A DNA stretch of 64,000 bases, from positions 5,063,879-5,127,878 of the forward strand of contig OZ244053.1 in the NCBI GenBank assembly GCA_965215235.1. The letters run 5' to 3'. Origin of the DNA: Terriglobia bacterium (lineage in GTDB: Bacteria > Acidobacteriota > Terriglobia > Versatilivoradales > Versatilivoraceae). Position numbers and translations under genes: made by a program. This document shows positions 1 to 64,000 of this stretch, in pieces (within the stretch, counting starts at the first letter, position 1; each line of letters starts with the position of its first letter). The notes under the pieces were generated by a model. It did not search any database. It saw nothing but the letters and a program-made list of their open reading frames with translations, and was not told the DNA's origin.

Positions 1-292
1 CGTCGATGTTCACTATGGCGAGTTCCGCGATAGCGCCACCGAGAAGGTATCCCGTCAAAACGGTCTGGCGTTTCGTGGCGCCGGTGACGACCTCGTACTG
101 CTCGAAAGTGAATTGCGCGGCGGCGGACGGCATCGGCTCGACCTCTTCGCCGAGCATCCCCGAGCATCCCGATAGGAATACTCCACAAACCAGTATGGAG
201 AACAGGCTTCGTCGATAATGCCTCGTGCGATCGGTTGCCGAGCCAGGTTTTGCGGAAATCCAGCCTCTGTGGGATTGGTTTCGCTTTCTCAT
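1..292 (-). CDS. Putative lipoprotein, 5' part (runs off window start)
   Basis: Hand-translated, not in the ORF track. ATG at 292 preceded by AAGGA; MRKRNQ...YRRSLFSILVCGVFLSGCSGMLGEE... with lipobox LSGC; open to position 1. Confidence 0.7.
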   Translation of the reverse strand, partial: MRKRNQSHRGWISAKPGSATDRTRHYRRSLFSILVCGVFLSGCSGMLGEEVEPMPSAAAQFTFEQYEVVTGATKRQTVLTGYLLGGAIAELAIVNID

Positions 293-317
293 TTTTATTT
301 TCCTTGTTGTAAGTCGA

Positions 318-972
318 TAGGCTGTGCGCCACTCCCGTCTGTGCATCTGCCCCAATGGGCACTTCCATCCCAAAGGACCACGGCTTCCCCTTCTTCCTCT
401 GGCGCCTCTCCGGGTCTCGCTTTCCCGCCTGATTCTTCCTCGACGACGGCGCCTCAATGAGACTGGCATCCACCATCGTCCCCTCCTGAAGCCGCAACCC
501 CTGCCTCTTCAGATGACGGTTGATCTCCGCAAACAATCCCTCCCCCAACTCGTGCTTCTCCAACAGATGGCGGAAGTTCAGGATCGTGGTCTCGTCCGGC
601 AGCGCCTCCGTCAGCCTCAAGCCCACCAACCGTCTCACCGACTCCACCTCGTAGAGCAGGTCCTCCATTCCGGGATCACTCAGGTTGTAGAACAGTTGCA
701 CGCAGTGGATCCGCAGCATGGCCGACAACTCACAGGGCCGGCGCCCCCGGCCCGCCTTGGGATAGAAGGGTCGGAGGCGGGCCTCCAACTCTTCCCGGGG
801 AATCAGACCTTCCATCCTCTCCAGAAAGATCTCCCGGCGGGTCTTGCGCTTCCTGCCTTCGTGTTCCAGGTCTGCAAAGGTTGGCTGCCTCATGGCTCTT
901 CTTTCCCCCCTCATCTCGGTTTACTTCCCTGTGTTACCGTCCTGCAATCTGCGGATTTATTCAGAGGGTTCC
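318..972 (-). mobile_element. Truncated IS5-family insertion sequence (left end plus N-terminal ~190 aa of transposase)
   Basis: Minus-strand frame from ATG 893: MRQPTFADLEHEGRKRKTRREIFL...YNLSDPGMEDLLYE...PDETTILNFRHLLEKH...GTMVDASLIEAPSS...RDPE...KKGKPWSFGM...GADAQTGVAHS, the classic IS5 pattern. Homology stops near 318. Terminal-IR-like GGAACCCTCTGAATAA at 972-957; no right end seen. Confidence 0.85.
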
Positions 973-1120
973 TCTGTCCTGTGGGGAGACATAGGGGTTG
1001 TGATACGGGAGGTGCCTGATTTTCCCCTCGCGGCAACGATCAAGGCACAACTCGCTATAGCAAACGACCTGACTCGAATCCTCACTGCATCTCCCGGGTC
1101 CAGGTCGCTACAAGACCTCG

Positions 1121-1453
1121 TTATGCGGGATTTATACACCCAAACCATGAGATCAGATCGATGCCGTCTCGTGCGGCTTCCCTGGCATTCGAGATGCAAA
1201 CTGGAGGGTCAGGATGTTCTTTTTCGCATTTCTTTACTGCCTCGCGATAGGCATCGTGGACATTTTTTACGTCCATGAGAAATACGGATGCATGTGTCCC
1301 GTCTACTATCCTGAAGGTTTCTTCATACGCATCGCTGCACGTCGTATCACTTTGACCGTGCAAGACTGGCTGAAACGGAACCAACACAACACACACAGCA
1401 ACACCCACCACCAGAATTGGCTTGATCACCGAGTGCCCCTCGGAAGTTCTCAA
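1121..1453 (-). CDS. Small secreted Cys-containing hypothetical protein
   Basis: 110-aa ORF with signal-peptide-like KPILVVGVAVCVVLVPFQPVLHG and 4 further Cys. Confidence 0.55.
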   Translation of the reverse strand: MRTSEGHSVIKPILVVGVAVCVVLVPFQPVLHGQSDTTCSDAYEETFRIVDGTHASVFLMDVKNVHDAYREAVKKCEKEHPDPPVCISNAREAARDGIDLISWFGCINPA

Positions 1454-1476
1454 TGGCTTGAATGGATTTCACACTG

Positions 1477-1819
1477 TTAGCCCACTGCGCCAACCGAAGC
1501 GGTGTTACGCCGGCATGGTTGGGCTGCAGTCGTCGTGTCGTTGATCAAACTACGGATCAACTTATAGGTAACGTCGACGTCCCCAACCGGCCCCACTTCC
1601 TCATCCTCGGTCCCCGGTCCTTCCGGTGTCGTTTCCTCTGGCGCCGGCGCGCCGGCTGTTGTCGGATCATTGACGTTACCACCAGGCTCCGGCGTGTCAC
1701 TTTCTCTAGGCCTCGAACCCGGTTCTTGCACCAGCATGGTGTAGGATACACCAAACACCGTCAGCCCGACCGCCGGGCAAACCAGCGCGAAAGTCAGTTT
1801 TTTTTGCCAAGAGCCTCAT
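1477..1819 (-). pseudogene. Exported Pro/Glu-rich protein frameshifted in an A8 run
   Basis: AAGGAGG RBS then ATG 1819. Removing one A from the run (T8 at 1798-1805 on + strand) gives MRLLAKKLTFALVCPAVGLTVFGVSYTMLVQEPG..., in frame with the 93-aa ORF. Confidence 0.55.
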
Positions 1820-1939
1820 CGGATTCCTCCTTCATCAACCGTTATGAAGCTCACTTTGTTAGGATTGAGATAACCATAGCAAATGCAGATGGAGATAAGG
1901 TAGCGGCCTGCGCCAGCTTTTTGTATAAAGAGGCAGACT

Positions 1940-4060
1940 ATGGATTCTTTCAACGTTGTCAGGAGGCTCCTGCCTGGACGAATCGCCACTGTGGCCGGTG
2001 TCGGCTATGAGGATGGTATTCCGGCCAAGGAAGCCGATGCCGGTTGGCCAATGGGTGTGGTGCGCCGCGCCGATGAGGATCTGATCGTGGTGGACTACCA
2101 TGCCCACCGGCTTTGGAGGATTGATCGGCGGGGGATTCTGCACGGCTTCGCAGGTGACGGCGTGGCTGGCAGCGCGGGTGATGGTGGTCCGGCCCTGGAG
2201 GCGCGCATGCGCAATCCTCACGATCTGTGCCAGGATCGGGAAGGGAACCTCTACTTCACCGACTTGGGAAATTTTACCATCCGCCGGATTGACGGCAAGA
2301 CCGGCATCATCACCCGAGTGGCGGGCTCCGGTCGGAGGGGGCGGGGCGGCGATGGCGGCCCGGCCCTCGAAGCCGAGTTCGATTGCCCCTGCGGCTTGGC
2401 GGTCGATGAGTGGGGTCGGGTTTACATCTCCGACGAATGGGCCTGCAATATCCGTCGCGTCGATCCCAACAGTGGCGCCATCGAGGTCTGGGCAGGTCTG
2501 AGTGCGCGCCACTACCCCTCCGAGCAGGGCCGCCGCCCCTTTTTTGGTTCGGGGCTGAGTCTTATGGGTTTTCACGGTGACGGGGGTCCGGCCGATCAAG
2601 CGGCGTTCTATCATCCCGAGCATCTCTCTTTTGATTCGAAGGGTGATCTCTATGTATGCGACAACTCCAATGACCGCATCCGGAAAATCAGCAGGACGAC
2701 GGGTGTAATCACGACTGTGCTGGGTAACGGTCAACGTGCCTCCAACGGAGATGGTGGATTGGCTGTCGAGGCCAGCACTCTCATGCCGGACGCCATCTGT
2801 TTGGACGTTCACGACAACCTTTATGTCGGTGAGAAATACGGGTTTCGGGTGCGGAAAGTGGAAGCCGCCACCGGCATGGTCACCACCCTGGTGGGTACGG
2901 GGGTGCCCGGCTTCGGACAGGAGGGGTTACACGGTTCGGTTACGGAATGCAACTCCTGCGAAGCGGCCCTATTTGCCGATCCCGACGGCACCGTGCACTG
3001 GGGAGATTGTTCAGGGCGACTGAGACGTTACGACGGACGGACCGGAATCGTTACCACAACCTTCGGAGGCGCCAGCGTGCACGACGGGACGGAGGCCACC
3101 GCAGCTTTTCTCTGCGGCCCTGGTGGTTTATCTCTAGGGCCGAACCGGCAGCTCTATGTCGCGGACGTTTGGAACCAACGCATCCGCGCCATTGACCTGG
3201 AGACTGGAATTATCCGCACGGTCGCTGGGAACGGCGCCCGCGCCTACGGTGGCGACAACGGGCCGGCCACCGAGGCTTACCTCGGTAATCCCCATGACGT
3301 GTCGGTAGACTCCCTGGGTCGAGTGGTCATTGCAGACACCCGGCACGGTCACGTGCGCCGGGTGGAAAGAGATGGCGCCATCCGAGGATTGGCAGGCGCT
3401 GCTTTTCAATGGGATAAAGGCGACGGTGGCCCCGCCCACTGCGCCTGCCTGGTTTTCGTGATAGCGGTCGCTCACGACTCCCAAGATAATATCTATATCG
3501 GCGATGCCGGCGTAGGCCGAATCCGCAGAATCGATCAATCCACCGGCATCATCGACACCGTGGCCGGTTGCGGCCTTCTTGGTTACAGTGGCGACGGTGG
3601 ACCCGCCCGGCAGGCAAGGATCGGTGCGCCCTCGGCCATCCGTTTCGACGTCCGGGGAAACCTCTATTTCACCGATGCCACCTACCACGTGGTCCGTCGG
3701 GTAGACCCCGAGGGGCAGATCACCACTGTGGCGGGCAGTGGTAAGGAGGGGTTTTCTCCTGATGGCGTCCTGGCCTTGAAGGCGCGCATCCATACTCCCT
3801 ACGGCCTGGCTATTGCCCCTGACGGCGCCATTTATTTCTCAGATCTGCGCAACCACCGCGTGCGTCGTATCAACGGCAGCGGCCGCTTGGAGACGGTGGC
3901 CGGCAGCGGAGTCGCCGGCGACTCCGGAGATGGAGGGTCGGCGCTGGCCTCACGCCTCAACGAACCCCATGGGCTTTGTCTCTATGGGGAGGACGTCTTG
4001 TTCATCAGCGACCACTACAACAATCGCATCAGAGCCGTGAGGCTTCCCGCCAAGAGTTGA
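1940..4060 (+). CDS. NHL-repeat beta-propeller protein
   Basis: Many tandem GDGGPA..A.L..P..L..D..GNLY..D..N.RIRR.D..TG.ITTVAG repeats. Confidence 0.9.
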   Translation: MDSFNVVRRLLPGRIATVAGVGYEDGIPAKEADAGWPMGVVRRADEDLIVVDYHAHRLWRIDRRGILHGFAGDGVAGSAGDGGPALEARMRNPHDLCQDREGNLYFTDLGNFTIRRIDGKTGIITRVAGSGRRGRGGDGGPALEAEFDCPCGLAVDEWGRVYISDEWACNIRRVDPNSGAIEVWAGLSARHYPSEQGRRPFFGSGLSLMGFHGDGGPADQAAFYHPEHLSFDSKGDLYVCDNSNDRIRKISRTTGVITTVLGNGQRASNGDGGLAVEASTLMPDAICLDVHDNLYVGEKYGFRVRKVEAATGMVTTLVGTGVPGFGQEGLHGSVTECNSCEAALFADPDGTVHWGDCSGRLRRYDGRTGIVTTTFGGASVHDGTEATAAFLCGPGGLSLGPNRQLYVADVWNQRIRAIDLETGIIRTVAGNGARAYGGDNGPATEAYLGNPHDVSVDSLGRVVIADTRHGHVRRVERDGAIRGLAGAAFQWDKGDGGPAHCACLVFVIAVAHDSQDNIYIGDAGVGRIRRIDQSTGIIDTVAGCGLLGYSGDGGPARQARIGAPSAIRFDVRGNLYFTDATYHVVRRVDPEGQITTVAGSGKEGFSPDGVLALKARIHTPYGLAIAPDGAIYFSDLRNHRVRRINGSGRLETVAGSGVAGDSGDGGSALASRLNEPHGLCLYGEDVLFISDHYNNRIRAVRLPAKS

Positions 4061-4119
4061 CGCATTTGACCCCCAGCCGCTGACCACTAGCCATTGATTC
4101 GATTTGAATCACGGATGTC

Positions 4120-5982
4120 CTATTTCGAGTCCCAGAGCGGAACCAGCTTGGGTTGGTTGGCGTAGCGTTTCATCTTGAAGACCATCCGACTGCCGCATCC
4201 CGGCTCCAGCCGGAACGTGACCGATGGCCGATCGATGGAAATGGTCTCCCGGTTGAGGGTCACTGCCTGGAACTGGTGCTCGCCGTAGGCCCCTGCCTGG
4301 ACAATCACGGTGCGGGGATGAATCGGGTTGGTGTTCACCAGGGTCAGCGTCAAGGAACCTCCAGTCAGCCTTTCGACCAGTGCCGCAACGTCCTGCGGGA
4401 GGCCGGAACGCCGCTTCTCCGGATCGAAGTAGCGAACGCGGGTGTGAAGGGTCCAGATCCTGCCGGCCAGATGACCGCCAAGCATCAGGTTGACCAGAGT
4501 ACCGGTCTTGGCTGGATTGAAATCCAAAAGCCAATCCGCCAGACGGGTCTCGGGTGTCGTCGGATCGTTCTTCATCGCCTGCATGGTGCTTCGAAGGCTC
4601 TCGAAATCTGCTTGGAGGGCTCTTTCCGGGTAACCCGGGTTCCGGCCTTCCAGGTAGGCAATCCATCCGGTTCGGGGGAGACGCTGCAAATCCTCGCGAT
4701 CCATCGACCAAAGGTAAATCTCGGTCAGGCGATCGACGAACAGGTTGGTTGTCCAGTGGTACCAACGTTCCTGTCCGGTGAATTTGTGTCCGCGAGGGTC
4801 CCCATACATCTGGGGAATCATGACCTGACCATTGATGACCTTCTTCTGCGCGTACAGATTGTCCATTTGGTGGCGCAGGGTGTCGATGTAACCCGGATCA
4901 CCGGTTAACAGGAAGGCGTTGCCGAAGCCCGGCCACATTCCGGCCGAAAATGTGTTCCGATGGGCAATCTCTTCAATCTCCCCATCAAAGATCGTGAAGT
5001 TCCACCCATAGGTTCCCTTGTACCATTTCCCACCGTATTCGCCGCCGATTGCGCCATCCAGACCGATGTTGGTGGGAATGTTGCTCCCGTTGGCCTCGGT
5101 CCTCTCTTTCCAGGCATCCACGTATTCCAGGACCCACTCCCGGTATTTCGGCTCTTGGCTGAGCATATAAGCGTTGAGGGCCAGATTGGTGGACGCCAGG
5201 TTCAGCGGATGGTCTCCAACACTGTCGAGATATTCGTCGCAGTGGGCCAGCATTTTGGGGTAAACCTTCTCTAAATCCAGCATCTCCTTGCGGCCGGCCG
5301 GACTGTGGAGGAGATGAAAACGACCAGGGACCGGATCTCCGACCCAATCGTAGGTCGTGGCCTTGCGGAGCATGGAGCCTTTGCTGCCGGTCCACAGGCT
5401 GCGGATGATCTTGTGCTCGGGGTCGTAGTTGGGGGCCTCGGGATCTTCATTCATGTAGAGTCCGGCGAAGCGTTTCATGCGCTCCAGCAATCGCGGTGAT
5501 TCCGGCTCGGAGAGACCCAGGAACATGAATCCCCTCATTCCTTCGCCGGTATGAAACCAGTCGGACATGGTGATGAATTCGCGGTAGTAAGCTCCATCCC
5601 GGGCCAGGTCGGTCTGGGTGGTTCGTAGCTGGCTGTATTGCTGCAGATGCCCCTCCAGAGCTTTCTTGAACAGTTCGAGAACGGAATCCGAGGCCCCCAA
5701 GGCATGGAGAAGGGTCCAGTTGTGAAAGGTCTCGATCGCGTCGTCGGGCCCATCCAGAGTCCCCCAGCGGGGAGTATGAAGGAGGTAGCCCCGCTCATCC
5801 AGGTACTTGGAAGCAAACCGCTTGCAGGCTTCCGAGTTGAGACGCAGCAACTCGCGCTCCATCAGAGCCCAGGCCGGAGGCGGCATGGGTTGGTTCAGCA
5901 CCACGGTGGGATTCTCGGCAGCCATGGGTTGCCCGGCGATCAGCCAAGCCAGAACGAAGGCGGAGAAAAAGCGAAGAACCAT
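4120..5982 (-). CDS. Secreted conserved hypothetical protein (possible alpha/alpha-barrel enzyme)
   Basis: Long ORF; probable start MVLRFFSAFVLAWLIAGQPMAA (signal peptide); acidic motifs WGTLDGPDDAIE and DWFHTGEG. Confidence 0.75.
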   Translation of the reverse strand: MVLRFFSAFVLAWLIAGQPMAAENPTVVLNQPMPPPAWALMERELLRLNSEACKRFASKYLDERGYLLHTPRWGTLDGPDDAIETFHNWTLLHALGASDSVLELFKKALEGHLQQYSQLRTTQTDLARDGAYYREFITMSDWFHTGEGMRGFMFLGLSEPESPRLLERMKRFAGLYMNEDPEAPNYDPEHKIIRSLWTGSKGSMLRKATTYDWVGDPVPGRFHLLHSPAGRKEMLDLEKVYPKMLAHCDEYLDSVGDHPLNLASTNLALNAYMLSQEPKYREWVLEYVDAWKERTEANGSNIPTNIGLDGAIGGEYGGKWYKGTYGWNFTIFDGEIEEIAHRNTFSAGMWPGFGNAFLLTGDPGYIDTLRHQMDNLYAQKKVINGQVMIPQMYGDPRGHKFTGQERWYHWTTNLFVDRLTEIYLWSMDREDLQRLPRTGWIAYLEGRNPGYPERALQADFESLRSTMQAMKNDPTTPETRLADWLLDFNPAKTGTLVNLMLGGHLAGRIWTLHTRVRYFDPEKRRSGLPQDVAALVERLTGGSLTLTLVNTNPIHPRTVIVQAGAYGEHQFQAVTLNRETISIDRPSVTFRLEPGCGSRMVFKMKRYANQPKLVPLWDSK

Positions 5983-6148
5983 GGGAGACCTGCGGGATCG
6001 GGGCCTGCCGAATGCCAAGCTTTGTATTGTCCTATAGAATAGTTTCTTCAGCCAGGATAAGTTCGCCCGCTGAACGGGCGCGGCTGAGATTTCAGGTCTC
6101 TGGCGGCTGAAGAACGCAGGGCTCGCACGCCATAGAGTCATCCCGGAG

Positions 6149-8317
6149 ATGAAAACGGATCCAGGATTGTCCCGGTCGCTTGTTGATGCCCCCATGGTAG
6201 AAACCAAGTCCAACCATCTCGGTAAGGTCTGCTGCAGTTTGCGCGGTCAGGTGGTCGCCGGCAGTTACCAGACCTGCTGCCTGACTTACACGGCGGGGTT
6301 CTCCGGAATTGACGACACCGGCTCGATCAAAGTGGTGATGCGCTACGCTACCGATTGTGGCGTCCCACAGTTCGATCAGCCCGAAGCCCCTAACTACACT
6401 ACGGCCCGGGCCTCCAACGGAGCTCGTCTGCAGTTGCGCTACGACCCCAAAGACAACGTCCGGCCCTGGGGCAAGACTCTTTACCTGAAAATCGTGCAGG
6501 GATTCCTGCGCCGCGGCGATCAGATCCACTTGACTCTGGGGGATCGCAGTTGCGGCTCCGACGGGTGGCGAATTCAGACCTTCCTGGAAAGAACCTTTGA
6601 GTTGAGGGTGCTGGTGGATCGCTTTGCTACCTACACCTATGAAGCCTTGCCAGACTCTCCCACTTTCCGCATTGTGGCAGGCGGGCCAGTTCGCCTGGTA
6701 GCCGTCGCTCCGACTTTGGTTCTCGTAGGCGAGCCAATCGTCGTCCGAAGCAAGCTGGAGGATCGTTGGGGCAATCCGGTTGGGCTTCCCCGGAAAAAAA
6801 GATTCCCGGCTTTTAGAGAACCCGGACAGTACACCCTATCTGTGAAAGATGCCAAAACCGGGTTGGTCGGACAGACCAATCCCATTCTGGTCAGTCGAGA
6901 GGAACGATATGGAAGATTTTGGGGGGACCTCCATGGCCAGAGTGAGGAAACGATCGGCACCAATACCATCCGGGACTACTTTCGCTTCGCTCGCGACTTT
7001 GGCTTTTTAGACATCTGCGCCCACCAAGGCAATGACTTTCAGATCAGCGATGTCTTCTGGAAAAAGATCCAGGCAACGACCAGGAAATTCTATGAACCTG
7101 GACGCCTGGTGACCTTTCCCGGTTGGGAATGGAGCGGCAATACCGGTCTGGGCGGCGATCGCAATGTGTGGTTCAGGGAAGAAGGAGGCCCGATCGGTCG
7201 CAGTTCCCACGCCCTCCTTTCGCCTCGCGAGGCCCGCGGGTCCTGTTGCGAAACCGTTGAGGAGCTGTTTGACCGTTTGCGGGACTGTGGGCGTGAGGTG
7301 ATGATGATTCCCCACGTCGGCGGTCGCTATGCCGACTTGAGCCGCCATGATCCGAACCTGGAATGGGCGGTGGAGGTCCATTCGGCCTGGGGGACCTTTG
7401 AATGGATGTTAGCGGAGGCCTTTGCCCGGGGTCATCGCCTGGCGATTGTTGCCAATTCCGACGGACACAAGGGTCGCCCCGGAGCCAGCTATCCGGGAGG
7501 CAGCACCTTCGGCAGCTACGGAGGACTCACCTGTGTGTTGGCCAAGCGTCTGACCCGAAAGAGTGTCTGGGAAGCCTTTCGGGCTAGGCGGGTCTACGCG
7601 ACAACCGGTGCTCGCGTCTACTTGGATTTTGAAACCGAGGACGGGATTCCAATGGGCGGACTCCTCACCACTCGGTCTCGGTCGGGTCCCGGCTTCCGCA
7701 TCAGGGTCTGTGGCACTGCTCCCATTGAGCGAGTGGAGGTTCGCAACGGAATGCGTGTCGTGAAGTGTTTCCGCACATACACCTCGGCAGATCTTTCCCA
7801 TCGACTCAAACTTCTCTGGGAGGGGGCGGAGGTGCGGGGGAGAGGTCGCCAGGTCAACTGGAACGGGTCTCTGACTGTGGGGGACAATCGGATTCGCCGG
7901 GTGACGGCTCTCAATTTTCACAATCCCGATCTGCCTTTCCGACAGGCCGGCCCGACTCAGCTCCGCTGGGAGTCAAAAACCACCGGCGGGGCGGCAGGCC
8001 TGATCCTGGAGATGGCTCGGGCAGCGGCCGGCCGGATCAGGGTGGAAACCAACCAGGCAAGTTTTCACTTACCCCTCCAGGCAGTGAGACTCAAAGGAAA
8101 GATCTATCGTCTGGGCGGTGTGGACAAGCGTATTTCTCTGTACCGCCTGCCACCAGCCGGCGGACCGACCCACTGTGAATTCACCTTCAAGCTTCCGGCA
8201 AGATACTGCTTCGAAGGCGACAATCCGATCTACGTGAAAGTCGTTCAGGAAGACGGACACATGGCTTGGTCGAGTCCGATCTATGTGGTGAGGCCCGAGG
8301 GCGCCTGGAGTGAGTGA
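6149..8317 (+). CDS. DUF3604 / PHP-like metallohydrolase domain protein
   Basis: WGDLHGQSEETIG, GWEWSG, HVGG, EVHSAWG, NSDGHKGRPG, RRVYATTG motifs. Confidence 0.8.
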   Translation: MKTDPGLSRSLVDAPMVETKSNHLGKVCCSLRGQVVAGSYQTCCLTYTAGFSGIDDTGSIKVVMRYATDCGVPQFDQPEAPNYTTARASNGARLQLRYDPKDNVRPWGKTLYLKIVQGFLRRGDQIHLTLGDRSCGSDGWRIQTFLERTFELRVLVDRFATYTYEALPDSPTFRIVAGGPVRLVAVAPTLVLVGEPIVVRSKLEDRWGNPVGLPRKKRFPAFREPGQYTLSVKDAKTGLVGQTNPILVSREERYGRFWGDLHGQSEETIGTNTIRDYFRFARDFGFLDICAHQGNDFQISDVFWKKIQATTRKFYEPGRLVTFPGWEWSGNTGLGGDRNVWFREEGGPIGRSSHALLSPREARGSCCETVEELFDRLRDCGREVMMIPHVGGRYADLSRHDPNLEWAVEVHSAWGTFEWMLAEAFARGHRLAIVANSDGHKGRPGASYPGGSTFGSYGGLTCVLAKRLTRKSVWEAFRARRVYATTGARVYLDFETEDGIPMGGLLTTRSRSGPGFRIRVCGTAPIERVEVRNGMRVVKCFRTYTSADLSHRLKLLWEGAEVRGRGRQVNWNGSLTVGDNRIRRVTALNFHNPDLPFRQAGPTQLRWESKTTGGAAGLILEMARAAAGRIRVETNQASFHLPLQAVRLKGKIYRLGGVDKRISLYRLPPAGGPTHCEFTFKLPARYCFEGDNPIYVKVVQEDGHMAWSSPIYVVRPEGAWSE

Positions 8318-8509
8318 GGAATGCTGAGGTGGTCATAGGACCATCTATGGTGAATCCTGCTCAGTCGAGCTTGGCAGGGTAAGTTGCTGCCCCCACATTC
8401 GCGGCTGGGAGGTTAGTGGACCTCCCAACGTACCCTTGTGCTGTCCTACGGAACAGTCGCCGCCGTTCGAGGTCCGCTGTGCAGACGATGGCCGCGCGTC
8501 AGGAGCGTC

Positions 8510-9439
8510 TTAGAAGAAGTATTTCAAGACCAGGCTGACGCCGAGAAATCCGGTATTGGCAGTTCTCTCCTGGTAATTTATCGGCTCGCTGCCGTCGAAT
8601 CTCAAGTTGGGGACGTGGCTCCGGAGTTGATCCCACTCCCCCCCGCCGTTGAAGTCCCCGAAGTCAACCCAGCGTCCCTTCACACCCAGCGTGACCGATT
8701 CCGTGAGCGTGAAGTCTCCGCCAAAGAGCACCTGCCAGCCGAAGATGGTGTCGCTGAGCTCGGTCTGTTCGCTGGTCGTCGATCCGGCAAGCCTCTCTCG
8801 GAACTGTTCATAGTCGGGAATGCTCTCGTTCTGCCCCGATGTGATCCTGCGCGGATCGAGATTTCTCGCCCACACACTCCCCCAGTCCAATTCGTGGAAG
8901 CCGACCCCGGCGCCGGCGCCGACGTAGGGCGTGAACCGGCTCTCGTTGGGGAAATCGAAATACATGTTTGCGAAGAGGTTATGGGACGACAGGTCGCCGA
9001 TGCGTTCCTCCGCCCGCACGATCTCCCCTTCCAGCTTGGCAAAACTCACTCCACCTGAACTGCCGATCGGAGCCGTCTGGTCGTATTCCGCGGCCCGAAA
9101 GAGGTACTCTCCCTCGACACGGAACCGCCGTGAAAACCGATAGCCGGCCGCCTCTTCGGCGAGGACGCCCCTCGTGCTGTCATGATCGGTGAACCACGTG
9201 TCCCCGACGTGATTGGGTGCAGTACATTCCGGAATCAGCCCGTATTGTGGATTGAAGTACTCGTCGCAGTAGCTGGGCCGGTCATTGTCATTGCCGGCAA
9301 GCCTTAATTGCGGCGCGAAGTGGATGCCCAGACCACTGCTCAGGTAGGCTTGCGCCCAAGTCGTTCCGGCGCCAATACCGACAAATGCGAACAACAGGCT
9401 ACCTGAACGGAGAAGCGCTTGTGTGCGAGACCTCATCAT
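8510..9439 (-). CDS. Outer-membrane beta-barrel protein (opacity/OmpA-like)
   Basis: Signal peptide; GYRF..FRVEGEY, NMYFDF, FTPYVGAGAG; C-terminal LKYFF. Confidence 0.8.
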   Translation of the reverse strand: MMRSRTQALLRSGSLLFAFVGIGAGTTWAQAYLSSGLGIHFAPQLRLAGNDNDRPSYCDEYFNPQYGLIPECTAPNHVGDTWFTDHDSTRGVLAEEAAGYRFSRRFRVEGEYLFRAAEYDQTAPIGSSGGVSFAKLEGEIVRAEERIGDLSSHNLFANMYFDFPNESRFTPYVGAGAGVGFHELDWGSVWARNLDPRRITSGQNESIPDYEQFRERLAGSTTSEQTELSDTIFGWQVLFGGDFTLTESVTLGVKGRWVDFGDFNGGGEWDQLRSHVPNLRFDGSEPINYQERTANTGFLGVSLVLKYFF

Positions 9440-9766
9440 GTTACGTGAAAGTCCTTTCGATTGTGCGAATTGCCTGCTTGGCCACTCCTGAATACGGGAT
9501 CATCATCTTCACTACGGCGCCAAGCTTCACTGTAGCACAATTCAACCGGTTCGGCTTAACGATCCGGCAGGCCGAAGCGGAGTCCTGCCCAACCCGAATC
9601 TTCCGCAAAGATCATAGAGCGCTGTGCTTGCTACAGGGGCCGACTATGGGTCCAGGGCAATCTCGGCGCCGCTTGCGGCTTGCTAGAAGGGTGGACGGCT
9701 GATAAAGTTCGGGCTGCTCGCGCGGATTCGGTAGCTGATGAACACTGAGGGAGTCTGGGCCTACCC

Positions 9767-11131
9767 ATGGCGTTACTCGACAGTCAATGGCAGCGAAAGG
9801 CGACCCTTTGTGGGCTCTATTTCGCCCAAGGTGTGCCTTGGGGATTCATGCTGATTGCGCTGCCCTCCTATCTGTCCTACCAATACCAGATTTCGGATGA
9901 CGAAGTCGGCGCCCTCAAGGCAATCATCCTGGTGCCCTGGTCCTTCAAGCTGATTTGGGCCCCGTTGATGGACAGTTTCACCGTTCGCTCCATGGGACGG
10001 AGACGACCGTGGATCATTGGTTCCGAATTGATGATGGCCTTGACCTTGCTGGGATTCATCGGCATCGCGGATCCTTCCCAGCACCTCAAGTTCATCCTCT
10101 ATATGTACTTTCTGCACAACTGCTTTGCCTCCCTGCAGGACGTCTGTACCGACGCCTTGGCCGTCGATATTCTGCCTCCGGAGGAACAGGGACAGACCAA
10201 TGGCTTGATGTGGGGCTCCAAGCTCATCGGCAAAGGGGTGGGAGCCTGGAGCCTCTCCTATGTCCTCAACTGGGGCGGGCTGGGCGCCTGCGTGGCCGTT
10301 CAGGTTCTGTTGCTGCTGGCCATCATGCTGATTCCGCTCTTCGTCCTGGAGCGGCGGGGCGAGAAGCGGTTTCCCTGGAGTGTCGGCCAGGCCATCGCCT
10401 CGTCCGTTCCGAGCGTGGGAAACCCGCTGCGAGTTCTGCGCACCGTTCTCAAGGCTTTTGCACTGACGACGACCTGGGTTTACATCCTGTTCACGCTCCT
10501 GAAGTTGGTAGGGTCAGGGGTCAACGAGGTCCTGACCAACACGCTCTATACCCAGCATCTGAATCCACGCTGGACGGATCTGGAGTACTCGGAAGCCTCC
10601 GGTTTGTACGCCACCGCTCCCATTATTGTGGGCGCCGTGTTGGGGGGATATCTGGCCGATCGCTTTGGCCGACGGGTGATCCTCGCTATTGGCTATGTCG
10701 GTTATGGAGTGGCCGCCCTGATCTTTGCAGGATTCCCTGACCTGTGGAATGAGGGCTGGTTCGCCATGTCCTATATTCTTTCTTATGAGACCCTCTCGGC
10801 CATCGGCTCGGTCGGTTTTCTCTCCATGGCCATGAAGATTTCCTGGACCGCAGCGGCGGGAACAGTGTTCACGACCTATATGACGCTGTCCAATGTTTCC
10901 CACGTCTTCGGGAACGGAATTGCCGGCACTTTGCGAAGCTGGTTGATCTTCCCGGAGCGTGGCGCGGCAGCCGAACTGTTTTCCTACGAGCTGGCCTTCT
11001 GGGGCGTGGGTTTCATCACCGTTGCCCCGGTGCTGCTGTTGTTGCTGGTGAAGACGGAGCAGGTCGACCGTGCCCGCGCCGCCGACTCCACCGCTCAGGG
11101 AGGCGAGTATGACCGATCGATACCGTATTGA
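9767..11131 (+). CDS. MFS transporter, AmpG-like
   Basis: LYFAQG, PWSFKLIWAPLMD, GRRRPWI, SLQDVCTDALAVD, LADRFGRR; ~12 hydrophobic segments. Confidence 0.85.
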   Translation: MALLDSQWQRKATLCGLYFAQGVPWGFMLIALPSYLSYQYQISDDEVGALKAIILVPWSFKLIWAPLMDSFTVRSMGRRRPWIIGSELMMALTLLGFIGIADPSQHLKFILYMYFLHNCFASLQDVCTDALAVDILPPEEQGQTNGLMWGSKLIGKGVGAWSLSYVLNWGGLGACVAVQVLLLLAIMLIPLFVLERRGEKRFPWSVGQAIASSVPSVGNPLRVLRTVLKAFALTTTWVYILFTLLKLVGSGVNEVLTNTLYTQHLNPRWTDLEYSEASGLYATAPIIVGAVLGGYLADRFGRRVILAIGYVGYGVAALIFAGFPDLWNEGWFAMSYILSYETLSAIGSVGFLSMAMKISWTAAAGTVFTTYMTLSNVSHVFGNGIAGTLRSWLIFPERGAAAELFSYELAFWGVGFITVAPVLLLLLVKTEQVDRARAADSTAQGGEYDRSIPY

Positions 11132-12224
11132 AGACAGTCACCAGCTCATGACGCCGGCTCTGGTGGTCTTTTTGGAAATGGTTCGGGCCAATCTGGACCG
11201 GATGGTCGAAATCGCCGGCGACCCCGCTCGGTTGAGGCCGCATGTCAAGACTCACAAGACCGGCGAGGTCGTCAAGATGCAGATGCAGCAAGGAATTACA
11301 AAGTTCAAGGCTGCGACCTTCGCCGAGTGCGAGATGCTGGCCCAGGCCGGTGCTCGGGATATCCTCCTGGCCTACCCTGTCGTGGGTCGGAACGTCGAGC
11401 GGGCAGTCCGCTTTGTCCAGGCGTTTCCGGAGGTTCGATTCATGGTGGTCGCAGACCACCCCGGCCCCGTTGAGCCCTTGGCCAAGGCAATGGTCGAGGC
11501 CGGACAACGGATTCAAGTCCTGTTGGATCTGGATACGGGCCAACATCGCACAGGTCTGCCGGCGGGCAGCCAGGCCCGTCAGCTCTATGGAAGGATTGCC
11601 CGGAGCCCGGGCCTCCAAGCGGGGGGATTGCACATTTATGACGGCCACTTGAGACAGCGTTCGCGCCGGGAGCGGGCGGCTGCAGTGAAGGACCGATTCC
11701 GGGAAGTGATCAGTTTTCGCCGGGAGTTGATCGGCTCCGGCTGGGAGGCGCCGCGCCTTGTCTGTGGAGGGACTGTGACCTTTCCCGTCTATGCCGAAAT
11801 GGAGGACCCGACCATCGAGCTCAGTCCGGGCACCTGTATTTTCCACGACGCCGGGTACGGAACCAGCTTTCCCGATCTTCCGTTTACACCGGCAGCCGTC
11901 ATCCTGACCCGCGTCATCAGCTTGCCGGGAGATAGCCGGGTCACGCTGGATTTGGGTTACAAAGCCGTGGCTTCGGACCAGCCCATGGAAAGGCGTGCGG
12001 TTTTCCCCGAGTTGGCCGACGCCGAGCTGGTTTTGCAGAACGAAGAGCACTTGGTGGTCCAAACGGCTCAGGCGGGGAATTTGCGCCCGGGCGACGAGTT
12101 GGTGGCCATTCCCTGGCACATCTGCCCAACCACTGCCTTGAACAAGGAAGTGGTGGTGGTCAGCCAGGGGCGCATCAAGGAGCGTTGGGAGGTGGCCGCT
12201 CGCGACCGCTGTTTGACGGTTTAG
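11109..12224 (+). CDS. D-threonine aldolase / D-serine dehydratase family PLP enzyme
   Basis: TPALVV, RPHVKTHK (PLP Lys), HRTG, YDGH, DLGYKA, EEH, PWHICPT. Confidence 0.9.
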   Translation: MTDRYRIEDSHQLMTPALVVFLEMVRANLDRMVEIAGDPARLRPHVKTHKTGEVVKMQMQQGITKFKAATFAECEMLAQAGARDILLAYPVVGRNVERAVRFVQAFPEVRFMVVADHPGPVEPLAKAMVEAGQRIQVLLDLDTGQHRTGLPAGSQARQLYGRIARSPGLQAGGLHIYDGHLRQRSRRERAAAVKDRFREVISFRRELIGSGWEAPRLVCGGTVTFPVYAEMEDPTIELSPGTCIFHDAGYGTSFPDLPFTPAAVILTRVISLPGDSRVTLDLGYKAVASDQPMERRAVFPELADAELVLQNEEHLVVQTAQAGNLRPGDELVAIPWHICPTTALNKEVVVVSQGRIKERWEVAARDRCLTV

Positions 12225-12643
12225 TCGGTCAGCCACAGGGATGCCAAACCGGTGCAACTCCTCTGAGCACCACGCAACCAGCGATTTTGCAAACTTGGGT
12301 GGCTTCTTCTCGCACCTCTCGGTGTTCTCGGGATCCGACAATCCGTAAACGCCTTGAAGGTGGGTGTCTCTTTCGCCCTTCCTCATCCGCTGGGATGAAT
12401 GCTAAGGCCGAGGCCAGAGATCGTATCGTCCAGGGCGTCGTCCTTCCTGGCTCGAGACTTTGCTGCCCTGATACCTCGGGCAAAGGTGGACTTGGATTTG
12501 TCGGTTATGGTTAGCGGTTGCTGTCTCATGCCGGGCGACCGGGTGTCAGGATAGGAAGCGCCCGCGGCGGCGATTGCACGGAGAAGCCGCGTGGCGGATC
12601 GGGATGTGCGAGCCGTAAGGTTCTGTAATCAGTGCTGTTTCCG

Positions 12644-13060
12644 TCAGTTCACGCGATGGCGGGTGCAAGTCGGAAGGGCGTCAACGATGCGAGTGTGGCG
12701 ACGCCAATCTCGCCAGTTGACGTAAGCTGAAATTCCCAAGGCTGCCAGCCCGAAAAACAGAACCGATGCATCCAAAAGGAACGGGTCCCAATCCTTCCCC
12801 GTGAGCCGGTCCAGGTAGTATTTGATGAATGAATTCGGGAGGCCGGTTTCACCCAGTGCTTCTTTGACTTGCCAGTGCCAGTCGGTGGAAGGGCAGTAAC
12901 CCCAGCCGTAGAACCATCCCAAGCCAAACCAGGATAAAAGGGTCAGGGTCATCAACCCCAGGTGAAACCGGCGAGTTTGCTTCCAGATCCATCCCGTCAG
13001 GCTGAAGAAGACCTGAAGGGTGTGGAAGACCATGAAGAAGACGTCCAGGAATGGGTACAT
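12644..13060 (-). CDS. DUF2784-like membrane protein
   Basis: MYPFLDVFFMVFH...GWIWK..RRFHL...GWGYCPSTDWHW. Confidence 0.75.
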   Translation of the reverse strand: MYPFLDVFFMVFHTLQVFFSLTGWIWKQTRRFHLGLMTLTLLSWFGLGWFYGWGYCPSTDWHWQVKEALGETGLPNSFIKYYLDRLTGKDWDPFLLDASVLFFGLAALGISAYVNWRDWRRHTRIVDALPTCTRHRVN

Positions 13061-13330
13061 TGGGTCAGAGGACAGGTTCTGGTTCAGAGGAAGCAGCCCG
13101 GGCTGCATGCCAAACCCAATAGAGGATTCGGGCAGGAGAAGCCTCGAATGGCTCGTGGCGACCGACCAGCTCCGCCAGCCACTCACCGCGGGCCACTGAT
13201 TGCAAGTTCCTGCTTCTCGGGGCCATTGATTTTGCCGGCGGCCGGGGTTCCTTGTCATCCCGAGGCCCGTCTCTATTGAGACAGAATTATAGATGCAATG
13301 GGCTCTGAAGGAACCCCGATTGGGCAGGAA

Positions 13331-14188
13331 ATGTTGAACGGCATCTATCGTTTCACCTCTATTGGGCGACCGCTGGATCCCCATTATCCCACCAACCGAG
13401 CCGTTCTGCTGCTGCTGCCCGCAGCAGCAATCGTGGCGGGGGCCGTGGCTTTCCTGCAGGGCGATGCGCTTCTCGAAGTCGTGGAACGGGGTTTGATGGG
13501 GGCGGCGGTGGCGCTGGGCGGTTGGGCGCTGACCCGGGAGCTCCTACCCGATGCGGATTCCATGGCGTTCGTCAGTCTTGTGCTGGCCTTCGGCGCCTTC
13601 CTGGTGGTCGAATCATCCAGTCTCTTGCTCTTGTTCGTGGCCCTTTTTCTGGTGCGCACCGTCAATCGGACCGTTGGATTGCCGGCCCGGACCACTGATT
13701 CAATCCTGGTGGTATTGCTCACCCTTTGGGCGGTCTATGGCTTGCCGTCCCCGTGGCTGGGCCTGATCGGCGCCCTGACCTTCGCTCTCGACGCTGCGTT
13801 GAGGAAACGACTTCACCGTCAATGGATCTTTGCCGGCGTTTGTCTGGTGGCTGCCGGGCTGTCTTTTGATCGGCATGGACTCTATTGGCTCCAGGAGAGT
13901 CCGCTTCCAGCCATGGTGAGCTTGCCCGTGGTTGTTGTTGGGGCCGGTTACGGCCTGACGATGTGGCGAACGCGTGCGGTAAAGTCGTTGGCCGACGCCA
14001 CGGGAACTCCTCTGTCCCTGGAACGGGTTCGGGCAGGTATGGTGGTGGGCTTCCTGGTTGGATTGCAGTCACTGACCCGCGGACAGTTCGGGATTGAGGC
14101 GGCTGCGTTGGTTTGGGCCAGTCTGGCGGGAGTTGCTCTGGGCGGCGTGGGATGGCTGAGGCGCCCGCGCCAAACGCCGACCGCCTGA
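13331..14188 (+). CDS. Hypothetical integral membrane protein
   Basis: Multi-TM ORF with RPLDPHYPTNRA and WALTRELLPD motifs. Confidence 0.7.
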   Translation: MLNGIYRFTSIGRPLDPHYPTNRAVLLLLPAAAIVAGAVAFLQGDALLEVVERGLMGAAVALGGWALTRELLPDADSMAFVSLVLAFGAFLVVESSSLLLLFVALFLVRTVNRTVGLPARTTDSILVVLLTLWAVYGLPSPWLGLIGALTFALDAALRKRLHRQWIFAGVCLVAAGLSFDRHGLYWLQESPLPAMVSLPVVVVGAGYGLTMWRTRAVKSLADATGTPLSLERVRAGMVVGFLVGLQSLTRGQFGIEAAALVWASLAGVALGGVGWLRRPRQTPTA

Positions 14189-14364
14189 AGGTTCGGCCGA
14201 GCTCGGCGGTCCAGGATCCCGCTTATTTTTGGTCGGGCTCTTGGCGTCGGCCGCAGCTCTTCAACCCTCTGGTGGATGGGTTGGCTGGTTGTCCCCTAAC
14301 CTCCGGCCAGCGGAGGGTCGTGTTATCCTTAGCTTCCATGGGCTGTAACGACTTGGTTCTTTTT

Positions 14365-14387
14365 GCGGGCGAGACGCCCGCGCTCCC
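14365..14387 (+). repeat. REP-like palindrome GCGGGCGAGACGCCCGCGCTCCC
   Basis: GCGGGC/GCCCGC stem with GCTCCC tail, intergenic. Confidence 0.5.
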
Positions 14388-14399
14388 AGGCGAGAGGTG

Positions 14400-15956
14400 A
14401 TGGATTTCGAAATCAGATTGCTGGATCAACTGGTGGTTGGCGCGAGCTTCGTGGTCCTGATCATGATTGGGCTGCGCTCCTCGCGAGGAAGCCAGACCGA
14501 TGAAGGCTACTTCCTGGCGGGCCGGTCCATGCCGGGATGGGTCATCGGCTTCTCGCTGATGGCGACCATCGTCAGCTCGGTAACCTTCCTGGCGCTTCCT
14601 GCCTTTGCCTACGGCGATGGCAACTGGCGAAATTTCGTAGCCCACTTTGGCTACATTCCCGCCATCATGATTGCGGTCCATTTGTTCATCCCTTTGTTCC
14701 GGTCGACGAGGGTCACCTCGGCCTACGAGTATCTCGAACGGCGATTCGGGCTGTGGGCCAGGATGTATGCTGCCGGCACCTTTGTCCTGTTTCATTTCTT
14801 CCGAACAGGGATGGTGCTCTATGCTGTCTCTCTGGCGATCCAGTCGATTTTGCAAACGGGCGAGGGATCGGTTCCTTCGATTATTGTGGTTGGCGGTGTG
14901 CTGGTATCGGCCTACACCATCGTGGGTGGTCTGAGAGCGGTGATCTGGACCGATGTCTTTCAAGGAATTGCCCTGATCAGCGGCGGACTGCTCTGTTTGC
15001 CCATCATCCTCTCGCAGCTTCCCGGAGGGAGCGCGGAGTTGTTTCGGGTGGCTGCCGCCGACAACAAGTTCTACCTGGGCGATCCTGAGTTGACTTTGCA
15101 GGGCAAGACGATCTGGGCTTATCTGTTCGCCGAATTCATGATTCTGATGCACCTGATGGGCACCGATCAAACCAATGTGCAGCGATACGCTGCTGCAAAC
15201 AGCGACAAGGCCGCCGCTCGCGGGGCCGTGATCGGTTGCTGGCTGGCAGTGCCGACCTGGAGCTACTTTCTTTTTCTGGGCACCTGCTTGTACGTCTTTG
15301 TGAAGGTGGTCCCGGGGACAGGGCTGGAAGGACTGGCTCCCGATGCCGTTTTCCCTCGCTTCATCCTGACCCACGTTCCCGCCGGCGTTGGCGGCTTTGT
15401 TCTCTCGGGATTGCTGGCCTCGGCCATGTCCACCCTGGATTCCAGCATCAATGCCACGGCGGCTACGGTCACCAACGACTTCTACAAGAGACTTTGGGTC
15501 AAGGACCGGGACCCGATTCATTATGGCAACGTGGGAAAGCTGGTGAGCCTGCTGTTCAGCGTCGTCATGATCTCGACCGCTTGCGGGATCCACTACTACC
15601 GGGTCTCTGAAACCCTGGACGACCTCCAAAGAATGTTGCTATCCGTGATGAGTGGTGGATTGCTCAGCCTGTTCCTGGTCGGTTTCGTGACGCTCAGGGT
15701 GGACAGCCGGGCAGCCCTGGTGGCCACGTCCACCACCGTGCTGTCGGTAGCCGGCTGGCTGTTCATGGACACCCCTCTGGGAAAAGAGTGGTTCCCACAG
15801 GTGGCCGGGGCCATGCCCGACAACTTCTGGGTCAGCACTTTTGCCAACCTGCTGCTGTTTGGGGTCGCCTACTGTGTGAGCCTGTTGCTGGGGAGCCGGC
15901 AGCGAAAAGACCTGACCGGACTGACGATCTGGCGAGAACGTCCGGCCCGAGACTGA
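14400..15956 (+). CDS. Sodium:solute symporter (SSS)
   Basis: YFLAGRSM, SAYEYLERRF, GGLRAVIWTD, DQTNVQRY, ASAMSTLDSSINA. Confidence 0.92.
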   Translation: MDFEIRLLDQLVVGASFVVLIMIGLRSSRGSQTDEGYFLAGRSMPGWVIGFSLMATIVSSVTFLALPAFAYGDGNWRNFVAHFGYIPAIMIAVHLFIPLFRSTRVTSAYEYLERRFGLWARMYAAGTFVLFHFFRTGMVLYAVSLAIQSILQTGEGSVPSIIVVGGVLVSAYTIVGGLRAVIWTDVFQGIALISGGLLCLPIILSQLPGGSAELFRVAAADNKFYLGDPELTLQGKTIWAYLFAEFMILMHLMGTDQTNVQRYAAANSDKAAARGAVIGCWLAVPTWSYFLFLGTCLYVFVKVVPGTGLEGLAPDAVFPRFILTHVPAGVGGFVLSGLLASAMSTLDSSINATAATVTNDFYKRLWVKDRDPIHYGNVGKLVSLLFSVVMISTACGIHYYRVSETLDDLQRMLLSVMSGGLLSLFLVGFVTLRVDSRAALVATSTTVLSVAGWLFMDTPLGKEWFPQVAGAMPDNFWVSTFANLLLFGVAYCVSLLLGSRQRKDLTGLTIWRERPARD

Positions 15957-16063
15957 GGAGAGTGGGTTCACTACGGCAGGCTGGGACGGAAACTGCCTGA
16001 ATTTGGCGTTTCCGGGGCTTCTGGTGGTTTAGATAGGAAGGGTGTATGGGATTCGCCAGGAGC

Positions 16064-16109
16064 GAGAAAAGGCCCACCATGACGTTGTTTTCATAGTGGG
16101 CCTTTTCTC
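16064..16109. terminator. Bidirectional terminator-like hairpin
   Basis: Perfect 14-bp inverted repeat GAGAAAAGGCCCAC ... GTGGGCCTTTTCTC between convergent genes. Confidence 0.65.
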
Positions 16110-16229
16110 AATCAAAACGAATGTCGATTGCATGGCATAACCACCACCAACCTTCAAATCTTTGTAGATTTTCGGTCTGATAGGTGTAGCTCTTTCGAGA
16201 GCCGAAACAGCACCATCGTTTCCAGAGAA

Positions 16230-16352
16230 CAGAGACCATTGCAACGGGTTACGCCACAACAGGTGCTTGAGGAGATCAAAAAGGCCCGGCAACGTGGAGC
16301 CAGCTTCCGTGAGATCGCTGCAAGGCTGAATCAGCCCGGTGTGTCCTCTTAG
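16230..16352 (+). pseudogene. Possible serine-recombinase DNA-binding domain remnant
   Basis: QQVLEEIKKARQRGASFREIAARLNQPGV matches the recombinase G.S.R.IA..LN..G pattern; no catalytic domain. Confidence 0.4.
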
Positions 16353-16423
16353 GTGCTAGCGTCTTGTATGGATACGAGGCAACGTGGAAGGACAAACAGT
16401 CGCAGAAAGCCCGCCTACAGGAA

Positions 16424-16651
16424 TCAGTACGGGAGCCGGTCAGCCATCCAGCCTTTACCTTTTGCACCCCGGAAAAAAGCGTGAGCCAGATACAGAATAG
16501 GGTAGGCACTGGCAGAAATCAGCGCCGCGTAACAAAACTGTCTGAGAGATACGCCTTTACGGCGCCACGTTATAAACCATTGGGTCAACAACACGGTTAC
16601 AACGACACTCGTTGCTGATACAAACCAAGTTTCCCAATACAAGACACCCAT
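16424..16651 (-). CDS. Small 2-TM membrane protein (immunity-like)
   Basis: GGAG RBS, ATG 16651; 75 aa with two hydrophobic helices; starts 25 bp after the Gly-zipper gene. Confidence 0.55.
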   Translation of the reverse strand: MGVLYWETWFVSATSVVVTVLLTQWFITWRRKGVSLRQFCYAALISASAYPILYLAHAFFRGAKGKGWMADRLPY

Positions 16652-16676
16652 AGCGTTGACTCCGCTCCGACACGAT

Positions 16677-17063
16677 CTAGTTGCATCTCCCGTTGGGATG
16701 CTGGATATAGCATATCGCCGCATCGATATCATAATCTTGCTCTGCCTTGTCAACGCATTCGCCGTTAGACCAGACAAAGAACGCACTGCAACCTATTCCA
16801 GCAAGAGCGCCGCCTATTATCGCACCAGCCCCAGAACCAAGCCCAGCGCCGAACCCCGCACCGATAGCAGCGCACCCAAGAATGCTGCTAACGTTTGATT
16901 TACGGTTACACTCCGCCGTTGCAGACCGCCTTTTGCTGTCAGCTCTGTTTAGGCGCTCACGGAGGCAATTTTGCCGGGTCTGCGCTTCCATTTCATCGGG
17001 GACAAGCAGGCGGGCCATGACCACTTTTTTGCGGCGGGGAGCAATAACAGACGATCCAGCCAT
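16677..17063 (-). CDS. Cys-rich glycine-zipper protein (bacteriocin/toxin-like)
   Basis: GCAAIGAGFGAGLGSGAGAIIGGALAGIGC core flanked by polar helices; 7 Cys. Confidence 0.6.
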   Translation of the reverse strand: MAGSSVIAPRRKKVVMARLLVPDEMEAQTRQNCLRERLNRADSKRRSATAECNRKSNVSSILGCAAIGAGFGAGLGSGAGAIIGGALAGIGCSAFFVWSNGECVDKAEQDYDIDAAICYIQHPNGRCN

Positions 17064-17329
17064 CGGTCCGCACTTGCTTTATGCGAACTCTAAGGTGTGT
17101 GTATTAAGAAGGATGTGATCTCAGGATGGAATTTCAATGAAATTTTAGTCCTGAAGCCGTTTCTGATTCCCCGGACTTTCCCAAAACCCGTTCTCATCAA
17201 AAAATACAGCGGGGCTCATCTGCGGTTGCTTCCCGGGTGATTTCTCAACACATCCCTTAAACTGGTTAGGGAAAAGTGGAGAACCCGGTTCTGGAGCAAC
17301 AAAATGATTGACGTTTCAGGACTTGGCCG

Positions 17330-17358
17330 TTGACTTTCCGAGCCATCTCAAGTAACTT
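17330..17358 (+). promoter_or_regulatory. Candidate sigma70 promoter
   Basis: TTGACT-17 nt-TAACTT, 45 bp upstream of ATG 17404. Confidence 0.4.
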
Positions 17359-17403
17359 GATTCCATCGTTAGGGTTCATTCTCTCTCAAGACATCACTGG
17401 GTC

Positions 17404-19950
17404 ATGACTCCAGTCCTCCACTGTTTCTTAGCTTCATTGCTTCTGCTGGCTGTCTCACTTCCCGCCAACGGCGAGGTTTCTGTTGTGCAGCAGGAGTCGA
17501 AGGACCGTTTCGAGCGCGAGATCAAGCCGATTCTGCGCCAGAGGTGTTTTTCCTGCCACGACGGAGAGTCCAGCCAGAGTGGGCTGGCGCTGGAAAGTGT
17601 GGCGTCCATTCTCCGCGGAGGCGCCCTGTCCGGCCCTGCCGTCATGGCCGGGAAGAGCGGTGAGAGTCCCCTCATCCAGTACCTCAGAGGAGAAAAGCAG
17701 CCCAGGATGCCTTTGACCGGAAGTGCGCTGCCGGAAGCCGACATCGCCTTGATTTCCGAATGGATCGACCAAATGCAGGTCACCGACTCCGGCGAAGCCG
17801 AGGAAGAGGCCATCACTTGGCCCTGGAGGCCCTTGACGGCGCCGCCGGTTCCCGAGGTGCGAAACCCATCCTGGGTCAATAATCCGGTGGATGCCTTCAT
17901 CCTGGCCAAGCTGGAAGAGAAAGGAATGGTTCCAGCGCCGCCGGCGTCTGAACGGGCTCGGTTGCGGCGCCTCTATTTCGGCTTGATCGGCCTGCCGCCC
18001 ACCCCGGAGGAGGCGGAACGCTTTCTTGGCGATCCCTCACTGGAGGCCTACCACCAGGAAATCGAAACGCTCCTGGCTCGTCCCGAATACGGTGTGCGCT
18101 GGGGTCGGCATTGGCTGGATTTGGTCCGCTACGCAGACACCGGCGGCGAGTCGACCGACGATGCGCGCTCCCATCTTTGGCGCTATCGGGACTACGTGGT
18201 TCGCGCCTTCAATCAGGATCGGCCCTACGATCGCTTCATCAAGGAACAGATCGCCGGTGACGCCTACCGCCAGTATGGAGACGAGGCCCGGATTGGAACG
18301 GGATTCCTCTATCAATGGATTCCGGTGCAACGCGACCGCGGCCCGGAGCGGCGTCGGGATGTCTTGAATGACGTGGTGGGAACCACGGGTTCGGTCTTCC
18401 TGGGCATGAGTCTGGGTTGCGCTCGCTGTCACGACCATAAATATGACCCTATTCCGACCCGGGATTACTATCGCATGGAGGCCTTCTTCGCGCCTTTGTT
18501 GCTTCGCGCCGCGCCGGTACCCTTCACCGAGTTTGAACTGGCTCGCCGGCAGCCGGATCTCTGGCAAAAAAAGGCCGCGGCTTGGGATGAGGTCCTGGCA
18601 TCCAGAAAGGCTTTGGGGCATCGGAAGAAGACGGAGTTCAAAGAGAGAATGAAGGCCAACCGCCTGCCGGTGATGGCCCAGGATCTCAAGGATTGGGCCT
18701 TGGACATCACCGACACCGATTTGAATTGGGCCATGAAGAAGGGAGTGCTCTTCAGCAAGGAGGAGCAGGAACTCCATCGGCTGTTGGGCAAGCACACCAC
18801 CCGCTTTGCCAATCCTAACAATCCCGGCTACTTCAAGCCCATGGCCTTCACGGCTTCAGATTCCCCCATCCGGCATTCGGTGGGTACTTATGTGCTGAAG
18901 GGGGGAAACTACCTGTTGAGAGGGGAGGCAGTGGAGCCCGGCTTCCTCAGCGCCGTGACGGGGCACTCGGATCCGGTGAATCTGGACGGTTTGCCCAGCC
19001 GCCGCAAACTACTGGCGGAATGGATTGCCAGTCCCGAGAATCCTCTCACTCCCAGGGTGATGGTGAATCGCATCTGGCAGTATCACTTTGGCGCAGGACT
19101 GGTGGCCAACCCCAGCGACCTAGGGAAGAATGGAGGGGGGACGCGCCACCCGGAGCTCATCGACTGGCTGGCCTGGCAATTCATCCAAAGTGGCTGGAGC
19201 GTGAAGTCCATCCATCGCCTGATTCTACAGTCGAATACCTACCAGCAGTCCTTGCGCAATCCTCAGTGGGAGGCTTACCAGAAGACCGACAGCGGCAACC
19301 GTTACCTTTGGAGAAGGAGTCCCATTCGCTTGGAGGCCGAGGTCATTCGCGACAGCATGTTGGCGGTCAGTGGAGAACTGAACCCATTGTTGGGAGGCCC
19401 CCCCTTCTTTCCCAAAATCGACCAGGAAGTCATGGACCGGGCCAGCACCTGGTGGGAGCCTTCTCCGGTCGAAGAAAGAAATCGGCGGACCGTCTACATG
19501 TTGCAGTGCCGCTCCCTCCAGTCTCCCATGATCAGCGCCTTCGATGGGCCCAATATCCAGGAGACCTGCCCCATAAGAGGGGTGACCACGGTGACGCCTC
19601 AGGTGTTTGCCTTGTTCAACAGCGACTTTTCCCACGACCAGAGCCAAGCCATGGCCCGCCGTATCATCAGGGAGGTGGGGAAGGATCCTGAGGAACAGAT
19701 CGAGCAGGCCTTCCGGCTGGCCTTGCAGCGGGCTCCCTCCCGCTCGGAAAGACGGAAGTGCCTGTCTTTCCTGGAAGGAAGCGGAAACCTTTCCGATGAG
19801 AGCCGAGAACTGACCCTGAAGACCATTGCCTTTTCGGGCGCGACCGAGGTCGAGGAAGCAGCGCTATCGAAAGTCGGAAGTCGAAAACACTCGCTGGCGA
19901 GCCTTTGCCTCGTCTTGTTCAATATGAATGAATTCGTTTTCCTGGAGTAG
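17404..19950 (+). CDS. Planctomycete cytochrome c + DUF1549/DUF1553 (PSD1) protein
   Basis: Signal peptide; CFSCH and CARCHDHKYDP; WGRHWLDLVRYAD; VNRIWQYHFG; HPELIDWLA. Confidence 0.92.
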   Translation: MTPVLHCFLASLLLLAVSLPANGEVSVVQQESKDRFEREIKPILRQRCFSCHDGESSQSGLALESVASILRGGALSGPAVMAGKSGESPLIQYLRGEKQPRMPLTGSALPEADIALISEWIDQMQVTDSGEAEEEAITWPWRPLTAPPVPEVRNPSWVNNPVDAFILAKLEEKGMVPAPPASERARLRRLYFGLIGLPPTPEEAERFLGDPSLEAYHQEIETLLARPEYGVRWGRHWLDLVRYADTGGESTDDARSHLWRYRDYVVRAFNQDRPYDRFIKEQIAGDAYRQYGDEARIGTGFLYQWIPVQRDRGPERRRDVLNDVVGTTGSVFLGMSLGCARCHDHKYDPIPTRDYYRMEAFFAPLLLRAAPVPFTEFELARRQPDLWQKKAAAWDEVLASRKALGHRKKTEFKERMKANRLPVMAQDLKDWALDITDTDLNWAMKKGVLFSKEEQELHRLLGKHTTRFANPNNPGYFKPMAFTASDSPIRHSVGTYVLKGGNYLLRGEAVEPGFLSAVTGHSDPVNLDGLPSRRKLLAEWIASPENPLTPRVMVNRIWQYHFGAGLVANPSDLGKNGGGTRHPELIDWLAWQFIQSGWSVKSIHRLILQSNTYQQSLRNPQWEAYQKTDSGNRYLWRRSPIRLEAEVIRDSMLAVSGELNPLLGGPPFFPKIDQEVMDRASTWWEPSPVEERNRRTVYMLQCRSLQSPMISAFDGPNIQETCPIRGVTTVTPQVFALFNSDFSHDQSQAMARRIIREVGKDPEEQIEQAFRLALQRAPSRSERRKCLSFLEGSGNLSDESRELTLKTIAFSGATEVEEAALSKVGSRKHSLASLCLVLFNMNEFVFLE

Positions 19951-19987
19951 TCGAAAGCGACGCGACATAGGAAAAAAGGAGCCTCTG

Positions 19988-21446
19988 ATGCCAAAGTCCG
20001 AGTTTGATTTTTGTGGGCAGGTGGAACCCGTGCCCGACCCGCGATTGGGATTGCTGGGGCGCAGAGACTTCTTGTTCCGTTTCGGTCGCGGCGTGGGTAG
20101 TCTTGCTCTTTCCTCACTCCTTTTTCAGGACAGTCATCGGGGCGCCGGTCGTCCGCTCGATGATCCCCTGGCGCCCAAGGCCCCCCACTTCCAGAGCAAG
20201 GCCAAGTCCTGCATCTTCCTGTTCATGGAAGGCGCGCCCAGCCAGATGGACACCTTTGATCCCAAGCCGGCCCTGGACAAGCATCATGGGACGCCCGTCA
20301 CCCGCATTTACGGCAGCATGGAGAAGCGAATCTACGTCGGCAGTCCCTTCAAGTTCGCCAAGCACGGTCAGTGTGGCATGGAGGTGTCGGAGATCTTTCC
20401 CCACCTGGCGACTTGCGTGGATGATCTGGCGGTCGTCCGGTCGCTGCATACCGATTCCCACAACCATCCTGCGGGTTGCTTCCTGATGAACACTGGAGTT
20501 TCCATTCCCGGAAGCCCTTCGGTGGGCTCCTGGCTGGTTTATGGGTTGGGCAGCGAGAATCAAAACTTGCCCTCCTTTGTGGTGCTACCGGACCGGCGGC
20601 GGGGCATTTCGGGAGGCGCAGTCAATTACTCCAGCGCTTATCTCCCCGCGGCCTGTCACGGCACCCTGCTCAATCCGGACGGTGTCCCCATTGTCGACCT
20701 GCAACCCCCCGCGGGAATGAGCCGGGAGGAACAGGAGGCCAGTGTCACGCTCCTCAATGAGCTGAATGAGCCCTATCTGGAGTCGGATCCTTCCAATAGC
20801 GCTCTCTTGACGCGCATGAAAAACTACGAGTTGGCCTTCCGGATGCAGTTCGCCGTTCCCGGAGCACTGGACCTCGACAGTGAGTCGGAGAAAACAAAAG
20901 AACTCTATGGACTCAACGACAAGATTACCGAGCCCATGGGCCGGAAGTGCCTGATGGCCCGGCGTCTGGTGGAGCGCGGTGTGCGTTTCGTGCAGGTCTA
21001 CTGCAGTGGCTGGGACTCCCATGAGAATATCGCTGCCGAGCACCGGAAACGGGGCTACGAAACCGATCGGCCGGTGGCGGCCCTTGCTGAAGGATCTGAA
21101 GCAGCGAGGTTTGCTGGACCAGACCTTGCTGGTCTGGGGCGGCGAATTCGGACGTACGGCGGACAACTCCATGGACTTCTTCCGTTCCAATCCGGGTCGC
21201 GACCATAACAAGGAAGCCATGGTGATGTGGTTTGCCGGTGGAGGGATCAAAGGGGGAACGGTGGTCGGAAACACGGACGAGTTGGGCATCAAAGCCGTGG
21301 AGAACGTCTACCACCTCCATGACTTGCACGCAACCATCCTTCACCTGATGGGTTTGGACGATATGCGCCTGACTTACTACCATGCAGGGCGCCTCAAACG
21401 GCTCACCGACCTGGGCGGTCGAGCCATCAAGGAAGTCCTCGCCTGA
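19988..21446 (+). CDS. DUF1501 protein, apparent +1 frameshift at 21079-21083
   Basis: Tat-like RRDFL; [30 protein letters not shown]; continues in another frame as [24 protein letters not shown]...GRDH...[11 protein letters not shown]. Confidence 0.88.
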
Positions 21447-21515
21447 AAGGCCGAGCGTCGGCCTTGATCAAGGTCTTGCTCACTTTCCGGTTCATTGCAA
21501 GAGAGGGAGGTCGTT

Positions 21516-22082
21516 ATGGTTTCTATTGTGTCGCTCTGGTTGCCGGTGCTGCTTTCGGCGGTGCTCGTCTTCGCCGTCAGTTTCGTCATTCACATGGTGC
21601 TGAGGTATCACAAGGCCGACGTGGGGGCGTGTCCCGACGAGGCCAAGGTGATGGACGCGCTCCGACCGTTCAAGATCCCACCAGGTAACTACATGGTGCC
21701 GCACGCCTCGGACAACAAGGAGATGGGCTCTCCGGAGTTCATCGAGAAGATGAACAACGGCCCGGTGGCGGTTGTCACCGTGCTCCCCAACGGTCCCGTA
21801 GCCATGGGCAAGAGCCTCATGATGTGGTTTGGCTACTCCCTGCTCGTGGGCGCCGTCGCCGGTTACGTTGCCGGGCTGACGATCGGACCCGGAGCGGCCT
21901 ACCTTTCCGTCTTCCACGTCGTCAGCACGGTCGCCTTCGCCGGCTACTCGCTCGCCATCCTGCAGAGCGCCATCTGGTGGTATCGAGGCTGGGGCTACAC
22001 GCTGCGCACCATGTTCGACGGCCTGATCTACGCCCTCCTGACCGGCGGCGCCTTCGGCTGGCTCTGGCCGCAGGCTGGTTGA
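21516..22082 (+). CDS. Conserved hypothetical membrane protein
   Basis: GGGAGG RBS; MVSIVSLWLPVLLSAVLVF...IHMVLRYH...PPGNYMVP...GWLWP. Confidence 0.8.
   Translation: MVSIVSLWLPVLLSAVLVFAVSFVIHMVLRYHKADVGACPDEAKVMDALRPFKIPPGNYMVPHASDNKEMGSPEFIEKMNNGPVAVVTVLPNGPVAMGKSLMMWFGYSLLVGAVAGYVAGLTIGPGAAYLSVFHVVSTVAFAGYSLAILQSAIWWYRGWGYTLRTMFDGLIYALLTGGAFGWLWPQAG
21774..22049 (+). repeat. Direct repeat copy 1 (3' half of the membrane-protein gene)
   Basis: 21841-22042 is identical to 23935-24136 (202 bp, offset 2094); the ~67 bp upstream are diverged. Confidence 0.95.
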
Positions 22083-22386
22083 TGGTTACCGCACTCCGGT
22101 GATGTCGGCGCCGCAATGTCGCCCACTTCACTGGGGATATTGTCTCCTTTGCGGGCATTAAGTGTTTTTAACTTCCTATAGAATCTTCTTGACCTATTAG
22201 ACTCACCTGTTTTTACCCTTTTTAACCATTGCAAGTTCTGCCGGGTACGAGTGGAACCGATGAAGGAAGTCTTACCTCCCTGTGCGGCGTCGCACGCAGA
22301 CCAGGAAGGGCCGCGCAAAATTGAACCCGCTGGTCACCAGACAAGGGGCTTGAAACAGAATTTTGCAAACGGAAGTAGAGGTAGAT

Positions 22387-23394
22387 ATGAGTTTAATGCA
22401 AGCCTTGGCAAAGGAGCGGTTTGGAATGGAAGCGGCCCGAGAGCTATGTCGGCTCCCCGGCATCTTTCAGCCTGGGGAGGTGTGCAAGCGTGAAGCGATC
22501 AGCGAAAAGTCGAGATCGAAATTCGTAAGCTTTGGCGGGAGCCGGGACACCACGAAACAGGCCGTATCGGAAGTGATCAGGAGCTGGCTAGGCAGAGAAA
22601 ACAGCCCTTTTGAGAAGTTAGGGAAGCTCTGAAAAAAATTCCATTCCAGAGCCTTTCAGAATCGAAATCCGAAAATACACCTCCAGAGTCTCCAACATTT
22701 TCAACGACTTGGCATTGTCGAAGGTAACGCCACATCCTGTGCCGTGATAATGGTTGAATAAATCAGAGTTTCCCTAGCTCGTGATCCTCATGGTCGAGGT
22801 GGTCGATATCGATTTCTCGGATTCGACAGACAAAACGAAGACCGGGCCGGCGCACCTGGATATCATGCTGGGGGAAACGATCCCCCCGAGGATGGTTCTT
22901 TGACTCCCGAGCGGGAACTCGGGAAGGGGCCGTGTGAAGTATACGCGTGGTGTCTCCCACTTTACCAGCAATGCTCCGATGGTCGTTGGCCGATAAAGAT
23001 CGGATGGGCTGGAACAGATGGGTTCCGGCGGAGACTACGGGATTTCCGGGAGAATCTCCCCGAACGTCCCCGATACCTGTTACGAATTGGGTGTGCGGAC
23101 GAGACTGAAGCGAGAGACCGCGAGTCTGTTCTGCACGCATGGTTCAGGGCGCGCAAGCGGAAGATCGATGACTTACCCGGCGAAGAATGGTTTCTCACCA
23201 ATCCGGGTGAGATTGAGGTGGCGATTCGAATGATCATGGTAAATGATGAGTCGACTGGTGGCGTGAGTGCGCCTGAGATCGAGGATGAGATCACTGAGGC
23301 ATTCAAGGGCGTTACTGCCAAGGATTGGGGAAGCCTGCCTGCAGACCTTACGGACAAGCTCGATCATTATCTGTACGGCAGCGATGAACCGTGA
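22387..23394 (+). pseudogene. GIY-YIG (T5orf172-like) domain protein with antitoxin-like C-terminus, split by a MITE
   Basis: GAGG RBS, ATG 22387. Removing 22621-22776 joins ...PFEKL to ARDPHGRGGRYRF... in frame. VYAW..IKIG..E..LH..GEEWF nuclease pattern; C-terminal LPADLTDKLDHYLYG; stop overlaps the vapC start. Confidence 0.75.
22621..22774. mobile_element. 154-bp MITE with IS5-like terminal inverted repeats
   Basis: GGGAAGCTCTGA ... TCAGAGTTTCCC (11/12 IR); TA on both flanks (alternatively TTAG/CTAG around a 152-bp core); no coding capacity; excision restores an ORF. Confidence 0.85.
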
Positions 23395-23813
23395 AGACCG
23401 TATTCGTTGACACTGTCTATTGGATTGCTACGGCTCGGCCGAACGACCCGTGGAAAGATGCCGCGACAAAGGCGCGGCGGGAATTGGGGCGAGTGCGTCT
23501 TGTCACCACGGATGAAGTTCTGGCCGAGTTCCTTGCGGCGTTATCCCGGGGGCGTCCCCGACTGCGGCTTGGCGCGGCAAGAATGGTGCGTTCCATTCTG
23601 TCGAATCCGAACATTCAGGTGATTCCCCAGTCGCGTGCGTCGTTTCTCAAAGGACTGGACCTCTACGAGGCGCGAAGCGACAAAGGTTACAGTCTGCAAG
23701 ATTGTACTTCCATGAAAGTCATGGAGTCGGAGTCCATCTCGGAGGTCCTGACCAATGACCGCCGCTTCGCACAGGAAGGATTCACGGTCCTCATGAAAGC
23801 GGAGCGGTCGTAA
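23391..23813 (+). CDS. vapC: VapC-family PIN ribonuclease toxin
   Basis: VFVDT..WIA, TTDEVLAE, YSLQDCTS..M, LTNDRRFAQEGF. Confidence 0.9.
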   Translation: MKTVFVDTVYWIATARPNDPWKDAATKARRELGRVRLVTTDEVLAEFLAALSRGRPRLRLGAARMVRSILSNPNIQVIPQSRASFLKGLDLYEARSDKGYSLQDCTSMKVMESESISEVLTNDRRFAQEGFTVLMKAERS

Positions 23814-23867
23814 CGGGGGATGGAGAGCTGATACAGGCGAGTGACGCATCAGCTCCCGGCTCTGTTC

Positions 23868-24143
23868 GTCACGGTGCTCCCCAACAGGCCGATAGCCGTG
23901 GGCAAAAGCCTGGGGATGTGGTTCGGCTACTCCTTGCTCGTGGGCGCCGTCGCCGGTTACGTTGCCGGGCTGACGATCGGACCCGGAGCGGCCTACCTTT
24001 CCGTCTTCCACGTCGTCAGCACGGTCGCCTTCGCCGGCTACTCGCTCGCCATCCTGCAGAGCGCCATCTGGTGGTATCGAGGCTGGGGCTACACGCTGCG
24101 CACCATGTTCGACGGCCTGATCTACGCCCTCCTGACTGGCGGC
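23868..24143 (+). repeat. Direct repeat copy 2 (orphan 3' fragment of the membrane-protein gene)
   Basis: Matches 21774-22049; lacks the 5' half and the final codons of the gene. Confidence 0.95.
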
Positions 24144-24235
24144 ACTGGGTTTCCCTCGGGACACAAGAGTGCAGGGGGGTGGTCAGCGGTATGGCGGTGG
24201 CTGTTCAACCGGATATACAGGTGCTATACAAAACT

Positions 24236-24274
24236 CCCCTTCTGAGTCAGGAGGGGTGTACTCCCCAGGGGAGT
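24236..24274. repeat. REP-like tandem hairpins
   Basis: CCCCTTCTGAGTCAGGAGGGG and ACTCCCCAGGGGAGT palindromes. Confidence 0.5.
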
Positions 24275-24531
24275 GCAAGAGTGGTCGTTCTACTCCACCT
24301 TGCAGTGACCCGCAAAGCAGGCGGCTACCACTCGGCGACGGAGAACTCTACAAACGCCGGTGCGTTGGTATTAGTTTCGTCCTTGGGATTGTTCAAATCC
24401 TTTGACACCAATGATGTTCTCAGATCCAGGGGACCAGTGCGTCCGCCTGCGGTGAGAAATTCCGGTAAGTACCCGCTACCCATTGCTCAGCGATGTTTCA
24501 CGGGTCAATCCATCGGGTGCGTTCGAATGGT

Positions 24532-24595
24532 ATGACATTCAGATAAATTAGTTTTATATAAATAATATAAATTAATACTTGAACAATATTTAACC
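24532..24595 (+). promoter_or_regulatory. AT-rich promoter/operator upstream of the DUF2089 gene
   Basis: ATGACA-17 nt-TATATA with overlapping inverted repeat TTTATAT...ATATAAA. Confidence 0.5.
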
Positions 24596-24597
24596 CT

Positions 24598-24921
24598 GTG
24601 GTAATTAAAACCACAGTGCAAAGACAGCTCCCCATATCGTGCCCGAGTTGTGGTGCTGATCTGCGGGTAGCGCAGCTCGCTTGTCCCGGTTGTGAGACCT
24701 TGGTGAGCGGAAACTACCGGCTGCCCGCGCTCTCTCGTCTGGGTACCGACGACCAGGAGTTTGTCCTGTTCTTCATATTGAGCAGCGGCAGCCTTAAAGA
24801 GATGGCCAAACTCTACGGGGTTTCCTACCCGACCGTCCGAAACCGGCTGGACGATCTGATTGCCCGCCTGAGTGAGATCCTAGAGGCGCCCAAGGGAAAT
24901 GAGGTGAAAGATGGAGAGTAG
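24598..24921 (+). CDS. DUF2089 Zn-ribbon + HTH protein
   Basis: CPSC...CPGC; SGSLKEMAKLYGVSYPTVRNRLD. Confidence 0.88.
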   Translation: MVIKTTVQRQLPISCPSCGADLRVAQLACPGCETLVSGNYRLPALSRLGTDDQEFVLFFILSSGSLKEMAKLYGVSYPTVRNRLDDLIARLSEILEAPKGNEVKDGE

Positions 24922-25522
24922 CCCGTCGATGGAGCAAAAGATGACTATCAGCCAGTGGATGTTCAATCCGTTCATTCGAATTGCCGGAACTCGGTCGCTG
25001 GCAATAGGGCTCGCCGCCATTGTGGCGAGCGGGCTGGCAGCCGCCGCTGGCGGCATTCGCTTCGACGGGTTGCTCGACATGCACGCCGTCGGTGAGTTTC
25101 CACTGTGGGTCCCGGTCGTCGAAGGCTTGGTGAACTGGATCGTGATCACGGCGCTATTGAGGTTGGTAGCCCTGCTCTTTGGCCGGAGTGCGGTTCGTCT
25201 TGTCGACATTGCGGGCACACAGGCCATGGCGCGGGTTCCCCTGCTCGCGGCCGCCGCGATTTGCACGCTGCCCTGGGTTCGTAGCGCTTTCGATGGGCTC
25301 ACTGCATCCATGGCAAGTGGTCAACTCCCCGGATTCCCGGGGATGGGCCTTGTCGTCGGGGGCCTTGTCATGGTGGCCAGCACTATCTGGATGATCGCGT
25401 TGATGTGGAAGGCATTCTCGATCTCCTGCAACATGAAAGGGGGGCGAGCCATCGCTCTTTTCATCGTTGCCGTCCTGATCGGGGAGGTTGTGACTGTCTT
25501 TCTGACAAGGCAAATCGGGTAG
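24911..25522 (+). CDS. Membrane protein (Yip1-like)
   Basis: FNPFIRIAG, RFDGLLDMH, RLVDIAGT..MAR.P; ~5 TM; overlaps the DUF2089 stop. Confidence 0.7.
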   Translation: MESSPSMEQKMTISQWMFNPFIRIAGTRSLAIGLAAIVASGLAAAAGGIRFDGLLDMHAVGEFPLWVPVVEGLVNWIVITALLRLVALLFGRSAVRLVDIAGTQAMARVPLLAAAAICTLPWVRSAFDGLTASMASGQLPGFPGMGLVVGGLVMVASTIWMIALMWKAFSISCNMKGGRAIALFIVAVLIGEVVTVFLTRQIG

Positions 25523-25772
25523 ATCGGATCTTGAATTGGAGAGGCGACCTACACCGAGCCCGACCGGTAGTCATAATCGAGCTTAACGCTTAACGATCGG
25601 GCAGAGCCCGGGTGCAGCCGGATGTAAGACGCTTGCCATCTTTCCGATGGGGTTCGACGCTCACGGCTTTGGCTTTATCTTCGAGTTTAACGGCGAAACG
25701 AGAGACGGGCCGGCACAGACTCACCAGGGGAACAAAGAGGCTATGATTGGAGTGTTTATAACCGTGAACGCC

Positions 25773-26534
25773 CTAGCGCCGCAGGTCTCGAATCAACGGA
25801 GCCTGACGTTTGCTCACGGTGAATTCCAGCCCATTGGTCAAGGTCAACAACCAGCGCTGGCTGCTGAGAGCGCTCATCTTGCGGATCTTGTTGACGTTGA
25901 CCAGAACGCTGCGATGAACTCGCTGAAACTGGGCGCCTTTGAAGCGTTCGTCCAGAGCCTGCAAGGTCTGAGTTGCCATGTAGCTTTTGTTCCTGGTTCG
26001 GATCCAGACGATCTCGCCATCGGCCTGGAAAGCGAAGACTTCGTCAAGGTCCAGCAGGTAATACTCCTCGCCTTTCCTGGCGGCGATCTTCGGCACACGT
26101 TGCCTCTCTCCGGCTTCTGCGACACTGAGCGTTTGAGCTACCCGCTTGATGGCTTCCAACCGATTGCCTCGAGTCTGGTGAGCGCGCTCGACCGCCTTCT
26201 GCAGGCGGTCCTGGCTGACCGGCTTCAGCAAGTAGTCGACCGCCCCGACCTCGAAGGCGTTGAGCGCGTGTTCGCTGTAGGCGGTGACAAAGATGATGGA
26301 GGGCAGCGGCCCCCGGAGTTCCCGGAGCACCTGGAAGCCGTCCATGACCGGCATTTGAATATCCAGGAGAACCAGATCCGGTTGGAGTTTTTCGATCTGC
26401 TCGAGGGCTGACCTGCCGTTGTCGGCTTCGCCAATGACCGAAACGCCCTCCATCTCGGCGATATCCTCCAACAACACCCGACGAGAAACGGGTTCGTCAT
26501 CAACTACCAGCGTGCGAAGTGCTTTCCTGAGCAT
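25773..26534 (-). CDS. LytTR-family response regulator
   Basis: VVDDE, LLDIQMP, FVTAY, DYLLKP receiver motifs; FQRVHRS.LVN LytTR motif. Confidence 0.95.
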   Translation of the reverse strand: MLRKALRTLVVDDEPVSRRVLLEDIAEMEGVSVIGEADNGRSALEQIEKLQPDLVLLDIQMPVMDGFQVLRELRGPLPSIIFVTAYSEHALNAFEVGAVDYLLKPVSQDRLQKAVERAHQTRGNRLEAIKRVAQTLSVAEAGERQRVPKIAARKGEEYYLLDLDEVFAFQADGEIVWIRTRNKSYMATQTLQALDERFKGAQFQRVHRSVLVNVNKIRKMSALSSQRWLLTLTNGLEFTVSKRQAPLIRDLRR

Positions 26535-27003
26535 GGTTGCTTTGTCTTATGAGCCCTTCCCGGTTAAAAGTAGAGTAGATTTCCACCAACGGGTTGATTG
26601 GTTTCATCGGCGGCGGCGGCCAACCTGCGAGCGGATGCCGCTAACTCTGGCTCGGGTCGCCGAATACCCGAGAGTCGAGACCTGCTGCCGGAGACATCAT
26701 TTTCCGCCTGACTGCGTCATCACCTATGACCTGTTTGCCGTCGATGCCTCGAGCGTCGACGTTTGCCGCCGTGAGAGCGGTTCTCTGGAGTGGTGCCGAC
26801 GTTACTCCTGATAAACTATTATCGCTCGAAGAAAGCCCCACCGAAAGCAATCAGCAGACTTTGAAAGCAATGAGCCCGGCCTCTCACATGCCTGGCCAGA
26901 AGCGTTGTCCTTGGGAAGCGGATTGTGAGAAACCGGCAAGAAGAGGGCGGGGACAGGCATCTCCTCTCTCAAGATCGTATACTGAGTGAGGAAGGTCGAG
27001 TCT

Positions 27004-28893
27004 ATGGAAAGTGAAGGGGTCATTCATCTGCCTTTGCTGGTCAACACGCTGGGCCACATCGCCGGCCTGGCGGCGTTCACCGGTTTTCTCTACTTCCTTT
27101 GGCGCAGCCACCGGCGGTCGCCCAGAGGAGACGTCTGGCTACCTGGTGGGGCAGCCCTTTTGGCGCTGCTGTGGAACGCAGGCTCTTTGGGAGTGTTGGC
27201 TCTGGCCGATTCACCCAGTCTGGCGCGGCGAGGGATGGTGGCCGGCAGCTTTGCGACTTTAAGTCTTCTGCCCAGCGTTTTGCTCCATGTTTCCCTGGGC
27301 ACGCAGCGTCCTCTTCTCCGCTGGATCGGCTACGGGCTGGGAATGCTGGCGTTTTTCATCCATCTTGCTGAAATTTTCGGGACCGGGTCCGCTTCTCATC
27401 AGTTCGGACTACGGCTGGTCACCTTTGGATTCGGTTCTCTGGCCATCCTGACGGCTTTTGCGCTTTGGAACGACCAGCAGCAGCGCAAGGGGGAGGGAAT
27501 GCGCGTGCTGGGCGCCATGGCCCTGCTCCTCTTTGCTGTCTCCTTTGTCCACTTCGGTGACGCTCACGGGTCCGATGCCTGGCCCCACGAACTTTTTTTG
27601 CACCATGCCGGTATTCCCCTGGCGTTGTTTGTTCTTTTGCAGGACTACCGATTTCTGCTACTGGATGTATTTATTCGCTTTCTCGGTAATGCCTTCCTGG
27701 CTGTCGTCGTTGCGGTGGGATTGATCGGTCTGTTGAGCCAAGTCGAACTCGATCGGACCTCTCCGAGCGGAGGATTCTCTCTGGCGCTGGCGATCACCGG
27801 TGTCGGCTTCGCCCTGTTGGGCTTCGCCACTCTTCGCGGACATATTCAGAAATGGGTCGAGCGCAGGGTCTTCCGGCGAGGGAATCTACAGGCGGCTCTG
27901 GAAGCGCTCGGAGCGATGGCTGCCGATGCGGCAAGCGAGCAGGACTTCTTGAAGGAGGCGGCCAAGGAAGTTGCAGCCTTTGTCAAAGCCCACCGGGTGG
28001 ACCTTCTCGAGGAAAGCGCCGTCTCCGCTACGACCGGTAAAGAAGAACTGCGCTCGCAGGTTTTGGATCGCAGCTTCAGTTCGGCCTTGGGCAAGCAGCC
28101 TTGGGCAGAAGTGGTGGCGCCCTTGCGGTTTGCCGAGGGAGATCGACTTTTTCTTCTCCTGAGCAGCCGAGAGGAAGGGAGACGATATCTCAGCCAGGAC
28201 CTGGAAGACCTGGACCGCCTGGTGACCGAAGTGGTGGAGCAAGTGGCTCGGCGGCGGCGCGCCGAGCTTCAGGGTCTGGCGACCCGGGCGGAGTTGCAAG
28301 CGCTGCGGGCGCAAATCAATCCACACTTCCTTTTCAATTCCCTCAATGCGCTCTATGGTCTCATTCCCCGATCTGCCTCCGAGGCCCGCCGCACCTTGGT
28401 CAACCTTGCCGAGATTTTTCGCTACTCTCTCCAAGGTAATCGCCCGTATGTACCTCTGGAAGAGGAGCTTCGAACCGTTCAGGCCTATCTGGAAGTGGAG
28501 CGCTTGCGTCTGGGGAACCGCTTGGAAACGGAGATTGAAATCAGCAAAGAAGCGCGCAGCGTGGTGATTCCGGCACTTTCGATTCAGCCGCTGGTTGAGA
28601 ATGCGGTCAAGCACGGGATTAGCCGGAAAGCCGATGCAGGACGTGTGAAACTGGAAGCTCGAGTCGCTGACGGCAACTTGCAGGTCACTGTCTCGGACGA
28701 CGGCCCGGGGTTTCAATCTTCGGGACCGCAGGAAAACGGACACGGCCTGGACAACGTCCGACGCCGGCTGCGGCTTTGTTATGGGGAACAGGGGCGACTC
28801 CAGGTCCAATCCACCGCCGGGCACACGGGAGTCAGCTTTCGCGTGCCCCTTCAAAGGCCGAAATTTCATCCGCCGACTCTGGCGGTTCCTTAG
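27004..28893 (+). CDS. LytS-type membrane sensor histidine kinase
   Basis: N-terminal TM bundle; LRAQINPHFLFNSLN, IQPLVENAVKHG, DDGPG, GHGLDNV. Confidence 0.93.
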   Translation: MESEGVIHLPLLVNTLGHIAGLAAFTGFLYFLWRSHRRSPRGDVWLPGGAALLALLWNAGSLGVLALADSPSLARRGMVAGSFATLSLLPSVLLHVSLGTQRPLLRWIGYGLGMLAFFIHLAEIFGTGSASHQFGLRLVTFGFGSLAILTAFALWNDQQQRKGEGMRVLGAMALLLFAVSFVHFGDAHGSDAWPHELFLHHAGIPLALFVLLQDYRFLLLDVFIRFLGNAFLAVVVAVGLIGLLSQVELDRTSPSGGFSLALAITGVGFALLGFATLRGHIQKWVERRVFRRGNLQAALEALGAMAADAASEQDFLKEAAKEVAAFVKAHRVDLLEESAVSATTGKEELRSQVLDRSFSSALGKQPWAEVVAPLRFAEGDRLFLLLSSREEGRRYLSQDLEDLDRLVTEVVEQVARRRRAELQGLATRAELQALRAQINPHFLFNSLNALYGLIPRSASEARRTLVNLAEIFRYSLQGNRPYVPLEEELRTVQAYLEVERLRLGNRLETEIEISKEARSVVIPALSIQPLVENAVKHGISRKADAGRVKLEARVADGNLQVTVSDDGPGFQSSGPQENGHGLDNVRRRLRLCYGEQGRLQVQSTAGHTGVSFRVPLQRPKFHPPTLAVP

Positions 28894-29127
28894 TTGCCCT
28901 GAGACCCTGCGGGCGTTGTTGTTCTCCTTTATGGACAAAGACTTACGACGCTTCCTCCATCGCCGCGGGTCCCCTGTTCAACCTGGATTTCTCACTGTGT
29001 GAGGCGGCGTCAGTTCCTGGAATACTCGAAAATTCTTATCCTGGAGCGCAGCGAAGGAATGGTAGGAAACAGCAGTTATCGGGATTCTCCGACCAAGACA
29101 CCTGCCCCCATCGGGTGACGAAGCGCT

Positions 29128-29311
29128 GCCGCCGCTTCGCGGCTGGGAGGGCGGGGCGACAAGCCTACCCTGGGCTGACGCCCAGGGCTATTTGCTTTCG
29201 CCGCACTCGCGGCTGTGGGGATGCCGTACCAGCGGCGCAAACCGCAGCAGCCGGTAGCCCAGGGTTCATGGACGGCCCATCCCCCGAGCCGCGAAGCGGC
29301 GGCGCCCAGGG
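29128..29311. repeat. REP/REPIN-like cluster
   Basis: Perfect 17-bp IR GCCGCCGCTTCGCGGCT (29128-29144) / AGCCGCGAAGCGGCGGC (29287-29303) enclosing a CCCTGGGCTGACGCCCAGGG hairpin. Confidence 0.7.
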
Positions 29312-29768
29312 TTCAGCCTCCCGAGTCCGGACGACTCACCCAAGGTGGGTGAGTGTCGGAACCCCGCAACGTTAAGACCCGATCAGCCCGGCTCCTCAAT
29401 CTCAAAGCCCCGTGAGCAATGGGGGCCAGACCTGGTGAGAAGGTCGGGTTAGAAGTGTTCCGCTGGGTGTGTGAGCGCCACCGTGGTTGGTTGCGCTCTC
29501 ACCCCAAAGATCTCTTCTGCGGAGTCTTCCGTTCTCCATTTTTCGAGTTGCCTTGCTTCACAACCCGGTTGCTTAGGGACGCCTCGATTCGAGGTTGCGG
29601 AACTTGCTTCAAGAGGTATCTGCCGAAGGCGAGGCAAGCGGCGGCCGTCACGGTCGAGTAAGCCTGAACCCCATTTTGTCTTGATCTTGCGGCCGGCCGC
29701 GGATAGGTTATGAATTTGTTTATTCCCCAAACTTGGCGTTCATTCCCCCCGTGAAAGCCAGGACGACG

Positions 29769-30281
29769 ATGACAAAAACCATTCGATTGCTGCTGCCGGC
29801 AATGCTGGCCGCTCTCCTGACCGCGTTCGGCGCTCAGGATGGCTCCCCGGTTTACCAGCCGGTCGTGAAATACGACCCGAAACGCGATGCGGCCAAGGAC
29901 ATCGATGCAGCCGTGGCTGAGGCCAAGCGTTCAGGGCGGCGCGTGCTCCTGGAGGTTGGGGGTGAATGGTGCATCTGGTGTCACCGGCTCGATGATTTTC
30001 TCAGTGAGAACAAGAAGCTTGGGGTTTTGCTCGAGCGGAACTTCGTCGTGGTCAAAGTGAACTACAGTCCGGAGAACAAGAACGAAAAAGTTCTCTCGCG
30101 ATATCCCGAGGTCGCCGGGTATCCGCACTTCTTCGTGCTCGACCGAGAGGGCCAGCTTTTGCGCTCTCAGGACACTGCCAAGCTCGAGGAGGACAAGTCT
30201 TATAACGCCAAGAGATTCAAGACGTTTCTGACACGCTGGGGGCCGGCCGGTCTGGGCTCACCCGGTCGCCCTTCGCAATGA
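29769..30281 (+). CDS. Exported thioredoxin-family protein
   Basis: Signal peptide; GGEWCIWCH; cis-Pro GYP. Confidence 0.88.
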   Translation: MTKTIRLLLPAMLAALLTAFGAQDGSPVYQPVVKYDPKRDAAKDIDAAVAEAKRSGRRVLLEVGGEWCIWCHRLDDFLSENKKLGVLLERNFVVVKVNYSPENKNEKVLSRYPEVAGYPHFFVLDREGQLLRSQDTAKLEEDKSYNAKRFKTFLTRWGPAGLGSPGRPSQ

Positions 30282-30287
30282 GAACCA

Positions 30288-31412
30288 TCAACAGGACAAT
30301 CGAACCCACTCGATGTCCATGCGTTCAGTGAGTCCGGAGTAGTAGACCACCAGCACCTCCCCGTTGGATAACGCCGTAGCAAACGGCAGGCCGTAGGTCC
30401 AGTGGCTCATGTCCTCCAGTGTCGCCGCCATGGATCCTCCAGTGGTCGGACGGCTTCTCAGCGCCGCAGCATGATCGTAAAGGAGGACCTCGGTTTCGGG
30501 CGAAAAGGCGCCGTCAATCGTTTGCGCTAACCGAGCACGGATGGACTGAGTCCCAAACCGGTCCACCCAGGCCAGAACTGTTCTCCCGTCGGGCAGGATC
30601 GCGGGCCTGGCCGCTTGATCCTTGATTCCCAGATCCTCGGGAGCTGTCCAGCTCCGACCTTCATCCTGGCTGATGCGGCGCTGGATGTTACGGTAGGCGC
30701 CTGTTTGGCTGTCGAAATACCAGGTGAAGGTTACTATTCTTCCGTCGGGCGCCACTCCGGCTCGCTGATCCCAATTAAACATTCTGCCCGTCGGATCTTC
30801 GCTCACCGTGACGGGGGCGCTCCAGGTTTTACCCTCGTCATCCGAATAGAGATAGACAACCCGCTGAAACCATTGGGAAGCGTCCAGGTAGGGCTTGTTG
30901 GTCTCGACGCTCAGAGCCATCCTGCCGCTGGCCAGTTCCAACAAAGGACTGGTCACGCTTGGAGGACCCAACTCCGGAGGAGTGGGGATAAGTTTCCAGG
31001 GACTCCAGGTTTGGCCGCCGTCACCCGACTCTGCCATCAGGAGCGACATGGGCAGACAGCCTTCAGTTTCAGGATGGAACAAGGATTTCCCGGGGAATGT
31101 CTCCCGATCCACCCACATGGCGATCAGGACCAGGCGACCCGAGGATAGCTGGCCGGGATAAGCCACCCAAAGCGAGCCAACCTTTCCGTCGATCGCTGGA
31201 GAAAATAGGGTCGTCGGTTCGGTCCAGCTCTGCCCCAGGTCTTCCGACCAGCGAAGCTCGATATCAGACTGGTCTGAATCCTTGTTCGGACCCACCTTGT
31301 AGGTCGCCAGTATCCTTCCGTCGTCGAGTCCTGCCACCATGGGAAAGGTGGCGACGGCACGGTTGGTTCCCAAAGCCCCACGATTCAAGATTCCCCTTCC
31401 GACAATCTTCAC
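30288..31412 (-). CDS. Sialidase-like BNR/Asp-box protein
   Basis: Asp boxes SEDLGQSW, SGDGGQTW, SDDEGKTW, SQDEGRSW. Confidence 0.85.
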   Translation of the reverse strand: MKIVGRGILNRGALGTNRAVATFPMVAGLDDGRILATYKVGPNKDSDQSDIELRWSEDLGQSWTEPTTLFSPAIDGKVGSLWVAYPGQLSSGRLVLIAMWVDRETFPGKSLFHPETEGCLPMSLLMAESGDGGQTWSPWKLIPTPPELGPPSVTSPLLELASGRMALSVETNKPYLDASQWFQRVVYLYSDDEGKTWSAPVTVSEDPTGRMFNWDQRAGVAPDGRIVTFTWYFDSQTGAYRNIQRRISQDEGRSWTAPEDLGIKDQAARPAILPDGRTVLAWVDRFGTQSIRARLAQTIDGAFSPETEVLLYDHAAALRSRPTTGGSMAATLEDMSHWTYGLPFATALSNGEVLVVYYSGLTERMDIEWVRLSC

Positions 31413-31686
31413 GATACGCCTCCCGCGGTCACAGGCACAGTGTCAGAGTGCCCTTTAGTTTCTCAACAACGGCGCAAAGACACAATAGCCATCTGTTTGG
31501 CGCCAGGGACACTCCTTTTTTGGGTTCTCGTTCTCGGCACCGCTCGCCTGTTGAACGACCCGGGATCAGGATTCAATCCCGACGAGTTCACCGGCGTGTC
31601 ACGGTATTCGAGGTGCCGAGGCCCTCTTCTGCTATCATGCTCAAGTGATGTCTTTTGGGCCGCCCCGGCCTTTTTGCGACTCCCTG

Positions 31687-32559
31687 ATGATGCGATGGTC
31701 AGCGATCATGATCGGTCTGGTCCTGGCAACGGCTGTCGGCGGTTGCCGTCCACAGGCCGCGCAGCAACGCTATGAGTTGCAGGGAACCGTGGTTTCGGTG
31801 GATGTCGCTGCCGGTCGGGCGACCATCGATCACCAGGAAATCCCGGGATTCATGGGCGCCATGACCATGCCTTTCGTGGTCCGAGACGAGGAAGGACTTG
31901 GCCAGTTGGAAGCAGGGGATCGGGTCAGAGCCACTCTGGTGGTTGAGTCCGATCGGTCCTGGATAGCGAAAATCTTGTCCATCGACAGCCTGGGATTGCG
32001 GGATGAAGACGAGGCTCCGAAAGCATCCTTCCGGCTTCCTCAGCCGGGTGACGCTGTTCCCGATTTCACTCTGGTGAACCAGGACGGGAATCCCATTCAC
32101 CTCCATCAGTATCGCGGCCACCCTCTTTTGTTGACGTTCGTCTATACGCGCTGCCCGCTTCCGGATTACTGCCCCTTGATGAATGATCACCTCAGCACCA
32201 TCCGGAGCGCCATCCAGAACGATCCCTCCATCATCGCCAACACCCATCTGCTCACCATCAGTTTTGATCCCGAATTCGATACTCCGGAGGTTCTTCGCCG
32301 TTACGGGGTTCTCTGGACCCAAAGTTCCGGCCCCACGGCCTTTGATGATTGGGAATTTGCCACCGGGACTTCGGAGGAGGTCAAGGCCATCACGGCCTTC
32401 TTTGGCTTGGGGTACTGGCAGGAGAAAGAGGAAATCATCCACACTCTGCGGACGGCCTTGATCGCTCCCGATGGCAAGCTATTCAAACTATACAAAGGCA
32501 ATGATTGGACTCCCCAGGACGTTCTCCGCGACTTGAAAAGCCTGAAGCTCGAAGATTGA
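31687..32559 (+). CDS. SCO family lipoprotein with N-terminal CusF-like copper-binding domain
   Basis: Lipobox VGGC; HQEIPGFMGAMTMPF; YTRCPLPDYCP; ISFDPEFDTPEVL; conserved His in IIHT. Confidence 0.9.
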   Translation: MMRWSAIMIGLVLATAVGGCRPQAAQQRYELQGTVVSVDVAAGRATIDHQEIPGFMGAMTMPFVVRDEEGLGQLEAGDRVRATLVVESDRSWIAKILSIDSLGLRDEDEAPKASFRLPQPGDAVPDFTLVNQDGNPIHLHQYRGHPLLLTFVYTRCPLPDYCPLMNDHLSTIRSAIQNDPSIIANTHLLTISFDPEFDTPEVLRRYGVLWTQSSGPTAFDDWEFATGTSEEVKAITAFFGLGYWQEKEEIIHTLRTALIAPDGKLFKLYKGNDWTPQDVLRDLKSLKLED

Positions 32560-32713
32560 GGACTCTGGAACGCTTTCTTGGGAGGCCGGTGAAGAAAGAG
32601 AAAGGGTTCGACTCATGGGCCAGGTAAAATCCGGGCAGGTGTTCATTCCCGTCACCCGCTGCCCGGCATCTCGAGAACGTAGCCGCCGCTTACCGGGCGC
32701 CCTCGAGCCTTGC

Positions 32714-33970
32714 TCAGGGCAGGGGATTCATTCCCGTCGCCGCAAACCTCACCGGCAGTGACTTCAGCGTGCGCAGAGACACACCTTCCTGCCACTTCAG
32801 CGCCGGGTTTTCCAGCCGCAATTCGGGCAGTCGGCGGAGTAGGGTGAGGAAGGCGATTTGCCCTTCAATGCGGGCCAGGGGAGCCCCCAGGCAGTGGTGG
32901 ACCCCGTACCCGAAGGCGACGTGCCGGTTGTTCCGGCGGCTGATATCGAACCGGTCGGGGTCGGAGAACTGTTCCGGGTCCCGGTTGGCTGCCCCCTGCA
33001 TGGCCCAAATGCGCTGTCCCTCTCGAAGCTTTTTGCCACGAAATTCAAAGTCTGCTTTAACCACCCGGGAAATGCGTTGGATGGGGCCATCGTAGCGTAA
33101 ACATTCCTCGACGGCTGAGGCGATCAAGGCGGGATTCTCTTTCAACACCCTCAACTGGTCGGGGTTTTGCAGCAGCGCCAGGAGACCGTTGCCGATCAAG
33201 CCGGTGGTGGTTTCGTGACCCGCCTCCAGCAGAAACGAGCAGATCCCGAACAGCTCCGCCTGGCTGAGCTTGTCACCCTCGGCCTCGACAGCTGTCAGGT
33301 CGCTGATCAAATCGGTGCGCGGTTCTTGTCGGCGTTGGTCGAATAGCCCTCGCAGGTAATCCGTCAACTCCAGAACGCTCTGATTGGCGCGCCGGGCAGT
33401 GGCGGCATAGTCTTTTCCGACCCCCTCCATGAAGACGGTCAGGTCGTCGGCCCAACGCTTGAACCGGTCACGGTCTTCCGGGGGCGCCCCCAGCATCTCG
33501 GCAATCACGATGGCCGGGAGAGGGTAGGCGAATTCACCGATCACGTCCAGACGTCCTCTGCCCCGGACAGCATCGAGTAGCTCGTGCGCAATGGCTTGAA
33601 TTCGAGGCCGCAGGTGCTCCAGAATTCCCGGCGTGAACGCCCGGTTCACCAGGGAGCGCAAACGCGTATGATCCGGAGGATCATAGTATTGCATCCAGGT
33701 GGAGAGGAGCTGTCGCAGTGGTTCCACTTCCGCCTGAACCGTCTCCGGAAGCTGAGCCATCAATAAGCTGAGCCGCTCCGCTGTGAGGCGCGGGTCGTGC
33801 TGAAGGGCAAACTTGACGTCGGCGTAGCGGGTCAGAATCCAGCTGTTGGCCAGATTGCTCCAATGCACCGGGTCTTCCGAGCGGAGCCGGTGGTAGAACG
33901 GGTAGGGGTTGGCCAGCTTACCCCGGCAGAACAAAACGTACTCGTCAAGCGTCTGCCGATCCTTTGCCAT
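32714..33970 (-). CDS. Cytochrome P450
   Basis: DPPDHTRLR, AGHETT, EECLR, ANRDP, FGYGVHHCLG. Confidence 0.96.
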   Translation of the reverse strand: MAKDRQTLDEYVLFCRGKLANPYPFYHRLRSEDPVHWSNLANSWILTRYADVKFALQHDPRLTAERLSLLMAQLPETVQAEVEPLRQLLSTWMQYYDPPDHTRLRSLVNRAFTPGILEHLRPRIQAIAHELLDAVRGRGRLDVIGEFAYPLPAIVIAEMLGAPPEDRDRFKRWADDLTVFMEGVGKDYAATARRANQSVLELTDYLRGLFDQRRQEPRTDLISDLTAVEAEGDKLSQAELFGICSFLLEAGHETTTGLIGNGLLALLQNPDQLRVLKENPALIASAVEECLRYDGPIQRISRVVKADFEFRGKKLREGQRIWAMQGAANRDPEQFSDPDRFDISRRNNRHVAFGYGVHHCLGAPLARIEGQIAFLTLLRRLPELRLENPALKWQEGVSLRTLKSLPVRFAATGMNPLP

Positions 33971-34069
33971 GGCTTGAACTCCAAGGCTCGAGGGGCTGTC
34001 ATTCCACAGCCCCGCCCGCCCGCTGTGCCGGAACCTTTGTGGATCTGCCCGACAAAACGTGTTTACCCC

Positions 34070-34608
34070 TCAGGCTCCGTTCTCCTTATACAGGAAACGG
34101 AATCTCCAGGCCAAAAGAATGCAGCCAATGGGAAGGGCAATGAGAGCCCCGTAACCCAGCACTCCCTGGTAGTTTCCGATGGCTTTGATCGCGGTGAACA
34201 CGAAGGCGCTGCCTGCCACGAGGTTGACAACTTGGAGGACAGCGGGAGCATGGAGTGGACGGGGAAGAAACCTTCGGTCGGCCCAGAGGTTGGCAGAACA
34301 GTAGAAACTGGCCACGAAACAGGTGAAAATCCCTGCCGGAGTGACGAGGTCCAAAAGGTCGAAACCCGGCTCGACCACGCCGGCTTGCTGCAGCCAGCGA
34401 ACGCTGATTGGTGGCCGAAGATCGCGCCCCCCGGGGAGGGGAAAATCATTTCCCCGCTGTCCACCGCCACCGAGGCCACAATGGCGCCGGGACCGAAGAA
34501 ACGAAACCATGCCGCTAGGTTGCGAGACAACAGAGCCGCTGGAGGATCTGCTACACCTGCGCCGACAGCGGTTGAATCTCCGGTTTCTTGAGGCGACATG
34601 CTCGACAT
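34070..34608 (-). pseudogene. Nramp-like transporter with a large internal deletion
   Basis: N-terminal FFGPGAIVASVAVDSGEMIF joined out of frame near 34400 to C-terminal DRRFLPRPL...; most TM helices missing. Confidence 0.65.
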
Positions 34609-34693
34609 GCTTTTGAGGAAGCCCCCCGGCTGGTCGAGGGTGGATATATCGAACCGGAGTTCGCTGCTCGCTTGCTCCGCCGCCGGCCATCCG

Positions 34694-37600
34694 TCACCCA
34701 TTGATGGACGAAGCTGTGTGTGGCGCCACCACGTCGACAAACTCCGCAATCACCCGTACCCGTTCTTCTTCCGCGCCAGTGAGGATGATGGGTTTGAAGT
34801 CGGGATTGAGGGGCTTCAGGATGATAGTCGTGTGTCGCCAGGAGTCGCCGTCCGTTGTTTTCTTGCTCTCGTAACGCTTGATGGTGTAGCGCTCCCCGGT
34901 CTCGGGATCGAGCGCGTCGCGGAGTTGAACGAGCACGCTCTTGCCCTGCCGGGCGCCGGTGACGGGCGCCGCGAACAAACAGTAGGCGCCGTCCGGGATC
35001 GCGGGTTCCATCGAGCGGCCCACGACCTGGGCGACGAACATGCCCGGGCGCAGGCGATGCTTTGTTTCCACTTCTATCCATTCCCACTCGTTATCCTCGA
35101 CGTGTTGCGCTTCGCTGAAGGCGCCGGCGGCTGCTGTGAGGGGGACGAGCGGCACGCAGGTAACGTATTTCTCCTCAAGGTTCGGCTGAACCACCCTGAA
35201 CGGCGCGCCCCCGGAGTGCTCGCCTTCCGGTTCGACTCGCATTTCCGGCGCACGGCGGATTTTCTGGTAGGGCCCTGCCCTGCCATCCACTCCGTGACGA
35301 CGTTCTGAAATGGCGCGTCGTTCATGAAGCGGACGAAGATCTCTTCGTTCTGATCCATGCGCTCGACGAAGAGGTTTTCGAGCAGGTTCTTGAATATCAG
35401 CTCGAACTTGCCCCCCGGATTCACCGCCGCCGCCTGCCGCAGGTCGTCATCGGCAACTGCTGCTTCGACGATCTGGTCGAAGAAAAGCTGATCGGCCTGA
35501 TTGAAGTCGGCGCCGAAGCGTTCGTTCACGATGTCGATGAGCTGGGAGAGCGGCATGGATTCCGACCGCACCAGGCCGCTCCCGACCTCGGTAGGGCCGT
35601 CGAGCGGGCGCGGCTCGCCGTATTGCAGCGGGATCGATCCCTCACTGATCTTCTGCAACCGGTAATACTCGAGACGTACGTCGTCGTCGAAATCGTAGGC
35701 GGGACCGCGACGGCGCCTGGGCAGCTTGGCGGCGAGATGCCGGAGGAACACGTACAGTTTCTCCAGATCTGAGTCCTGGTAGGGGATCACCTGGCTCAGG
35801 AATCCATAGAGATTCCGAAACGCCTGCGTCTTGCCCCGCCAGAGCTCGGCCTCTTCTTCGTCCTCGTCGAGCCATGCCCCGAAACGAGAAACCGCCGGGT
35901 CCAGAGCCACGTTCATCGCTTGGTGGTCCGCGGCGCTCTGACGCTGCTTGGGCTTGAAGTACACCTTGCAAAATCGCTTGACCTCTTCGTCCAGGTAGAT
36001 TCCGGCGGCATTGAGCTCGCTCTGGACCTGGTACATGCGCGCCGGGTCGACCTCCTCGCCCATTTCAGCGCCCTCGTAGTAGACCTTGAAAGCCTCATGG
36101 ATCTCGTCACGATCGTTCACGAAGTCGAGGACGAAGGTGTCCTCCTTGAGAGGATGGATGCGGTTCAGTCTCGACAGCGTCTGCACTGCCTGGATTCCGG
36201 CGAGCCGCTTGTTCACGTACAGCGTATGCAGCAAGGGCTGATCGAATCCCGTCTGGTACTTCTCCGCCACGAGCAGCACCTGGTATTCCTGTGTCGCGAA
36301 CTTCTCGGGCAACTCCTTCTCCCGAATCCCGTCGTTCATATCTTCCTCGGTATAGGAAACGTCGGGCAGTTTGTCGTCCTGCACAGTGCCCGAGAAGGCC
36401 ACCAGCGACTTGATCGGATAGCCCTTCTCGCGGATGTACTTGTCGAAGCTTTGCTTGTAGCGGACCGCCTCCAGGCGTGAACCGGTCACCACCATCGCCT
36501 TGGCGCGTCCGCCGATCCTGTGCCGGGTGAAGGCATTGAAGTGCTCCACCATCACCTCGGTCTTCTGCGTGATGTTGTGTGGATGAAACTTGAGGAAGCG
36601 GGCGAGCGCTTGGGCGGCTTTCTTGCGTTCGACGTTGGGATCGTCGCGGGATGCTTTCAGGAGCTTGAAGTAGGCGGCGTAGGTGGTGTAGTGCTTGAGC
36701 ACGTCGAGGATGAACCGCTCCTCAATGGCTTGGCGCATGGTGTAGCGATGCGCGGGTTGTCCGTTGCGTCCAAATACGGCGAACGTCTTGTGTTTGGGCG
36801 TCGCTGTGAAGGCGAAGAAGCTCAGGTTCGCCTGACGCCCCCGCTTGGCCATGCTGCGAAAGAGCGCTTCCATATCCTCATGGCCTTCCTCCTTCGCCTG
36901 CTTCCTGGCCCTCTCCCACAATGCCTCGCCGCCGAGCACCCCCTTCAACTCGGTGGCCGTCTCGCCGCCCTGAGAACTGTGCGCCTCGTCGATGATGACG
37001 GCGCAACGGCGGGTAGGAAGGATGCCGGTTTCATCCGTCCCGCGCTCTTCGGCCATCTTGAGCAGGTGGCGGGAGACGAAGGGGAACTTCTGCAAGGTGG
37101 TGGTGATGATCGGGACCGCGTTTTCCAGCGCCTGGGCCAGTTGCCTCGAACTTGCGTCGATCTTTTGCACCACGCCGCGTTTGTGCTCGAACTGGTAGAT
37201 GGTGTCCTGAAGCTGCTGGTCCAGCACGATCCGGTCGGTCACCACGATCACGCTGTCGAAGACGCGCTCATTCGAGGCGTCGTGCAATGACGCCAGTCGG
37301 TGGGCGAGCCAGCCGATGGTGTTGCTCTTGCCGCTGCCGGCCGAGTGCTCGATCAGATGGTTGTGTCCCACGCCGTTGCTCCGGGCGGCATCGACCAACA
37401 GGCGCACCGCCTGGAGTTGGTGATAACGGGGGAAGATCATCGTCTCGACCTTCACTTTACGCCTCCGGTCGTCGTGCTTCTCCTCGCTCTGCAAGTGGAC
37501 GAAGCGGGCCAGCAGGTCGAGCAGGCTGTCGCGTTGCAGGACCTCCTCCCACAGGTAGGAAGTACGGTAGCTGCGCCCTTTGGGATCGGGCGGGTTGCCA

Positions 37601-38259
37601 GAGCCGCCGTCGCAGCCCTTGTCGAAGGGAAGAAAATGCGTCGCAGCGCCGGCGAGCCGGGTGGTCATGAGCACGGACTCGGTATCCACCGCAAAGTGGA
37701 CGAGCGCGCGCCGCTTGAACTCGAAGATCGGCTCGCGCGGGTCGCGGTCCTGCCGGTACTGCCTGCGTGCATCCTCGAGGGTCTGGCCGGTGAGCGGATT
37801 CTTCAACTCCAGGGTTGAGACGGGTATCCCGTTCAGACTCAGCGCGACGTCGACGGAGTGCTCCGAGCGCGGCGAAAAGCGGAGTTGGCGGGTGAGGCCG
37901 ACGCGGTTGGCGGCGTAGCATGCCTCAAGATCGGGGTTCAACTCGTGGGCCGCCTTGAAAAAGGCAATGCGCAGCGTGCGGCCATAGCACTTGAAGCCGT
38001 GGCGCAGCGTCGCCAGAGCGCCGTGCGTGTCCATCCACTTGCAGAGGTCGGCGAGCACCTGCCCGCCGATCCGCTCGCCGAGAAGCGCCTCCAGCTTGCT
38101 CCACTCGTTCGGCTGGGTCTCGCGGATGAACTCAAGCGCGGTCTCGGGAAAGAGGGCGCGTTCGCGGTCGAAGGCGTCTCTCGGGATGGAGATGTAGCCG
38201 TTCCGTAGAAGGTGCGTTTCGATGACGGTCTCGAAGGCCGCTTCGCCGGTGGGTTTCAT
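34694..38259 (-). CDS. hsdR: Type I restriction subunit R with C-terminal S24 (LexA-like) peptidase domain; apparent frameshift at 35270-35275
   Basis: VD...NGIP...LELK nuclease, [34 protein letters not shown]. After EWMAGQ the other frame reads YQKIRR...AAAGAF...VVGRSMEP...YTIKRY. Confidence 0.9.
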
Positions 38260-38750
38260 GGCTCTATCTCCAAGACAAACCTAGCCCGCTCACGGCGCAG
38301 CATCTCGAAAGGCGTCATGCAGGTAATCTCCAAGGCGATGCAAGCATTGGGGATTTTGATCTTCCTGGGTGAATTCGAAGGCTTCTCGTGCGTCACCACC
38401 GTGTGGGCATGGGCCAGCGCGTGGGCGACCAAATAGTAATCCGCCACCGATAGGAACGTGTTGATGGCAGCGGGGTCGTACTGCTGCCTGGTGGACCAAG
38501 CGCTCACTGCGGCGAGCGCGTTCAACACTTCCTCATCGGGCCTTAAAAAGAATCCGGGGCCACGGTCCGCTGCCCAATTTGCAAGCTGGTCTCCTCCGCC
38601 TTGGATCTCGCCTTCCACTTTCTCGATGCTGTAAACGTTTCCCGCGTCATTGGACTCGATTAACCACTCCCAGAACGCAGGGCAAAAGTCGAACCCGTAG
38701 TGCAGATTGCTGGCGCTCATGAACACGTTGGCGTCGAGGAGGTAGGCCAT
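38256..38750 (-). CDS. DUF4411 PIN-like protein
   Basis: YLLDANVF...YGFDFCPAFWEWL...ADYYLVAHA...VVTHE...KIPNAC. Confidence 0.88.
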   Translation of the reverse strand: MAYLLDANVFMSASNLHYGFDFCPAFWEWLIESNDAGNVYSIEKVEGEIQGGGDQLANWAADRGPGFFLRPDEEVLNALAAVSAWSTRQQYDPAAINTFLSVADYYLVAHALAHAHTVVTHEKPSNSPRKIKIPNACIALEITCMTPFEMLRRERARFVLEIEP

Positions 38751-39895
38751 CACACGTCGAGTCCCAGGCTATCCCCGAGCTTGCGGAAGGTCGCCATCTT
38801 CTTGAAGCCGAGCAACCGGAACGCCTCCGTGAAGGACGACCGTCCCTCCAGCGTGCTCACCACCATGGCGCGGGCGAAGCGCTTGCTGACCCGGGCGCCG
38901 AGAGTGAGGTAGAAGTCGCCGCCGCTCCCGGCGGACAGTGCTCTCAAACGAGCAACTTCCTCATCGTAGTCGGCCCGGTACTCATCGGCGGTGAGCGTGC
39001 CGACGTCGCGAAGCCGGCGCAGCACGACCAGTGTGCTCACCTTGAAGCGTCGCGCCAAGCGGTCCAACTCGGCGCGGAGCTCGGCTTGAGGCTCATGTAC
39101 GGCGCGCAGCGTCGCCATCGGCACCAGAAACTCCGCCGCCACTTGGTTGCACCAGCGCTCGACATCATGGTCGGGAAGCGTTCGCACCTGGCTGTCGGAA
39201 AGCGCCGATTGGCCCAGCCAGATATGAACTAACTCGTGCGCCAGCGTGAACATCTGCGCCGCCTTGGTGTCTGCGCCATTGACGAACACCAGCGGCGCCA
39301 AATCGTCAACCAACGCGAAGCCGCGGAATTCCTCGGGGTTCAGCTTGCGCCGGTTGTTGCTCCCTGCGATGCTGCTCACCATCACGAGTACCCCAGCGGC
39401 ATTCGCTTGCGAGATGAAACGGCGTAGCGCATCGGTCCAGGTGGGCATTTGCCGGCGTTCTTCCAGGTCGAAGCCAAGTGCCCCGCGGATTCCCGCAGCC
39501 ACCGCTTCGACGTCGTTGTTCTGCTGCACCGAACCCACGAACTCAAGCCGTCGCTCCCCCTCCATCAGGGCGAAGTCGCGGTACCACGCTTGCCGTTGCT
39601 GACACAGGTAAAGCGTGTCGAGCAGATCAGGGCTCGGGCGCTCGACAGTCTGACCGGCGATGGTTCGGAAATCCGGAATGGGCACCTGCTCTTCCGGCGG
39701 CTCGGGCAAAAACAGGTAGCCGACGGGCGTATGCGTGGCCTTGGCGAAGGCTTCAAGCTGCTTGAGGGTCGGCTGCTTCTCCCCCCGCTCCCAGGCGGGA
39801 AGCTGGCGGATACGCTTCGCAAGGGCAGCGGGCTCGATTCGTGCACGCTCGCATGCCCAGCGCAGCATTCTGGGTTCGATCTCAACGCGATTCAT
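38750..39895 (-). CDS. XRE-HTH + ImmA/IrrE (M78) metallopeptidase
   Basis: LRWACER...WERGEKQPTLKQL HTH; FTLAHELVH (HExxH); E..CN..AAEFL. Confidence 0.92.
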   Translation of the reverse strand: MNRVEIEPRMLRWACERARIEPAALAKRIRQLPAWERGEKQPTLKQLEAFAKATHTPVGYLFLPEPPEEQVPIPDFRTIAGQTVERPSPDLLDTLYLCQQRQAWYRDFALMEGERRLEFVGSVQQNNDVEAVAAGIRGALGFDLEERRQMPTWTDALRRFISQANAAGVLVMVSSIAGSNNRRKLNPEEFRGFALVDDLAPLVFVNGADTKAAQMFTLAHELVHIWLGQSALSDSQVRTLPDHDVERWCNQVAAEFLVPMATLRAVHEPQAELRAELDRLARRFKVSTLVVLRRLRDVGTLTADEYRADYDEEVARLRALSAGSGGDFYLTLGARVSKRFARAMVVSTLEGRSSFTEAFRLLGFKKMATFRKLGDSLGLDV

Positions 39896-40022
39896 TTCTC
39901 CGTACCCGCAAGCTCAGCTTTGTTTTCCAGCACGTCGCTTCGGTTAACGTCCATTAGCCGCCGGTCCTGCCGGTTATCGCTCCGCTCAGGTCTTTTTCTT
40001 CTACGCGATCAACTCTAACGGT

Positions 40023-40484
40023 TTAGGTTGGTTCGACATGGATGAATTCGAACCATACATCTTTCAAATGACGAAAGTCCGTGTCCGTCGACACCAATGT
40101 GGCTCCGCTTGCATGGGCCGTGGCCGCGATCCAAAGGTCATTCTGAGTCATCGAGAGAGCCGGTTTTGGTGGGGGGGAGCCGTCGGGAGAAGGGACAGAC
40201 TTGCCATGGGTCCAGGCATCGATGAGGGCGTACGCGTTCAGAATCGACTTGCGGTTTATGTCGAGCCTCGGAAGCTGGTGCAGGATTCGATTGAGCTTGG
40301 CGCGTGTGTTGTCACCCCAACCTCTTTTTTCAGCAAGAGCGAGAATCTCTCCATGACAAATTACGGAGGTATAGGCGGCTACTTCCCCACTGTCAAGATT
40401 TAGCTGCTCGACAGCTTGGCGAGCCCAGGACGCTCTTCGGGTGAGACCGAGCAACAGGCCAGTATCGAGAAGAAAGACCTTCAT
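40023..40484 (-). CDS. vapC: VapC-family PIN toxin
   Basis: LLDTG, SVICHGE, NDLWIAATA, LVSTDTDF.HL. Confidence 0.88.
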   Translation of the reverse strand: MKVFLLDTGLLLGLTRRASWARQAVEQLNLDSGEVAAYTSVICHGEILALAEKRGWGDNTRAKLNRILHQLPRLDINRKSILNAYALIDAWTHGKSVPSPDGSPPPKPALSMTQNDLWIAATAHASGATLVSTDTDFRHLKDVWFEFIHVEPT

Positions 40485-40495
40485 CAGCGAACCGA

Positions 40496-41434
40496 TCAGT
40501 CAAGCTGGTCCAAGAGTTCTTCTATTGGCTCATCTCCGGGCCAAGCGCCCCACAGTTCCATGAAATTGGCGGATCGAGCATGCTTTTTCCAAGCTGTTAA
40601 ACCTCGCGACTCTGGAACCTCCACCGATGGCATCTCGTCCCAAACGTCATCTCCATGACGACGGCTGCCAATCCGTCGGGCTTCGATAAATCGCGGCTGG
40701 CCGTTGACCTTGAAATGCACCATGCCTTCGACAGTAGCTTGCTTCCCCCACAAAGGACGCAAAGTCTCCACGTTCAACGCCATGGTATCCAGTCGGCCCA
40801 GAAGTTGCGAACCCTGACTTACCAGGAGGCGAAAGCGGCCGCCGCCATGTTTGATCTCGTCGAGCCGGCCGCTCACGATGAAAGCTCTTGGAACCAGAAT
40901 GTCGTTCAACCGCTGGCTGACGTGCGCGCAGACGCTGTCGTCCAATGTAAACCCCTCATGCGCGCCGTCCCGAGGGAGCAAGTCATAGCGCACGCCGGCG
41001 ACCCCGGCGGCTTTCCTGAACTTGAGTATCGCTTCGAGAACTGAACCGTCGAAGTAGTCGCCTGCGGGATCTCTGGTCTGAACCTCTTTGACCGCCCGGG
41101 CGGCAAGATCAAGCACCGTGTCATCCGGGCTTGGCCCCTCGCGCCCGAAATCCCGTTGGGCGAATTCTGCGTAGGGGGTCTCGCCAAGCCGAGGGGCCTC
41201 TATGTCGAGAACCGTCGAGCCGGATTCCAACCCGGTTATCGTGAAATCGACGGTTGCATCGAGCCACCTGGGTTTTTTCCCTTTCCCGCTGCCTTCACCG
41301 GTGGCAAGCAAGCGGGTGGTCCGCTCCGCCGTCTGGATGAGGGCGTCCAGAACACGCCGGAGACTCGCCGCCCTGATCTGCCCTTCCTTTTCCTGGAGGC
41401 CGTTGAGGCAAAACTGATAGCGTTGTGTGTTCAT
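40496..41434 (-). CDS. Hypothetical protein, probable large antitoxin partner of the downstream PIN
   Basis: 312 aa; beta-rich C-terminal half (VSGRLDEI...RFRL...WGKQATVEG) and acidic tail LWGAWPGDEPIEELLDQLD; ends 11 bp before the vapC start. Confidence 0.7.
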   Translation of the reverse strand: MNTQRYQFCLNGLQEKEGQIRAASLRRVLDALIQTAERTTRLLATGEGSGKGKKPRWLDATVDFTITGLESGSTVLDIEAPRLGETPYAEFAQRDFGREGPSPDDTVLDLAARAVKEVQTRDPAGDYFDGSVLEAILKFRKAAGVAGVRYDLLPRDGAHEGFTLDDSVCAHVSQRLNDILVPRAFIVSGRLDEIKHGGGRFRLLVSQGSQLLGRLDTMALNVETLRPLWGKQATVEGMVHFKVNGQPRFIEARRIGSRRHGDDVWDEMPSVEVPESRGLTAWKKHARSANFMELWGAWPGDEPIEELLDQLD

Positions 41435-41528
41435 GGCCTTCCCCACTTTTTTTGGGTTGCCGGTCGACACGGATCCGTTGCTTCTCAGGTGATCTGTCCG
41501 GTCACGAAATCCGCTTTGGGGTATCCTG

Positions 41529-41882
41529 TCACTCTCGCACCCGGATTTGCGATTCTTCCACGATCCAAAGCCACCTGTCGAGCGGCGCGCCGGACAGCGA
41601 CCGGAGAAACCGTGCCCCGATGTTCAGAACATGGTCCCGCGCCTGGCTTCCAAGTCGAAACACGACAATCCCCGAATAAACGCCGGGGGGATAGGTTCGG
41701 ATATCCGAGAAGTCCGTATCTAACGTGACCATCGCACGGCCTTCGCGAACGCACGCCAACGCGAGAGCGGAATCCGTCGCTCCGCCGAGATCCTGGTCGA
41801 GAACCGTCACAGCGTCATGTCCGGCCTGATGGAACAGATTCGCCAGTTCAGACGGAAGATTCTCGTCCAGCTTGAATCGCAT
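41529..41882 (-). CDS. DUF5615 PIN-like toxin
   Basis: MRFKLDENLP, GHDAVTV, GATD, VTLDTDF. Confidence 0.88.
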   Translation of the reverse strand: MRFKLDENLPSELANLFHQAGHDAVTVLDQDLGGATDSALALACVREGRAMVTLDTDFSDIRTYPPGVYSGIVVFRLGSQARDHVLNIGARFLRSLSGAPLDRWLWIVEESQIRVRE

Positions 41883-41887
41883 GCCCA

Positions 41888-42116
41888 CTACTCCGACAAC
41901 GGCGCCACCCGTTCTTTCGCCAGTTCCGCGGCGTAGCACACGGCGGCCCTGGATGGCTTCACGGGTGATCGACGGGTAGCTTCTCAGGATTTCCTCTGAA
42001 TCCAGACCGGTCGCCAGGTTGTCGAGGACCGTGGTCACCAGCACTCGGGTACCTGTGATGCAGGCTTTTCCGTGGCAGATTTCGGGATCGACCGTAATAT
42101 GCTCTTGCCAATTCAT
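41888..42116 (-). CDS. DUF433 antitoxin, apparent +1 frameshift at 41945-41949
   Basis: ITVDPEICHGKACITGTRVLV..VLDNLA.G...EEILRSYP.IT; removing one base gives IQAAVCYAAELAKERVAPLSE-stop. Confidence 0.88.
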
Positions 42117-42249
42117 GAGTTCTCACCTCTTATTCTTACGACTATGGCGCAGGCGAAACACCTGCCGATCCGGACGACGACTCGGGGCGTCATGGCGACA
42201 TCCCCGCCAGCTTCCACTCCAGCCACCAGATGGCGACTTGATCATACGG

Positions 42250-42421
42250 GAACCCATTGGCGTGCTTGACGACCGCAGAAAGGCAGACGGCCAACGCTTC
42301 GAGTTACGCTGGTCCTACCGCCCCCGTTGGTGCCGATGCTGAGACTGAAGTCGGGCTGGAAGCAAAACTCGGCCGCCGTGATAACTCGGACGTTCGCGAA
42401 CTTGAGACGAGTTACCTTCAT
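42250..42421 (-). pseudogene. Remnant of an ABC/SMC-type ATPase N-terminus
   Basis: ATG overlaps the hsdS stop (ATGA): MKVTRLKFANVRVITAAEFCFQPDFSLSIGTNGGGRTSV, frameshift, then LEALAVCLSAVV; degenerate Walker A. Confidence 0.7.
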
Positions 42422-43686
42422 GCGTTCCTCCCGACATCGATTTGTCCGGTCACCGCCGCGGCGATGAGAGCAGCGCGACGTTCTTTGAGGAGGGCGATGG
42501 TACTCTCTGCTGCGGCCCGCAGATGATCCAGACTCCGACCTTCGATCTCCAAGAATGCGGCGATCTCTTCCTGCTCTGTAAGTGGCGGCAATGCGATTGG
42601 AAGGTAGCCGTAGCGATTCGGGTTAAGGTTGGCCTGCCCAATCGCAGGCAGCGCCTCGGCGCGTCCCCAAGCCAGCGAGAATGCCGAATTCAGTAGCCAT
42701 TTCAAGAATACAGGTAGAGCCGCTGGGCCACATCGAAATCGAACCAGATAGGAGGCAAACGATACGGGATAGTCAGGAGAACCCCGGAACAGTGCGACCT
42801 TTCCGATCTGATCAAGACTATTAGTGCGGTTAAAGACGAGATCGCCAATTTGGAGAAGAAGAGCATCGTCAACCTCGTCCACAAATCCAACCCTAGAATA
42901 GTCGAGTTTCCCTTCCTGAATGTCACCCATACGGAGCACAGCGATGGTACCCGATGCGTCAACGGAGGTAGAAATTCCGTAATCGACATTAGCTAGCACA
43001 CGCTTGAGATGACACTGAATCCAATGCGCCGGGATCTTGTCCACACCGCGAATGCCGGAGTCGCGGAGAGGGGTTCCGGGGTCGAGGCCGCGGGTGACGG
43101 CGCGGGTGATGATCGCCCGGCGCTTCTCGGCCAGCAGCCCTAGCAGCCGCTCTTTCGCCGCCACCAGCGCATCCAGCCGCGCCGTTTCCCTGTTAAGGTA
43201 GTCGGCAATGGCTCGTTGCCAGGGCAGCGGATGTACCTGAACCGGAATGTCTGCGAGCTCCGAGGCATTGATCGCCGGGTAGCTGACGCCAACAGAACGC
43301 TTCTCCACTTCTGCCAGGAAAGTCGGCTCCCGCAGTGCAAACCTGCAGTAATTGGCATCAAATTTGTCGCGAATTGGGCGGATCACTGCAAAACCGGTTG
43401 AAACGATCAGGTTGTCGGGAGGGTCATGAATCTGCGTGATTGCTTGAAGATACGTCCTCACCGTTGAAATGATTACGTCACCGTCTCGGACCCGTCGGCG
43501 TGCGCGACTTGGTGAGTCCTCAAAGCGGTATGAAGCGATCTCGTCCATACGCCCAGAAGAGTCGACGTTACCGATGTCGACGTACTGAATTTCGAAGTCT
43601 GCATTGGTATCCTCACTAAGAGCTTCATCGTTGATCGTGGATAGATACTTGAGCGGGAGTTGTGAAGCCCTTGCTGTCGCGCTCAC
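42418..43686 (-). CDS. hsdS: Type I R-M specificity subunit
   Basis: Two TRDs; conserved QRAIADYL..ETARLD...EKRRAIITRAVTRGLDP and PPLTEQEEIA...ERRAALIAAAVTGQI. Confidence 0.95.
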   Translation of the reverse strand: MSATARASQLPLKYLSTINDEALSEDTNADFEIQYVDIGNVDSSGRMDEIASYRFEDSPSRARRRVRDGDVIISTVRTYLQAITQIHDPPDNLIVSTGFAVIRPIRDKFDANYCRFALREPTFLAEVEKRSVGVSYPAINASELADIPVQVHPLPWQRAIADYLNRETARLDALVAAKERLLGLLAEKRRAIITRAVTRGLDPGTPLRDSGIRGVDKIPAHWIQCHLKRVLANVDYGISTSVDASGTIAVLRMGDIQEGKLDYSRVGFVDEVDDALLLQIGDLVFNRTNSLDQIGKVALFRGSPDYPVSFASYLVRFRCGPAALPVFLKWLLNSAFSLAWGRAEALPAIGQANLNPNRYGYLPIALPPLTEQEEIAAFLEIEGRSLDHLRAAAESTIALLKERRAALIAAAVTGQIDVGRNA

Positions 43687-45671
43687 GTCGTCACCTCCCG
43701 CAGCAACCGCACGATTTCTGCCTCCGCCTTCTTCAGGTCCGCGTCGATCTCCTCCAGCGGGCGCGGCGGGGTGTAGTGGTAGAAGTGGCGGTTGAAGTTG
43801 ATCTCGTAGCCCACCTTGTCCCTGGCGCGGTCCATCCAGGCGTCGGGGACGTGGGGGCGCACCTCTCGCTCGAAGTAGGCGTCGATGTCCTGGGCGAGTG
43901 GGACGTTCTCGAAGTCGCGCAACTCGGGGTCGGGTTCGTAACCCTTCTCACGGCCATCCCTCTCAACCGGCTCGGCCTCCGGGTCCTTGACGGTGAACAC
44001 GTGACGGAAGAGCTTTTGTTCCGTCTTCTTCCAGCGCGACTTGCGTTCGTGCAGCAGGTCGGCGATGCGCTGCCATACGGCGTTCCAGTCGCCCATCGGC
44101 TTGCGGCCGAGCGCCTGGTCGATGGCCTGAATGTCGTCGAGGAGCCAGGGGCAGGCGTCCAGAAAACGGGCCTTGTCGTCGATTGTCATCCGGTAGCGCA
44201 GACGCAGGGGCCGCTCGACGGTGACGCGGGTGTAGCCGAAGTCGGTGTTCCTGAAGCGCTTCGAGCGCTCGCCGTCCTCGAACCGCCCGTAGAGCCGCAC
44301 GATGTCGTCGATCTGGCTACCGCTCAGGTGACGGCGCTTGTCGCCGAGGCTGCGCCGGCTCTCCGCGCTGCCGCCGGGGGTCCAGAGGCTGCGCGCGTCG
44401 AGAAGCTGGATTCTGCCCTTGCGCCGTTGCTCCTTGCGGTTGGTGACGATCCAGACATAGGTGCCGATGCCGGTGTTGTAGAACATTTGCTCGGGCAGGG
44501 CGATGATGGCTTCGAGTCGGTCGTTCTCGATGATCCAGCGGCGGATGTTGCTCTCCCCCGAGCCGGCGCCGCCGGTGAACAGCGGCGAGCCGGAGAAGAC
44601 GATGGCGAGCCGCGAGCCGTGCTGGCGCTCCGTCTCGCGCACCGGCTCGAACTTGTGGATCATGTGCTGCAGAAACAGCAGCGAGCCGTCGTTCACCCGG
44701 GGCAGTCCCGCCCCGAAGCGGCCGGCGAGGCCCTGCTTTTCGTGCTGGCGCCGGATCTCGTTTTTTTGCTTCTTCCAGTCGACGCCGAAGGGCGGGTTGG
44801 TGAGGAAGTAATCGAAGGTTCTGCCCTCGAACCGATCCTCGATGAGGCTGTCGCCGAAGCGCACGTTGTCGCCGGCGCCGTTGTGATCCACCTGCTTCAT
44901 GAGCATATCGGAGGCGGCGGTGGCATAGGCGCGCTTGTTGTAGTCCTGCCCGTAGACGAAGAGCCGCGCTTCGGCGTGGTGGTCGCGAAGGTAGTTCTGG
45001 GCCTCGGCCAACATGCCGCCGGTGCCGCAGGCCGGGTCGAGGAGCGTGCGCACCGTGCCGGGCGTTGCGAGCAATTCGTCGTCGTTGATGAACAGGACGT
45101 TCACCATGAGCCGGATGACCTCGCGCGGGGTAAAGTGGTCGCCGGCGGTTTCGTTGGCGAGTTCGTTGAAGCGGCGGATGAGGTTCTCGAAGATGAGCCC
45201 CATCTGCTCGTTGGGCACCGTGTCGGGGTGCAGGTCCACGTCGGCGAACCTGGAGACGACCAGGTAGAGGATGTTCGCCTCGCTCATCTTCTCGATCTCG
45301 GTCTCGAACTCGAGGTACTCGAAGATGCGGCGCACGTTGGCCGAGAAGCCCTGAATGTAGCTCACCAGATGCGGGGCAACATTGTCGGGGTCGCCCTTGA
45401 GCTTCTTGAAGTCGAGTGGCGAATGGTTATGGAAGCGCTGGCCGGCGGTCTGGTCGAGCACGCGGTCGAGGGCCTTGCCCTCGAGCTTGCCCCGCTTGCG
45501 CCTCTCATACTCCGCCAGGACCTTGGCCTTGGTGGGGGCGAGCACGCAGTCGAAGCGGCGCAGAACCGTCATGGGCAGCATGACGCGCTCGTATTGCGGC
45601 GGGCGGTAAGGGCCGCGCAGCAGGTCGGCGATCTGCCAGATCAGGTTGGCGAAATAGCTGTGGTCGGACAT
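43683..45671 (-). CDS. hsdM: Type I R-M m6A methyltransferase subunit
   Basis: IWQIADLLRG, GDHFTPREVI, DPACGTGGM, NPPF, FYNTGIGTY. Confidence 0.97.
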   Translation of the reverse strand: MSDHSYFANLIWQIADLLRGPYRPPQYERVMLPMTVLRRFDCVLAPTKAKVLAEYERRKRGKLEGKALDRVLDQTAGQRFHNHSPLDFKKLKGDPDNVAPHLVSYIQGFSANVRRIFEYLEFETEIEKMSEANILYLVVSRFADVDLHPDTVPNEQMGLIFENLIRRFNELANETAGDHFTPREVIRLMVNVLFINDDELLATPGTVRTLLDPACGTGGMLAEAQNYLRDHHAEARLFVYGQDYNKRAYATAASDMLMKQVDHNGAGDNVRFGDSLIEDRFEGRTFDYFLTNPPFGVDWKKQKNEIRRQHEKQGLAGRFGAGLPRVNDGSLLFLQHMIHKFEPVRETERQHGSRLAIVFSGSPLFTGGAGSGESNIRRWIIENDRLEAIIALPEQMFYNTGIGTYVWIVTNRKEQRRKGRIQLLDARSLWTPGGSAESRRSLGDKRRHLSGSQIDDIVRLYGRFEDGERSKRFRNTDFGYTRVTVERPLRLRYRMTIDDKARFLDACPWLLDDIQAIDQALGRKPMGDWNAVWQRIADLLHERKSRWKKTEQKLFRHVFTVKDPEAEPVERDGREKGYEPDPELRDFENVPLAQDIDAYFEREVRPHVPDAWMDRARDKVGYEINFNRHFYHYTPPRPLEEIDADLKKAEAEIVRLLREVTT

Positions 45672-45678
45672 CCTCGTC

Positions 45679-45842
45679 CTCCGCGCAACTCGGCGCTTTC
45701 CTGACGCGAACCCGATGGGTCTCGGCTACTGAACCTCGGAGCTGCAAATGGCGAATGGCCCACGGTTTGCCCGACAGGTTCAAGTGAAACATGCTTCATC
45801 CTAGTGGAATCAGCCTGTTCGCACCAGTGGGAAACAGGGTGA
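45679..45842 (-). repeat. Leader repeat copy A (immediately upstream of hsdM)
   Basis: Near-identical to 47428-47586; on the minus strand carries a TAGGAT -10-like box and ends in GGAG. Confidence 0.9.
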
Positions 45843-46002
45843 AGCATGACGAATTTTCGGGAAGCTCGACACGAATAGTGGATGGGGTTCTGTTCCTCCT
45901 GTAAAAACCTCATTGCAAACGTATCTAAACGGTTGAAAGTGGTGCGACCTACTACCAATGTCAACTGGCGTATCCTCCGACGCATCCGATCGGTTTTGTC
46001 AT

Positions 46003-46383
46003 TCAACGTTCGCTTTCCAGTGGAACAACTTTAGCCGGCCCCGTTTGGCCGAGACCGTGCCCATCAGGATATGGACCTGGGCGCCTTCCGAGTACGATTC
46101 GGGCAGGATATGGGCCAAGAAGCCCTCGTTCGGTTTGATTTCAAGGGGCAACTCGACGCGGAGCCAGGAAGAGGATCAATTCGTCATTGGCTACCGAGGC
46201 TCGGTAGGCGATGAGTCTGAAATGACGCCCCAGGGGTTTCTTGAGTAAGACAGTTCGAAGAAACTGAAAATCTGTCAGATTCTGTGTTTTCTCAATCGAT
46301 TTCTGTAGTCCTGCAACTAACGAGACCTGATTGTAATTTTGCGCATCATGCTCGCAAGCGTCAGTTACGTACACATAGATGGC
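46003..46383 (-). pseudogene. Two fused gene remnants
   Basis: N-terminal fragment MAIYVYVTDAC...FRLIAYR...LILFL switches near 46165 to an out-of-frame C-terminal fragment WLRVELPLEIKPNEGF...FHWKANVE-stop. Confidence 0.45.
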
Positions 46384-46537
46384 CACGGCGTGTCTCCTTT
46401 CAGTGCTGCTCTACTGAAATCATATTTTCCATCCGACAACACGAACGTAATGGAGGCAGAACCAGCCCTTCTTCCAGCCGGGCGTATCCGACGCCGGCGT
46501 TCGGGCGTGGTTTGGATGGCATGCGTGCTGGTATCGG

Positions 46538-46882
46538 CTAAATCCCTTCCCCAAGGATTGCTTCCAGTTGACCAATCAATGGCGGCAGTTCATTTGCTAT
46601 CGTGTCCCACAATCTGTTTAGATCAACGATGTCGTAGCCATGAACCAGCCGGTTGCGCATTCCAATCATCTGGGGCCAGGGAATTTCCGGGTGACGCTGC
46701 TGTGTTGTTTCAGAGACGCGGTTGGCTGCCTCGCCAACAATTTCCACCAGCCGCGTCAGTGCCAATTGCATGACCCGGTCGCTTTTCACTTCCTCCCGGC
46801 TTGCCTCACCCAATAAATCGACGGCTTCCCTTGCGTGAATAAGCATATCGGCGAGGCTTACCCGGTCGTCATGTCTGCTCAT
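46538..46882 (-). CDS. hepT: HEPN (DUF86) ribonuclease toxin
   Basis: EIVGEAA, PEIPW..MIGMRNRLVHGY (RX4H motif followed by GY). Confidence 0.92.
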   Translation of the reverse strand: MSRHDDRVSLADMLIHAREAVDLLGEASREEVKSDRVMQLALTRLVEIVGEAANRVSETTQQRHPEIPWPQMIGMRNRLVHGYDIVDLNRLWDTIANELPPLIGQLEAILGEGI

Positions 46883-47183
46883 ACAGGGCCTCCGCCGAAT
46901 TGAGTATCTCGTCCCGGAGCAAGCGGTTGGGGCTACTCTCAACACCCTTGAAGGTGTGCAGATCCGCCTTCCGCCCCAGGATTTCGCCCAACCCAATCTC
47001 CAATCCCGCCAGACCAATGTAGCCAATGCGGACGCTCGGTTCAAACTCCACCAAAACGTCCACGTCGCTCTCGGGCGCGAAATCGTCCCGCAGCACCGAT
47101 CCAAACAGCGCCATGCGCCGGATATGGTTGCGTCGACAAAATTCGGCAATCGCGTCTCTCGGAATCTCGATTTTCAGACTCAT
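46869..47183 (-). CDS. mntA: Minimal nucleotidyltransferase antitoxin
   Basis: LFGSVLRDDF.PESDVDVLVEF (GSX10DXD). Confidence 0.92.
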   Translation of the reverse strand: MSLKIEIPRDAIAEFCRRNHIRRMALFGSVLRDDFAPESDVDVLVEFEPSVRIGYIGLAGLEIGLGEILGRKADLHTFKGVESSPNRLLRDEILNSAEALYEQT

Positions 47184-47345
47184 GCCTCCACCCCCGTGAA
47201 CATCCGGGCCTTGAACACGGCCTCCAGGCCCCTGGCGTTTGGGATGAACGAATCGCCGTTGACGAAGACCTCGTCCGCGCCCTCCGCCAGTTTTCGTTCG
47301 GCCACGAACTTCTTGTCCTGATCCAGGTTCGCCTTTTGCCGGTTG
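47180..47345 (-). pseudogene. C-terminal remnant, probably of a type III-like DNA methyltransferase
   Basis: KANLDQDKKFVAERKLAEGADEVFVNGDSFIPNARGLEAVFKARMF; recalled resemblance to Mod C-termini, unverified; stop overlaps the mntA start. Confidence 0.45.
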
Positions 47346-47427
47346 GCTTGGAGACTGAGCCCGACCATGCCGCCGCGATACCATCCTGTCGATAGAAGTC
47401 GGCGGCAGGTATTTTACTATCCATGCA

Positions 47428-47586
47428 CTCCGCGCAACTCGGCGCTTTCCTGACGCGAACCCGATGGGCCGCGGCTGCTGAACCTCGGAGCGGCAAATGG
47501 CGAATGGCTCACGGCTGACAGGTTCGGGTGAAACATGCTTCATCCTAGTGGAATCAGCCTGTTCGCACCAGCGGGAAACAAGGTGA
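47428..47586 (-). repeat. Leader repeat copy B
   Basis: Near-identical to 45679-45842; followed by ATG 47424. Confidence 0.9.
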
Positions 47587-47667
47587 GCTTCGCCGCCAAA
47601 CATTCATTTTTCACACCTTCGGGTTCAGGGTCCTTTCGGCTCTGCGCGGGTTTGACCGGACTTTGGA

Positions 47668-49221
47668 TCATCTCTCCGGGCGGGTCCACAACGTCAGGCC
47701 TTGCAGCTTGCGCTCGGAGGGTTTGGGGGTCGCCAGGCTGATCAGGTAGCCCGGAATCACCGTGCCTGCGAAGCTGATGAAGGGCAGCCAGAACTTGGAG
47801 ATCTGCCTGACCTGTCCGTTCGGGTCCAGGCCGGCGGCAAGAGAGGCGTTGCCGCCAAACTCCCCCAGTGTAAAGTACCACTGCCCATCGATCTGGAACA
47901 GACAGAATTTTGCCAGGAGCACCAGGCCGTAGCCAACCAGCGCCCCCAGGCAGGTCCCCCAAGCCGTTGCCCGACGGCTGCCGGTTCCCAGGATGAACAT
48001 TCCGACGGCGCAGCCGAAGAAGGGAGCCACCACCGAAGCCATGGTGCCCACGATGGTGTCATGGCCGGCCAGGAACCGGGCCAGGACCGCGATGACAATG
48101 GCCCAGAGCAGGGTTAACCCGCGGGCGAGCCGCAGGCAGTGATGGTCGGGAGCGCCGGGACGAATCAGGCGTTTGTAGTAGTCCTCGACGCACACCGTGC
48201 TGATGGTATGGGTTCCCGAATCAATACTCGACATCGCAGCGGCAAAAATGGCGGCGACGATGAGGCCGGCCAACCCTCCCTGCATTTCGTTCAGGACAAA
48301 ATGGGGAAACGCCTTGTCCGCACTCCCGATCCCCATTGCCAGATCCGGGTTCAATTGGTAGTGGGCGTACAGGGCCAGGCCCAGGCCAAAGGTCAGAAGG
48401 GTTACGGGGACCGACAGGAAGGGTTTGAACCATACCGCCCACTGGGCTTCCCGCAGCGACCTGCAGGAGAGGTAGCGTTGCATGCTGACCTGGTCGGTCA
48501 AGTTGGCAACGCCGCCCACCAGGCCGGTGGTCACTGCGATCCAGACGGTGAGGCGGGCCGTAGGATCCAGACTGAAGTCGAACATCCTCAGCTTGTCGTC
48601 CCGAACAATCACTGCCACAAGTTCGGACGGCGGGTCTTTCCATAGAATCAGGGTGATCGCTCCGACCAGGCCGAGGGTGAAAAGGAAAAACTGCAGGACG
48701 TCCGTCCAGATAATAGCCTTCATGCCGCCCACCAGGGTGTAGGCGGTGGCGACTGCCGTGGTCAAGAGGATACAGGTCGCGGGCTCAAGCCCGGTAAGCT
48801 CTTCGATGGCCAAAGACACTGCGACGACAATGGTGGCCATCCACGCTAACCGCGCCGCGATGAAGACCGCGCTGGCCAGGAGTCTGGTAGGATAGTTGAA
48901 CCGTCGTTCCAGATACTCGTAAATGGAGGTCACCTGCAGACGATAGAAGAAGTTCAGAAAGAAATAGATAACGATTGGCACCGACAGATAGCCACAGATG
49001 CTGACCACCAGGTATTGCAGATCGTAGCCGTAGGCTTCGCCGGGGCTTCCGAGGTAACTGATGGCGGACAAGAGGCTGGCCAGTTGGGAGATGCCGACCG
49101 TGACCCATCCCATGGAGCGTCCCGCCAGCAGGTAGCTTGTCGAGCTGCTCTGCTGGCGGGCGAAGCCGAGACCAATGGCCAGGACCAGGAGCGCGTAGAC
49201 GACGATCAGCCCATAGTCCAT
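47668..49221 (-). CDS. Sodium:solute symporter (SSS); start uncertain
   Basis: YLLAGRSM, SIYEYLERRF, GGMKAIIWTD, DQVSMQRY, AAAMSSIDSG. Confidence 0.9.
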   Translation of the reverse strand: MDYGLIVVYALLVLAIGLGFARQQSSSTSYLLAGRSMGWVTVGISQLASLLSAISYLGSPGEAYGYDLQYLVVSICGYLSVPIVIYFFLNFFYRLQVTSIYEYLERRFNYPTRLLASAVFIAARLAWMATIVVAVSLAIEELTGLEPATCILLTTAVATAYTLVGGMKAIIWTDVLQFFLFTLGLVGAITLILWKDPPSELVAVIVRDDKLRMFDFSLDPTARLTVWIAVTTGLVGGVANLTDQVSMQRYLSCRSLREAQWAVWFKPFLSVPVTLLTFGLGLALYAHYQLNPDLAMGIGSADKAFPHFVLNEMQGGLAGLIVAAIFAAAMSSIDSGTHTISTVCVEDYYKRLIRPGAPDHHCLRLARGLTLLWAIVIAVLARFLAGHDTIVGTMASVVAPFFGCAVGMFILGTGSRRATAWGTCLGALVGYGLVLLAKFCLFQIDGQWYFTLGEFGGNASLAAGLDPNGQVRQISKFWLPFISFAGTVIPGYLISLATPKPSERKLQGLTLWTRPER

Positions 49222-49516
49222 CCAGTGGAGTTGAATCTGGGCGAGGCCAATCAAAGGGGAGGTATCCTCGAGTGATGGTCCTTGGGTTCTGCGAGCCAGC
49301 CGGCGCCATCCTGCCGTTGAGAAGGGAACCTGAGACCAGAATTGTACACCCTGTCTCAAGGATTCAATCACTGAACCTGAGAGTATGGGTTGCCATAAGC
49401 CCGTAACCGCTTCAAAGAGGTTGGGCTGAATGGAAGCGGCTTGACGATTGGCAGTCGGTGCGATAACTTCGGTCGAATTTTTTTGTAAGCCAAGAGTCGA
49501 TTTGGAGGTCCTCAAG

Positions 49517-50476
49517 ATGGTGAAAGTTGTCCTCGATTACGATGCAGGCCATGGATTTGTTGCGGAGCTCAGGCGCTCCTTCCCGTCAGTAATTTTCTGC
49601 CCGGCCTATACCGAGGCCGATCAAGTCCGAGAAGTCGTGGGCGCCGAGGTTTACTTCGGCGCCATCACCCCTGCGGTTTTTCAGGCAGCCGACCGGTTGC
49701 GATGGTGTCACTTCGTTGGGGCTGGATTCGACAAGCTCGTTCGCGGCAATCCCGCCTTCGTCGCCAGTGACGTCATTTTGACCAACGCGCCGGGCACCCA
49801 TGCGATTGCCATGGCCGATCACGTCATGGCCGTGATTCTGGCCTTCGCCCACCGGCTGCCCGACATGATGGCCGATCAGCGAGAACATCACTGGGATTCA
49901 GGGAAGTATTTTAGTCAGGTGAGCGAGCTCCAGGGCACGACGATGGGTCTTCTGGCTTTAGGCGCCATTGGGCGGGCCGTAGCCGTGCGGGCAGAGAGCT
50001 TTGGCATCCAGGTTTATGCCGTAGACTTGAAACCCATGTCTCCGCCGCCGGGAGTCGTTGAGGTTTGGACGCTCGAAGGTCTGGAGCGGCTGCTTCGGAT
50101 CTCCGACTGGTTCGTGGTGACCGCGCCTCTCACCGATCAGACCCAAGGGATCCTTGGCCGGGAAAGGATCGGGCAGCTCAAGCACGGCAGCCATGTGATC
50201 GTCATCTCCCGGGGCGGCATTGTGGATGAGCCGGCGGTGGTGGAAGGACTAAGGTCAGGGCGCATTGCCGGCGCCGCTTTCGATGCCTTCCAAACCGAGC
50301 CCTTGCCGGCCGACAGTCCGTTCTGGGATATGCCCAACGTGCTGATTTCTCCTCACGTCTCTGGCGACTCACCTCAGACCTGGGAACGACGCCGTGAGAT
50401 CTTCAAGGAGAATTTGTCGCGGTACCTTAAGGGTGACTCTCTCCTGCATATTTGCGACAAGAGGGGCGGATACTGA
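49517..50476 (+). CDS. D-2-hydroxyacid dehydrogenase
   Basis: AGFD, TNAPG, ALGAIG, PLTDQT, ISRG, EPLP, SPHVSG. Confidence 0.93.
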   Translation: MVKVVLDYDAGHGFVAELRRSFPSVIFCPAYTEADQVREVVGAEVYFGAITPAVFQAADRLRWCHFVGAGFDKLVRGNPAFVASDVILTNAPGTHAIAMADHVMAVILAFAHRLPDMMADQREHHWDSGKYFSQVSELQGTTMGLLALGAIGRAVAVRAESFGIQVYAVDLKPMSPPPGVVEVWTLEGLERLLRISDWFVVTAPLTDQTQGILGRERIGQLKHGSHVIVISRGGIVDEPAVVEGLRSGRIAGAAFDAFQTEPLPADSPFWDMPNVLISPHVSGDSPQTWERRREIFKENLSRYLKGDSLLHICDKRGGY

Positions 50477-50641
50477 TCGGATTCCGGTGTCGCCGGCCCT
50501 GATCGAGAGACTGCCGGGGCATCGGCCCTCCGACCCTCTTTTCCAAACCCGCCGGCTTCATCGGGTCTCTGCTCCCGTCGTTCTCCTGGCCGCCAGGCTT
50601 TGGTGCTTGACCTGCGTCCGTCCTTATCCCATGATGACCCC

Positions 50642-52528
50642 ATGACCGGCAACTCCAACAAGAATGCCGCCGCCAGTCCCTCTCGAGAGAGTCTCACCGA
50701 CGCGGAGGTGGCATCCCCCAAAGACCGTTTCGTCCCACCCCATCCCGGTTCCAGGAAGATGCCGAGATGGAATGCCGGTGAGCTGATCGATGCGCCGAGA
50801 TTCGATCGGCGAAACTGGTACGCGTTTTTAGGCCCCGGATTGGTGGCCGGGGCAGGCGCCATTGGTGGCGGCGAGTGGCTCCTGGGGCCGCTGGTGACGG
50901 CCCGCTATGGAGGGGCCCTGTTGTGGTTGGCGACCCTCAGCATCCTGGCTCAGGGACTCTACAACATCGAAGTCAGCCGCTACACCCTCTACACCGGCGA
51001 GCCCATTTTCACCGGAAAGTTCCGGACTCTGCCCGGCCCGCAATTTTGGCTGATGGTCTACCTGATCCTCGATTTTGGGACCGTCTTTCCCTATTTGGCT
51101 GCGACGGCAGCCACTCCGGTCATGATCCTCTTGCTCGGCGGCCAGATGCCTGACCCGGAATCAGTCTCGTTGCACTGGTGGATGCACAAGTTCACCGCCA
51201 CCGGTATATTCGTTGCCAGCGTCATTCCGCTGATCTTTGGCGGAAAGGTCTACAACTCGCTGAAGGCGGTGATGTCTTTCAAGCTGGTGGCCGTGTTCGG
51301 CTTTTTGTTGATTCTTGCCGTTTTCTACTCGCGTCCGGCCACCTGGGCCGACATTGGAAGCGGCTTTTTCAAGTTTGGAACGGTCCCCGTGCTCAGCAAC
51401 GAGGATCGCAACGGCAACGGGAGACTCGACCCGGGCGAGGACTGGGACGGGGACGGCCACCTGGACGTCATCGAAAACAGGCTTGAGCCAACCATCGACT
51501 CCGATGGCGACGGCCGACCGGACACCTGGGAAAGAGGCCCTGAGGGGCAACTCGTCAAACATGAGGACTTGGACGGGGACGGCTATCTGGACGGCCCCAA
51601 CGTCGAAAACGTCTTCGTGTTCTGGTTGACTCGAGGGCACCTCCCCACGATCGATTTCACTTTGATCGCGTTCATTGCCGCCATGGCCGCCATCGCCGGC
51701 AACGGAGGGTTGGGCAATACCACAATCAGCAACTTCACCCGCGATCAGGGTTGGGGCATGGGACATCATGTGGGGGCCATTCCCAGCATGGTGGGGGGAC
51801 AGGGAATCAGTTTGTCTCATGTGGGGTCCGTTTTTGAGGTGGACCGGCGCTCGCTGCCTCGCTGGCGGCGATGGTATCGTCATGTCGTGCGTGACCAGTG
51901 CGTCATCTGGATTCCGGCCTGCTTCATTGGTCTGGCGCTGCCCAGCATGTTGTCGGTGGAATTTCTCCGCCGCGGCACGGAGGCGGACCGGTGGAATGCG
52001 GCCGCACTGACGGCCGAGGGCGTCGGCCGGCAGGTAGGGAACCCTCCCGATGGAGTCCTGGCAACCATGACGGGTCTTTCCCAGGTTCTGGGCGGCAGCT
52101 TGTGGGGGAATCTTTTCTGGGGTTCGACGCTCTTTTGCGGTTTCCTGGTCCTCGCTCCCAGTATGGTCGGAACCATCGACGGCATCGTTCGCCGGTGGCT
52201 GGATACTTTTTGGACTTCCAGTCCGAGTCTGAGGAAAGTGGATCCGGCCAGGATCGGCAAGATTTACTTTTGGCTGATTATGGCCTACTCCGTCCTGGGC
52301 TTGGTCATGCTCTGGTTGAATCCGCCGACCACGCTGATCAAATTGGCTACCATCTGCTTCAATTTCGCTCTCGGCATCAGTTGCTGCCACACACTCGTTC
52401 TCAACATCGTCCTGCTTCCGCCTGAGTTGAGGCCCGGTGGGTTCGTCCGGATCTCTATGGTCCTCAGTGGCATCTTCTTTTTCCTTCTGGGTTTAGTCGC
52501 CACACTCCGGGAGATCGGAATGCTTTAG
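50642..52528 (+). CDS. Nramp-superfamily transporter with an acidic Ca-binding-like loop
   Basis: GPGLVAGAGAIGGGEWLLGP, RYTLYTGE, RDQGWGMG; inserted DRNGNG/DWDGDG/DSDGDG/DLDGDG repeats. Confidence 0.8.
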   Translation: MTGNSNKNAAASPSRESLTDAEVASPKDRFVPPHPGSRKMPRWNAGELIDAPRFDRRNWYAFLGPGLVAGAGAIGGGEWLLGPLVTARYGGALLWLATLSILAQGLYNIEVSRYTLYTGEPIFTGKFRTLPGPQFWLMVYLILDFGTVFPYLAATAATPVMILLLGGQMPDPESVSLHWWMHKFTATGIFVASVIPLIFGGKVYNSLKAVMSFKLVAVFGFLLILAVFYSRPATWADIGSGFFKFGTVPVLSNEDRNGNGRLDPGEDWDGDGHLDVIENRLEPTIDSDGDGRPDTWERGPEGQLVKHEDLDGDGYLDGPNVENVFVFWLTRGHLPTIDFTLIAFIAAMAAIAGNGGLGNTTISNFTRDQGWGMGHHVGAIPSMVGGQGISLSHVGSVFEVDRRSLPRWRRWYRHVVRDQCVIWIPACFIGLALPSMLSVEFLRRGTEADRWNAAALTAEGVGRQVGNPPDGVLATMTGLSQVLGGSLWGNLFWGSTLFCGFLVLAPSMVGTIDGIVRRWLDTFWTSSPSLRKVDPARIGKIYFWLIMAYSVLGLVMLWLNPPTTLIKLATICFNFALGISCCHTLVLNIVLLPPELRPGGFVRISMVLSGIFFFLLGLVATLREIGML

Positions 52529-52739
52529 ACGGAAGTCGGCCCGCGGGCGTGATGACTGGCGCCGTCGGCCCGCAATGGACCTGCTCAGGGGTAGGCGTGG
52601 TTGTCGGAATCCGCCTGGAACGGGACGTTTCGAACGATAAAGTTGGCCCCAAGGGGGCTGAGTGTTGCGCTTGGCTTGGAAGGGCCCTGTCATCTATCAT
52701 TGAGCTTACAGGGAACCTGTAACGAAGGGAGTGTCAGAG

Positions 52740-53747
52740 ATGCCGTCCAAAGGAAGCAGCCGCAGACGATTGCTGGGAGCTGGCTTGGGGAGTTTGCTGG
52801 GGTCCGCCTTTATGAGTCGTTGTGGTTACACCAAGCCACCGGCGACGGAAAACCCCTGGAGATCCGCTTACCAACTGGATGCCTCCAGACGACGCGTCTC
52901 CGGGAGTGAAGAGGAACTGGCAACAGCCATCCGCCGGGGCGCTGATCTGCGTATCCGGACGGAATTCAAAAACAACGAGCACATCGATACCCGTTCGGAC
53001 AATTCGGAGCTGATTCAGGAAGTTGCAGAGTTCGCCGGGACTTACTTGATCGAGGATCGCTGGGTGGCTGGAATCATGACCTTGCGCCAGCCGATCAGCT
53101 TGCCGGACGGTTTTGGGTCGAGGCCGTCCATGTCTTTCTTCCTATACAACCAGAACGGCCAGCAGGCAATCGCTCGCCCCTTTCTGGATGGTGAAGAGGC
53201 CGTGGCCGAACCGGGGCCATCGGAACCGGACGACCACAGCGCCATGCCCAAGTACCACCAACTGGACAGTTGGGACAAGGGGACCAATGCCCCCAGCAGC
53301 AACTTCATTTACGATTTCGATCTCTTTCACTTCTTGGTGAGAGACGATTGGGAACAGGTGTTGGCTCACACCGCTGAGGGAAAGATCCTCTCTGGATCTC
53401 AGGAGGACCTGGGCCGAAAAGTTGCTGAGGGAAAGGAAGTCAAAATCGCCGTCGGCGGTCTCTGCGCCGATCTCGCCAAGCATCCTGAAGAAAGCATCGA
53501 CCATGAAGTTTTCGTCAAGACCGGATCCTGCTACTACTATACGGAACAAAAACTCTTCATTGCCGGAACCCATCCGCTGGTTCGGGTCAAGCCGGGGGCG
53601 CCGCTGGCGTATCGGAGTCGGGGGTGGGACTTCGGATGGCTGATGGCCCGCACTGACGGGTTTGTGGCCCGCCTGCTGCTGAACCCCTACACCCTACGGT
53701 TTGAAAGGAGCCAGGGGCGCTATCCCATCCGCTGGTTTGTGCGTTAA
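52740..53747 (+). CDS. Tat-exported hypothetical protein with an internal duplication
   Basis: SRRRLL signal; two W...SGS.E.L...G...I repeats. Confidence 0.7.
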   Translation: MPSKGSSRRRLLGAGLGSLLGSAFMSRCGYTKPPATENPWRSAYQLDASRRRVSGSEEELATAIRRGADLRIRTEFKNNEHIDTRSDNSELIQEVAEFAGTYLIEDRWVAGIMTLRQPISLPDGFGSRPSMSFFLYNQNGQQAIARPFLDGEEAVAEPGPSEPDDHSAMPKYHQLDSWDKGTNAPSSNFIYDFDLFHFLVRDDWEQVLAHTAEGKILSGSQEDLGRKVAEGKEVKIAVGGLCADLAKHPEESIDHEVFVKTGSCYYYTEQKLFIAGTHPLVRVKPGAPLAYRSRGWDFGWLMARTDGFVARLLLNPYTLRFERSQGRYPIRWFVR

Positions 53748-53816
53748 AGGAGCCGTGTCCTCCCAGGTTGGTGAAGCGCCGGCGGATCCATGGCTTGCAG
53801 GAGGGAAATTCCCTGA

Positions 53817-54578
53817 TCAACCCCGGACGCTTTGCAGGTACCGTTGCACGGATTGCTTCAGTAGCGACTCCAGGTTGATGCTGATATAGCGTGCCCCTCG
53901 GGCGCGCCATTGTTGAGCGGCCCGGGCGTTGGCCGCCATAATGCCCAGCGCCACCTTGGAGTTACCGACTCCGGCGAGGATTTCCTGGAGGCACTGCCGC
54001 ATTTTGGGATGCTCGGGCTGCCCCGGCGCTCCCAGGGAATGGGACAGGTCGGTACGCCCGACGTTCACCACGTCGACTCCCTCCACCGCCAGAATCTTCG
54101 GTAGTTGCCGGACGGCCTCTGCCGTCTCAACGTAGAGGACGACCAGGATTTCTTCATTGGCCTGCCGGACATACTCCCCGAAGGGACGGCCCTGGGCATA
54201 GTCGGCCGCGCGAGACCCCGACAGCCCCCGATTCCCCTGGGGATGAAACTTGATGGCAGCCACCGCCCGTTTGGCCTCGGCCGCGGAGTTGACCTGGGGA
54301 ACGATGATGCCCTGGGCGCCGGTGTCCAGAAAGCGCAGAATGATGGATGGTGAATTGGTGGTGACCCGCACGATCGGCGTGATGCCATTCAGCTCGGCGG
54401 CCCTCACCATGTTTTCACAGGCGCGCGGGTCAAGCCGGCCGTGCTCGCTTTCCAGGACCACAAAATCCCAACCCAGAGGGGCAAGCATCTCGACCAGACT
54501 CGGATCGGGATAGCGAACGAAGCAGCCGAAGACCGTCTCTCCTCTTTTGAGCTTGGCTTTGGTCCGATTGACCTGCAA
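53817..54578 (-). CDS. HpcH/HpaI aldolase family
   Basis: ESEHG, LDTGAQGIIVP, VET, GRTDLS.SLG. Confidence 0.92.
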   Translation of the reverse strand: MQVNRTKAKLKRGETVFGCFVRYPDPSLVEMLAPLGWDFVVLESEHGRLDPRACENMVRAAELNGITPIVRVTTNSPSIILRFLDTGAQGIIVPQVNSAAEAKRAVAAIKFHPQGNRGLSGSRAADYAQGRPFGEYVRQANEEILVVLYVETAEAVRQLPKILAVEGVDVVNVGRTDLSHSLGAPGQPEHPKMRQCLQEILAGVGNSKVALGIMAANARAAQQWRARGARYISINLESLLKQSVQRYLQSVRG

Positions 54579-54652
54579 ATGGACTTCCTTTCGGCGCGGC
54601 GATGCCCCTTGGCGGTCTGGAGTGCGCTCCTTGCCAGGGTTGGTTCAGCGAA

Positions 54653-55642
54653 TCATCCTCGAATCATCGACCTTCCCGGGTAAAGGAGCCATCCTGTCCG
54701 GTCGGTCTTTATCTGGTAAACCCGGCCACAGACGGAGGTGAGATAGAGCGTCTGCAGATCACGATCTCCCCAGCTACAGTTGGTGGGTCGAGCGCAAGGG
54801 GTCGGGTGCTTTTCCAGGATATGCCCTCGGGGATCGAAAACGTAAATCATTCCTCTGGGACCGCTCTTCTCCCAACCGGCCGCGGCCACAATGTTACCTT
54901 CCACGTCCAGGCACATGCCGTCGATGCCGCGGTGGGGAGCAAAATCGTGGAGGACCGAACAGGGTCCGAGGGTGTCGTTCTCCAAAATGGGGTAGGCTCT
55001 CAACTGCCGGTCTCGGTTGAAGTCGCTCTCCGCAACGTAGAGCCTCTTGAGGTCCGGTGTGACCAGCAGACCGTTGGGGCGGGCGGTGTCACAGGTCACC
55101 CTTTGGATGGCCCAACCTCCTTCGGCTCGCGGTTCCAGTCGGTAGACCGACTTGTGGTTCAGCTCCGCCGGGCCGATGAGCTCAGCCCAGTGACTGCTGT
55201 AGTCGGGGTCGGAGAACCAGATGCGACCTTTGCGGTCAATAGCCAGATCGTTGGGACTGTTGAGCCTCTTTCCCTCGAACGAGTCGGCGATGACCGTCCG
55301 GGTTCCGTCCGGGTGGTAACAGGCGATACATCGACCCGCAGCTTCGCAAGCGAAGAGACGGCCCTGCCTGTCGAACATCAGTCCGTTGGCCAAGTGGGTT
55401 CCCTGGCGGTGGATTTCCGTCTTTTGCGATTGAGGGTTGTATCTCAGCACCAGACTGTTGGGAATGTTGGTGAACAGCAGGGCGTCCCCATCCCAGGCAG
55501 GCCCTTCGGTAAGACCGAAGGGACCAGCGACCTGGTTAAACTGCCAGTCGGCGGAAGTTGCCAAGCGGACCTCCTCATTGGTGAGTCGAACTTCGCTGGC
55601 CGGAGTCGTGAACCCCTCTTCGAGGCGCAGTGCTGAACCCAA
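54653..55642 (-). CDS. SMP-30/gluconolactonase family; start uncertain
   Basis: TEGPAW, NGL, NSPND, FSDP, PNG, DGM, PTNCSWG. Confidence 0.92.
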   Translation of the reverse strand: MGSALRLEEGFTTPASEVRLTNEEVRLATSADWQFNQVAGPFGLTEGPAWDGDALLFTNIPNSLVLRYNPQSQKTEIHRQGTHLANGLMFDRQGRLFACEAAGRCIACYHPDGTRTVIADSFEGKRLNSPNDLAIDRKGRIWFSDPDYSSHWAELIGPAELNHKSVYRLEPRAEGGWAIQRVTCDTARPNGLLVTPDLKRLYVAESDFNRDRQLRAYPILENDTLGPCSVLHDFAPHRGIDGMCLDVEGNIVAAAGWEKSGPRGMIYVFDPRGHILEKHPTPCARPTNCSWGDRDLQTLYLTSVCGRVYQIKTDRTGWLLYPGRSMIRG

Positions 55643-55668
55643 GGACCCTGAGCCGTTGGGTCAATTTC

Positions 55669-57045
55669 TCAAATCCGGCTCGACGTCCCGCCGCTTGAGT
55701 TGGCGGAGCGTGGTTCGGCAAAATAACTTTTGGTTTCAGCCAGAATGACTCCGCTCAATCCCAGTAGCCCGATCAGGTTGGGGAGGACCATCCCTCCGTT
55801 GGTGACGTCCAACAGAGACCACACGGTTTCCAAAGAGAGAATCGACCCCAGGAACGTCAAGCAAACCCAGATCAAGCGATAGTAGGGCACGAAGCGGACA
55901 TGGCCGAAGAGGTACTCCAGCGCCTTCTCGGCGTAATAGTTGGCGCCCAGGATGGTCGAATAAGCGAAAAGAGGCAGCGTCAGAGCGACAATCACATCCC
56001 CGTGCAGCCAGGGAAGCCCTTCTCGAAAGGCGGCAGCCGTCAGTGCGGCGCCGTTCGCCCCGCTTTTCCAGGCCCCCATTCCGACAATAACAAATCCGGT
56101 CACCGAACACACCACCAGCGTATCGATAAAGGTCTGCGTCATGGAAACCAGAGCCTGAGTTACGGGATGGCGCGTTTGAGCGGCTGCGGCGGCAATGCCG
56201 GCGGCGCCCATGCCGCTCTCGTTGCTGACGACGCCACGAGCCACCCCGTAGCGGATCGCTTTCAGGATTGTGGCGCCGACAAATCCTCCGACCGCCGCGG
56301 CTGGCGAAAAGGCCCCTTGGAAGATCTCCGCCAAGACCGAAGGGATAACGCGCCAGTGAAGAATCAGCACAAGGCCGCCGGCCAGGGAATAGATAACGAT
56401 CATGCTCGGCGCCAGTGCGCTGGCTACCCGAGCAATCGTGTGGATGCCGCCGAGGATGACGACCGCGGTCGCCGCCGCGGTGGCGATTCCGCTCCAGAGG
56501 GTTGGCGCTCCCAATGCAGCCCGCAGGGCGTCAGCCACCGAGTTGGACTGCACCATGTTTCCGCCGACGGTGAGGGTGAACACTGCGAAGACGGCAAACA
56601 ACGCCGCCAGCCCTCTTTGATTGAGCCCGCGGCCCAGGTAATACATCGGTCCCCCCGACATCTCGCCGCGCTGATCAACGATTCGATACTTGACTCCCAG
56701 AAGGGCTTCGGCAAATTTGGTTGCCATGCCGACCAGGCCCGTCACCCACATCCAGAACAGAGCGCCAGGACCTCCTGCCGCAATGGCGGTGGCTACCCCG
56801 GCAATATTTCCCGTCCCCACCGTGGCCGACAGGGCCGTCATCAAGGCTTGGAAGTGGGAGACGTCCCCCTCCCCTCCCTGCTCCTTGCGAGTGACCAGGG
56901 CCAGATAGAGGGAGGGTAGCAGCTTGCGAAACTGGAGTCCTCGCAAACGAATGGAAAGAAAAAGTCCCGTGCCAACGGTCAAAACCAGCATCGGAGGTCC
57001 CCATACGATGTCGGACAGTGCCTTCAAGGTATCTTGCAGACTCAT
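55669..57045 (-). CDS. Alanine/glycine:cation symporter (AGCS)
   Basis: [46 protein letters not shown]. Confidence 0.95.
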
Positions 57046-57258
57046 GGACGTCCTTCAGAAAGCCGGAGGCCCAATGGACCCGGCCGTTGCCGGAGGCCAG
57101 CTACGGCTCGATGACCTGAGCGGCTCCAGTGTAACCTCCTTTTGTGAAGCGCTTAAGCTGAAGTCCCACCCCGGAGGAATTCTGGTTGAGCGGTGTTGGG
57201 TGTGTTCAGGGTAAAGGGTGAGACTTGAGAACGGAGTTCTACCATTGCGGGGCGGTGA

Positions 57259-59248
57259 ATGTCACTGCCCCACAAGCCATCGACTCGCCTTGACCCGCAG
57301 GGAAACCTCAGGGTAAATTATAGGCTGTGTTTCCAGCCTAACTTGCTGACACGGGAGCTACCGGTGCCCAAACTCCCCCATGGTCGAGCCTCCGCGAACG
57401 GTTCCTTCCACTCACGGAGCAGATGGAAGTGGGTTTTGGCTATGGTGGGGCTGATGCTCTGTTTGGGGAACAGGTCCGGTTCCGTCATGTACTCCAGTGA
57501 AGAGTCCAGAGAGGCTCTGGAACCGTCGCTCCTTTCGCTGTTTCCCGTCAGTGCCCAACGAGGGAAAGTCTTTGAGGCCGAAGTCCGGGGTAAGGGCCTC
57601 GAGAGTAGTTATGGAGTGTGGTTCGACACCCCGGGACTGAGCGGTGAGGTCACAAAGATCGAGGGGATGCAATTCCAGGAGAAGAAGGGGCTGCGGGCAC
57701 AGAAGGAGTGGGTTCAGGGCCAGCGCGTGTCATTGAGGGTGGAAGTGGGGGCGGAGGTCCGGTTGGGTAGACATGCGCTCCGGCTGGTTTCACCTTCAGG
57801 AGTCTCCAACTTGCTCTGGCTGGCTGTCATGGATGAACCGATCGCGATCGAGAAACCCCAACCGCACAGCCGTCCGGCGGAAGCCCAACCACTCAGGGTC
57901 CCGACCGTCATCAACGGAAAGCTCAGCCGGAATGGCGAGGTTGACTTCTACTCATTCAGGGCCTCGGGAGGTGAGGAGCTGGTGATCCGTGCCATTTCCA
58001 ACACCTCAGTCACAAAATTCGACGGCGTGCGGCTGACCCTCTACAAAGAGGGCGCAAGCTGGTTTGATCCTCATCGGCCCCGCCCGGCTGGCCTTTGCTC
58101 CGGATGCCCGAATCACCCACTTGTGCCGGGACTCCGGCCGATATCTGGTCGAGGTCAGCTCCACCCTCGGTGTCGGCGGACCCGATTTTTTCTACCAGCT
58201 TCGGATTGGAACGTCTGAGCAGTTCGATCCTCTCGAAGAAGACGTTGTTCTGACCGCCCTATCTCCCCTGGCCGATCTTCAGCGACCTTTTCGCAGAAAG
58301 CTGGACTTGGCCCGACTTGGCTGGTTGGGGTCGAGAACCATTCTTGGGGAAAACATCCAGGGGAACGGCAGTTCGCCAGGCAATCCCGAGGTCGGTGCGG
58401 CCGGCCTCACGGAGCGATCGAGTGCTTCCTCGGAGACTGAGCGGTCCTCAACCGCTGCCGAGGCGAAACCCCTGGCGGAAGTGGAACCCAACGATCAACC
58501 GGAGCGAGCCACAGAGATCCTCCTGCCTCGACTGCTGGAAGGCGCCATCCAGCGTCCCGGAGATGTAGACTGGTTCCGGTTTCAGGTTCAGCCCAAGGCT
58601 CGGCTCGCCTTCGAACTGGAGACCCCGCAGGCCGCGCCTCCCCAATTCAATCCCAGACTGGCCGTGCTGGATGCAGCGGGTGAGGAGTTGTTGACCAACT
58701 ACTTCAGAAAGATCGAAGGCGATGGCGATGATTGGGTACGTATCATCCAGGCCAAAACCCTCTACACCTTCGAGCGGGGTGGCGTCTATACTTTGCAGTT
58801 ACGGGATATCATCCCCCGTTTTGGCGAGTCTGAGTTTCGCTATCGCCTGCTGGTGAGGCCCCAGATACCCCATGTAGGCCAGATCGAGATGATTCCGGAG
58901 GTCGCGAACTTGAGACCGGGCCAAGCGGAAAAAGTGACCATTGTCACCCGGCAGGAAGAGGGATTTGGAGGTGAGGTCGTCTTTACTGCCGATGGCCTGC
59001 CCGACGACGTGAAGATTCTGCCGGGGGCTGAAGTTGAACCGGATACGGAGCCTCCTCTTCCCGAGATTCACAAGGAACGGTTTGTTCCCAAGAGCCAAAA
59101 GACGACGGTGCTGTTAATGGCGGGAGTTCGGGCGCCCTCCACCAGGATGCCCAAGCTGGTCCGCCTCAGCGCCCGTCCCGTAGTCGGGGGCAAGGTGGGG
59201 GCCGCGATTGCAGCCGGTGAGCTATTGGTCATGGTGCTGGGGGATTAA
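57259..59248 (+). CDS. PPC-domain exported protein; apparent +1 frameshift at 58076-58081; start uncertain
   Basis: Repeated E.EPND / G.I..PGDVD.FRF modules; the frames join as WFDPHRPARLAF. Confidence 0.8.
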
Positions 59249-59254
59249 TCCCAA

Positions 59255-61798
59255 ATGAATCAGAAGCACAGTCTGATCCTCTTGCTTGGGATGCTGATTC
59301 CAGGCTACTCGGTTTCAGTCGCCGCTGAGACTTCCGACCCGAAGCTGCTATCCATTCGGATGGCGCCCGAGGAGGTGGAACTCGAAGGGACAGGCGTTAC
59401 CCAGCAATTTTTGGTGCTGGGCAAATACAGCGACAGAATGGAGCGGGACGTGACCTCGCTCAGTGAATGGACCGTCTCGAATCCTCGCGTTTTGGCGGTT
59501 TCGACTGTGGGGAGAGCCAAGGCTCTGGCTGAGGGCAGGACCCTCCTGACGGCTCGGTTGGGGAACCAGGCAGCCGGAGCGCAAGTCCGGGTCAAAGGCT
59601 CGGCCCGGCAACGGTCGTTCAGCTTTGCCTGGGATATTGAGAATATCTTGACCCGGCGCGGCTGCAACGACAGCCATTGCCATGGAGGTGTGAAGGGGCG
59701 CGGGGGGTTCAAGCTTTCTCTCCATGGCATCTATCCGGAGGAGGACTATCGCTGGATCGTCCGGGGAGGAACCTACCAAGTCCTTTCGCCCGATCCCGGG
59801 ACTGAGATTTCACGAATCAATTTGGAGGAGCCTGAAAAGAGCTTACTGCTGCTGAAACCGGCGCTGCTGGAGCCTCATCAGGGAGGACAACGGTTGCCTT
59901 TGGAATCGGAAGATTATCAGACGCTACTCCAGTGGGTCGGAAGAGGAGCGCCCTTTCAGGAGAACGGGCAATCAGGCCCCCGGGTCGGGTCCATCGAGGT
60001 CTATCCGCTGGAAATCGTGCTGGATGTCCGGGGCGCACAGCAACTATTGGTCACCGCGCAACTCGAAAATGGAGCCCGCGAGGACGTCACCGGGCAGGTA
60101 CGCTACCTGTCCAATAATACCGAAGTGGCAGAGGTCAGCTCGGACGGGCGGCTTCGGGGACTTCGCCCGGGAGAGACTTTTGTAACCATTCAGGCGGCGG
60201 GGCATACCACTACCGCCTGGGTCGGTGTGGTGGGGAAGCCCCTGACCGAGTATCCACGGGTGCCCGCCAATAACTTCATTGACCGGCTGGTCTTTGACAA
60301 GCTGAGCCGTTTTCATCGGATCCCTTCGGAGGTCTCCAGCGATCAGGAATTTCTGCGGCGGGTTTGTCTGGATTTGACCGGCACACTGCCTCCACCCCAG
60401 AGGACCAGGGAGTTCCTGAAAAACAGGGACCGGCGAAAGCGAGAGAAGCTGGTGGGCACTCTCTTGCAGACACCCGAGTTCGTGGACTACTGGACTTTTC
60501 GGTTTTCCGAGCTTTTTCGAGTAGCTCTCTTCCAGAACGGCATCAATCTGCAGTGGACCGAGGCCTACTGGGAGTGGATTCGAGATCACATTGCCAAGAA
60601 CACACCCTACGACCAGGTGGCCAGAGAGCGGATGGCGGCCATTGGCTACAGTCCTCCTTCCCGACACTTCCTGCCGAATGGAGAGGTTCGCTATCCGCAA
60701 AACAAGATGGCCGAAGAGATCAGAGTCTTCATGGGGCGTCGGCTGGACTGCGCCGAGTGTCATAATCACCCCTTCGAAGCCTGGAGTCAGAATCAATTCT
60801 GGGGACTGGCTGCGTTCTTCGGACGCATGAATCTGGTGGGAGGCCGGGGGGAGGAGCCGGGTACGGTCATCTTTGAGGACCCCACCGGTCAAGAGGTGGA
60901 CTTGTTCGTGATGGGCAAGAGTCGCAAGGTCCTGCATCCCCGAACCCGAGAGGAAGTGTTGCCGGCATTCCTGGATGGTTCACTCCTGCCCGAAGAGGAC
61001 CTGGTTGACCCGCGTGTCAAGTTGGCCGAGTGGGTCACCGCTCACCCTTATTTCGCCGAGGCGGCGGTGAACCGGATATGGAGCTACTTTTTTGGCCGAG
61101 GCATCGTGGAGCCGGTGGACGATTTCCGGGCGGCCAATCCCCCGACCCATCCCAAGCTGCTGGCAGCGCTGGCGCGAAATTTCAGAGAAAATAACCATGA
61201 CCTCCGCCATCTGATGAAACTCATCGTTGGCTCCAGAACCTACCAGCTCAGTAGCCGGCCCAACCGGACCAATCAGGAAGATCGCACCCACTACTCCCAC
61301 GCGCTGCCTCGTGCCCTGGAAGCGGAGGTGCTCTTCGACGCCATTGCCTCGGTGACGGGCGTACCTCTGGTCTTCGAGCAGGAGAGCTATGGTAGCGGAG
61401 AAGGGATGTTGCCGCCCGGCACCCGGGCCATTAACGTCGCGCTGCCCGACCTTTTCCGATCACGCGTCCTTGACGTCTATGGCAAGGCCCGCCGGTCGAT
61501 GCTACCGGAGAAGCGGCCGCGGCCCAACCTGGGGAGGGCCTTGCACAGCTTGGCCGGGTCCACCTTTACCGAGCATCTCTCAAAGCCGGGAGGGGTCGTC
61601 GACCGGTTGATGCAGGCCGGTTACTCGGACCGTCAAATTATTGAAGAGCTTTATCTGAGAACAATGACCCGCTTCCCCGGGAAAGAAGAACAGGCTCGGC
61701 TGGAAGCTATGGTCGGCCGGCATTCCTCACGGCGCGAGGCCTTGCAGGATCTGCTGTGGGGATTGCTGAATTCCCCGGAGTTTTACCACAACCATTGA
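59255..61798 (+). CDS. DUF1549/DUF1553 protein with Ig-like (Big_2) domains
   Basis: GCNDSHCHGG, EFLRRVCLDLTG, CAECHNHP, VNRIWSYFFGRG.VEPVDD. Confidence 0.9.
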   Translation: MNQKHSLILLLGMLIPGYSVSVAAETSDPKLLSIRMAPEEVELEGTGVTQQFLVLGKYSDRMERDVTSLSEWTVSNPRVLAVSTVGRAKALAEGRTLLTARLGNQAAGAQVRVKGSARQRSFSFAWDIENILTRRGCNDSHCHGGVKGRGGFKLSLHGIYPEEDYRWIVRGGTYQVLSPDPGTEISRINLEEPEKSLLLLKPALLEPHQGGQRLPLESEDYQTLLQWVGRGAPFQENGQSGPRVGSIEVYPLEIVLDVRGAQQLLVTAQLENGAREDVTGQVRYLSNNTEVAEVSSDGRLRGLRPGETFVTIQAAGHTTTAWVGVVGKPLTEYPRVPANNFIDRLVFDKLSRFHRIPSEVSSDQEFLRRVCLDLTGTLPPPQRTREFLKNRDRRKREKLVGTLLQTPEFVDYWTFRFSELFRVALFQNGINLQWTEAYWEWIRDHIAKNTPYDQVARERMAAIGYSPPSRHFLPNGEVRYPQNKMAEEIRVFMGRRLDCAECHNHPFEAWSQNQFWGLAAFFGRMNLVGGRGEEPGTVIFEDPTGQEVDLFVMGKSRKVLHPRTREEVLPAFLDGSLLPEEDLVDPRVKLAEWVTAHPYFAEAAVNRIWSYFFGRGIVEPVDDFRAANPPTHPKLLAALARNFRENNHDLRHLMKLIVGSRTYQLSSRPNRTNQEDRTHYSHALPRALEAEVLFDAIASVTGVPLVFEQESYGSGEGMLPPGTRAINVALPDLFRSRVLDVYGKARRSMLPEKRPRPNLGRALHSLAGSTFTEHLSKPGGVVDRLMQAGYSDRQIIEELYLRTMTRFPGKEEQARLEAMVGRHSSRREALQDLLWGLLNSPEFYHNH

Positions 61799-61881
61799 AC
61801 GTTACCGGCAGCTCTTCTGCCGTAAGGTTCAGGGCGCGACCCTCAAGATGGGGGCAACGGGAATACAAGGAGGTAACACCC

Positions 61882-63219
61882 ATGCGAAAAACAGGGTGTC
61901 TGGAATGCAACGACCCGATTCTCCGGCGACGTGACTTCCTTCGGGTGGGATCCTTGAGTCTGCTCGGCGTGAGCCTGAGCCAACTCTTGAGACTTCAGAG
62001 CGCATTGGCCGGTGTTCCGGGAATGGGTGGAGCCAAGGCCCAAGCTTGTATCTTGTTGTGGCTGGAGGGTGGGCCGAGCCAGATCGACATGTGGGACCCC
62101 AAGCCCAACAGTTCTTTCAGGCCCATTGCCACCAACGTGGCCGGGATTCAAGTTTCAGAGCTGCTGCCCAAGGTCGCCAAACGCATGGACAAATTGGCGA
62201 TCATTCGCTCCCTCCACACGCTGGAAAACAATCACCCCCAGGCCACCCACTACGCGGCCACCGGGCATCAACCCAATCCGGCCATGCGCTTTCCCAGCCT
62301 GGGGTCCATCGTTGCCAAAGAGCTGGGTCCAAGAAACAACCTGCCGCCCTACGTCTTGCAGCCCGACACCGGCAACGATATCTTTTTCGTGGACCATTTC
62401 GGAGCGGCCTTCGTCGGTAACCAGTATGATCCGATGGTGCTTCCCGACCCCAGTCGAGCCGACTTCGAGGTCCCCGACCTGCGCCTTCCCAAATCGATCA
62501 CGGCCGAGCGTCTCCAGGACCGGCTCTCCTTTCAGAAAGTGGTTGAGCGCATTTACCGCAACAAAGTGCAAAAAGCCGAATCGGGTGGGATGGACGTATT
62601 CACGGAACAGGCCCTCAAGATGGTGTTGAATCCGTCGGTGAAGGATGCGTTCGATCTTTCCAGGGAGTCCACCAAAATGAAGGAAGCCTATGGGCTGCAC
62701 GGATTTGGGCAAAGTGTTCTGCTGGCCCGGCGTCTGGTGGAGGCAGGGAGCCGTTTTGTGACGGCCGCGGGATACAAGTATAACGAGTGGGACACTCATG
62801 GCGACAACGATAAGCGCCATCGGGACATTCTGGTCCCACCCTTCGACCAGACCTTCTCCGCGCTGCTGGATGACCTGCACCAGCGTGGGCTGCTGGAGTC
62901 GACTCTGGTGATTGCCATGGGGGAATTCGGGCGCGGTCCCAACGTCAACCCCGGCAGGGGGCGTGATCATTGGCCCCAGTGCTGGTCGGTTGCGCTTGGC
63001 GGGGGCGGCATTCGCGGAGGTCGAGTGGTGGGCGCCAGTGACGAGCGGGGAGGCTATGTGGCCGACCGGATGGTCACCATGGGGGACCTCTTCGCCACCC
63101 TTTACAAGGCCCTCGGCATCGACTGGGAAAAGACCTACATGACCCCCATCGGCCGGCCGGTCAAGATTGCCAATTCCATCGGCGACGCCACCGGGATTCC
63201 GATCAAAGAGCTGATCTGA
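61882..63219 (+). CDS. DUF1501 protein
   Basis: RRDFL, GGPSQIDMWDPKP, LARRLVEAG, WDTH, GEFGR, GRDHW. Confidence 0.92.
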   Translation: MRKTGCLECNDPILRRRDFLRVGSLSLLGVSLSQLLRLQSALAGVPGMGGAKAQACILLWLEGGPSQIDMWDPKPNSSFRPIATNVAGIQVSELLPKVAKRMDKLAIIRSLHTLENNHPQATHYAATGHQPNPAMRFPSLGSIVAKELGPRNNLPPYVLQPDTGNDIFFVDHFGAAFVGNQYDPMVLPDPSRADFEVPDLRLPKSITAERLQDRLSFQKVVERIYRNKVQKAESGGMDVFTEQALKMVLNPSVKDAFDLSRESTKMKEAYGLHGFGQSVLLARRLVEAGSRFVTAAGYKYNEWDTHGDNDKRHRDILVPPFDQTFSALLDDLHQRGLLESTLVIAMGEFGRGPNVNPGRGRDHWPQCWSVALGGGGIRGGRVVGASDERGGYVADRMVTMGDLFATLYKALGIDWEKTYMTPIGRPVKIANSIGDATGIPIKELI

Positions 63220-63325
63220 AGTCGCCGGAGGATGGAGCCGTTGCTCCTCTATTTTATAGTTTGCGTCGGCTCCGCCCAAGATCCAGGATCGGATGGCAAG
63301 GGTTCCACCCTTTCGGAAATGGGTT

Positions 63326-64000
63326 ATGCATCGTTTGTCCCGCTGTCTGGTGGCCGCAATTCTGGCGATACCTCTCGCCTGCGATTTCGATACGCCAGAA
63401 CAGAGGGAGTCCGCGAGTGAAGCCAAAGGGAGAATCGATCCCAGGCGTTTGGAGCTGGCGGGAGACCCCCACCGCCCCGGCTACCACTTTTTGGCGCCTG
63501 CCAACTGGATGGATGACCCCAACGGAGTGATTCAGGTGGGTGGGGAATACCATCTCTTCTACCAATGGATTCCCAACTCGCCCTCTCGCTCAGGCGGTCC
63601 CTTTCACTGGGGGCATGCCGTCAGCAACGATCTGGTGCACTGGCGCGACCTGCCCATCGCACTCTCTCCGACGCCGGGAGGGCCCGACCGGGAAGGTTGT
63701 TGGTCGGGCAGCGCCGTCCTCGATGGAGGCGCTCCCACCATCGTGTACCGGGGGCGGGTGGGAGGGAAGACGGCGGCCCTGCGTGGCCACCAGCACCGAC
63801 GGTCTCCTGACTTGGAAGAAGCACCCAAACAATCCTGTCTTCTTCGAGGCCGCCGAGGTGATAGCCGGAGTCGCCTTGCCCACCCCACCTTTTAATCCGA
63901 ACAACCCCGTCATCTCCTTTCCGGCCGGTGATCCCTACGTCTGGAGAGAGGGGAACCGGTGGTACTGCGTCATGGGTTCCCACACCCGAAGCGGCGGCGC
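63326..64000 (+). CDS. GH32 glycoside hydrolase lipoprotein (partial); apparent +1 frameshift at 63775-63779
   Basis: Lipobox LAC; HRPGYHF, WMDDPNG, YHLFYQ, HWGHAVS.DLVHW, GCWSGSA; continues [14 protein letters not shown]...GDPYVWRE. Confidence 0.88.

Follow-up and report, generated by a model that had tools for sequence, protein, structure and literature searches.

Three RNase toxin-antitoxin-like pairs in the hsdS-hsdR slot of a type I restriction-modification operon, where Septu is the usual cargo

The gene row and its junctions

The window analysed here is the whole 64-kb stretch of DNA, and its minus strand carries all ten reading frames of the row:

43683-45671, minus strand: hsdM, type I methyltransferase, 662 aa (Pfam N6_Mtase 5.3e-52, HsdM_N 3.2e-23)
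42418-43686, minus strand: hsdS, specificity subunit, 422 aa, GTG start (Methylase_S 2e-9 from Pfam, Specificity_I 2.8e-87 from PADLOC)
42242-42421, minus strand: stub of ptuA, the Septu ATPase gene, 59-codon ORF (PADLOC PtuA models)
41529-42116, minus strand: DUF433/DUF5615 pair as one 195-aa ORF (Pfam)
40496-41434, minus strand: partner gene of PIN, 312-aa product without a named family
40023-40484, minus strand: PIN-domain (VapC-like) RNase, 153 aa (Pfam PIN 1e-9)
38750-39895, minus strand: HTH plus M78 (ImmA/IrrE) metallopeptidase, 381 aa (Peptidase_M78 1.9e-18)
38256-38753, minus strand: DUF4411 PIN-like nuclease, 165 aa (Pfam DUF4411 1.9e-54)
35290-38259, minus strand: hsdR, helicase-nuclease with some 990 in-frame residues (Pfam, motifs)
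34694-35290, minus strand: LexA-type S24 domain ORF (Pfam Peptidase_S24 9.9e-10)

These ten frames, matched with Pfam and PADLOC, bear out the gene row, strand and coordinates of the initial annotation. All three type I components (HsdM, HsdS and HsdR) are present by both searches, with HsdM matching PADLOC MTase_I at 1.6e-259 over residues 2-661. HsdR has the Pfam domains SWI2_SNF2, HSDR_N, T1R_D3-like and ResIII, together with GSGKS at residue 308, DEAH at 424 and L-E-L-K, a nuclease-type E-x-K motif, at 150; its TIGR00348 score of 190 is under the cut-off of 284.55. Read directly from the sequence, the hsdM/hsdS junction is GTGA, the GTG start of hsdS overlapping the hsdM stop, and hsdS meets the ptuA stub in an ATGA overlap. 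The couplings described earlier for IrrE, DUF4411 and hsdR were seen in the same way, as TGATG between IrrE and DUF4411 and as an ATGA overlap between DUF4411 and hsdR. Just upstream of hsdM lies MntA/HepT, a fourth toxin-antitoxin (TA) pair, and an 81-aa ORF upstream of hsdM (46141-46386) found no match among the 89 related loci searched (L084-L172).

The ATPase remnant reported behind hsdS is real and is a 43-residue stub of ptuA. PADLOC PtuA models (6e-8 to 5e-6) are limited to residues 1-43, tblastn with the full-length PtuA of locus L115 also matches only residues 1-43, at 42293-42421, and the stub matched only the N-terminal parts of PtuA and GajA. PtuB had no tblastn match anywhere in the window, and the locus is not a Septu system, with full-length PtuA and PtuB both absent.

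The three cassettes

The 195-aa ORF matches DUF433 (1.2e-19), DUF5615 (2.5e-19) and PIN_10 (4.9e-6) in Pfam; DUF433 is antitoxin-like and DUF5615, which is PIN-like and of the Mut7-C group, is toxin-like. Both domains had been annotated, but they form a single ORF through a frame change in the heptamer 41945-41951. DUF433 has its last, C-terminal helix in a different frame (41888-41947), so that it and DUF5615, which starts at 41882, are read as one. The stretch 42124-41524 shares 70-79% DNA identity with loci L102, L109, L122 and L151; in those loci the pair is directly next to hsdR.

The second cassette begins with an ORF of 324 aa (40496-41470), whose likely start is the ATG at 41434, giving 312 aa. 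The protein has no match in Pfam, PADLOC or NCBIfam, and its 406 homologues are all unnamed. In it, an N-terminal alpha/beta part precedes an OB-fold-like part (roughly residues 183-257), and the disordered tail carries a conserved W-P-G-D-E motif. The structure model of the protein (pLDDT 79.4, pTM 0.78) gave only weak matches in the PDB, all of them OB folds (E 2e-3 to 5e-2), and in BFVD a DUF6575 protein (1.6e-9) and two unnamed phage proteins. The PIN gene begins 11 nt after it and has the four acidic residues of a VapBC toxin (PF01850 1e-9), with D7, E46, D116, D134 and D136 invariant across seven homologues; its partner, at 312 aa, is not a small VapB-type antitoxin of the RHH, AbrB or Phd kind. 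The two genes occur in this order in 9 of 9 metagenome loci. Of 5 informative metagenome loci, 3 have them between the hsdS and hsdR genes of a different hsd family (HsdR 38-40% identical); of 6 genomes of the phylum, none has them between hsdS and hsdR.

In the third cassette the IrrE protein matches PADLOC RmrA (6.3e-20, with 14 further RmrA models), has H-E-x-x-H at residue 220 and combines an HTH with a Zn-peptidase as RosmerTA antitoxins do, features by which it appears to be a Rosmer-type, antitoxin-like protein. No PADLOC model, RmrT included, matched DUF4411 at E <= 0.01; Rosmer toxins are diverse, so the pair may still act in the Rosmer manner despite the missing RmrT match. An IrrE-like gene is directly upstream of DUF4411 in 39 of 40 other loci, and DUF4411 with IrrE is present in 42 of 401 genomes of the phylum. 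The pair is inside an hsd operon in 4 of the 40 fetched loci, and an hsd-like gene lies within 10 kb in 10 of them and in the remaining 30 does not. For the 312-aa protein, PIN, DUF4411 and DUF433/DUF5615, no PADLOC v2 model matched, candidate models included. The PADLOC search proposed with the initial annotation thus recognised the hsd genes, the PtuA stub and RmrA, left DUF4411, PIN and the 312-aa protein unmatched, and gave no PrrC hit.

The S24 tail of HsdR

The two protease types of the earlier description, S24 and ImmA/IrrE, are both found by Pfam, but in the window S24 is not in frame with hsdR. It lies in the -1 frame, overlapping hsdR by 216 nt, with the frame change in the heptamer 35271-35277, and the hsdR ORF, intact in its helicase-nuclease part, continues out of frame as far as 35074. 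Of 79 complete relatives, 47 have the tail fused in frame to HsdR, and none has it in another frame. The A-A-G, G-x-S-M-E-P and K-R-Y motifs are at least 90% conserved among 48 sequences. The model of the domain (pLDDT 80.3) has LexA, lambda cI or UmuD as its top 33 PDB matches in Foldseek (E 4.7e-5 to 9.4e-3), while phmmer against PDB sequences gave no match. The domain thus combines the Ser-Lys dyad motifs, the Ala-Gly stretch and, in its model, the LexA C-terminal fold of self-cleaving domains. Tails 69-77% identical to it are also found on Type ISP-like restriction enzymes of about 1300 aa.

These features allow a tentative reading, which we think rather unlikely, in which the tail is a built-in restriction-alleviation switch and the RNases of the slot take over from restriction. 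RecA filaments formed after DNA damage would induce self-cleavage at the conserved A-A-G stretch, and the cut would release the tail and may bare a protease-recognition end on HsdR, so that restriction would be turned off once unmodified host DNA appears. The slot being translationally coupled to hsdR, the RNase cassettes, one of which brings the damage-linked IrrE protease, would then act when restriction is off. If this were true, the operon would have two states and toggle between restriction and abortive defence.

A cargo slot between hsdS and hsdR

A search for relatives of the hsd locus found 260, of which the best 80 were kept for comparison. In these best 80 HsdR is 76-84% identical to that of the window, and they come from Acidobacteriota, Gemmatimonadota, several proteobacterial classes, Planctomycetota, Verrucomicrobiota, Chloroflexi, Spirochaetia and others. 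For hsdM, identity with the related loci is 69-86%. The hsdM-hsdS-[slot]-hsdR operon family moves widely between phyla. In two genomes of the same genus (G009 and G005) the order is P450-orf-symporter, with 1 to 1.4 kb before the symporter and without hsd genes between, and compared with them the window has the entire block, some 13 kb, as an insertion.

The survey of the slot covers 68 of the best 80 loci, those with hsdS and hsdR both present, and its content was called by ORF clustering followed by PADLOC and Pfam on representatives. In all 68 the two genes are apart, by 689-8511 nt, which agrees with the earlier proposal of an effector slot: in this hsd family the hsdS-hsdR interval does receive cargo. 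Its default cargo is Septu (ptuA-ptuB), which with its remnants occupies the slot in 37 of the 68 loci (remnants in 10, full PtuA+PtuB in 27, at the position of the window's stub). HTH-IrrE/DUF4411 is found in 14, DUF433/DUF5615 in 5 and 312-aa/PIN in 2, with fragments in 1 more, so the association of the modules with hsd loci in other genomes holds for all three. Other cargo includes GajA (Gabija), an OLD-like protein, PD-Lambda-5, AlbA_2, DUF6575-like proteins, a type II R-M system and a C5-methylase with a nuclease. Mixed slots combine Septu with IrrE/DUF4411 (L098, L119) or with DUF433/DUF5615 (L109).

Since the same modules recur in the slots of relatives, the window is a mosaic built from the shared cargo pool of the family. 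Its borders can be placed at about 42251-42257, where ptuA homology stops, at 42124-41524 for DUF433/DUF5615, at 41437-40028 for 312-aa/PIN and at 39895-34726 for the single block from IrrE through S24. The homology of each module to other loci begins at most 26 nt before its first start codon, which means that no module brings along its own conserved promoter region, and the possibility of separate promoters raised earlier is answered to that extent. In 44 of 66 loci the last cargo ORF on the same strand stops within 20 nt of the projected start of hsdR. IrrE/DUF4411 invariably adjoins hsdR, ending at most 45 nt away in 12 of 12 called cases, and it occupies the slot of loci whose hsd genes are 74-83% identical but whose IrrE is only 29-48% identical. 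A functional tie, and not just a landing site, could lie behind this pattern.

What the cassettes may do

We consider it probable that this is a type I R-M operon with a slot of independently working TA or defence cassettes, in which Septu has been displaced. Septu would have left its 43-residue ptuA stub and lost ptuB, and three two-gene PIN-type cassettes from the family-wide pool would have come to stand head to tail in the slot, IrrE/DUF4411 arriving as one block with hsdR and the S24 tail. The cassettes would be transcribed along with the hsd operon, each working by itself, with a labile or protease-linked partner restraining its RNase. The RNase would be freed when infection or stress leads to the partner being lost or cleaved, and the outcome would be abortive defence and a stabilised island, with no cassette needing to sense the restriction complex. 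Active-site residues are found in PIN, IrrE and HsdR. The homology limits at the start codons suggest that the cassettes may need the transcription of the operon, as would be expected equally of an integrated unit and of hitch-hiking. Against independent cassettes stand the enrichment of all three modules in hsd operons, which is far above chance, the fixed place of IrrE/DUF4411 beside hsdR and the two frameshifts of the window.

Addiction only, in which selfish TA pairs stabilise a mobile hsd island by post-segregational killing and give no phage protection, seems unlikely to us. It would suit an insertion of about 13 kb from a family that moves between phyla, the presence of MntA/HepT close upstream of hsdM and the frameshifted PIN genes in L094, L165, L166 and L181, such frameshifts being usual in decaying TA pairs. 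However, proven defence systems dominate the slot cargo elsewhere, Rosmer-type systems protect against phages according to the accessible text of PMC10440598, and that of PMC9519451 places a DUF6575 protein in a validated E. coli defence system. Defence and addiction are also compatible with each other.

The initial annotation had favoured a PrrC-like guard, with PIN RNases held latent by, or watching, HsdMSR and firing when restriction is blocked by a phage anti-restriction protein, and we think this quite improbable. In PrrC an ABC ATPase is fused to a nuclease, the restriction complex keeps the protein masked, and no antitoxin gene is known. The slot is in the same position as that of PrrC in its host operon, the cargo is tightly packed against hsdR, and 312-aa/PIN is embedded in two unrelated hsd families. 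PrrC itself is almost exclusively embedded in type I R-M, as stated in the accessible part of 10.1101/2024.01.29.577857. However, every RNase here has an adjacent antitoxin-like partner, which makes masking by the restriction complex unnecessary, no protein of the row matched the PrrC model of PADLOC, and most copies of the modules are away from hsd genes. The usual cargo of the slot (Septu, Gabija) works alone, and according to the same source only 0.7% of Septu systems lie within Hma. Given these partners and the mostly non-hsd copies, a PrrC-style back-up is not supported, and the modules are better read as embedded cassettes that act independently, in abortive defence or addiction. From the layered defence proposed earlier, the recurrence of shared slot cargo and the two proteases can be kept; the trigger by blocked restriction finds no support, and the neighbourhood comparison also places the modules mostly outside hsd loci.

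A decaying locus, in which the slot would have collected genes that are partly inactivated and restriction too may be impaired, is very unlikely: the ptuA stub, the DUF433 and hsdR/S24 frameshifts of the assembled sequence and an S24 that is out of frame in none of the 47 relatives having that tail would fit it, but the remaining genes are full length with catalytic motifs present. Both frameshifts sit in the heptamer CAGGGCC, which has only three copies in the whole 12.5 kb region, and this suggests a consensus error or a hypermutable site. No substitutions separate the window from the contigs of sequencing runs X2 and X5, but these contigs lack 2 nt within 34000-36142 and 1 nt within 39237-43807, exactly what restores both frames; run X3 agrees with the window. 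Both frameshifts thus seem to be absent from two of the three runs.

Comparison with known systems

TA and defence genes inside type I R-M operons are already in print in the accessible text of PMC12255303, 10.1101/2024.01.29.577857 and PMC5499597, and the claim of an undescribed system was therefore too strong. In the EPEC RRDM island, as presented there (PMC12255303), DarTG2 lies between hsdS and hsdR, is active against phages and is repressed by RptR, and its authors regard the site as a likely recombination hotspot for defence systems. The window likewise has TA genes in this slot in the same orientation, but with PIN-type RNases where the island has a DNA ADP-ribosyltransferase toxin, with three cassettes and a Septu stub instead of one, and with no small regulator gene upstream of hsdM that is conserved among the loci. 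Payne 2024 (10.1101/2024.01.29.577857) describes, in its accessible part, established and candidate defence genes nested inside host systems, in the same orientation in 96.7%, with Septu a frequent embedded system; its host there is Hma, whereas here one type I family has it as default cargo.

PrrC and RloC share with the window an RNase gene within a type I operon, but the RNases here are of the PIN type, and each is paired with a partner. The third cassette resembles RosmerTA and the three-component HTH-DUF955-PIN systems of Matelska 2017 (PMC5499597) in having an HTH and M78 protein upstream of the toxin; the latter's accessible text lists DUF4411.1 downstream of fused DUF955-HTH genes, and that of PMC10440598 reports ImmA-type antitoxins of Rosmer systems and the pairing of ImmA domains with PIN-like domains. 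It differs from RosmerTA in its DUF4411 toxin and in the translational coupling of the pair to hsdR. As in VapBC and DUF433-COG4634/PIN_10 (VapB45-type) pairs, a PIN or PIN-like toxin with conserved acidic residues follows its partner by a few nt, but the partner of the PF01850 PIN is not a small VapB and has an OB-like fold and no match to a DNA-binding family. The modelled HsdR tail shares with LexA, UmuD and lambda cI the fold, the conserved Ser/Lys motifs and the A-A-G before the core, but is fused to the C-terminus of HsdR or to Type ISP-like enzymes and not to a DNA-binding repressor domain. Three RNase TA pairs thus stand where the slot usually has Septu, in an arrangement that has itself been described, and two of its parts look new: the LexA-type S24 tail on HsdR and the unnamed OB-fold partner of the PIN RNase.

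Gene organization of the operon

The window lies in a single-contig genome of 5.24 Mb, and its type I restriction-modification (R-M) operon comprises ten reading frames, all on the minus strand.

Reading frames between 34694 and 45671, named by Pfam and PADLOC
43683-45671, minus: hsdM
42418-43686, minus: hsdS
42242-42421, minus: ATPase stub of 59 codons, a residual ptuA (the Septu ATPase gene)
41529-42116, minus: DUF433 and DUF5615 in one reading frame
40496-41470, minus: 324-codon frame of no family; homologues begin at the ATG at 41434, giving 312 aa
40023-40484, minus: PF01850 PIN protein
38750-39895, minus: HTH-M78 (ImmA/IrrE) protein
38256-38753, minus: DUF4411
35074-38259, minus: hsdR
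34694-35290, minus: S24 peptidase frame

Short overlaps join hsdM to hsdS (GTGA), hsdS to the stub (ATGA), IrrE to DUF4411 (TGATG) and DUF4411 to hsdR (ATGA), and three spacers of about 125, 90 and 127 nt set apart the DUF433/DUF5615, 312-aa/PIN and IrrE/DUF4411 cassettes. The gene row and overlaps proposed in the initial annotation are borne out, because both the frames and the junctions agree with its description. A scan of 34000-46500 returned two promoter-like sites against 2.4 +/- 1.6 expected and two terminator-like sites against 11.8 +/- 2.7 expected, and such a scan is uninformative for this organism.

Just upstream of hsdM (46538-47603, minus strand) there is a further RNase toxin-antitoxin pair, the fourth. 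It consists of an MntA-like nucleotidyltransferase at 46869-47603, minus (NTP_transf_2 3.7e-13, NCBIfam MntA 1.2e-6), and a HepT-like HEPN RNase at about 46538-46900, minus (3.6e-25). The pair is not kept beside hsdM in related loci, the sole exception being a distant pair in locus L150. No conserved regulator emerged upstream of hsdM: neither the 81-aa ORF, nor the 121-aa ORF, nor the DNA of 45672-46540 is matched in related loci.

A cargo slot common to the hsd family

A scan of one genome per species gave 260 HsdR relatives, and the best 80 of these were kept. They are 76-84% identical and come from many phyla, which shows the operon to be widely transferred. In none of the 68 loci with both genes are hsdS and hsdR adjacent, and the gap between them runs from 689 to 8511 nt (the 12 of 80 loci with no hsdS on the fetched stretch were left out of the slot counts). 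To establish the content of this slot, the ORFs it holds were clustered and cluster representatives were scanned.

Cargo of the slot between hsdS and hsdR (68 loci)
Septu, PtuA (417 aa; PADLOC 5.3e-116) with PtuB (216 aa; 1.4e-68): 27 loci
Septu remnants: 10 further loci
IrrE with DUF4411: 14 loci; IrrE alone: 1 locus
DUF433/DUF5615: 5 loci
312-aa protein with PIN: 2 loci; fragments of these: 1 locus
Remaining loci: GajA, an OLD-like protein, PD-Lambda-5, a C5 methylase with nuclease, AlbA_2 proteins, an Abi_C protein, and 430-446-aa DUF6575-like proteins

Several loci hold two or three systems together, and the last same-strand cargo ORF stops no farther than 20 nt from the projected start of hsdR in 44 of 66. 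What seemed a single odd locus becomes a family-level rule, that of one type I R-M lineage spread over phyla and always with a cargo slot, in which Septu, Gabija, PD-Lambda-5, Rosmer-like pairs and genes without a name may be taken as a ready list of defence candidates.

In the closest relative, genome G002, a protein of the 430-446-aa type lies immediately upstream of hsdR (locus L003, 4256-5545, minus strand), with no PIN gene after it. Such proteins also occupy the slot in loci L102, L110 and L114; the DUF6575 matches of this protein type are weak (3e-7 and 2.4e-5). Five loci of the same genus as the window (L004-L008, in genomes G009, G004, G008, G011 and G003) carry an HsdR of 1218-1230 aa that is 48% identical and has a different C-terminal domain of about 230 aa, presumably resembling AlbA_2; there hsdS abuts hsdR directly, without a cargo slot.

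Mosaic history and insertion of the block

DNA homology divides the region into segments. The stub encodes PtuA residues 1-43 and sits exactly where ptuA begins in other loci, and ptuB is missing, from which it follows that a Septu system was displaced. Homology to ptuA stops at about 42251-42257, the DUF433/DUF5615 cassette covers 42124-41524 and the 312-aa/PIN cassette 41437-40028, and IrrE, DUF4411, hsdR and S24 form a single continuous block (39895-34726) common to L084, L097, L144 and other loci. These boundaries indicate that the window is a mosaic at the DNA level. Since the homology of each cassette begins no more than 26 nt ahead of its first start codon, no cassette brings along its own conserved promoter region. 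In locus L151 (8443-10004), a metagenome-assembled genome of another phylum, the order is that of the window's left half, with hsdS, a ptuA stub and then DUF433/DUF5615, the last of these abutting hsdR, and the extent of the deletion differs from that in the window.

In two genomes of the same genus, G009 and G005, 1 to 1.4 kb of DNA without hsd genes separates the flanking P450 and symporter genes, which identifies the block of about 13 kb as an insertion. A tRNA scan of the window found none, so there is no tRNA-linked integration site in it. At the same chromosomal site in genome G011, between the symporter and the P450 gene, there are hsdM fragments 73-84% identical to that of the window (L202, G011:C1:4868000-4884000, at about 6131-6685); either the island was formerly present there or the site is in repeated use.

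Association of the cassettes with restriction

Among 401 genomes sampled from the phylum, 42 have DUF4411 (PF14367). Forty of its 48 other places were fetched and counted; the eight outside the counts are weak or fragmentary (G294, G258 twice, G166, G374, G316, the second place in G272, and G227). An IrrE-like gene lies directly upstream in 39 of the 40, the 40th ending at a contig edge, and 10 have an hsd-like gene no more than 10 kb away. Three of those ten have the order hsdS-IrrE-DUF4411-hsdR within the window's own hsd family, with hsdM and hsdR 74-83% identical to the window and IrrE only 29-48%, and one further DUF4411 locus sits within an hsd operon of another family. Nine metagenome contigs carry the 312-aa gene, and in every one of them PIN comes next. 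Five of these have sufficient flank: three copies lie between hsdS and hsdR, in a different hsd family (HsdR 38-40% identical), and two have no hsd gene near. Six other genomes in the phylum sample carry the gene, none of them between hsdS and hsdR, and one with a methylase-like gene 2.4 kb off. Taken together, these neighbourhoods indicate that the cassettes are strongly enriched in type I operons and not confined to them.

The initial annotation had proposed that the three PIN RNases act in the manner of PrrC, as back-ups fired when restriction is blocked. PrrC is not known to have an antitoxin, whereas each RNase of the window has its own partner gene. PrrC is also described as almost exclusively embedded in type I R-M (10.1101/2024.01.29.577857), whereas the cassettes are found outside hsd loci as well. 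Enrichment without confinement, together with a partner gene for each RNase, is the pattern of autonomous embedded systems and not that of PrrC. The initial interpretation thus receives partial support, in that the slot and the co-orientation of its genes stand and a guard mechanism is not borne out.

The individual cassettes

The 312-aa protein has 406 unnamed homologues, some with an additional N-terminal DUF6575 region; no PADLOC model matched it, and the Atlas clusters containing it are without any Pfam family. In its structural model (pLDDT 79.4) an alpha/beta part forms the N-terminus, residues from about 183 to 257 fold as an OB-like barrel, and the tail, which is disordered, holds a W-P-G-D-E motif with invariant W and E. 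A Foldseek search of the model against the PDB gave no match at E <= 0.001, and the weak matches were all OB folds, so that an OB-fold assignment is tentative, resting on matches that are weak but consistent. Against a viral library the model matched best a DUF6575 protein (1.6e-9) and two phage proteins without a name; in structure the 312-aa protein is related to the DUF6575 proteins. DUF6575 is found in a defence system validated in E. coli (PMC9519451). Grouping the 312-aa protein with the 430-446-aa slot proteins (L114, L003) as one sequence family was rejected, as BLASTP was not significant.

The PIN protein retains its acidic residues. Complex prediction of the two proteins scored 0.34 against 0.29 for the control, which we count neither for nor against binding. 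We infer that the 312-aa protein is a sensor-antitoxin of the PIN RNase. The PIN gene beside it is split into two frames in four loci (L094 8713-9163, L165 2152-2602, L166 4874-5324 and L181 9002-9446), near residue 113 in three of the four, and the toxin appears to have been inactivated repeatedly. The pair is a directly testable defence candidate.

An H-E-x-x-H motif is present in the IrrE protein, which matches PADLOC RmrA models (6.3e-20). Three-component toxin-antitoxin systems have been predicted from HTH-DUF955 proteins encoded ahead of DUF4411 (PMC5499597), and ImmA-type antitoxins are described as defining phage-defensive Rosmer systems and as associated with PIN-like domains (PMC10440598; 10.1101/2022.05.11.491447). 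DUF433/DUF5615 is a pair of the COG4634/PIN_10 type.

The S24 tail of HsdR and the frame changes

An A-A-G stretch, G-x-S-M-E-P and K-R-Y are conserved in at least 90% of 48 S24 tail sequences. A phmmer search of the tail against PDB sequences found no match, so fold comparison was needed instead, and the top 33 structure matches of the model are solely LexA, lambda cI and UmuD. The tail search returned 1904 longer proteins at E <= 0.001. The same tail, 69-77% identical, is carried both by HsdR proteins, about 1180 aa long, and by proteins of about 1300 aa with Type ISP-like domains (PF18135, PF02384 and PF07669; P0132, P0136, P0138 and others), so it travels between two kinds of ATP-dependent restriction enzymes. 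Of the 14 loci with IrrE/DUF4411, 11 have it, and of the 27 with intact Septu, 13 do; as these loci are interrelated we draw no conclusion from the counts. LexA cleaves itself on RecA filaments and its fragments are then degraded, and in E. coli type I restriction is alleviated by degradation of HsdR. For these reasons it is a reasonable hypothesis that the tail would serve as a damage-triggered off-switch for restriction. A LexA-type, putatively self-cleaving tail would give a concrete hypothesis for post-damage restriction shutdown outside E. coli. At the level of titles and abstract openings we found no relevant paper on an HsdR-S24 fusion, which may still have been published.

In the window S24 is read in frame -1 with respect to hsdR, with an overlap of 216 nt between the two, and the final 70 or so residues of the hsdR frame look out of frame. 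DUF433 reads on into DUF5615 because its last helix is in a different frame (41888-41947). The HsdR of G002, 79% identical to that of the window, is a single ORF of 1182 aa with the S24 domain at its end; among the complete hsdR genes of the best 80 of 260 relatives, S24 is in frame in 47 of 79, a short tail replaces it in 32, and it is out of frame in none. The heptamer CAGGGCC (coding strand) lies at both frame changes (35271-35277 and 41945-41951) and has only three copies in the 12.5 kb region, the third being in hsdM at 44729 without a frame change. This coincidence could come from consensus errors of a systematic kind or from a mutational process specific to the site.

Logan contigs from three sequencing runs (X2, X3 and X5) span the locus with zero substitutions; X6, which gave only short low-depth pieces, and X1, with a share of 0.06, were left out. 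X3 is identical to the window over the locus. In X2 and X5 the contigs fall short of the window by 2 nt over 34000-36142 and by 1 nt over 39237-43807; these amounts equal those restoring both frames, and we infer that the gaps fall at these sites. It is thus probable that some of the population at least has both hsdR-S24 and DUF433 intact, with the frameshifts due either to errors in the consensus or to a site that is hypermutable.

Comparison with known arrangements

In EPEC, a DarTG2 toxin-antitoxin system embedded between hsdS and hsdR, under the control of an upstream repressor, is anti-phage, and the site is described as a likely hotspot (PMC12255303). [quoted passage not shown] The arrangement in the window is therefore a variant of a kind already known, and its triple stacking is a curiosity and no new principle. 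To these descriptions, whose supplementary tables may list the cassettes, we add a slot that runs through the family and has Septu for its default cargo, the history of replacement seen in the ptuA stub, the pair of 312-aa protein and PIN, as yet without a name, and the tail of LexA type that restriction enzymes carry.

Follow-up and report, generated by a model that had tools for sequence, protein, structure and literature searches.

A natural fusion of the restriction subunit HsdR with a LexA-like S24 module in a Terriglobia bacterium: a frame break that is probably an artefact or a one-sample variant, and a possible fuse to the DNA-damage signal

How restriction enzymes avoid killing their own cell after DNA damage has, to our knowledge, been worked out at the level of mechanism in few cases, and EcoKI together with ClpXP is the best studied of them. 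Restriction alleviation in EcoR124I is said to be independent of ClpXP. For EcoKI, alleviation via ClpXP is established: once damage or recombination has given rise to unmodified sites in the host DNA, HsdR is proteolysed (PMC4231737, PMC11109961). The HsdR of EcoR124I (PDB 2w00 and related entries) is the closest solved motor relative of P0004, a natural HsdR-S24 fusion that served as a query (E 1.6e-9 to 8.3e-9), the match being very weak and confined to residues 649-705. It shares the layout of nuclease, motor and helical region as well as an operon with hsdM and hsdS, and it consists of 1038 residues with no S24 domain. The S24 domain itself is familiar from LexA, lambda cI and UmuD (MEROPS S24, PF00717), to which the module treated here is predicted to be alike in fold, in its Ser-Lys dyad and in an Ala-Gly site upstream of the serine. 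In those proteins the domain is carried by a DNA-binding helix-turn-helix part or a polymerase subunit, whereas here restriction and defence enzymes carry it at their C-terminus or inside a motor. A built-in self-cleaving S24 domain would be a simple and portable answer to the problem of self-damage by restriction, and three residues, a scissile bond and a degron, all of them predicted, make the question directly testable.

The window, the whole stretch of DNA that was analysed, comprises 64,000 nucleotides of the genome of a Terriglobia bacterium. Our overall reading, to which we give about even credence, is that it encodes a natural HsdR-S24 protein of 1187 residues, that the break in the reading frame of this protein is either artefactual or a one-sample variant, and that the S24 part would be a fuse to the DNA-damage signal.

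The operon and its HsdR subunit

The HsdR subunit is encoded in a type I restriction-modification operon (Table 1), in which hsdM and hsdS lie on the same strand as hsdR and five open reading frames, compared with Pfam, are inserted between hsdS and hsdR. By tblastn, the M78 metallopeptidase has relatives in 12 fetched loci, mostly directly upstream of the hsdR-S24 open frame, and the DUF4411 protein has relatives in 11. The open frame at 34070-34690, directly downstream of S24, was left out of the system because it matched no Pfam family and had no relative in the 88 other loci.

According to its Pfam matches (HSDR_N 8.3e-12, SWI2_SNF2 3.4e-24, T1R_D3-like 1.5e-11 and ResIII 2.6e-10), the HsdR body contains an N-terminal PD-(D/E)xK nuclease domain and an SF2 motor, and its residues 500-995 are 83-86% identical to those of the relatives listed. 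ATP-dependent translocation and cleavage of unmodified DNA are its predicted activities. The NCBIfam model for hsdR, TIGR00348, was missed by the natural fusion P0004, which scored 187.4 bits against a cut-off of 284.55, and by its sequence this HsdR appears to belong to a divergent clade.

Table 1. Features of the hsdR-S24 locus, in positions of the window
Feature	Position	Strand	Basis
hsdM methyltransferase subunit, 662 aa	43683..45671	minus	Pfam N6_Mtase 5.3e-52, HsdM_N 3.2e-23
hsdS specificity subunit, 422 aa	42418..43686	minus	Pfam Methylase_S 2e-9
DUF433 and DUF5615/PIN-like protein, inserted between hsdS and hsdR	41529..42116	minus	DUF433 1.2e-19, DUF5615 2.5e-19, PIN_10 4.9e-6
ORF of 324 aa	40496..41470	minus	no Pfam family; one weak tblastn relative, locus L058
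PIN-domain protein, 153 aa	40023..40484	minus	Pfam PIN 1e-9
IrrE/ImmA-like M78 metallopeptidase, 381 aa	38750..39895	minus	Pfam Peptidase_M78 1.9e-18
DUF4411 protein, 165 aa, overlapping the start of hsdR	38256..38753	minus	Pfam DUF4411 1.9e-54
HsdR body, 995 residues to ...TEWMAGQ: nuclease, SF2 motor, helical C-terminal region	35275..38259	minus	
GGGCCC with two extra bases (35272-35273) breaking the frame	35270..35275		contigs, homologues, open-frame length
End of junction helix (YQKIRR) and variable hydrophilic linker	35207..35269	minus	aligns with AYRKLR and non-conserved linkers of homologues
S24 (LexA/UmuD-like) module, 170 residues	34697..35206	minus	Pfam PF00717, AF2, Foldseek; stop codon 34694-34696
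Predicted scissile Ala27-Gly28	35123..35128	minus	A26, A27 and G28 at least 90% conserved in alignment A2, matching columns of alignment A1
Predicted nucleophile Ser65 (GRSMEP)	35012..35014	minus	invariant: 51/51 rows of A2, 86/86 rows of A1
Predicted general base Lys110 (TIKRY)	34877..34879	minus	invariant in A2; at least 90% conserved in A1

The frame break and the natural fusion

In the window, HsdR and S24 are found on two overlapping open frames of the minus strand that differ in phase, one at 35074-38259 (1061 aa) and the other at 34694-35290 (198 aa). Directly after the codons for VTEWMAGQ stands CAGGGCCCTAC (35277-35267, minus strand); past ...WMAGQ the HsdR frame continues as an Arg-rich tail of 66 residues, and the other frame reads ...GPYQKIRR... 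followed by AAAGAF, GRSMEP and TIKRY. Only the two extra bases in GGGCCC part the HsdR body from the linker and S24, together 191 residues (35269-34697). Four public runs of this organism were compared with the window: the contigs of X2, X3 and X4 (depths 2.7, 36.1 and 23.7) lack two letters at 35272 and have no other difference from the window across 1201 bases; three of the four runs thus encode the fusion of 1187 residues. The contig built from the reads of X1 keeps the two extra bases at a depth of 7.02, again with no other difference, so that a real variant in the sample of X1 is possible. X1 is possibly the source of the assembly itself. The earlier note had proposed that HsdR is fused to an S24-like domain if the site is read as CAG GCC TAC (Q-A-Y), and this reading is exactly what the removal of the two letters absent from X2, X3 and X4 gives. 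With two nucleotides taken out of the site, the open frame across it grows from 1064 codons to 1190. Their removal also agrees with the junction in homologues, WMASEAYRKLR, where exactly one residue separates Q/E from Y, as in WMAGQ-x-YQKIRR of the window.

The break does not stand alone in this genome. Its recA gene is split into two frames at CAGGGCCCT, a 9-mer identical to that of the hsdR break. At 126 of the 1282 GGGCCC sites (9.8%), taking out one or two nucleotides adds 100 codons or more to the spanning open frame, compared with 72 of 1500 random positions (4.8%; Fisher p 4e-7) and 4.4-5.5% for six other control motifs, and the subset of GGGCCC sites in the context CAGGGCCC/GGGCCCTG reaches 51 of 317 (16.1%). 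Apparent frameshifts at GGGCCC are in twofold excess, with about 60 excess cases genome-wide. This open-frame-gain test took the place of a GC-phase test (GGGCCC 35/129, random positions 279/1993), since in the latter no more than about 10% of sites cleared the margin. The split hsdR and the split recA probably reflect sequence errors in GGGCCC contexts.

Probably, then, the hsdR break is an assembly or base-calling artefact, this being the likeliest case, or else a variant of one sample; the gene as such most likely has no frameshift, a point that the earlier note did not foresee. Could the break nevertheless be real in the sequenced strain, with a 2-bp insertion uncoupling S24 and leaving HsdR with an out-of-frame tail and an untranslated remnant? 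The insertion is there in the X1 contig, natural S24-less alleles show that HsdR manages without the domain, and one homologue, P0334, is also frameshifted, within S24. We nonetheless regard a real break as doubtful, since X1 may be the assembly's own source, since a recA broken in the same context and some 60 excess frameshifts are implausible in a viable organism, and since no convincing ribosome-binding site precedes GTG 35290 or ATG near 35243. That HsdR and S24 are made as two separate genes, or joined by programmed ribosomal slippage, is scarcely credible. The window does have overlapping frames of different phase, but the DNA is in frame in three of the four runs, and the Arg-rich tail stands in place of the conserved AYRKLR junction of homologues. 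The 88 relatives that bear S24, among 110 with a recognisable junction, are all fused in frame. With no slippery heptamer at the site either, programmed frameshifting was rejected.

Read through with an X at the break, the protein of the window has 1187 residues, the length given in the earlier note, and aligns end to end with six out of six natural fusions of 1180-1187 residues, at 78-80% identity over 1177-1182 columns and, in two of the six, without any gap. With the S24 part as a query, 1948 of 3784 candidate proteins (337-2000 residues) matched at E<=1e-3 (best 1.7e-79), well above what chance would give, and many matches of 1170-1207 residues carry HSDR_N, SWI2_SNF2, T1R_D3 and S24, so that the search for proteins with both HsdR and Peptidase_S24 domains, as had been suggested, turned up natural fusions in number. 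Of the best 120 S24 matches, 79 are linked to HsdR according to the 140 residues that precede the domain. S24 is absent from 22 of the 110 close HsdR relatives, and about 17 of these 22 are full-length alleles ending 7-35 residues past the junction. HsdR fused to S24 is, by these comparisons, a real and common architecture; the present subunit is naturally a fusion of an HsdR body, a short variable linker and a complete LexA/UmuD-type S24 module, and S24 is an optional add-on of this HsdR family.

The S24 module and its host enzymes

The module is distant in sequence from LexA. A single-sequence phmmer search of the S24 part against the PDB found no LexA, cI or UmuD, hence no match to a solved LexA, and only chance matches to sulfite reductase (E 0.33), so profile and fold searches were needed; among NCBIfam models, none covers the S24 part. 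Peptidase_S24 (PF00717) is matched by the window ORF with 38.2 bits (cut-off 23.3; E 1.3e-9) and by 79 of 86 representatives at E<=1e-4. A profile search of the PDB gave LexA, cI or UmuD in 21 of 21 matches, with E-values of 0.012-0.71. The AF2 model of the module (pLDDT 90.1, pTM 0.85) yielded 32 Foldseek matches at E<=1e-3, with E from 2e-5, and those listed at this threshold are all LexA, lambda cI or UmuD (TM-score by target 0.36-0.72). As modelled, the module has the LexA/cI/UmuD fold.

The Ala-Gly, Ser and Lys motifs named in the earlier note (AAAGAF, GRSMEP, TIKRY) read as it had them and are conserved among homologues, the nucleophile Ser being kept in all 120 close ones. AAAG forms module residues 25-28, N-terminal to the core, and the predicted scissile site lies 38 residues ahead of Ser65; in LexA the distance is 35 residues. 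The region of the site, PLVPLxAAAG, presumably resembles that of LexA. At P1' there are exceptions, Ala-Ala-Ala-Ser occurring in 2 of 88 fused HsdR relatives. AF2 puts the Ala-Gly stretch in a short helix with moderate confidence (pLDDT block 79, next block 59), and its model therefore does not show a cleavable conformation. From these motifs the module is predicted to be a self-cleaving unit with an Ala-Ala-Ala/Gly site, a Ser nucleophile and a Lys base.

How far has the module spread? At E<=1e-3 it has 1905 cluster representatives, and at least 470 stretches in species genomes of many phyla were confirmed; across host enzymes and phyla, identity to the copy of the window is 60-77%. Its hosts include two HsdR families, type ISP-like methyltransferases, MZB helicases, helicases of the Schlafen type and other nucleases (HNH, PLD, LlaJI). 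The Pfam tally of 86 representatives gave Type_ISP_C 13, ResIII 6, Eco57I 5, HNH_4 5, SLFN helicase 4, MZB 4, T1RH-like_C 3, PLDc_2 2, RE_LlaJI 1 and Methylase_S 1. Eighty genome loci from many phyla comprised 42 HsdR-like, 15 ISP-like and 23 other hosts, and open frames of the last group contain Helicase_C, MZB and S24 in five of six tested. In six forms of the second HsdR family the module is inserted within the motor, after the Q-motif helix of the helicase and before its Walker A loop. In a tree of 121 S24 domains, built to follow the module between HsdR and ISP-like hosts, the best topology requires 10-11 changes of host label; good support is limited to 9 of 117 inner branches, which force one change only.

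The second largest host class shares its Type_ISP_C, N6_Mtase and Eco57I domains with the type ISP enzymes LlaGI and LlaBIII. The characterised type ISP enzymes that we know of have no S24 domain. The S24-bearing ISP-like proteins have no helicase or nuclease match in Pfam, and they may therefore be the methyltransferase-specificity half of a split system.

Source annotations call such proteins 'type I restriction enzyme R subunit', 'DEAD/DEAH box helicase family protein' or 'SOS-response transcriptional repressor LexA'. In openly accessible full-text literature we found no description of S24 fused to restriction enzymes, and passages of PMC5714182, PMC12839542 and bioRxiv 10.1101/2022.05.11.491447 contain nothing on such fusions; in those of the last, 'S24' is only the number of a table. 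The HsdR-S24 add-on is widespread and apparently undescribed.

A possible switch coupled to DNA damage

What could such a module do on a restriction enzyme? The structural side of the earlier note's reading is borne out by the comparisons above; its functional side, a RecA-responsive switch or a dimerisation module on the motor, is a proposal. By analogy with known S24 proteins, it may switch restriction off after DNA damage. As a portable fuse coupling restriction and defence enzymes to the damage signal, it would cleave itself between Ala and Gly when a co-protease cue, from RecA-ssDNA filaments or another source, promotes the reaction. The nuclease is in the enzyme part, which is always on the N-terminal side of the cut and would be left with an end ...Leu-x-Ala-Ala-Ala. 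This end would be a degron of the ClpXP type, and ClpXP would remove the enzyme part because the end is like the ssrA tag and like the one that cleavage leaves on the N-terminal part of LexA; restriction would then be alleviated while repair creates unmodified host sites. In the inserted HsdR family the cut would also break the backbone of the motor. In the six inserted forms the S24 core stays with the motor fragment after the predicted cut, and these share one feature only with the C-terminal forms, a predicted Ala-Ala-Ala end on the N-fragment that bears the nuclease. An intact clpX (622 bits), a recA gene and a separate housekeeping LexA-type S24 gene (96.7 bits, Pfam) are present in the genome.

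A passage of PMC10584840, citing Neher 2003, describes latent ClpX signals that are revealed by LexA cleavage, and ClpXP recognises the N-terminal fragment of LexA (same passage), whose end the predicted N-fragment end ...Ala-Ala resembles. For ClpXP degrons, part of PMC10862746 reports that the terminal Ala-Ala is critical, that an upstream Leu is favourable, and that terminal Ala-Ala alone is insufficient for strong recognition; the antepenultimate residue of the predicted new C-terminus is Ala, not Leu. A plug-in fuse on defence enzymes across bacteria, with a cut triggered by RecA, an Ala-Ala-Ala degron and removal by ClpXP, is a tentative reading to which we give somewhat less than even credence. 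Ala-Ala-Ala-Ser at P1' in two relatives, the weak similarity to solved LexA, cI and UmuD and the helical Ala-Gly stretch count against an OFF switch.

Cleavage of an S24 protein can activate rather than inactivate, as it does UmuD, and with this precedent the tethered S24 might keep the enzyme inactive until self-cleavage, upon DNA damage or the activity of a phage or prophage, releases it and turns restriction on. The C-terminal fusions would indeed shed the S24 core from the enzyme, and the existing S24-less alleles would match a constitutively active, canonical HsdR. We consider such activation unlikely, however, as the inserted forms, with the core kept on a motor fragment whose backbone is broken between Q-motif helix and Walker A, fit it poorly, and as a translocating nuclease that is on while repair makes unmodified sites would presumably be self-destructive, going by the passages on alleviation in PMC4231737 and PMC11109961. 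The trigger might also be something other than RecA, for example a phage protein, a stalled translocation complex or another co-protease, with the same outcome or the opposite one. A LexA-like protein with RecA-independent autocleavage exists, according to a passage of PMC7101444. The subfamily here is distant from the housekeeping LexA, the S24 query having one match in its own genome, and the M78 protease and its DUF4411 partner often lie directly upstream. Against another trigger stand the likeness of the cleavage region to that of LexA and the identity retained across hosts and phyla, which would fit a conserved partner such as RecA; a trigger of another kind is, on balance, improbable. 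It might be possible, too, that the S24 fold stays uncut and acts in dimerisation or docking, for example in the pairing of HsdR or in binding to a RecA filament. The C-terminal domains of LexA, cI and UmuD' dimerise, dimeric entries are among the Foldseek matches, and the replacement of Gly by Ser at P1' in the two relatives points the same way. This seems very improbable, since conservation is concentrated on the invariant Ser, on Lys and on Ala-Ala-Gly, which a pure binding domain would not need.

An OFF switch through self-cleavage is the reading that we prefer, and if it is true, restriction alleviation and the control of autoimmunity would be genetically built in, in a general manner that includes a form inside the motor domain. 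The model proposed here ends in ClpXP, as alleviation in EcoKI does. In EcoKI, ClpXP recognises the translocating HsdR itself, whereas here the degron would come from a built-in self-cleaving domain, so that the signal would be RecA filaments and not translocation on host DNA.

Operon structure and the split hsdR

The minus strand of the window carries, as judged from open reading frames and Pfam matches, a type I restriction-modification operon with five further ORFs inserted in it (see the table). Its hsdR is interrupted by two extra bases: past this break the HsdR frame runs on as an Arg-rich tail of 66 residues, and the overlapping S24 ORF reads ...GPYQKIRR... and further on TIKRY, with a Peptidase_S24 match of 38.2 bits against the Pfam cut-off of 23.3.

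Positions of the features discussed (window positions, except for those in G000, the window's own genome, contig C1)
Feature	Position	Strand	Remarks
hsdM	43683-45671	-	
hsdS	42418-43686	-	
Five inserted ORFs			DUF433/PIN-like; no-family ORF; PIN; IrrE-like M78 peptidase; DUF4411
M78 peptidase (IrrE/ImmA-like) and DUF4411 pair	38256-39895	-	Immediately upstream of hsdR-S24
HsdR ORF	35074-38259	-	1061 aa; Pfam HSDR_N, SWI2_SNF2, ResIII, T1R_D3-like
Break	35270-35275		Two extra bases in GGGCCC
S24 ORF	34694-35290	-	Overlaps HsdR ORF in a different frame; Pfam Peptidase_S24
ORF past S24	34070-34690	-	206 aa; begins 4 bases past the S24 stop; first half Arg-rich
recA	G000:C1:3098056-3098845		Outside the window
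Clp-type ATPase gene	G000:C1:4608425-4609727		Outside the window

The earlier note had proposed that HsdR is fused here to a LexA-like S24 domain. The string on which it was based, CAGGGCCCTAC, is indeed found at 35277-35267 as written, and the reading CAG GCC TAC is exactly what results from removing two letters at 35272, as in three of four public contigs of the same organism (X2, X3 and X4). Proteins with both HsdR and S24 domains turned out to be numerous, many of them full-length at 1170-1207 aa with HSDR_N, SWI2_SNF2, T1R_D3 and S24. With X placed at the break, the window protein has 1187 residues and aligns end to end with six out of six natural fusions, at 78-80% identity over 1177-1182 columns and in two cases gap-free. 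The junction of homologues reads ...WMASEAYRKLR..., to be compared with WMAGQ / YQKIRR in the window, with exactly one residue in between. These alignments support the claim, and the fusion is supported as the natural state of the gene.

Two neighbors of hsdR-S24 should be mentioned. The pair of M78 peptidase and DUF4411 genes occupies the same position in different phyla, in no fewer than 10 of the fetched loci (L014, L016, L018, L031, L042, L065, L068, L085 and others), and the peptidase is a second, possibly damage-responsive protease of this operon. On the other side, the ORF past S24 matches no family in Pfam, lacks relatives among the other fetched loci, and is probably not a gene.

The break at GGGCCC: artefact or variant

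Four public runs with the same organism and study label cover the stretch, with no substitution in any of them over 1201 bases. The site was checked on their assembled contigs rather than on raw reads, and the answer was divided: X2, X3 and X4 lack the two letters at 35272, and X1, which may itself be the source of the window assembly, retains them at a depth of 7.02. Thus X1 would fit a real variant in S1, the sample from which it comes.

The rest of the genome argues for another reading. When it was examined for the partners required by a LexA-like switch (clpX, LexA and recA), recA was found as two overlapping pieces in different frames, broken at ...ATGTCCCAGGGCCCTGCG..., and the 9-mer context CAGGGCCCT is common to this break and that of hsdR. 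Removal of one base restores ...MSQALRKLTG..., which we take to be the canonical RecA motif. One or two bases were then deleted at every occurrence of a motif throughout the genome, a site being scored if the open frame spanning it gained at least 100 codons. Such a gain was seen at 126 of all 1282 GGGCCC sites (9.8%) and at 51 of 317 (16.1%) in the CAGGGCCC/GGGCCCTG subset, versus 4.8% at random positions (72 of 1500; Fisher p 4e-7 for the comparison with GGGCCC) and 4.4-5.5% at six other control motifs including long runs of G, C, A and T. GGGCCC therefore shows a twofold excess of apparent frameshifts, roughly 60 sites above expectation in the whole genome. So many at one hexamer are not credible in a living cell, and we read them as a systematic error of base-calling or polishing; that a modified motif causes it is speculation. 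Within the window only the hsdR site, one of seven GGGCCC sites, gives a frame gain, and the frameshift in hsdR is most likely an ordinary artefact of this kind. Elsewhere in the genome, a Clp-type ATPase gene matched by the clpX model is fragmented, with an in-frame TGA in one of its several pieces, and may be another broken gene of the assembly.

The S24 module and its hosts

As a single sequence, the S24 part gave nothing relevant when compared with solved structures. With a profile from 51 relatives, all 21 matches to solved structures were LexA, lambda cI or UmuD (E 0.012-0.71). AlphaFold2 modelled the 170 residues of the module with confidence (pLDDT 90.1, pTM 0.85), and Foldseek found 32 matches to this model at E<=1e-3, all LexA, cI or UmuD among those listed. 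All 120 of the close homologues keep the Ser of G-x-S-M-x-P, as does every row of two alignments, A1 (86/86) and A2 (51/51). The Lys never varies in A2 and reaches at least 90% conservation in A1; Ala-Ala-Gly of the putative cleavage loop reaches that level in both alignments. In the model the Ala-Gly stretch forms a short helix of moderate confidence, and placement of the loop in the active site is not evident there. Fold, motifs and Pfam score all place the module in the S24 family, and self-cleavage is predicted. Among homologues, P0334 is frameshifted inside S24 precisely at the Ala-Gly site, and the fused P0342 and P0035, with AAAS where others have AAAG, are perhaps variants that cannot be cleaved.

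How widely is such a module distributed? Among 1.84 billion cluster representatives searched, 1905 matched at E<=1e-3 and 200 at E<=1e-30, the module lying mostly at the C-terminal end among the 150 listed. Pfam scanning of those of at least 240 aa among these 150, 86 in number, found S24 (79), Type_ISP_C (13), ResIII (6), Eco57I and HNH_4 (5 each), Schlafen-type helicase, MrfA Zn-binding (MZB), N6_Mtase, HTH_31 and HTH_3 (4 each), T1RH-like_C (3), PLDc_2 and AlbA_2 (2 each), and LlaJI, MmeI_Mtase and Methylase_S (1 each). When longer proteins were searched with the S24 part alone, 1948 of 3784 candidates matched at E<=1e-3; the best 120 of these share 60-77% identity with the copy in the window, and the 140 residues upstream of S24 belong to HsdR in 79, to type ISP-like methyltransferase-specificity proteins in 38, and are unclear in three.

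Contigs taken from one genome per species held 598 candidate stretches, of which at least 470 could be confirmed. The best 80 loci (L010-L089) span many phyla (Acidobacteriota, Binatia, Chloroflexi, Nitrospirota, Desulfobacterota, Gammaproteobacteria, Myxococcota, Planctomycetota, Spirochaetota, Gemmatimonadota, Actinomycetes and others), and their open frames match the HsdR body of the natural fusion P0004 in 42 cases, the body of the ISP-like S24 protein P0016 in 15, and neither in 23; of six tested among the last, five combine Helicase_C, MZB and S24, with 1100 aa or more of the protein visible. Judging from these sequences, S24 is a portable module of defence enzymes. HsdR frames in 33 of the 42 are 72-89% identical to P0004, some across nearly the whole body of ~990 residues, and such identity across MAGs assigned to different phyla points to wide and recent spread of the HsdR-S24 system by horizontal transfer.

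On HsdR the module is optional. After nine of 119 listed relatives were set aside for want of a junction-pattern match, 110 close relatives remained, with 83-86% identity over residues 500-995 and a recognizable junction; S24 was present in 88 of them and absent in 22. Of these 22, about 17 are alleles of full length (1010-1037 aa) whose end lies 7-35 residues past the junction; the rest are P0334 and cut or partial sequences. A separate oddity, P0096 (738 aa), joins the N-terminal half of HsdM to the C-terminal region of HsdR with S24; its gene is recombinant or else a chimera produced in assembly.

In a second HsdR family (T1RH-like_C), S24 is C-terminal at one locus (L036) and sits inside the motor domain at six (L048, L083, L074, L077, L082 and L072, of which L074, L077 and L082 nearly duplicate each other), with the S24 match at about 4501-5000 or otherwise as listed per locus. 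The inserted S24, which retains an intact PLxAAAG loop as well as Ser and Lys, lies between ...MAGYHQFHAVQVAV..., presumably the helicase Q-motif region, and ...WHTQGSGKS... (Walker A).

A possible switch, and its known counterparts

What could the module do? In every architecture, the nuclease-bearing part of the enzyme lies N-terminal to the predicted cut. Should S24 be stimulated to cleave itself, by RecA filaments or by some other cue, that part would end in ...Leu-x-Ala-Ala-Ala; in C-terminal fusions the cut would free the S24 core, and in inserted forms the core would remain on the motor fragment and the motor would be broken. The feature common to all would thus be the new Ala-Ala-Ala end. 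The cut may then unmask a degron, ClpXP would remove the enzyme, and restriction would be alleviated. Indeed, the own genome has an intact clpX (622 bits) and a separate LexA-type S24 gene (96.7 bits). Rival accounts suppose that cleavage activates the enzyme by releasing an inhibitory domain, that the trigger is other than RecA, or that the role of S24 is purely structural. The damage-triggered OFF switch through a degron and ClpXP is put forward tentatively, as somewhat more doubtful than probable; for the overall statement of a natural fusion with a competent S24 module and a regulatory role, the balance is even. The proposed function is plausible and sharply testable.

Our proposal combines the common end with three published observations. 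LexA cleavage reveals latent ClpX signals, through which its fragments are degraded (PMC10584840, citing Neher 2003). In degrons of ClpXP, terminal Ala-Ala is critical and an upstream Leu favourable, Ala-Ala alone being insufficient (PMC10862746). For EcoKI, the established route of restriction alleviation is removal of HsdR by ClpXP (PMC4231737, PMC11109961). Searches of full-text literature, with subscription journals, supplements and REBASE outside their scope, gave no description of restriction or defence enzymes that carry S24 domains, and this pairing is the new element. The HsdR body itself has the domains and the operon of a type I HsdR, but the natural fusion P0004 scores under the NCBIfam hsdR cut-off (187.4 vs 284.55 bits); the best solved relative of P0004 is HsdR of EcoR124I, yet with E of only about 2e-9.
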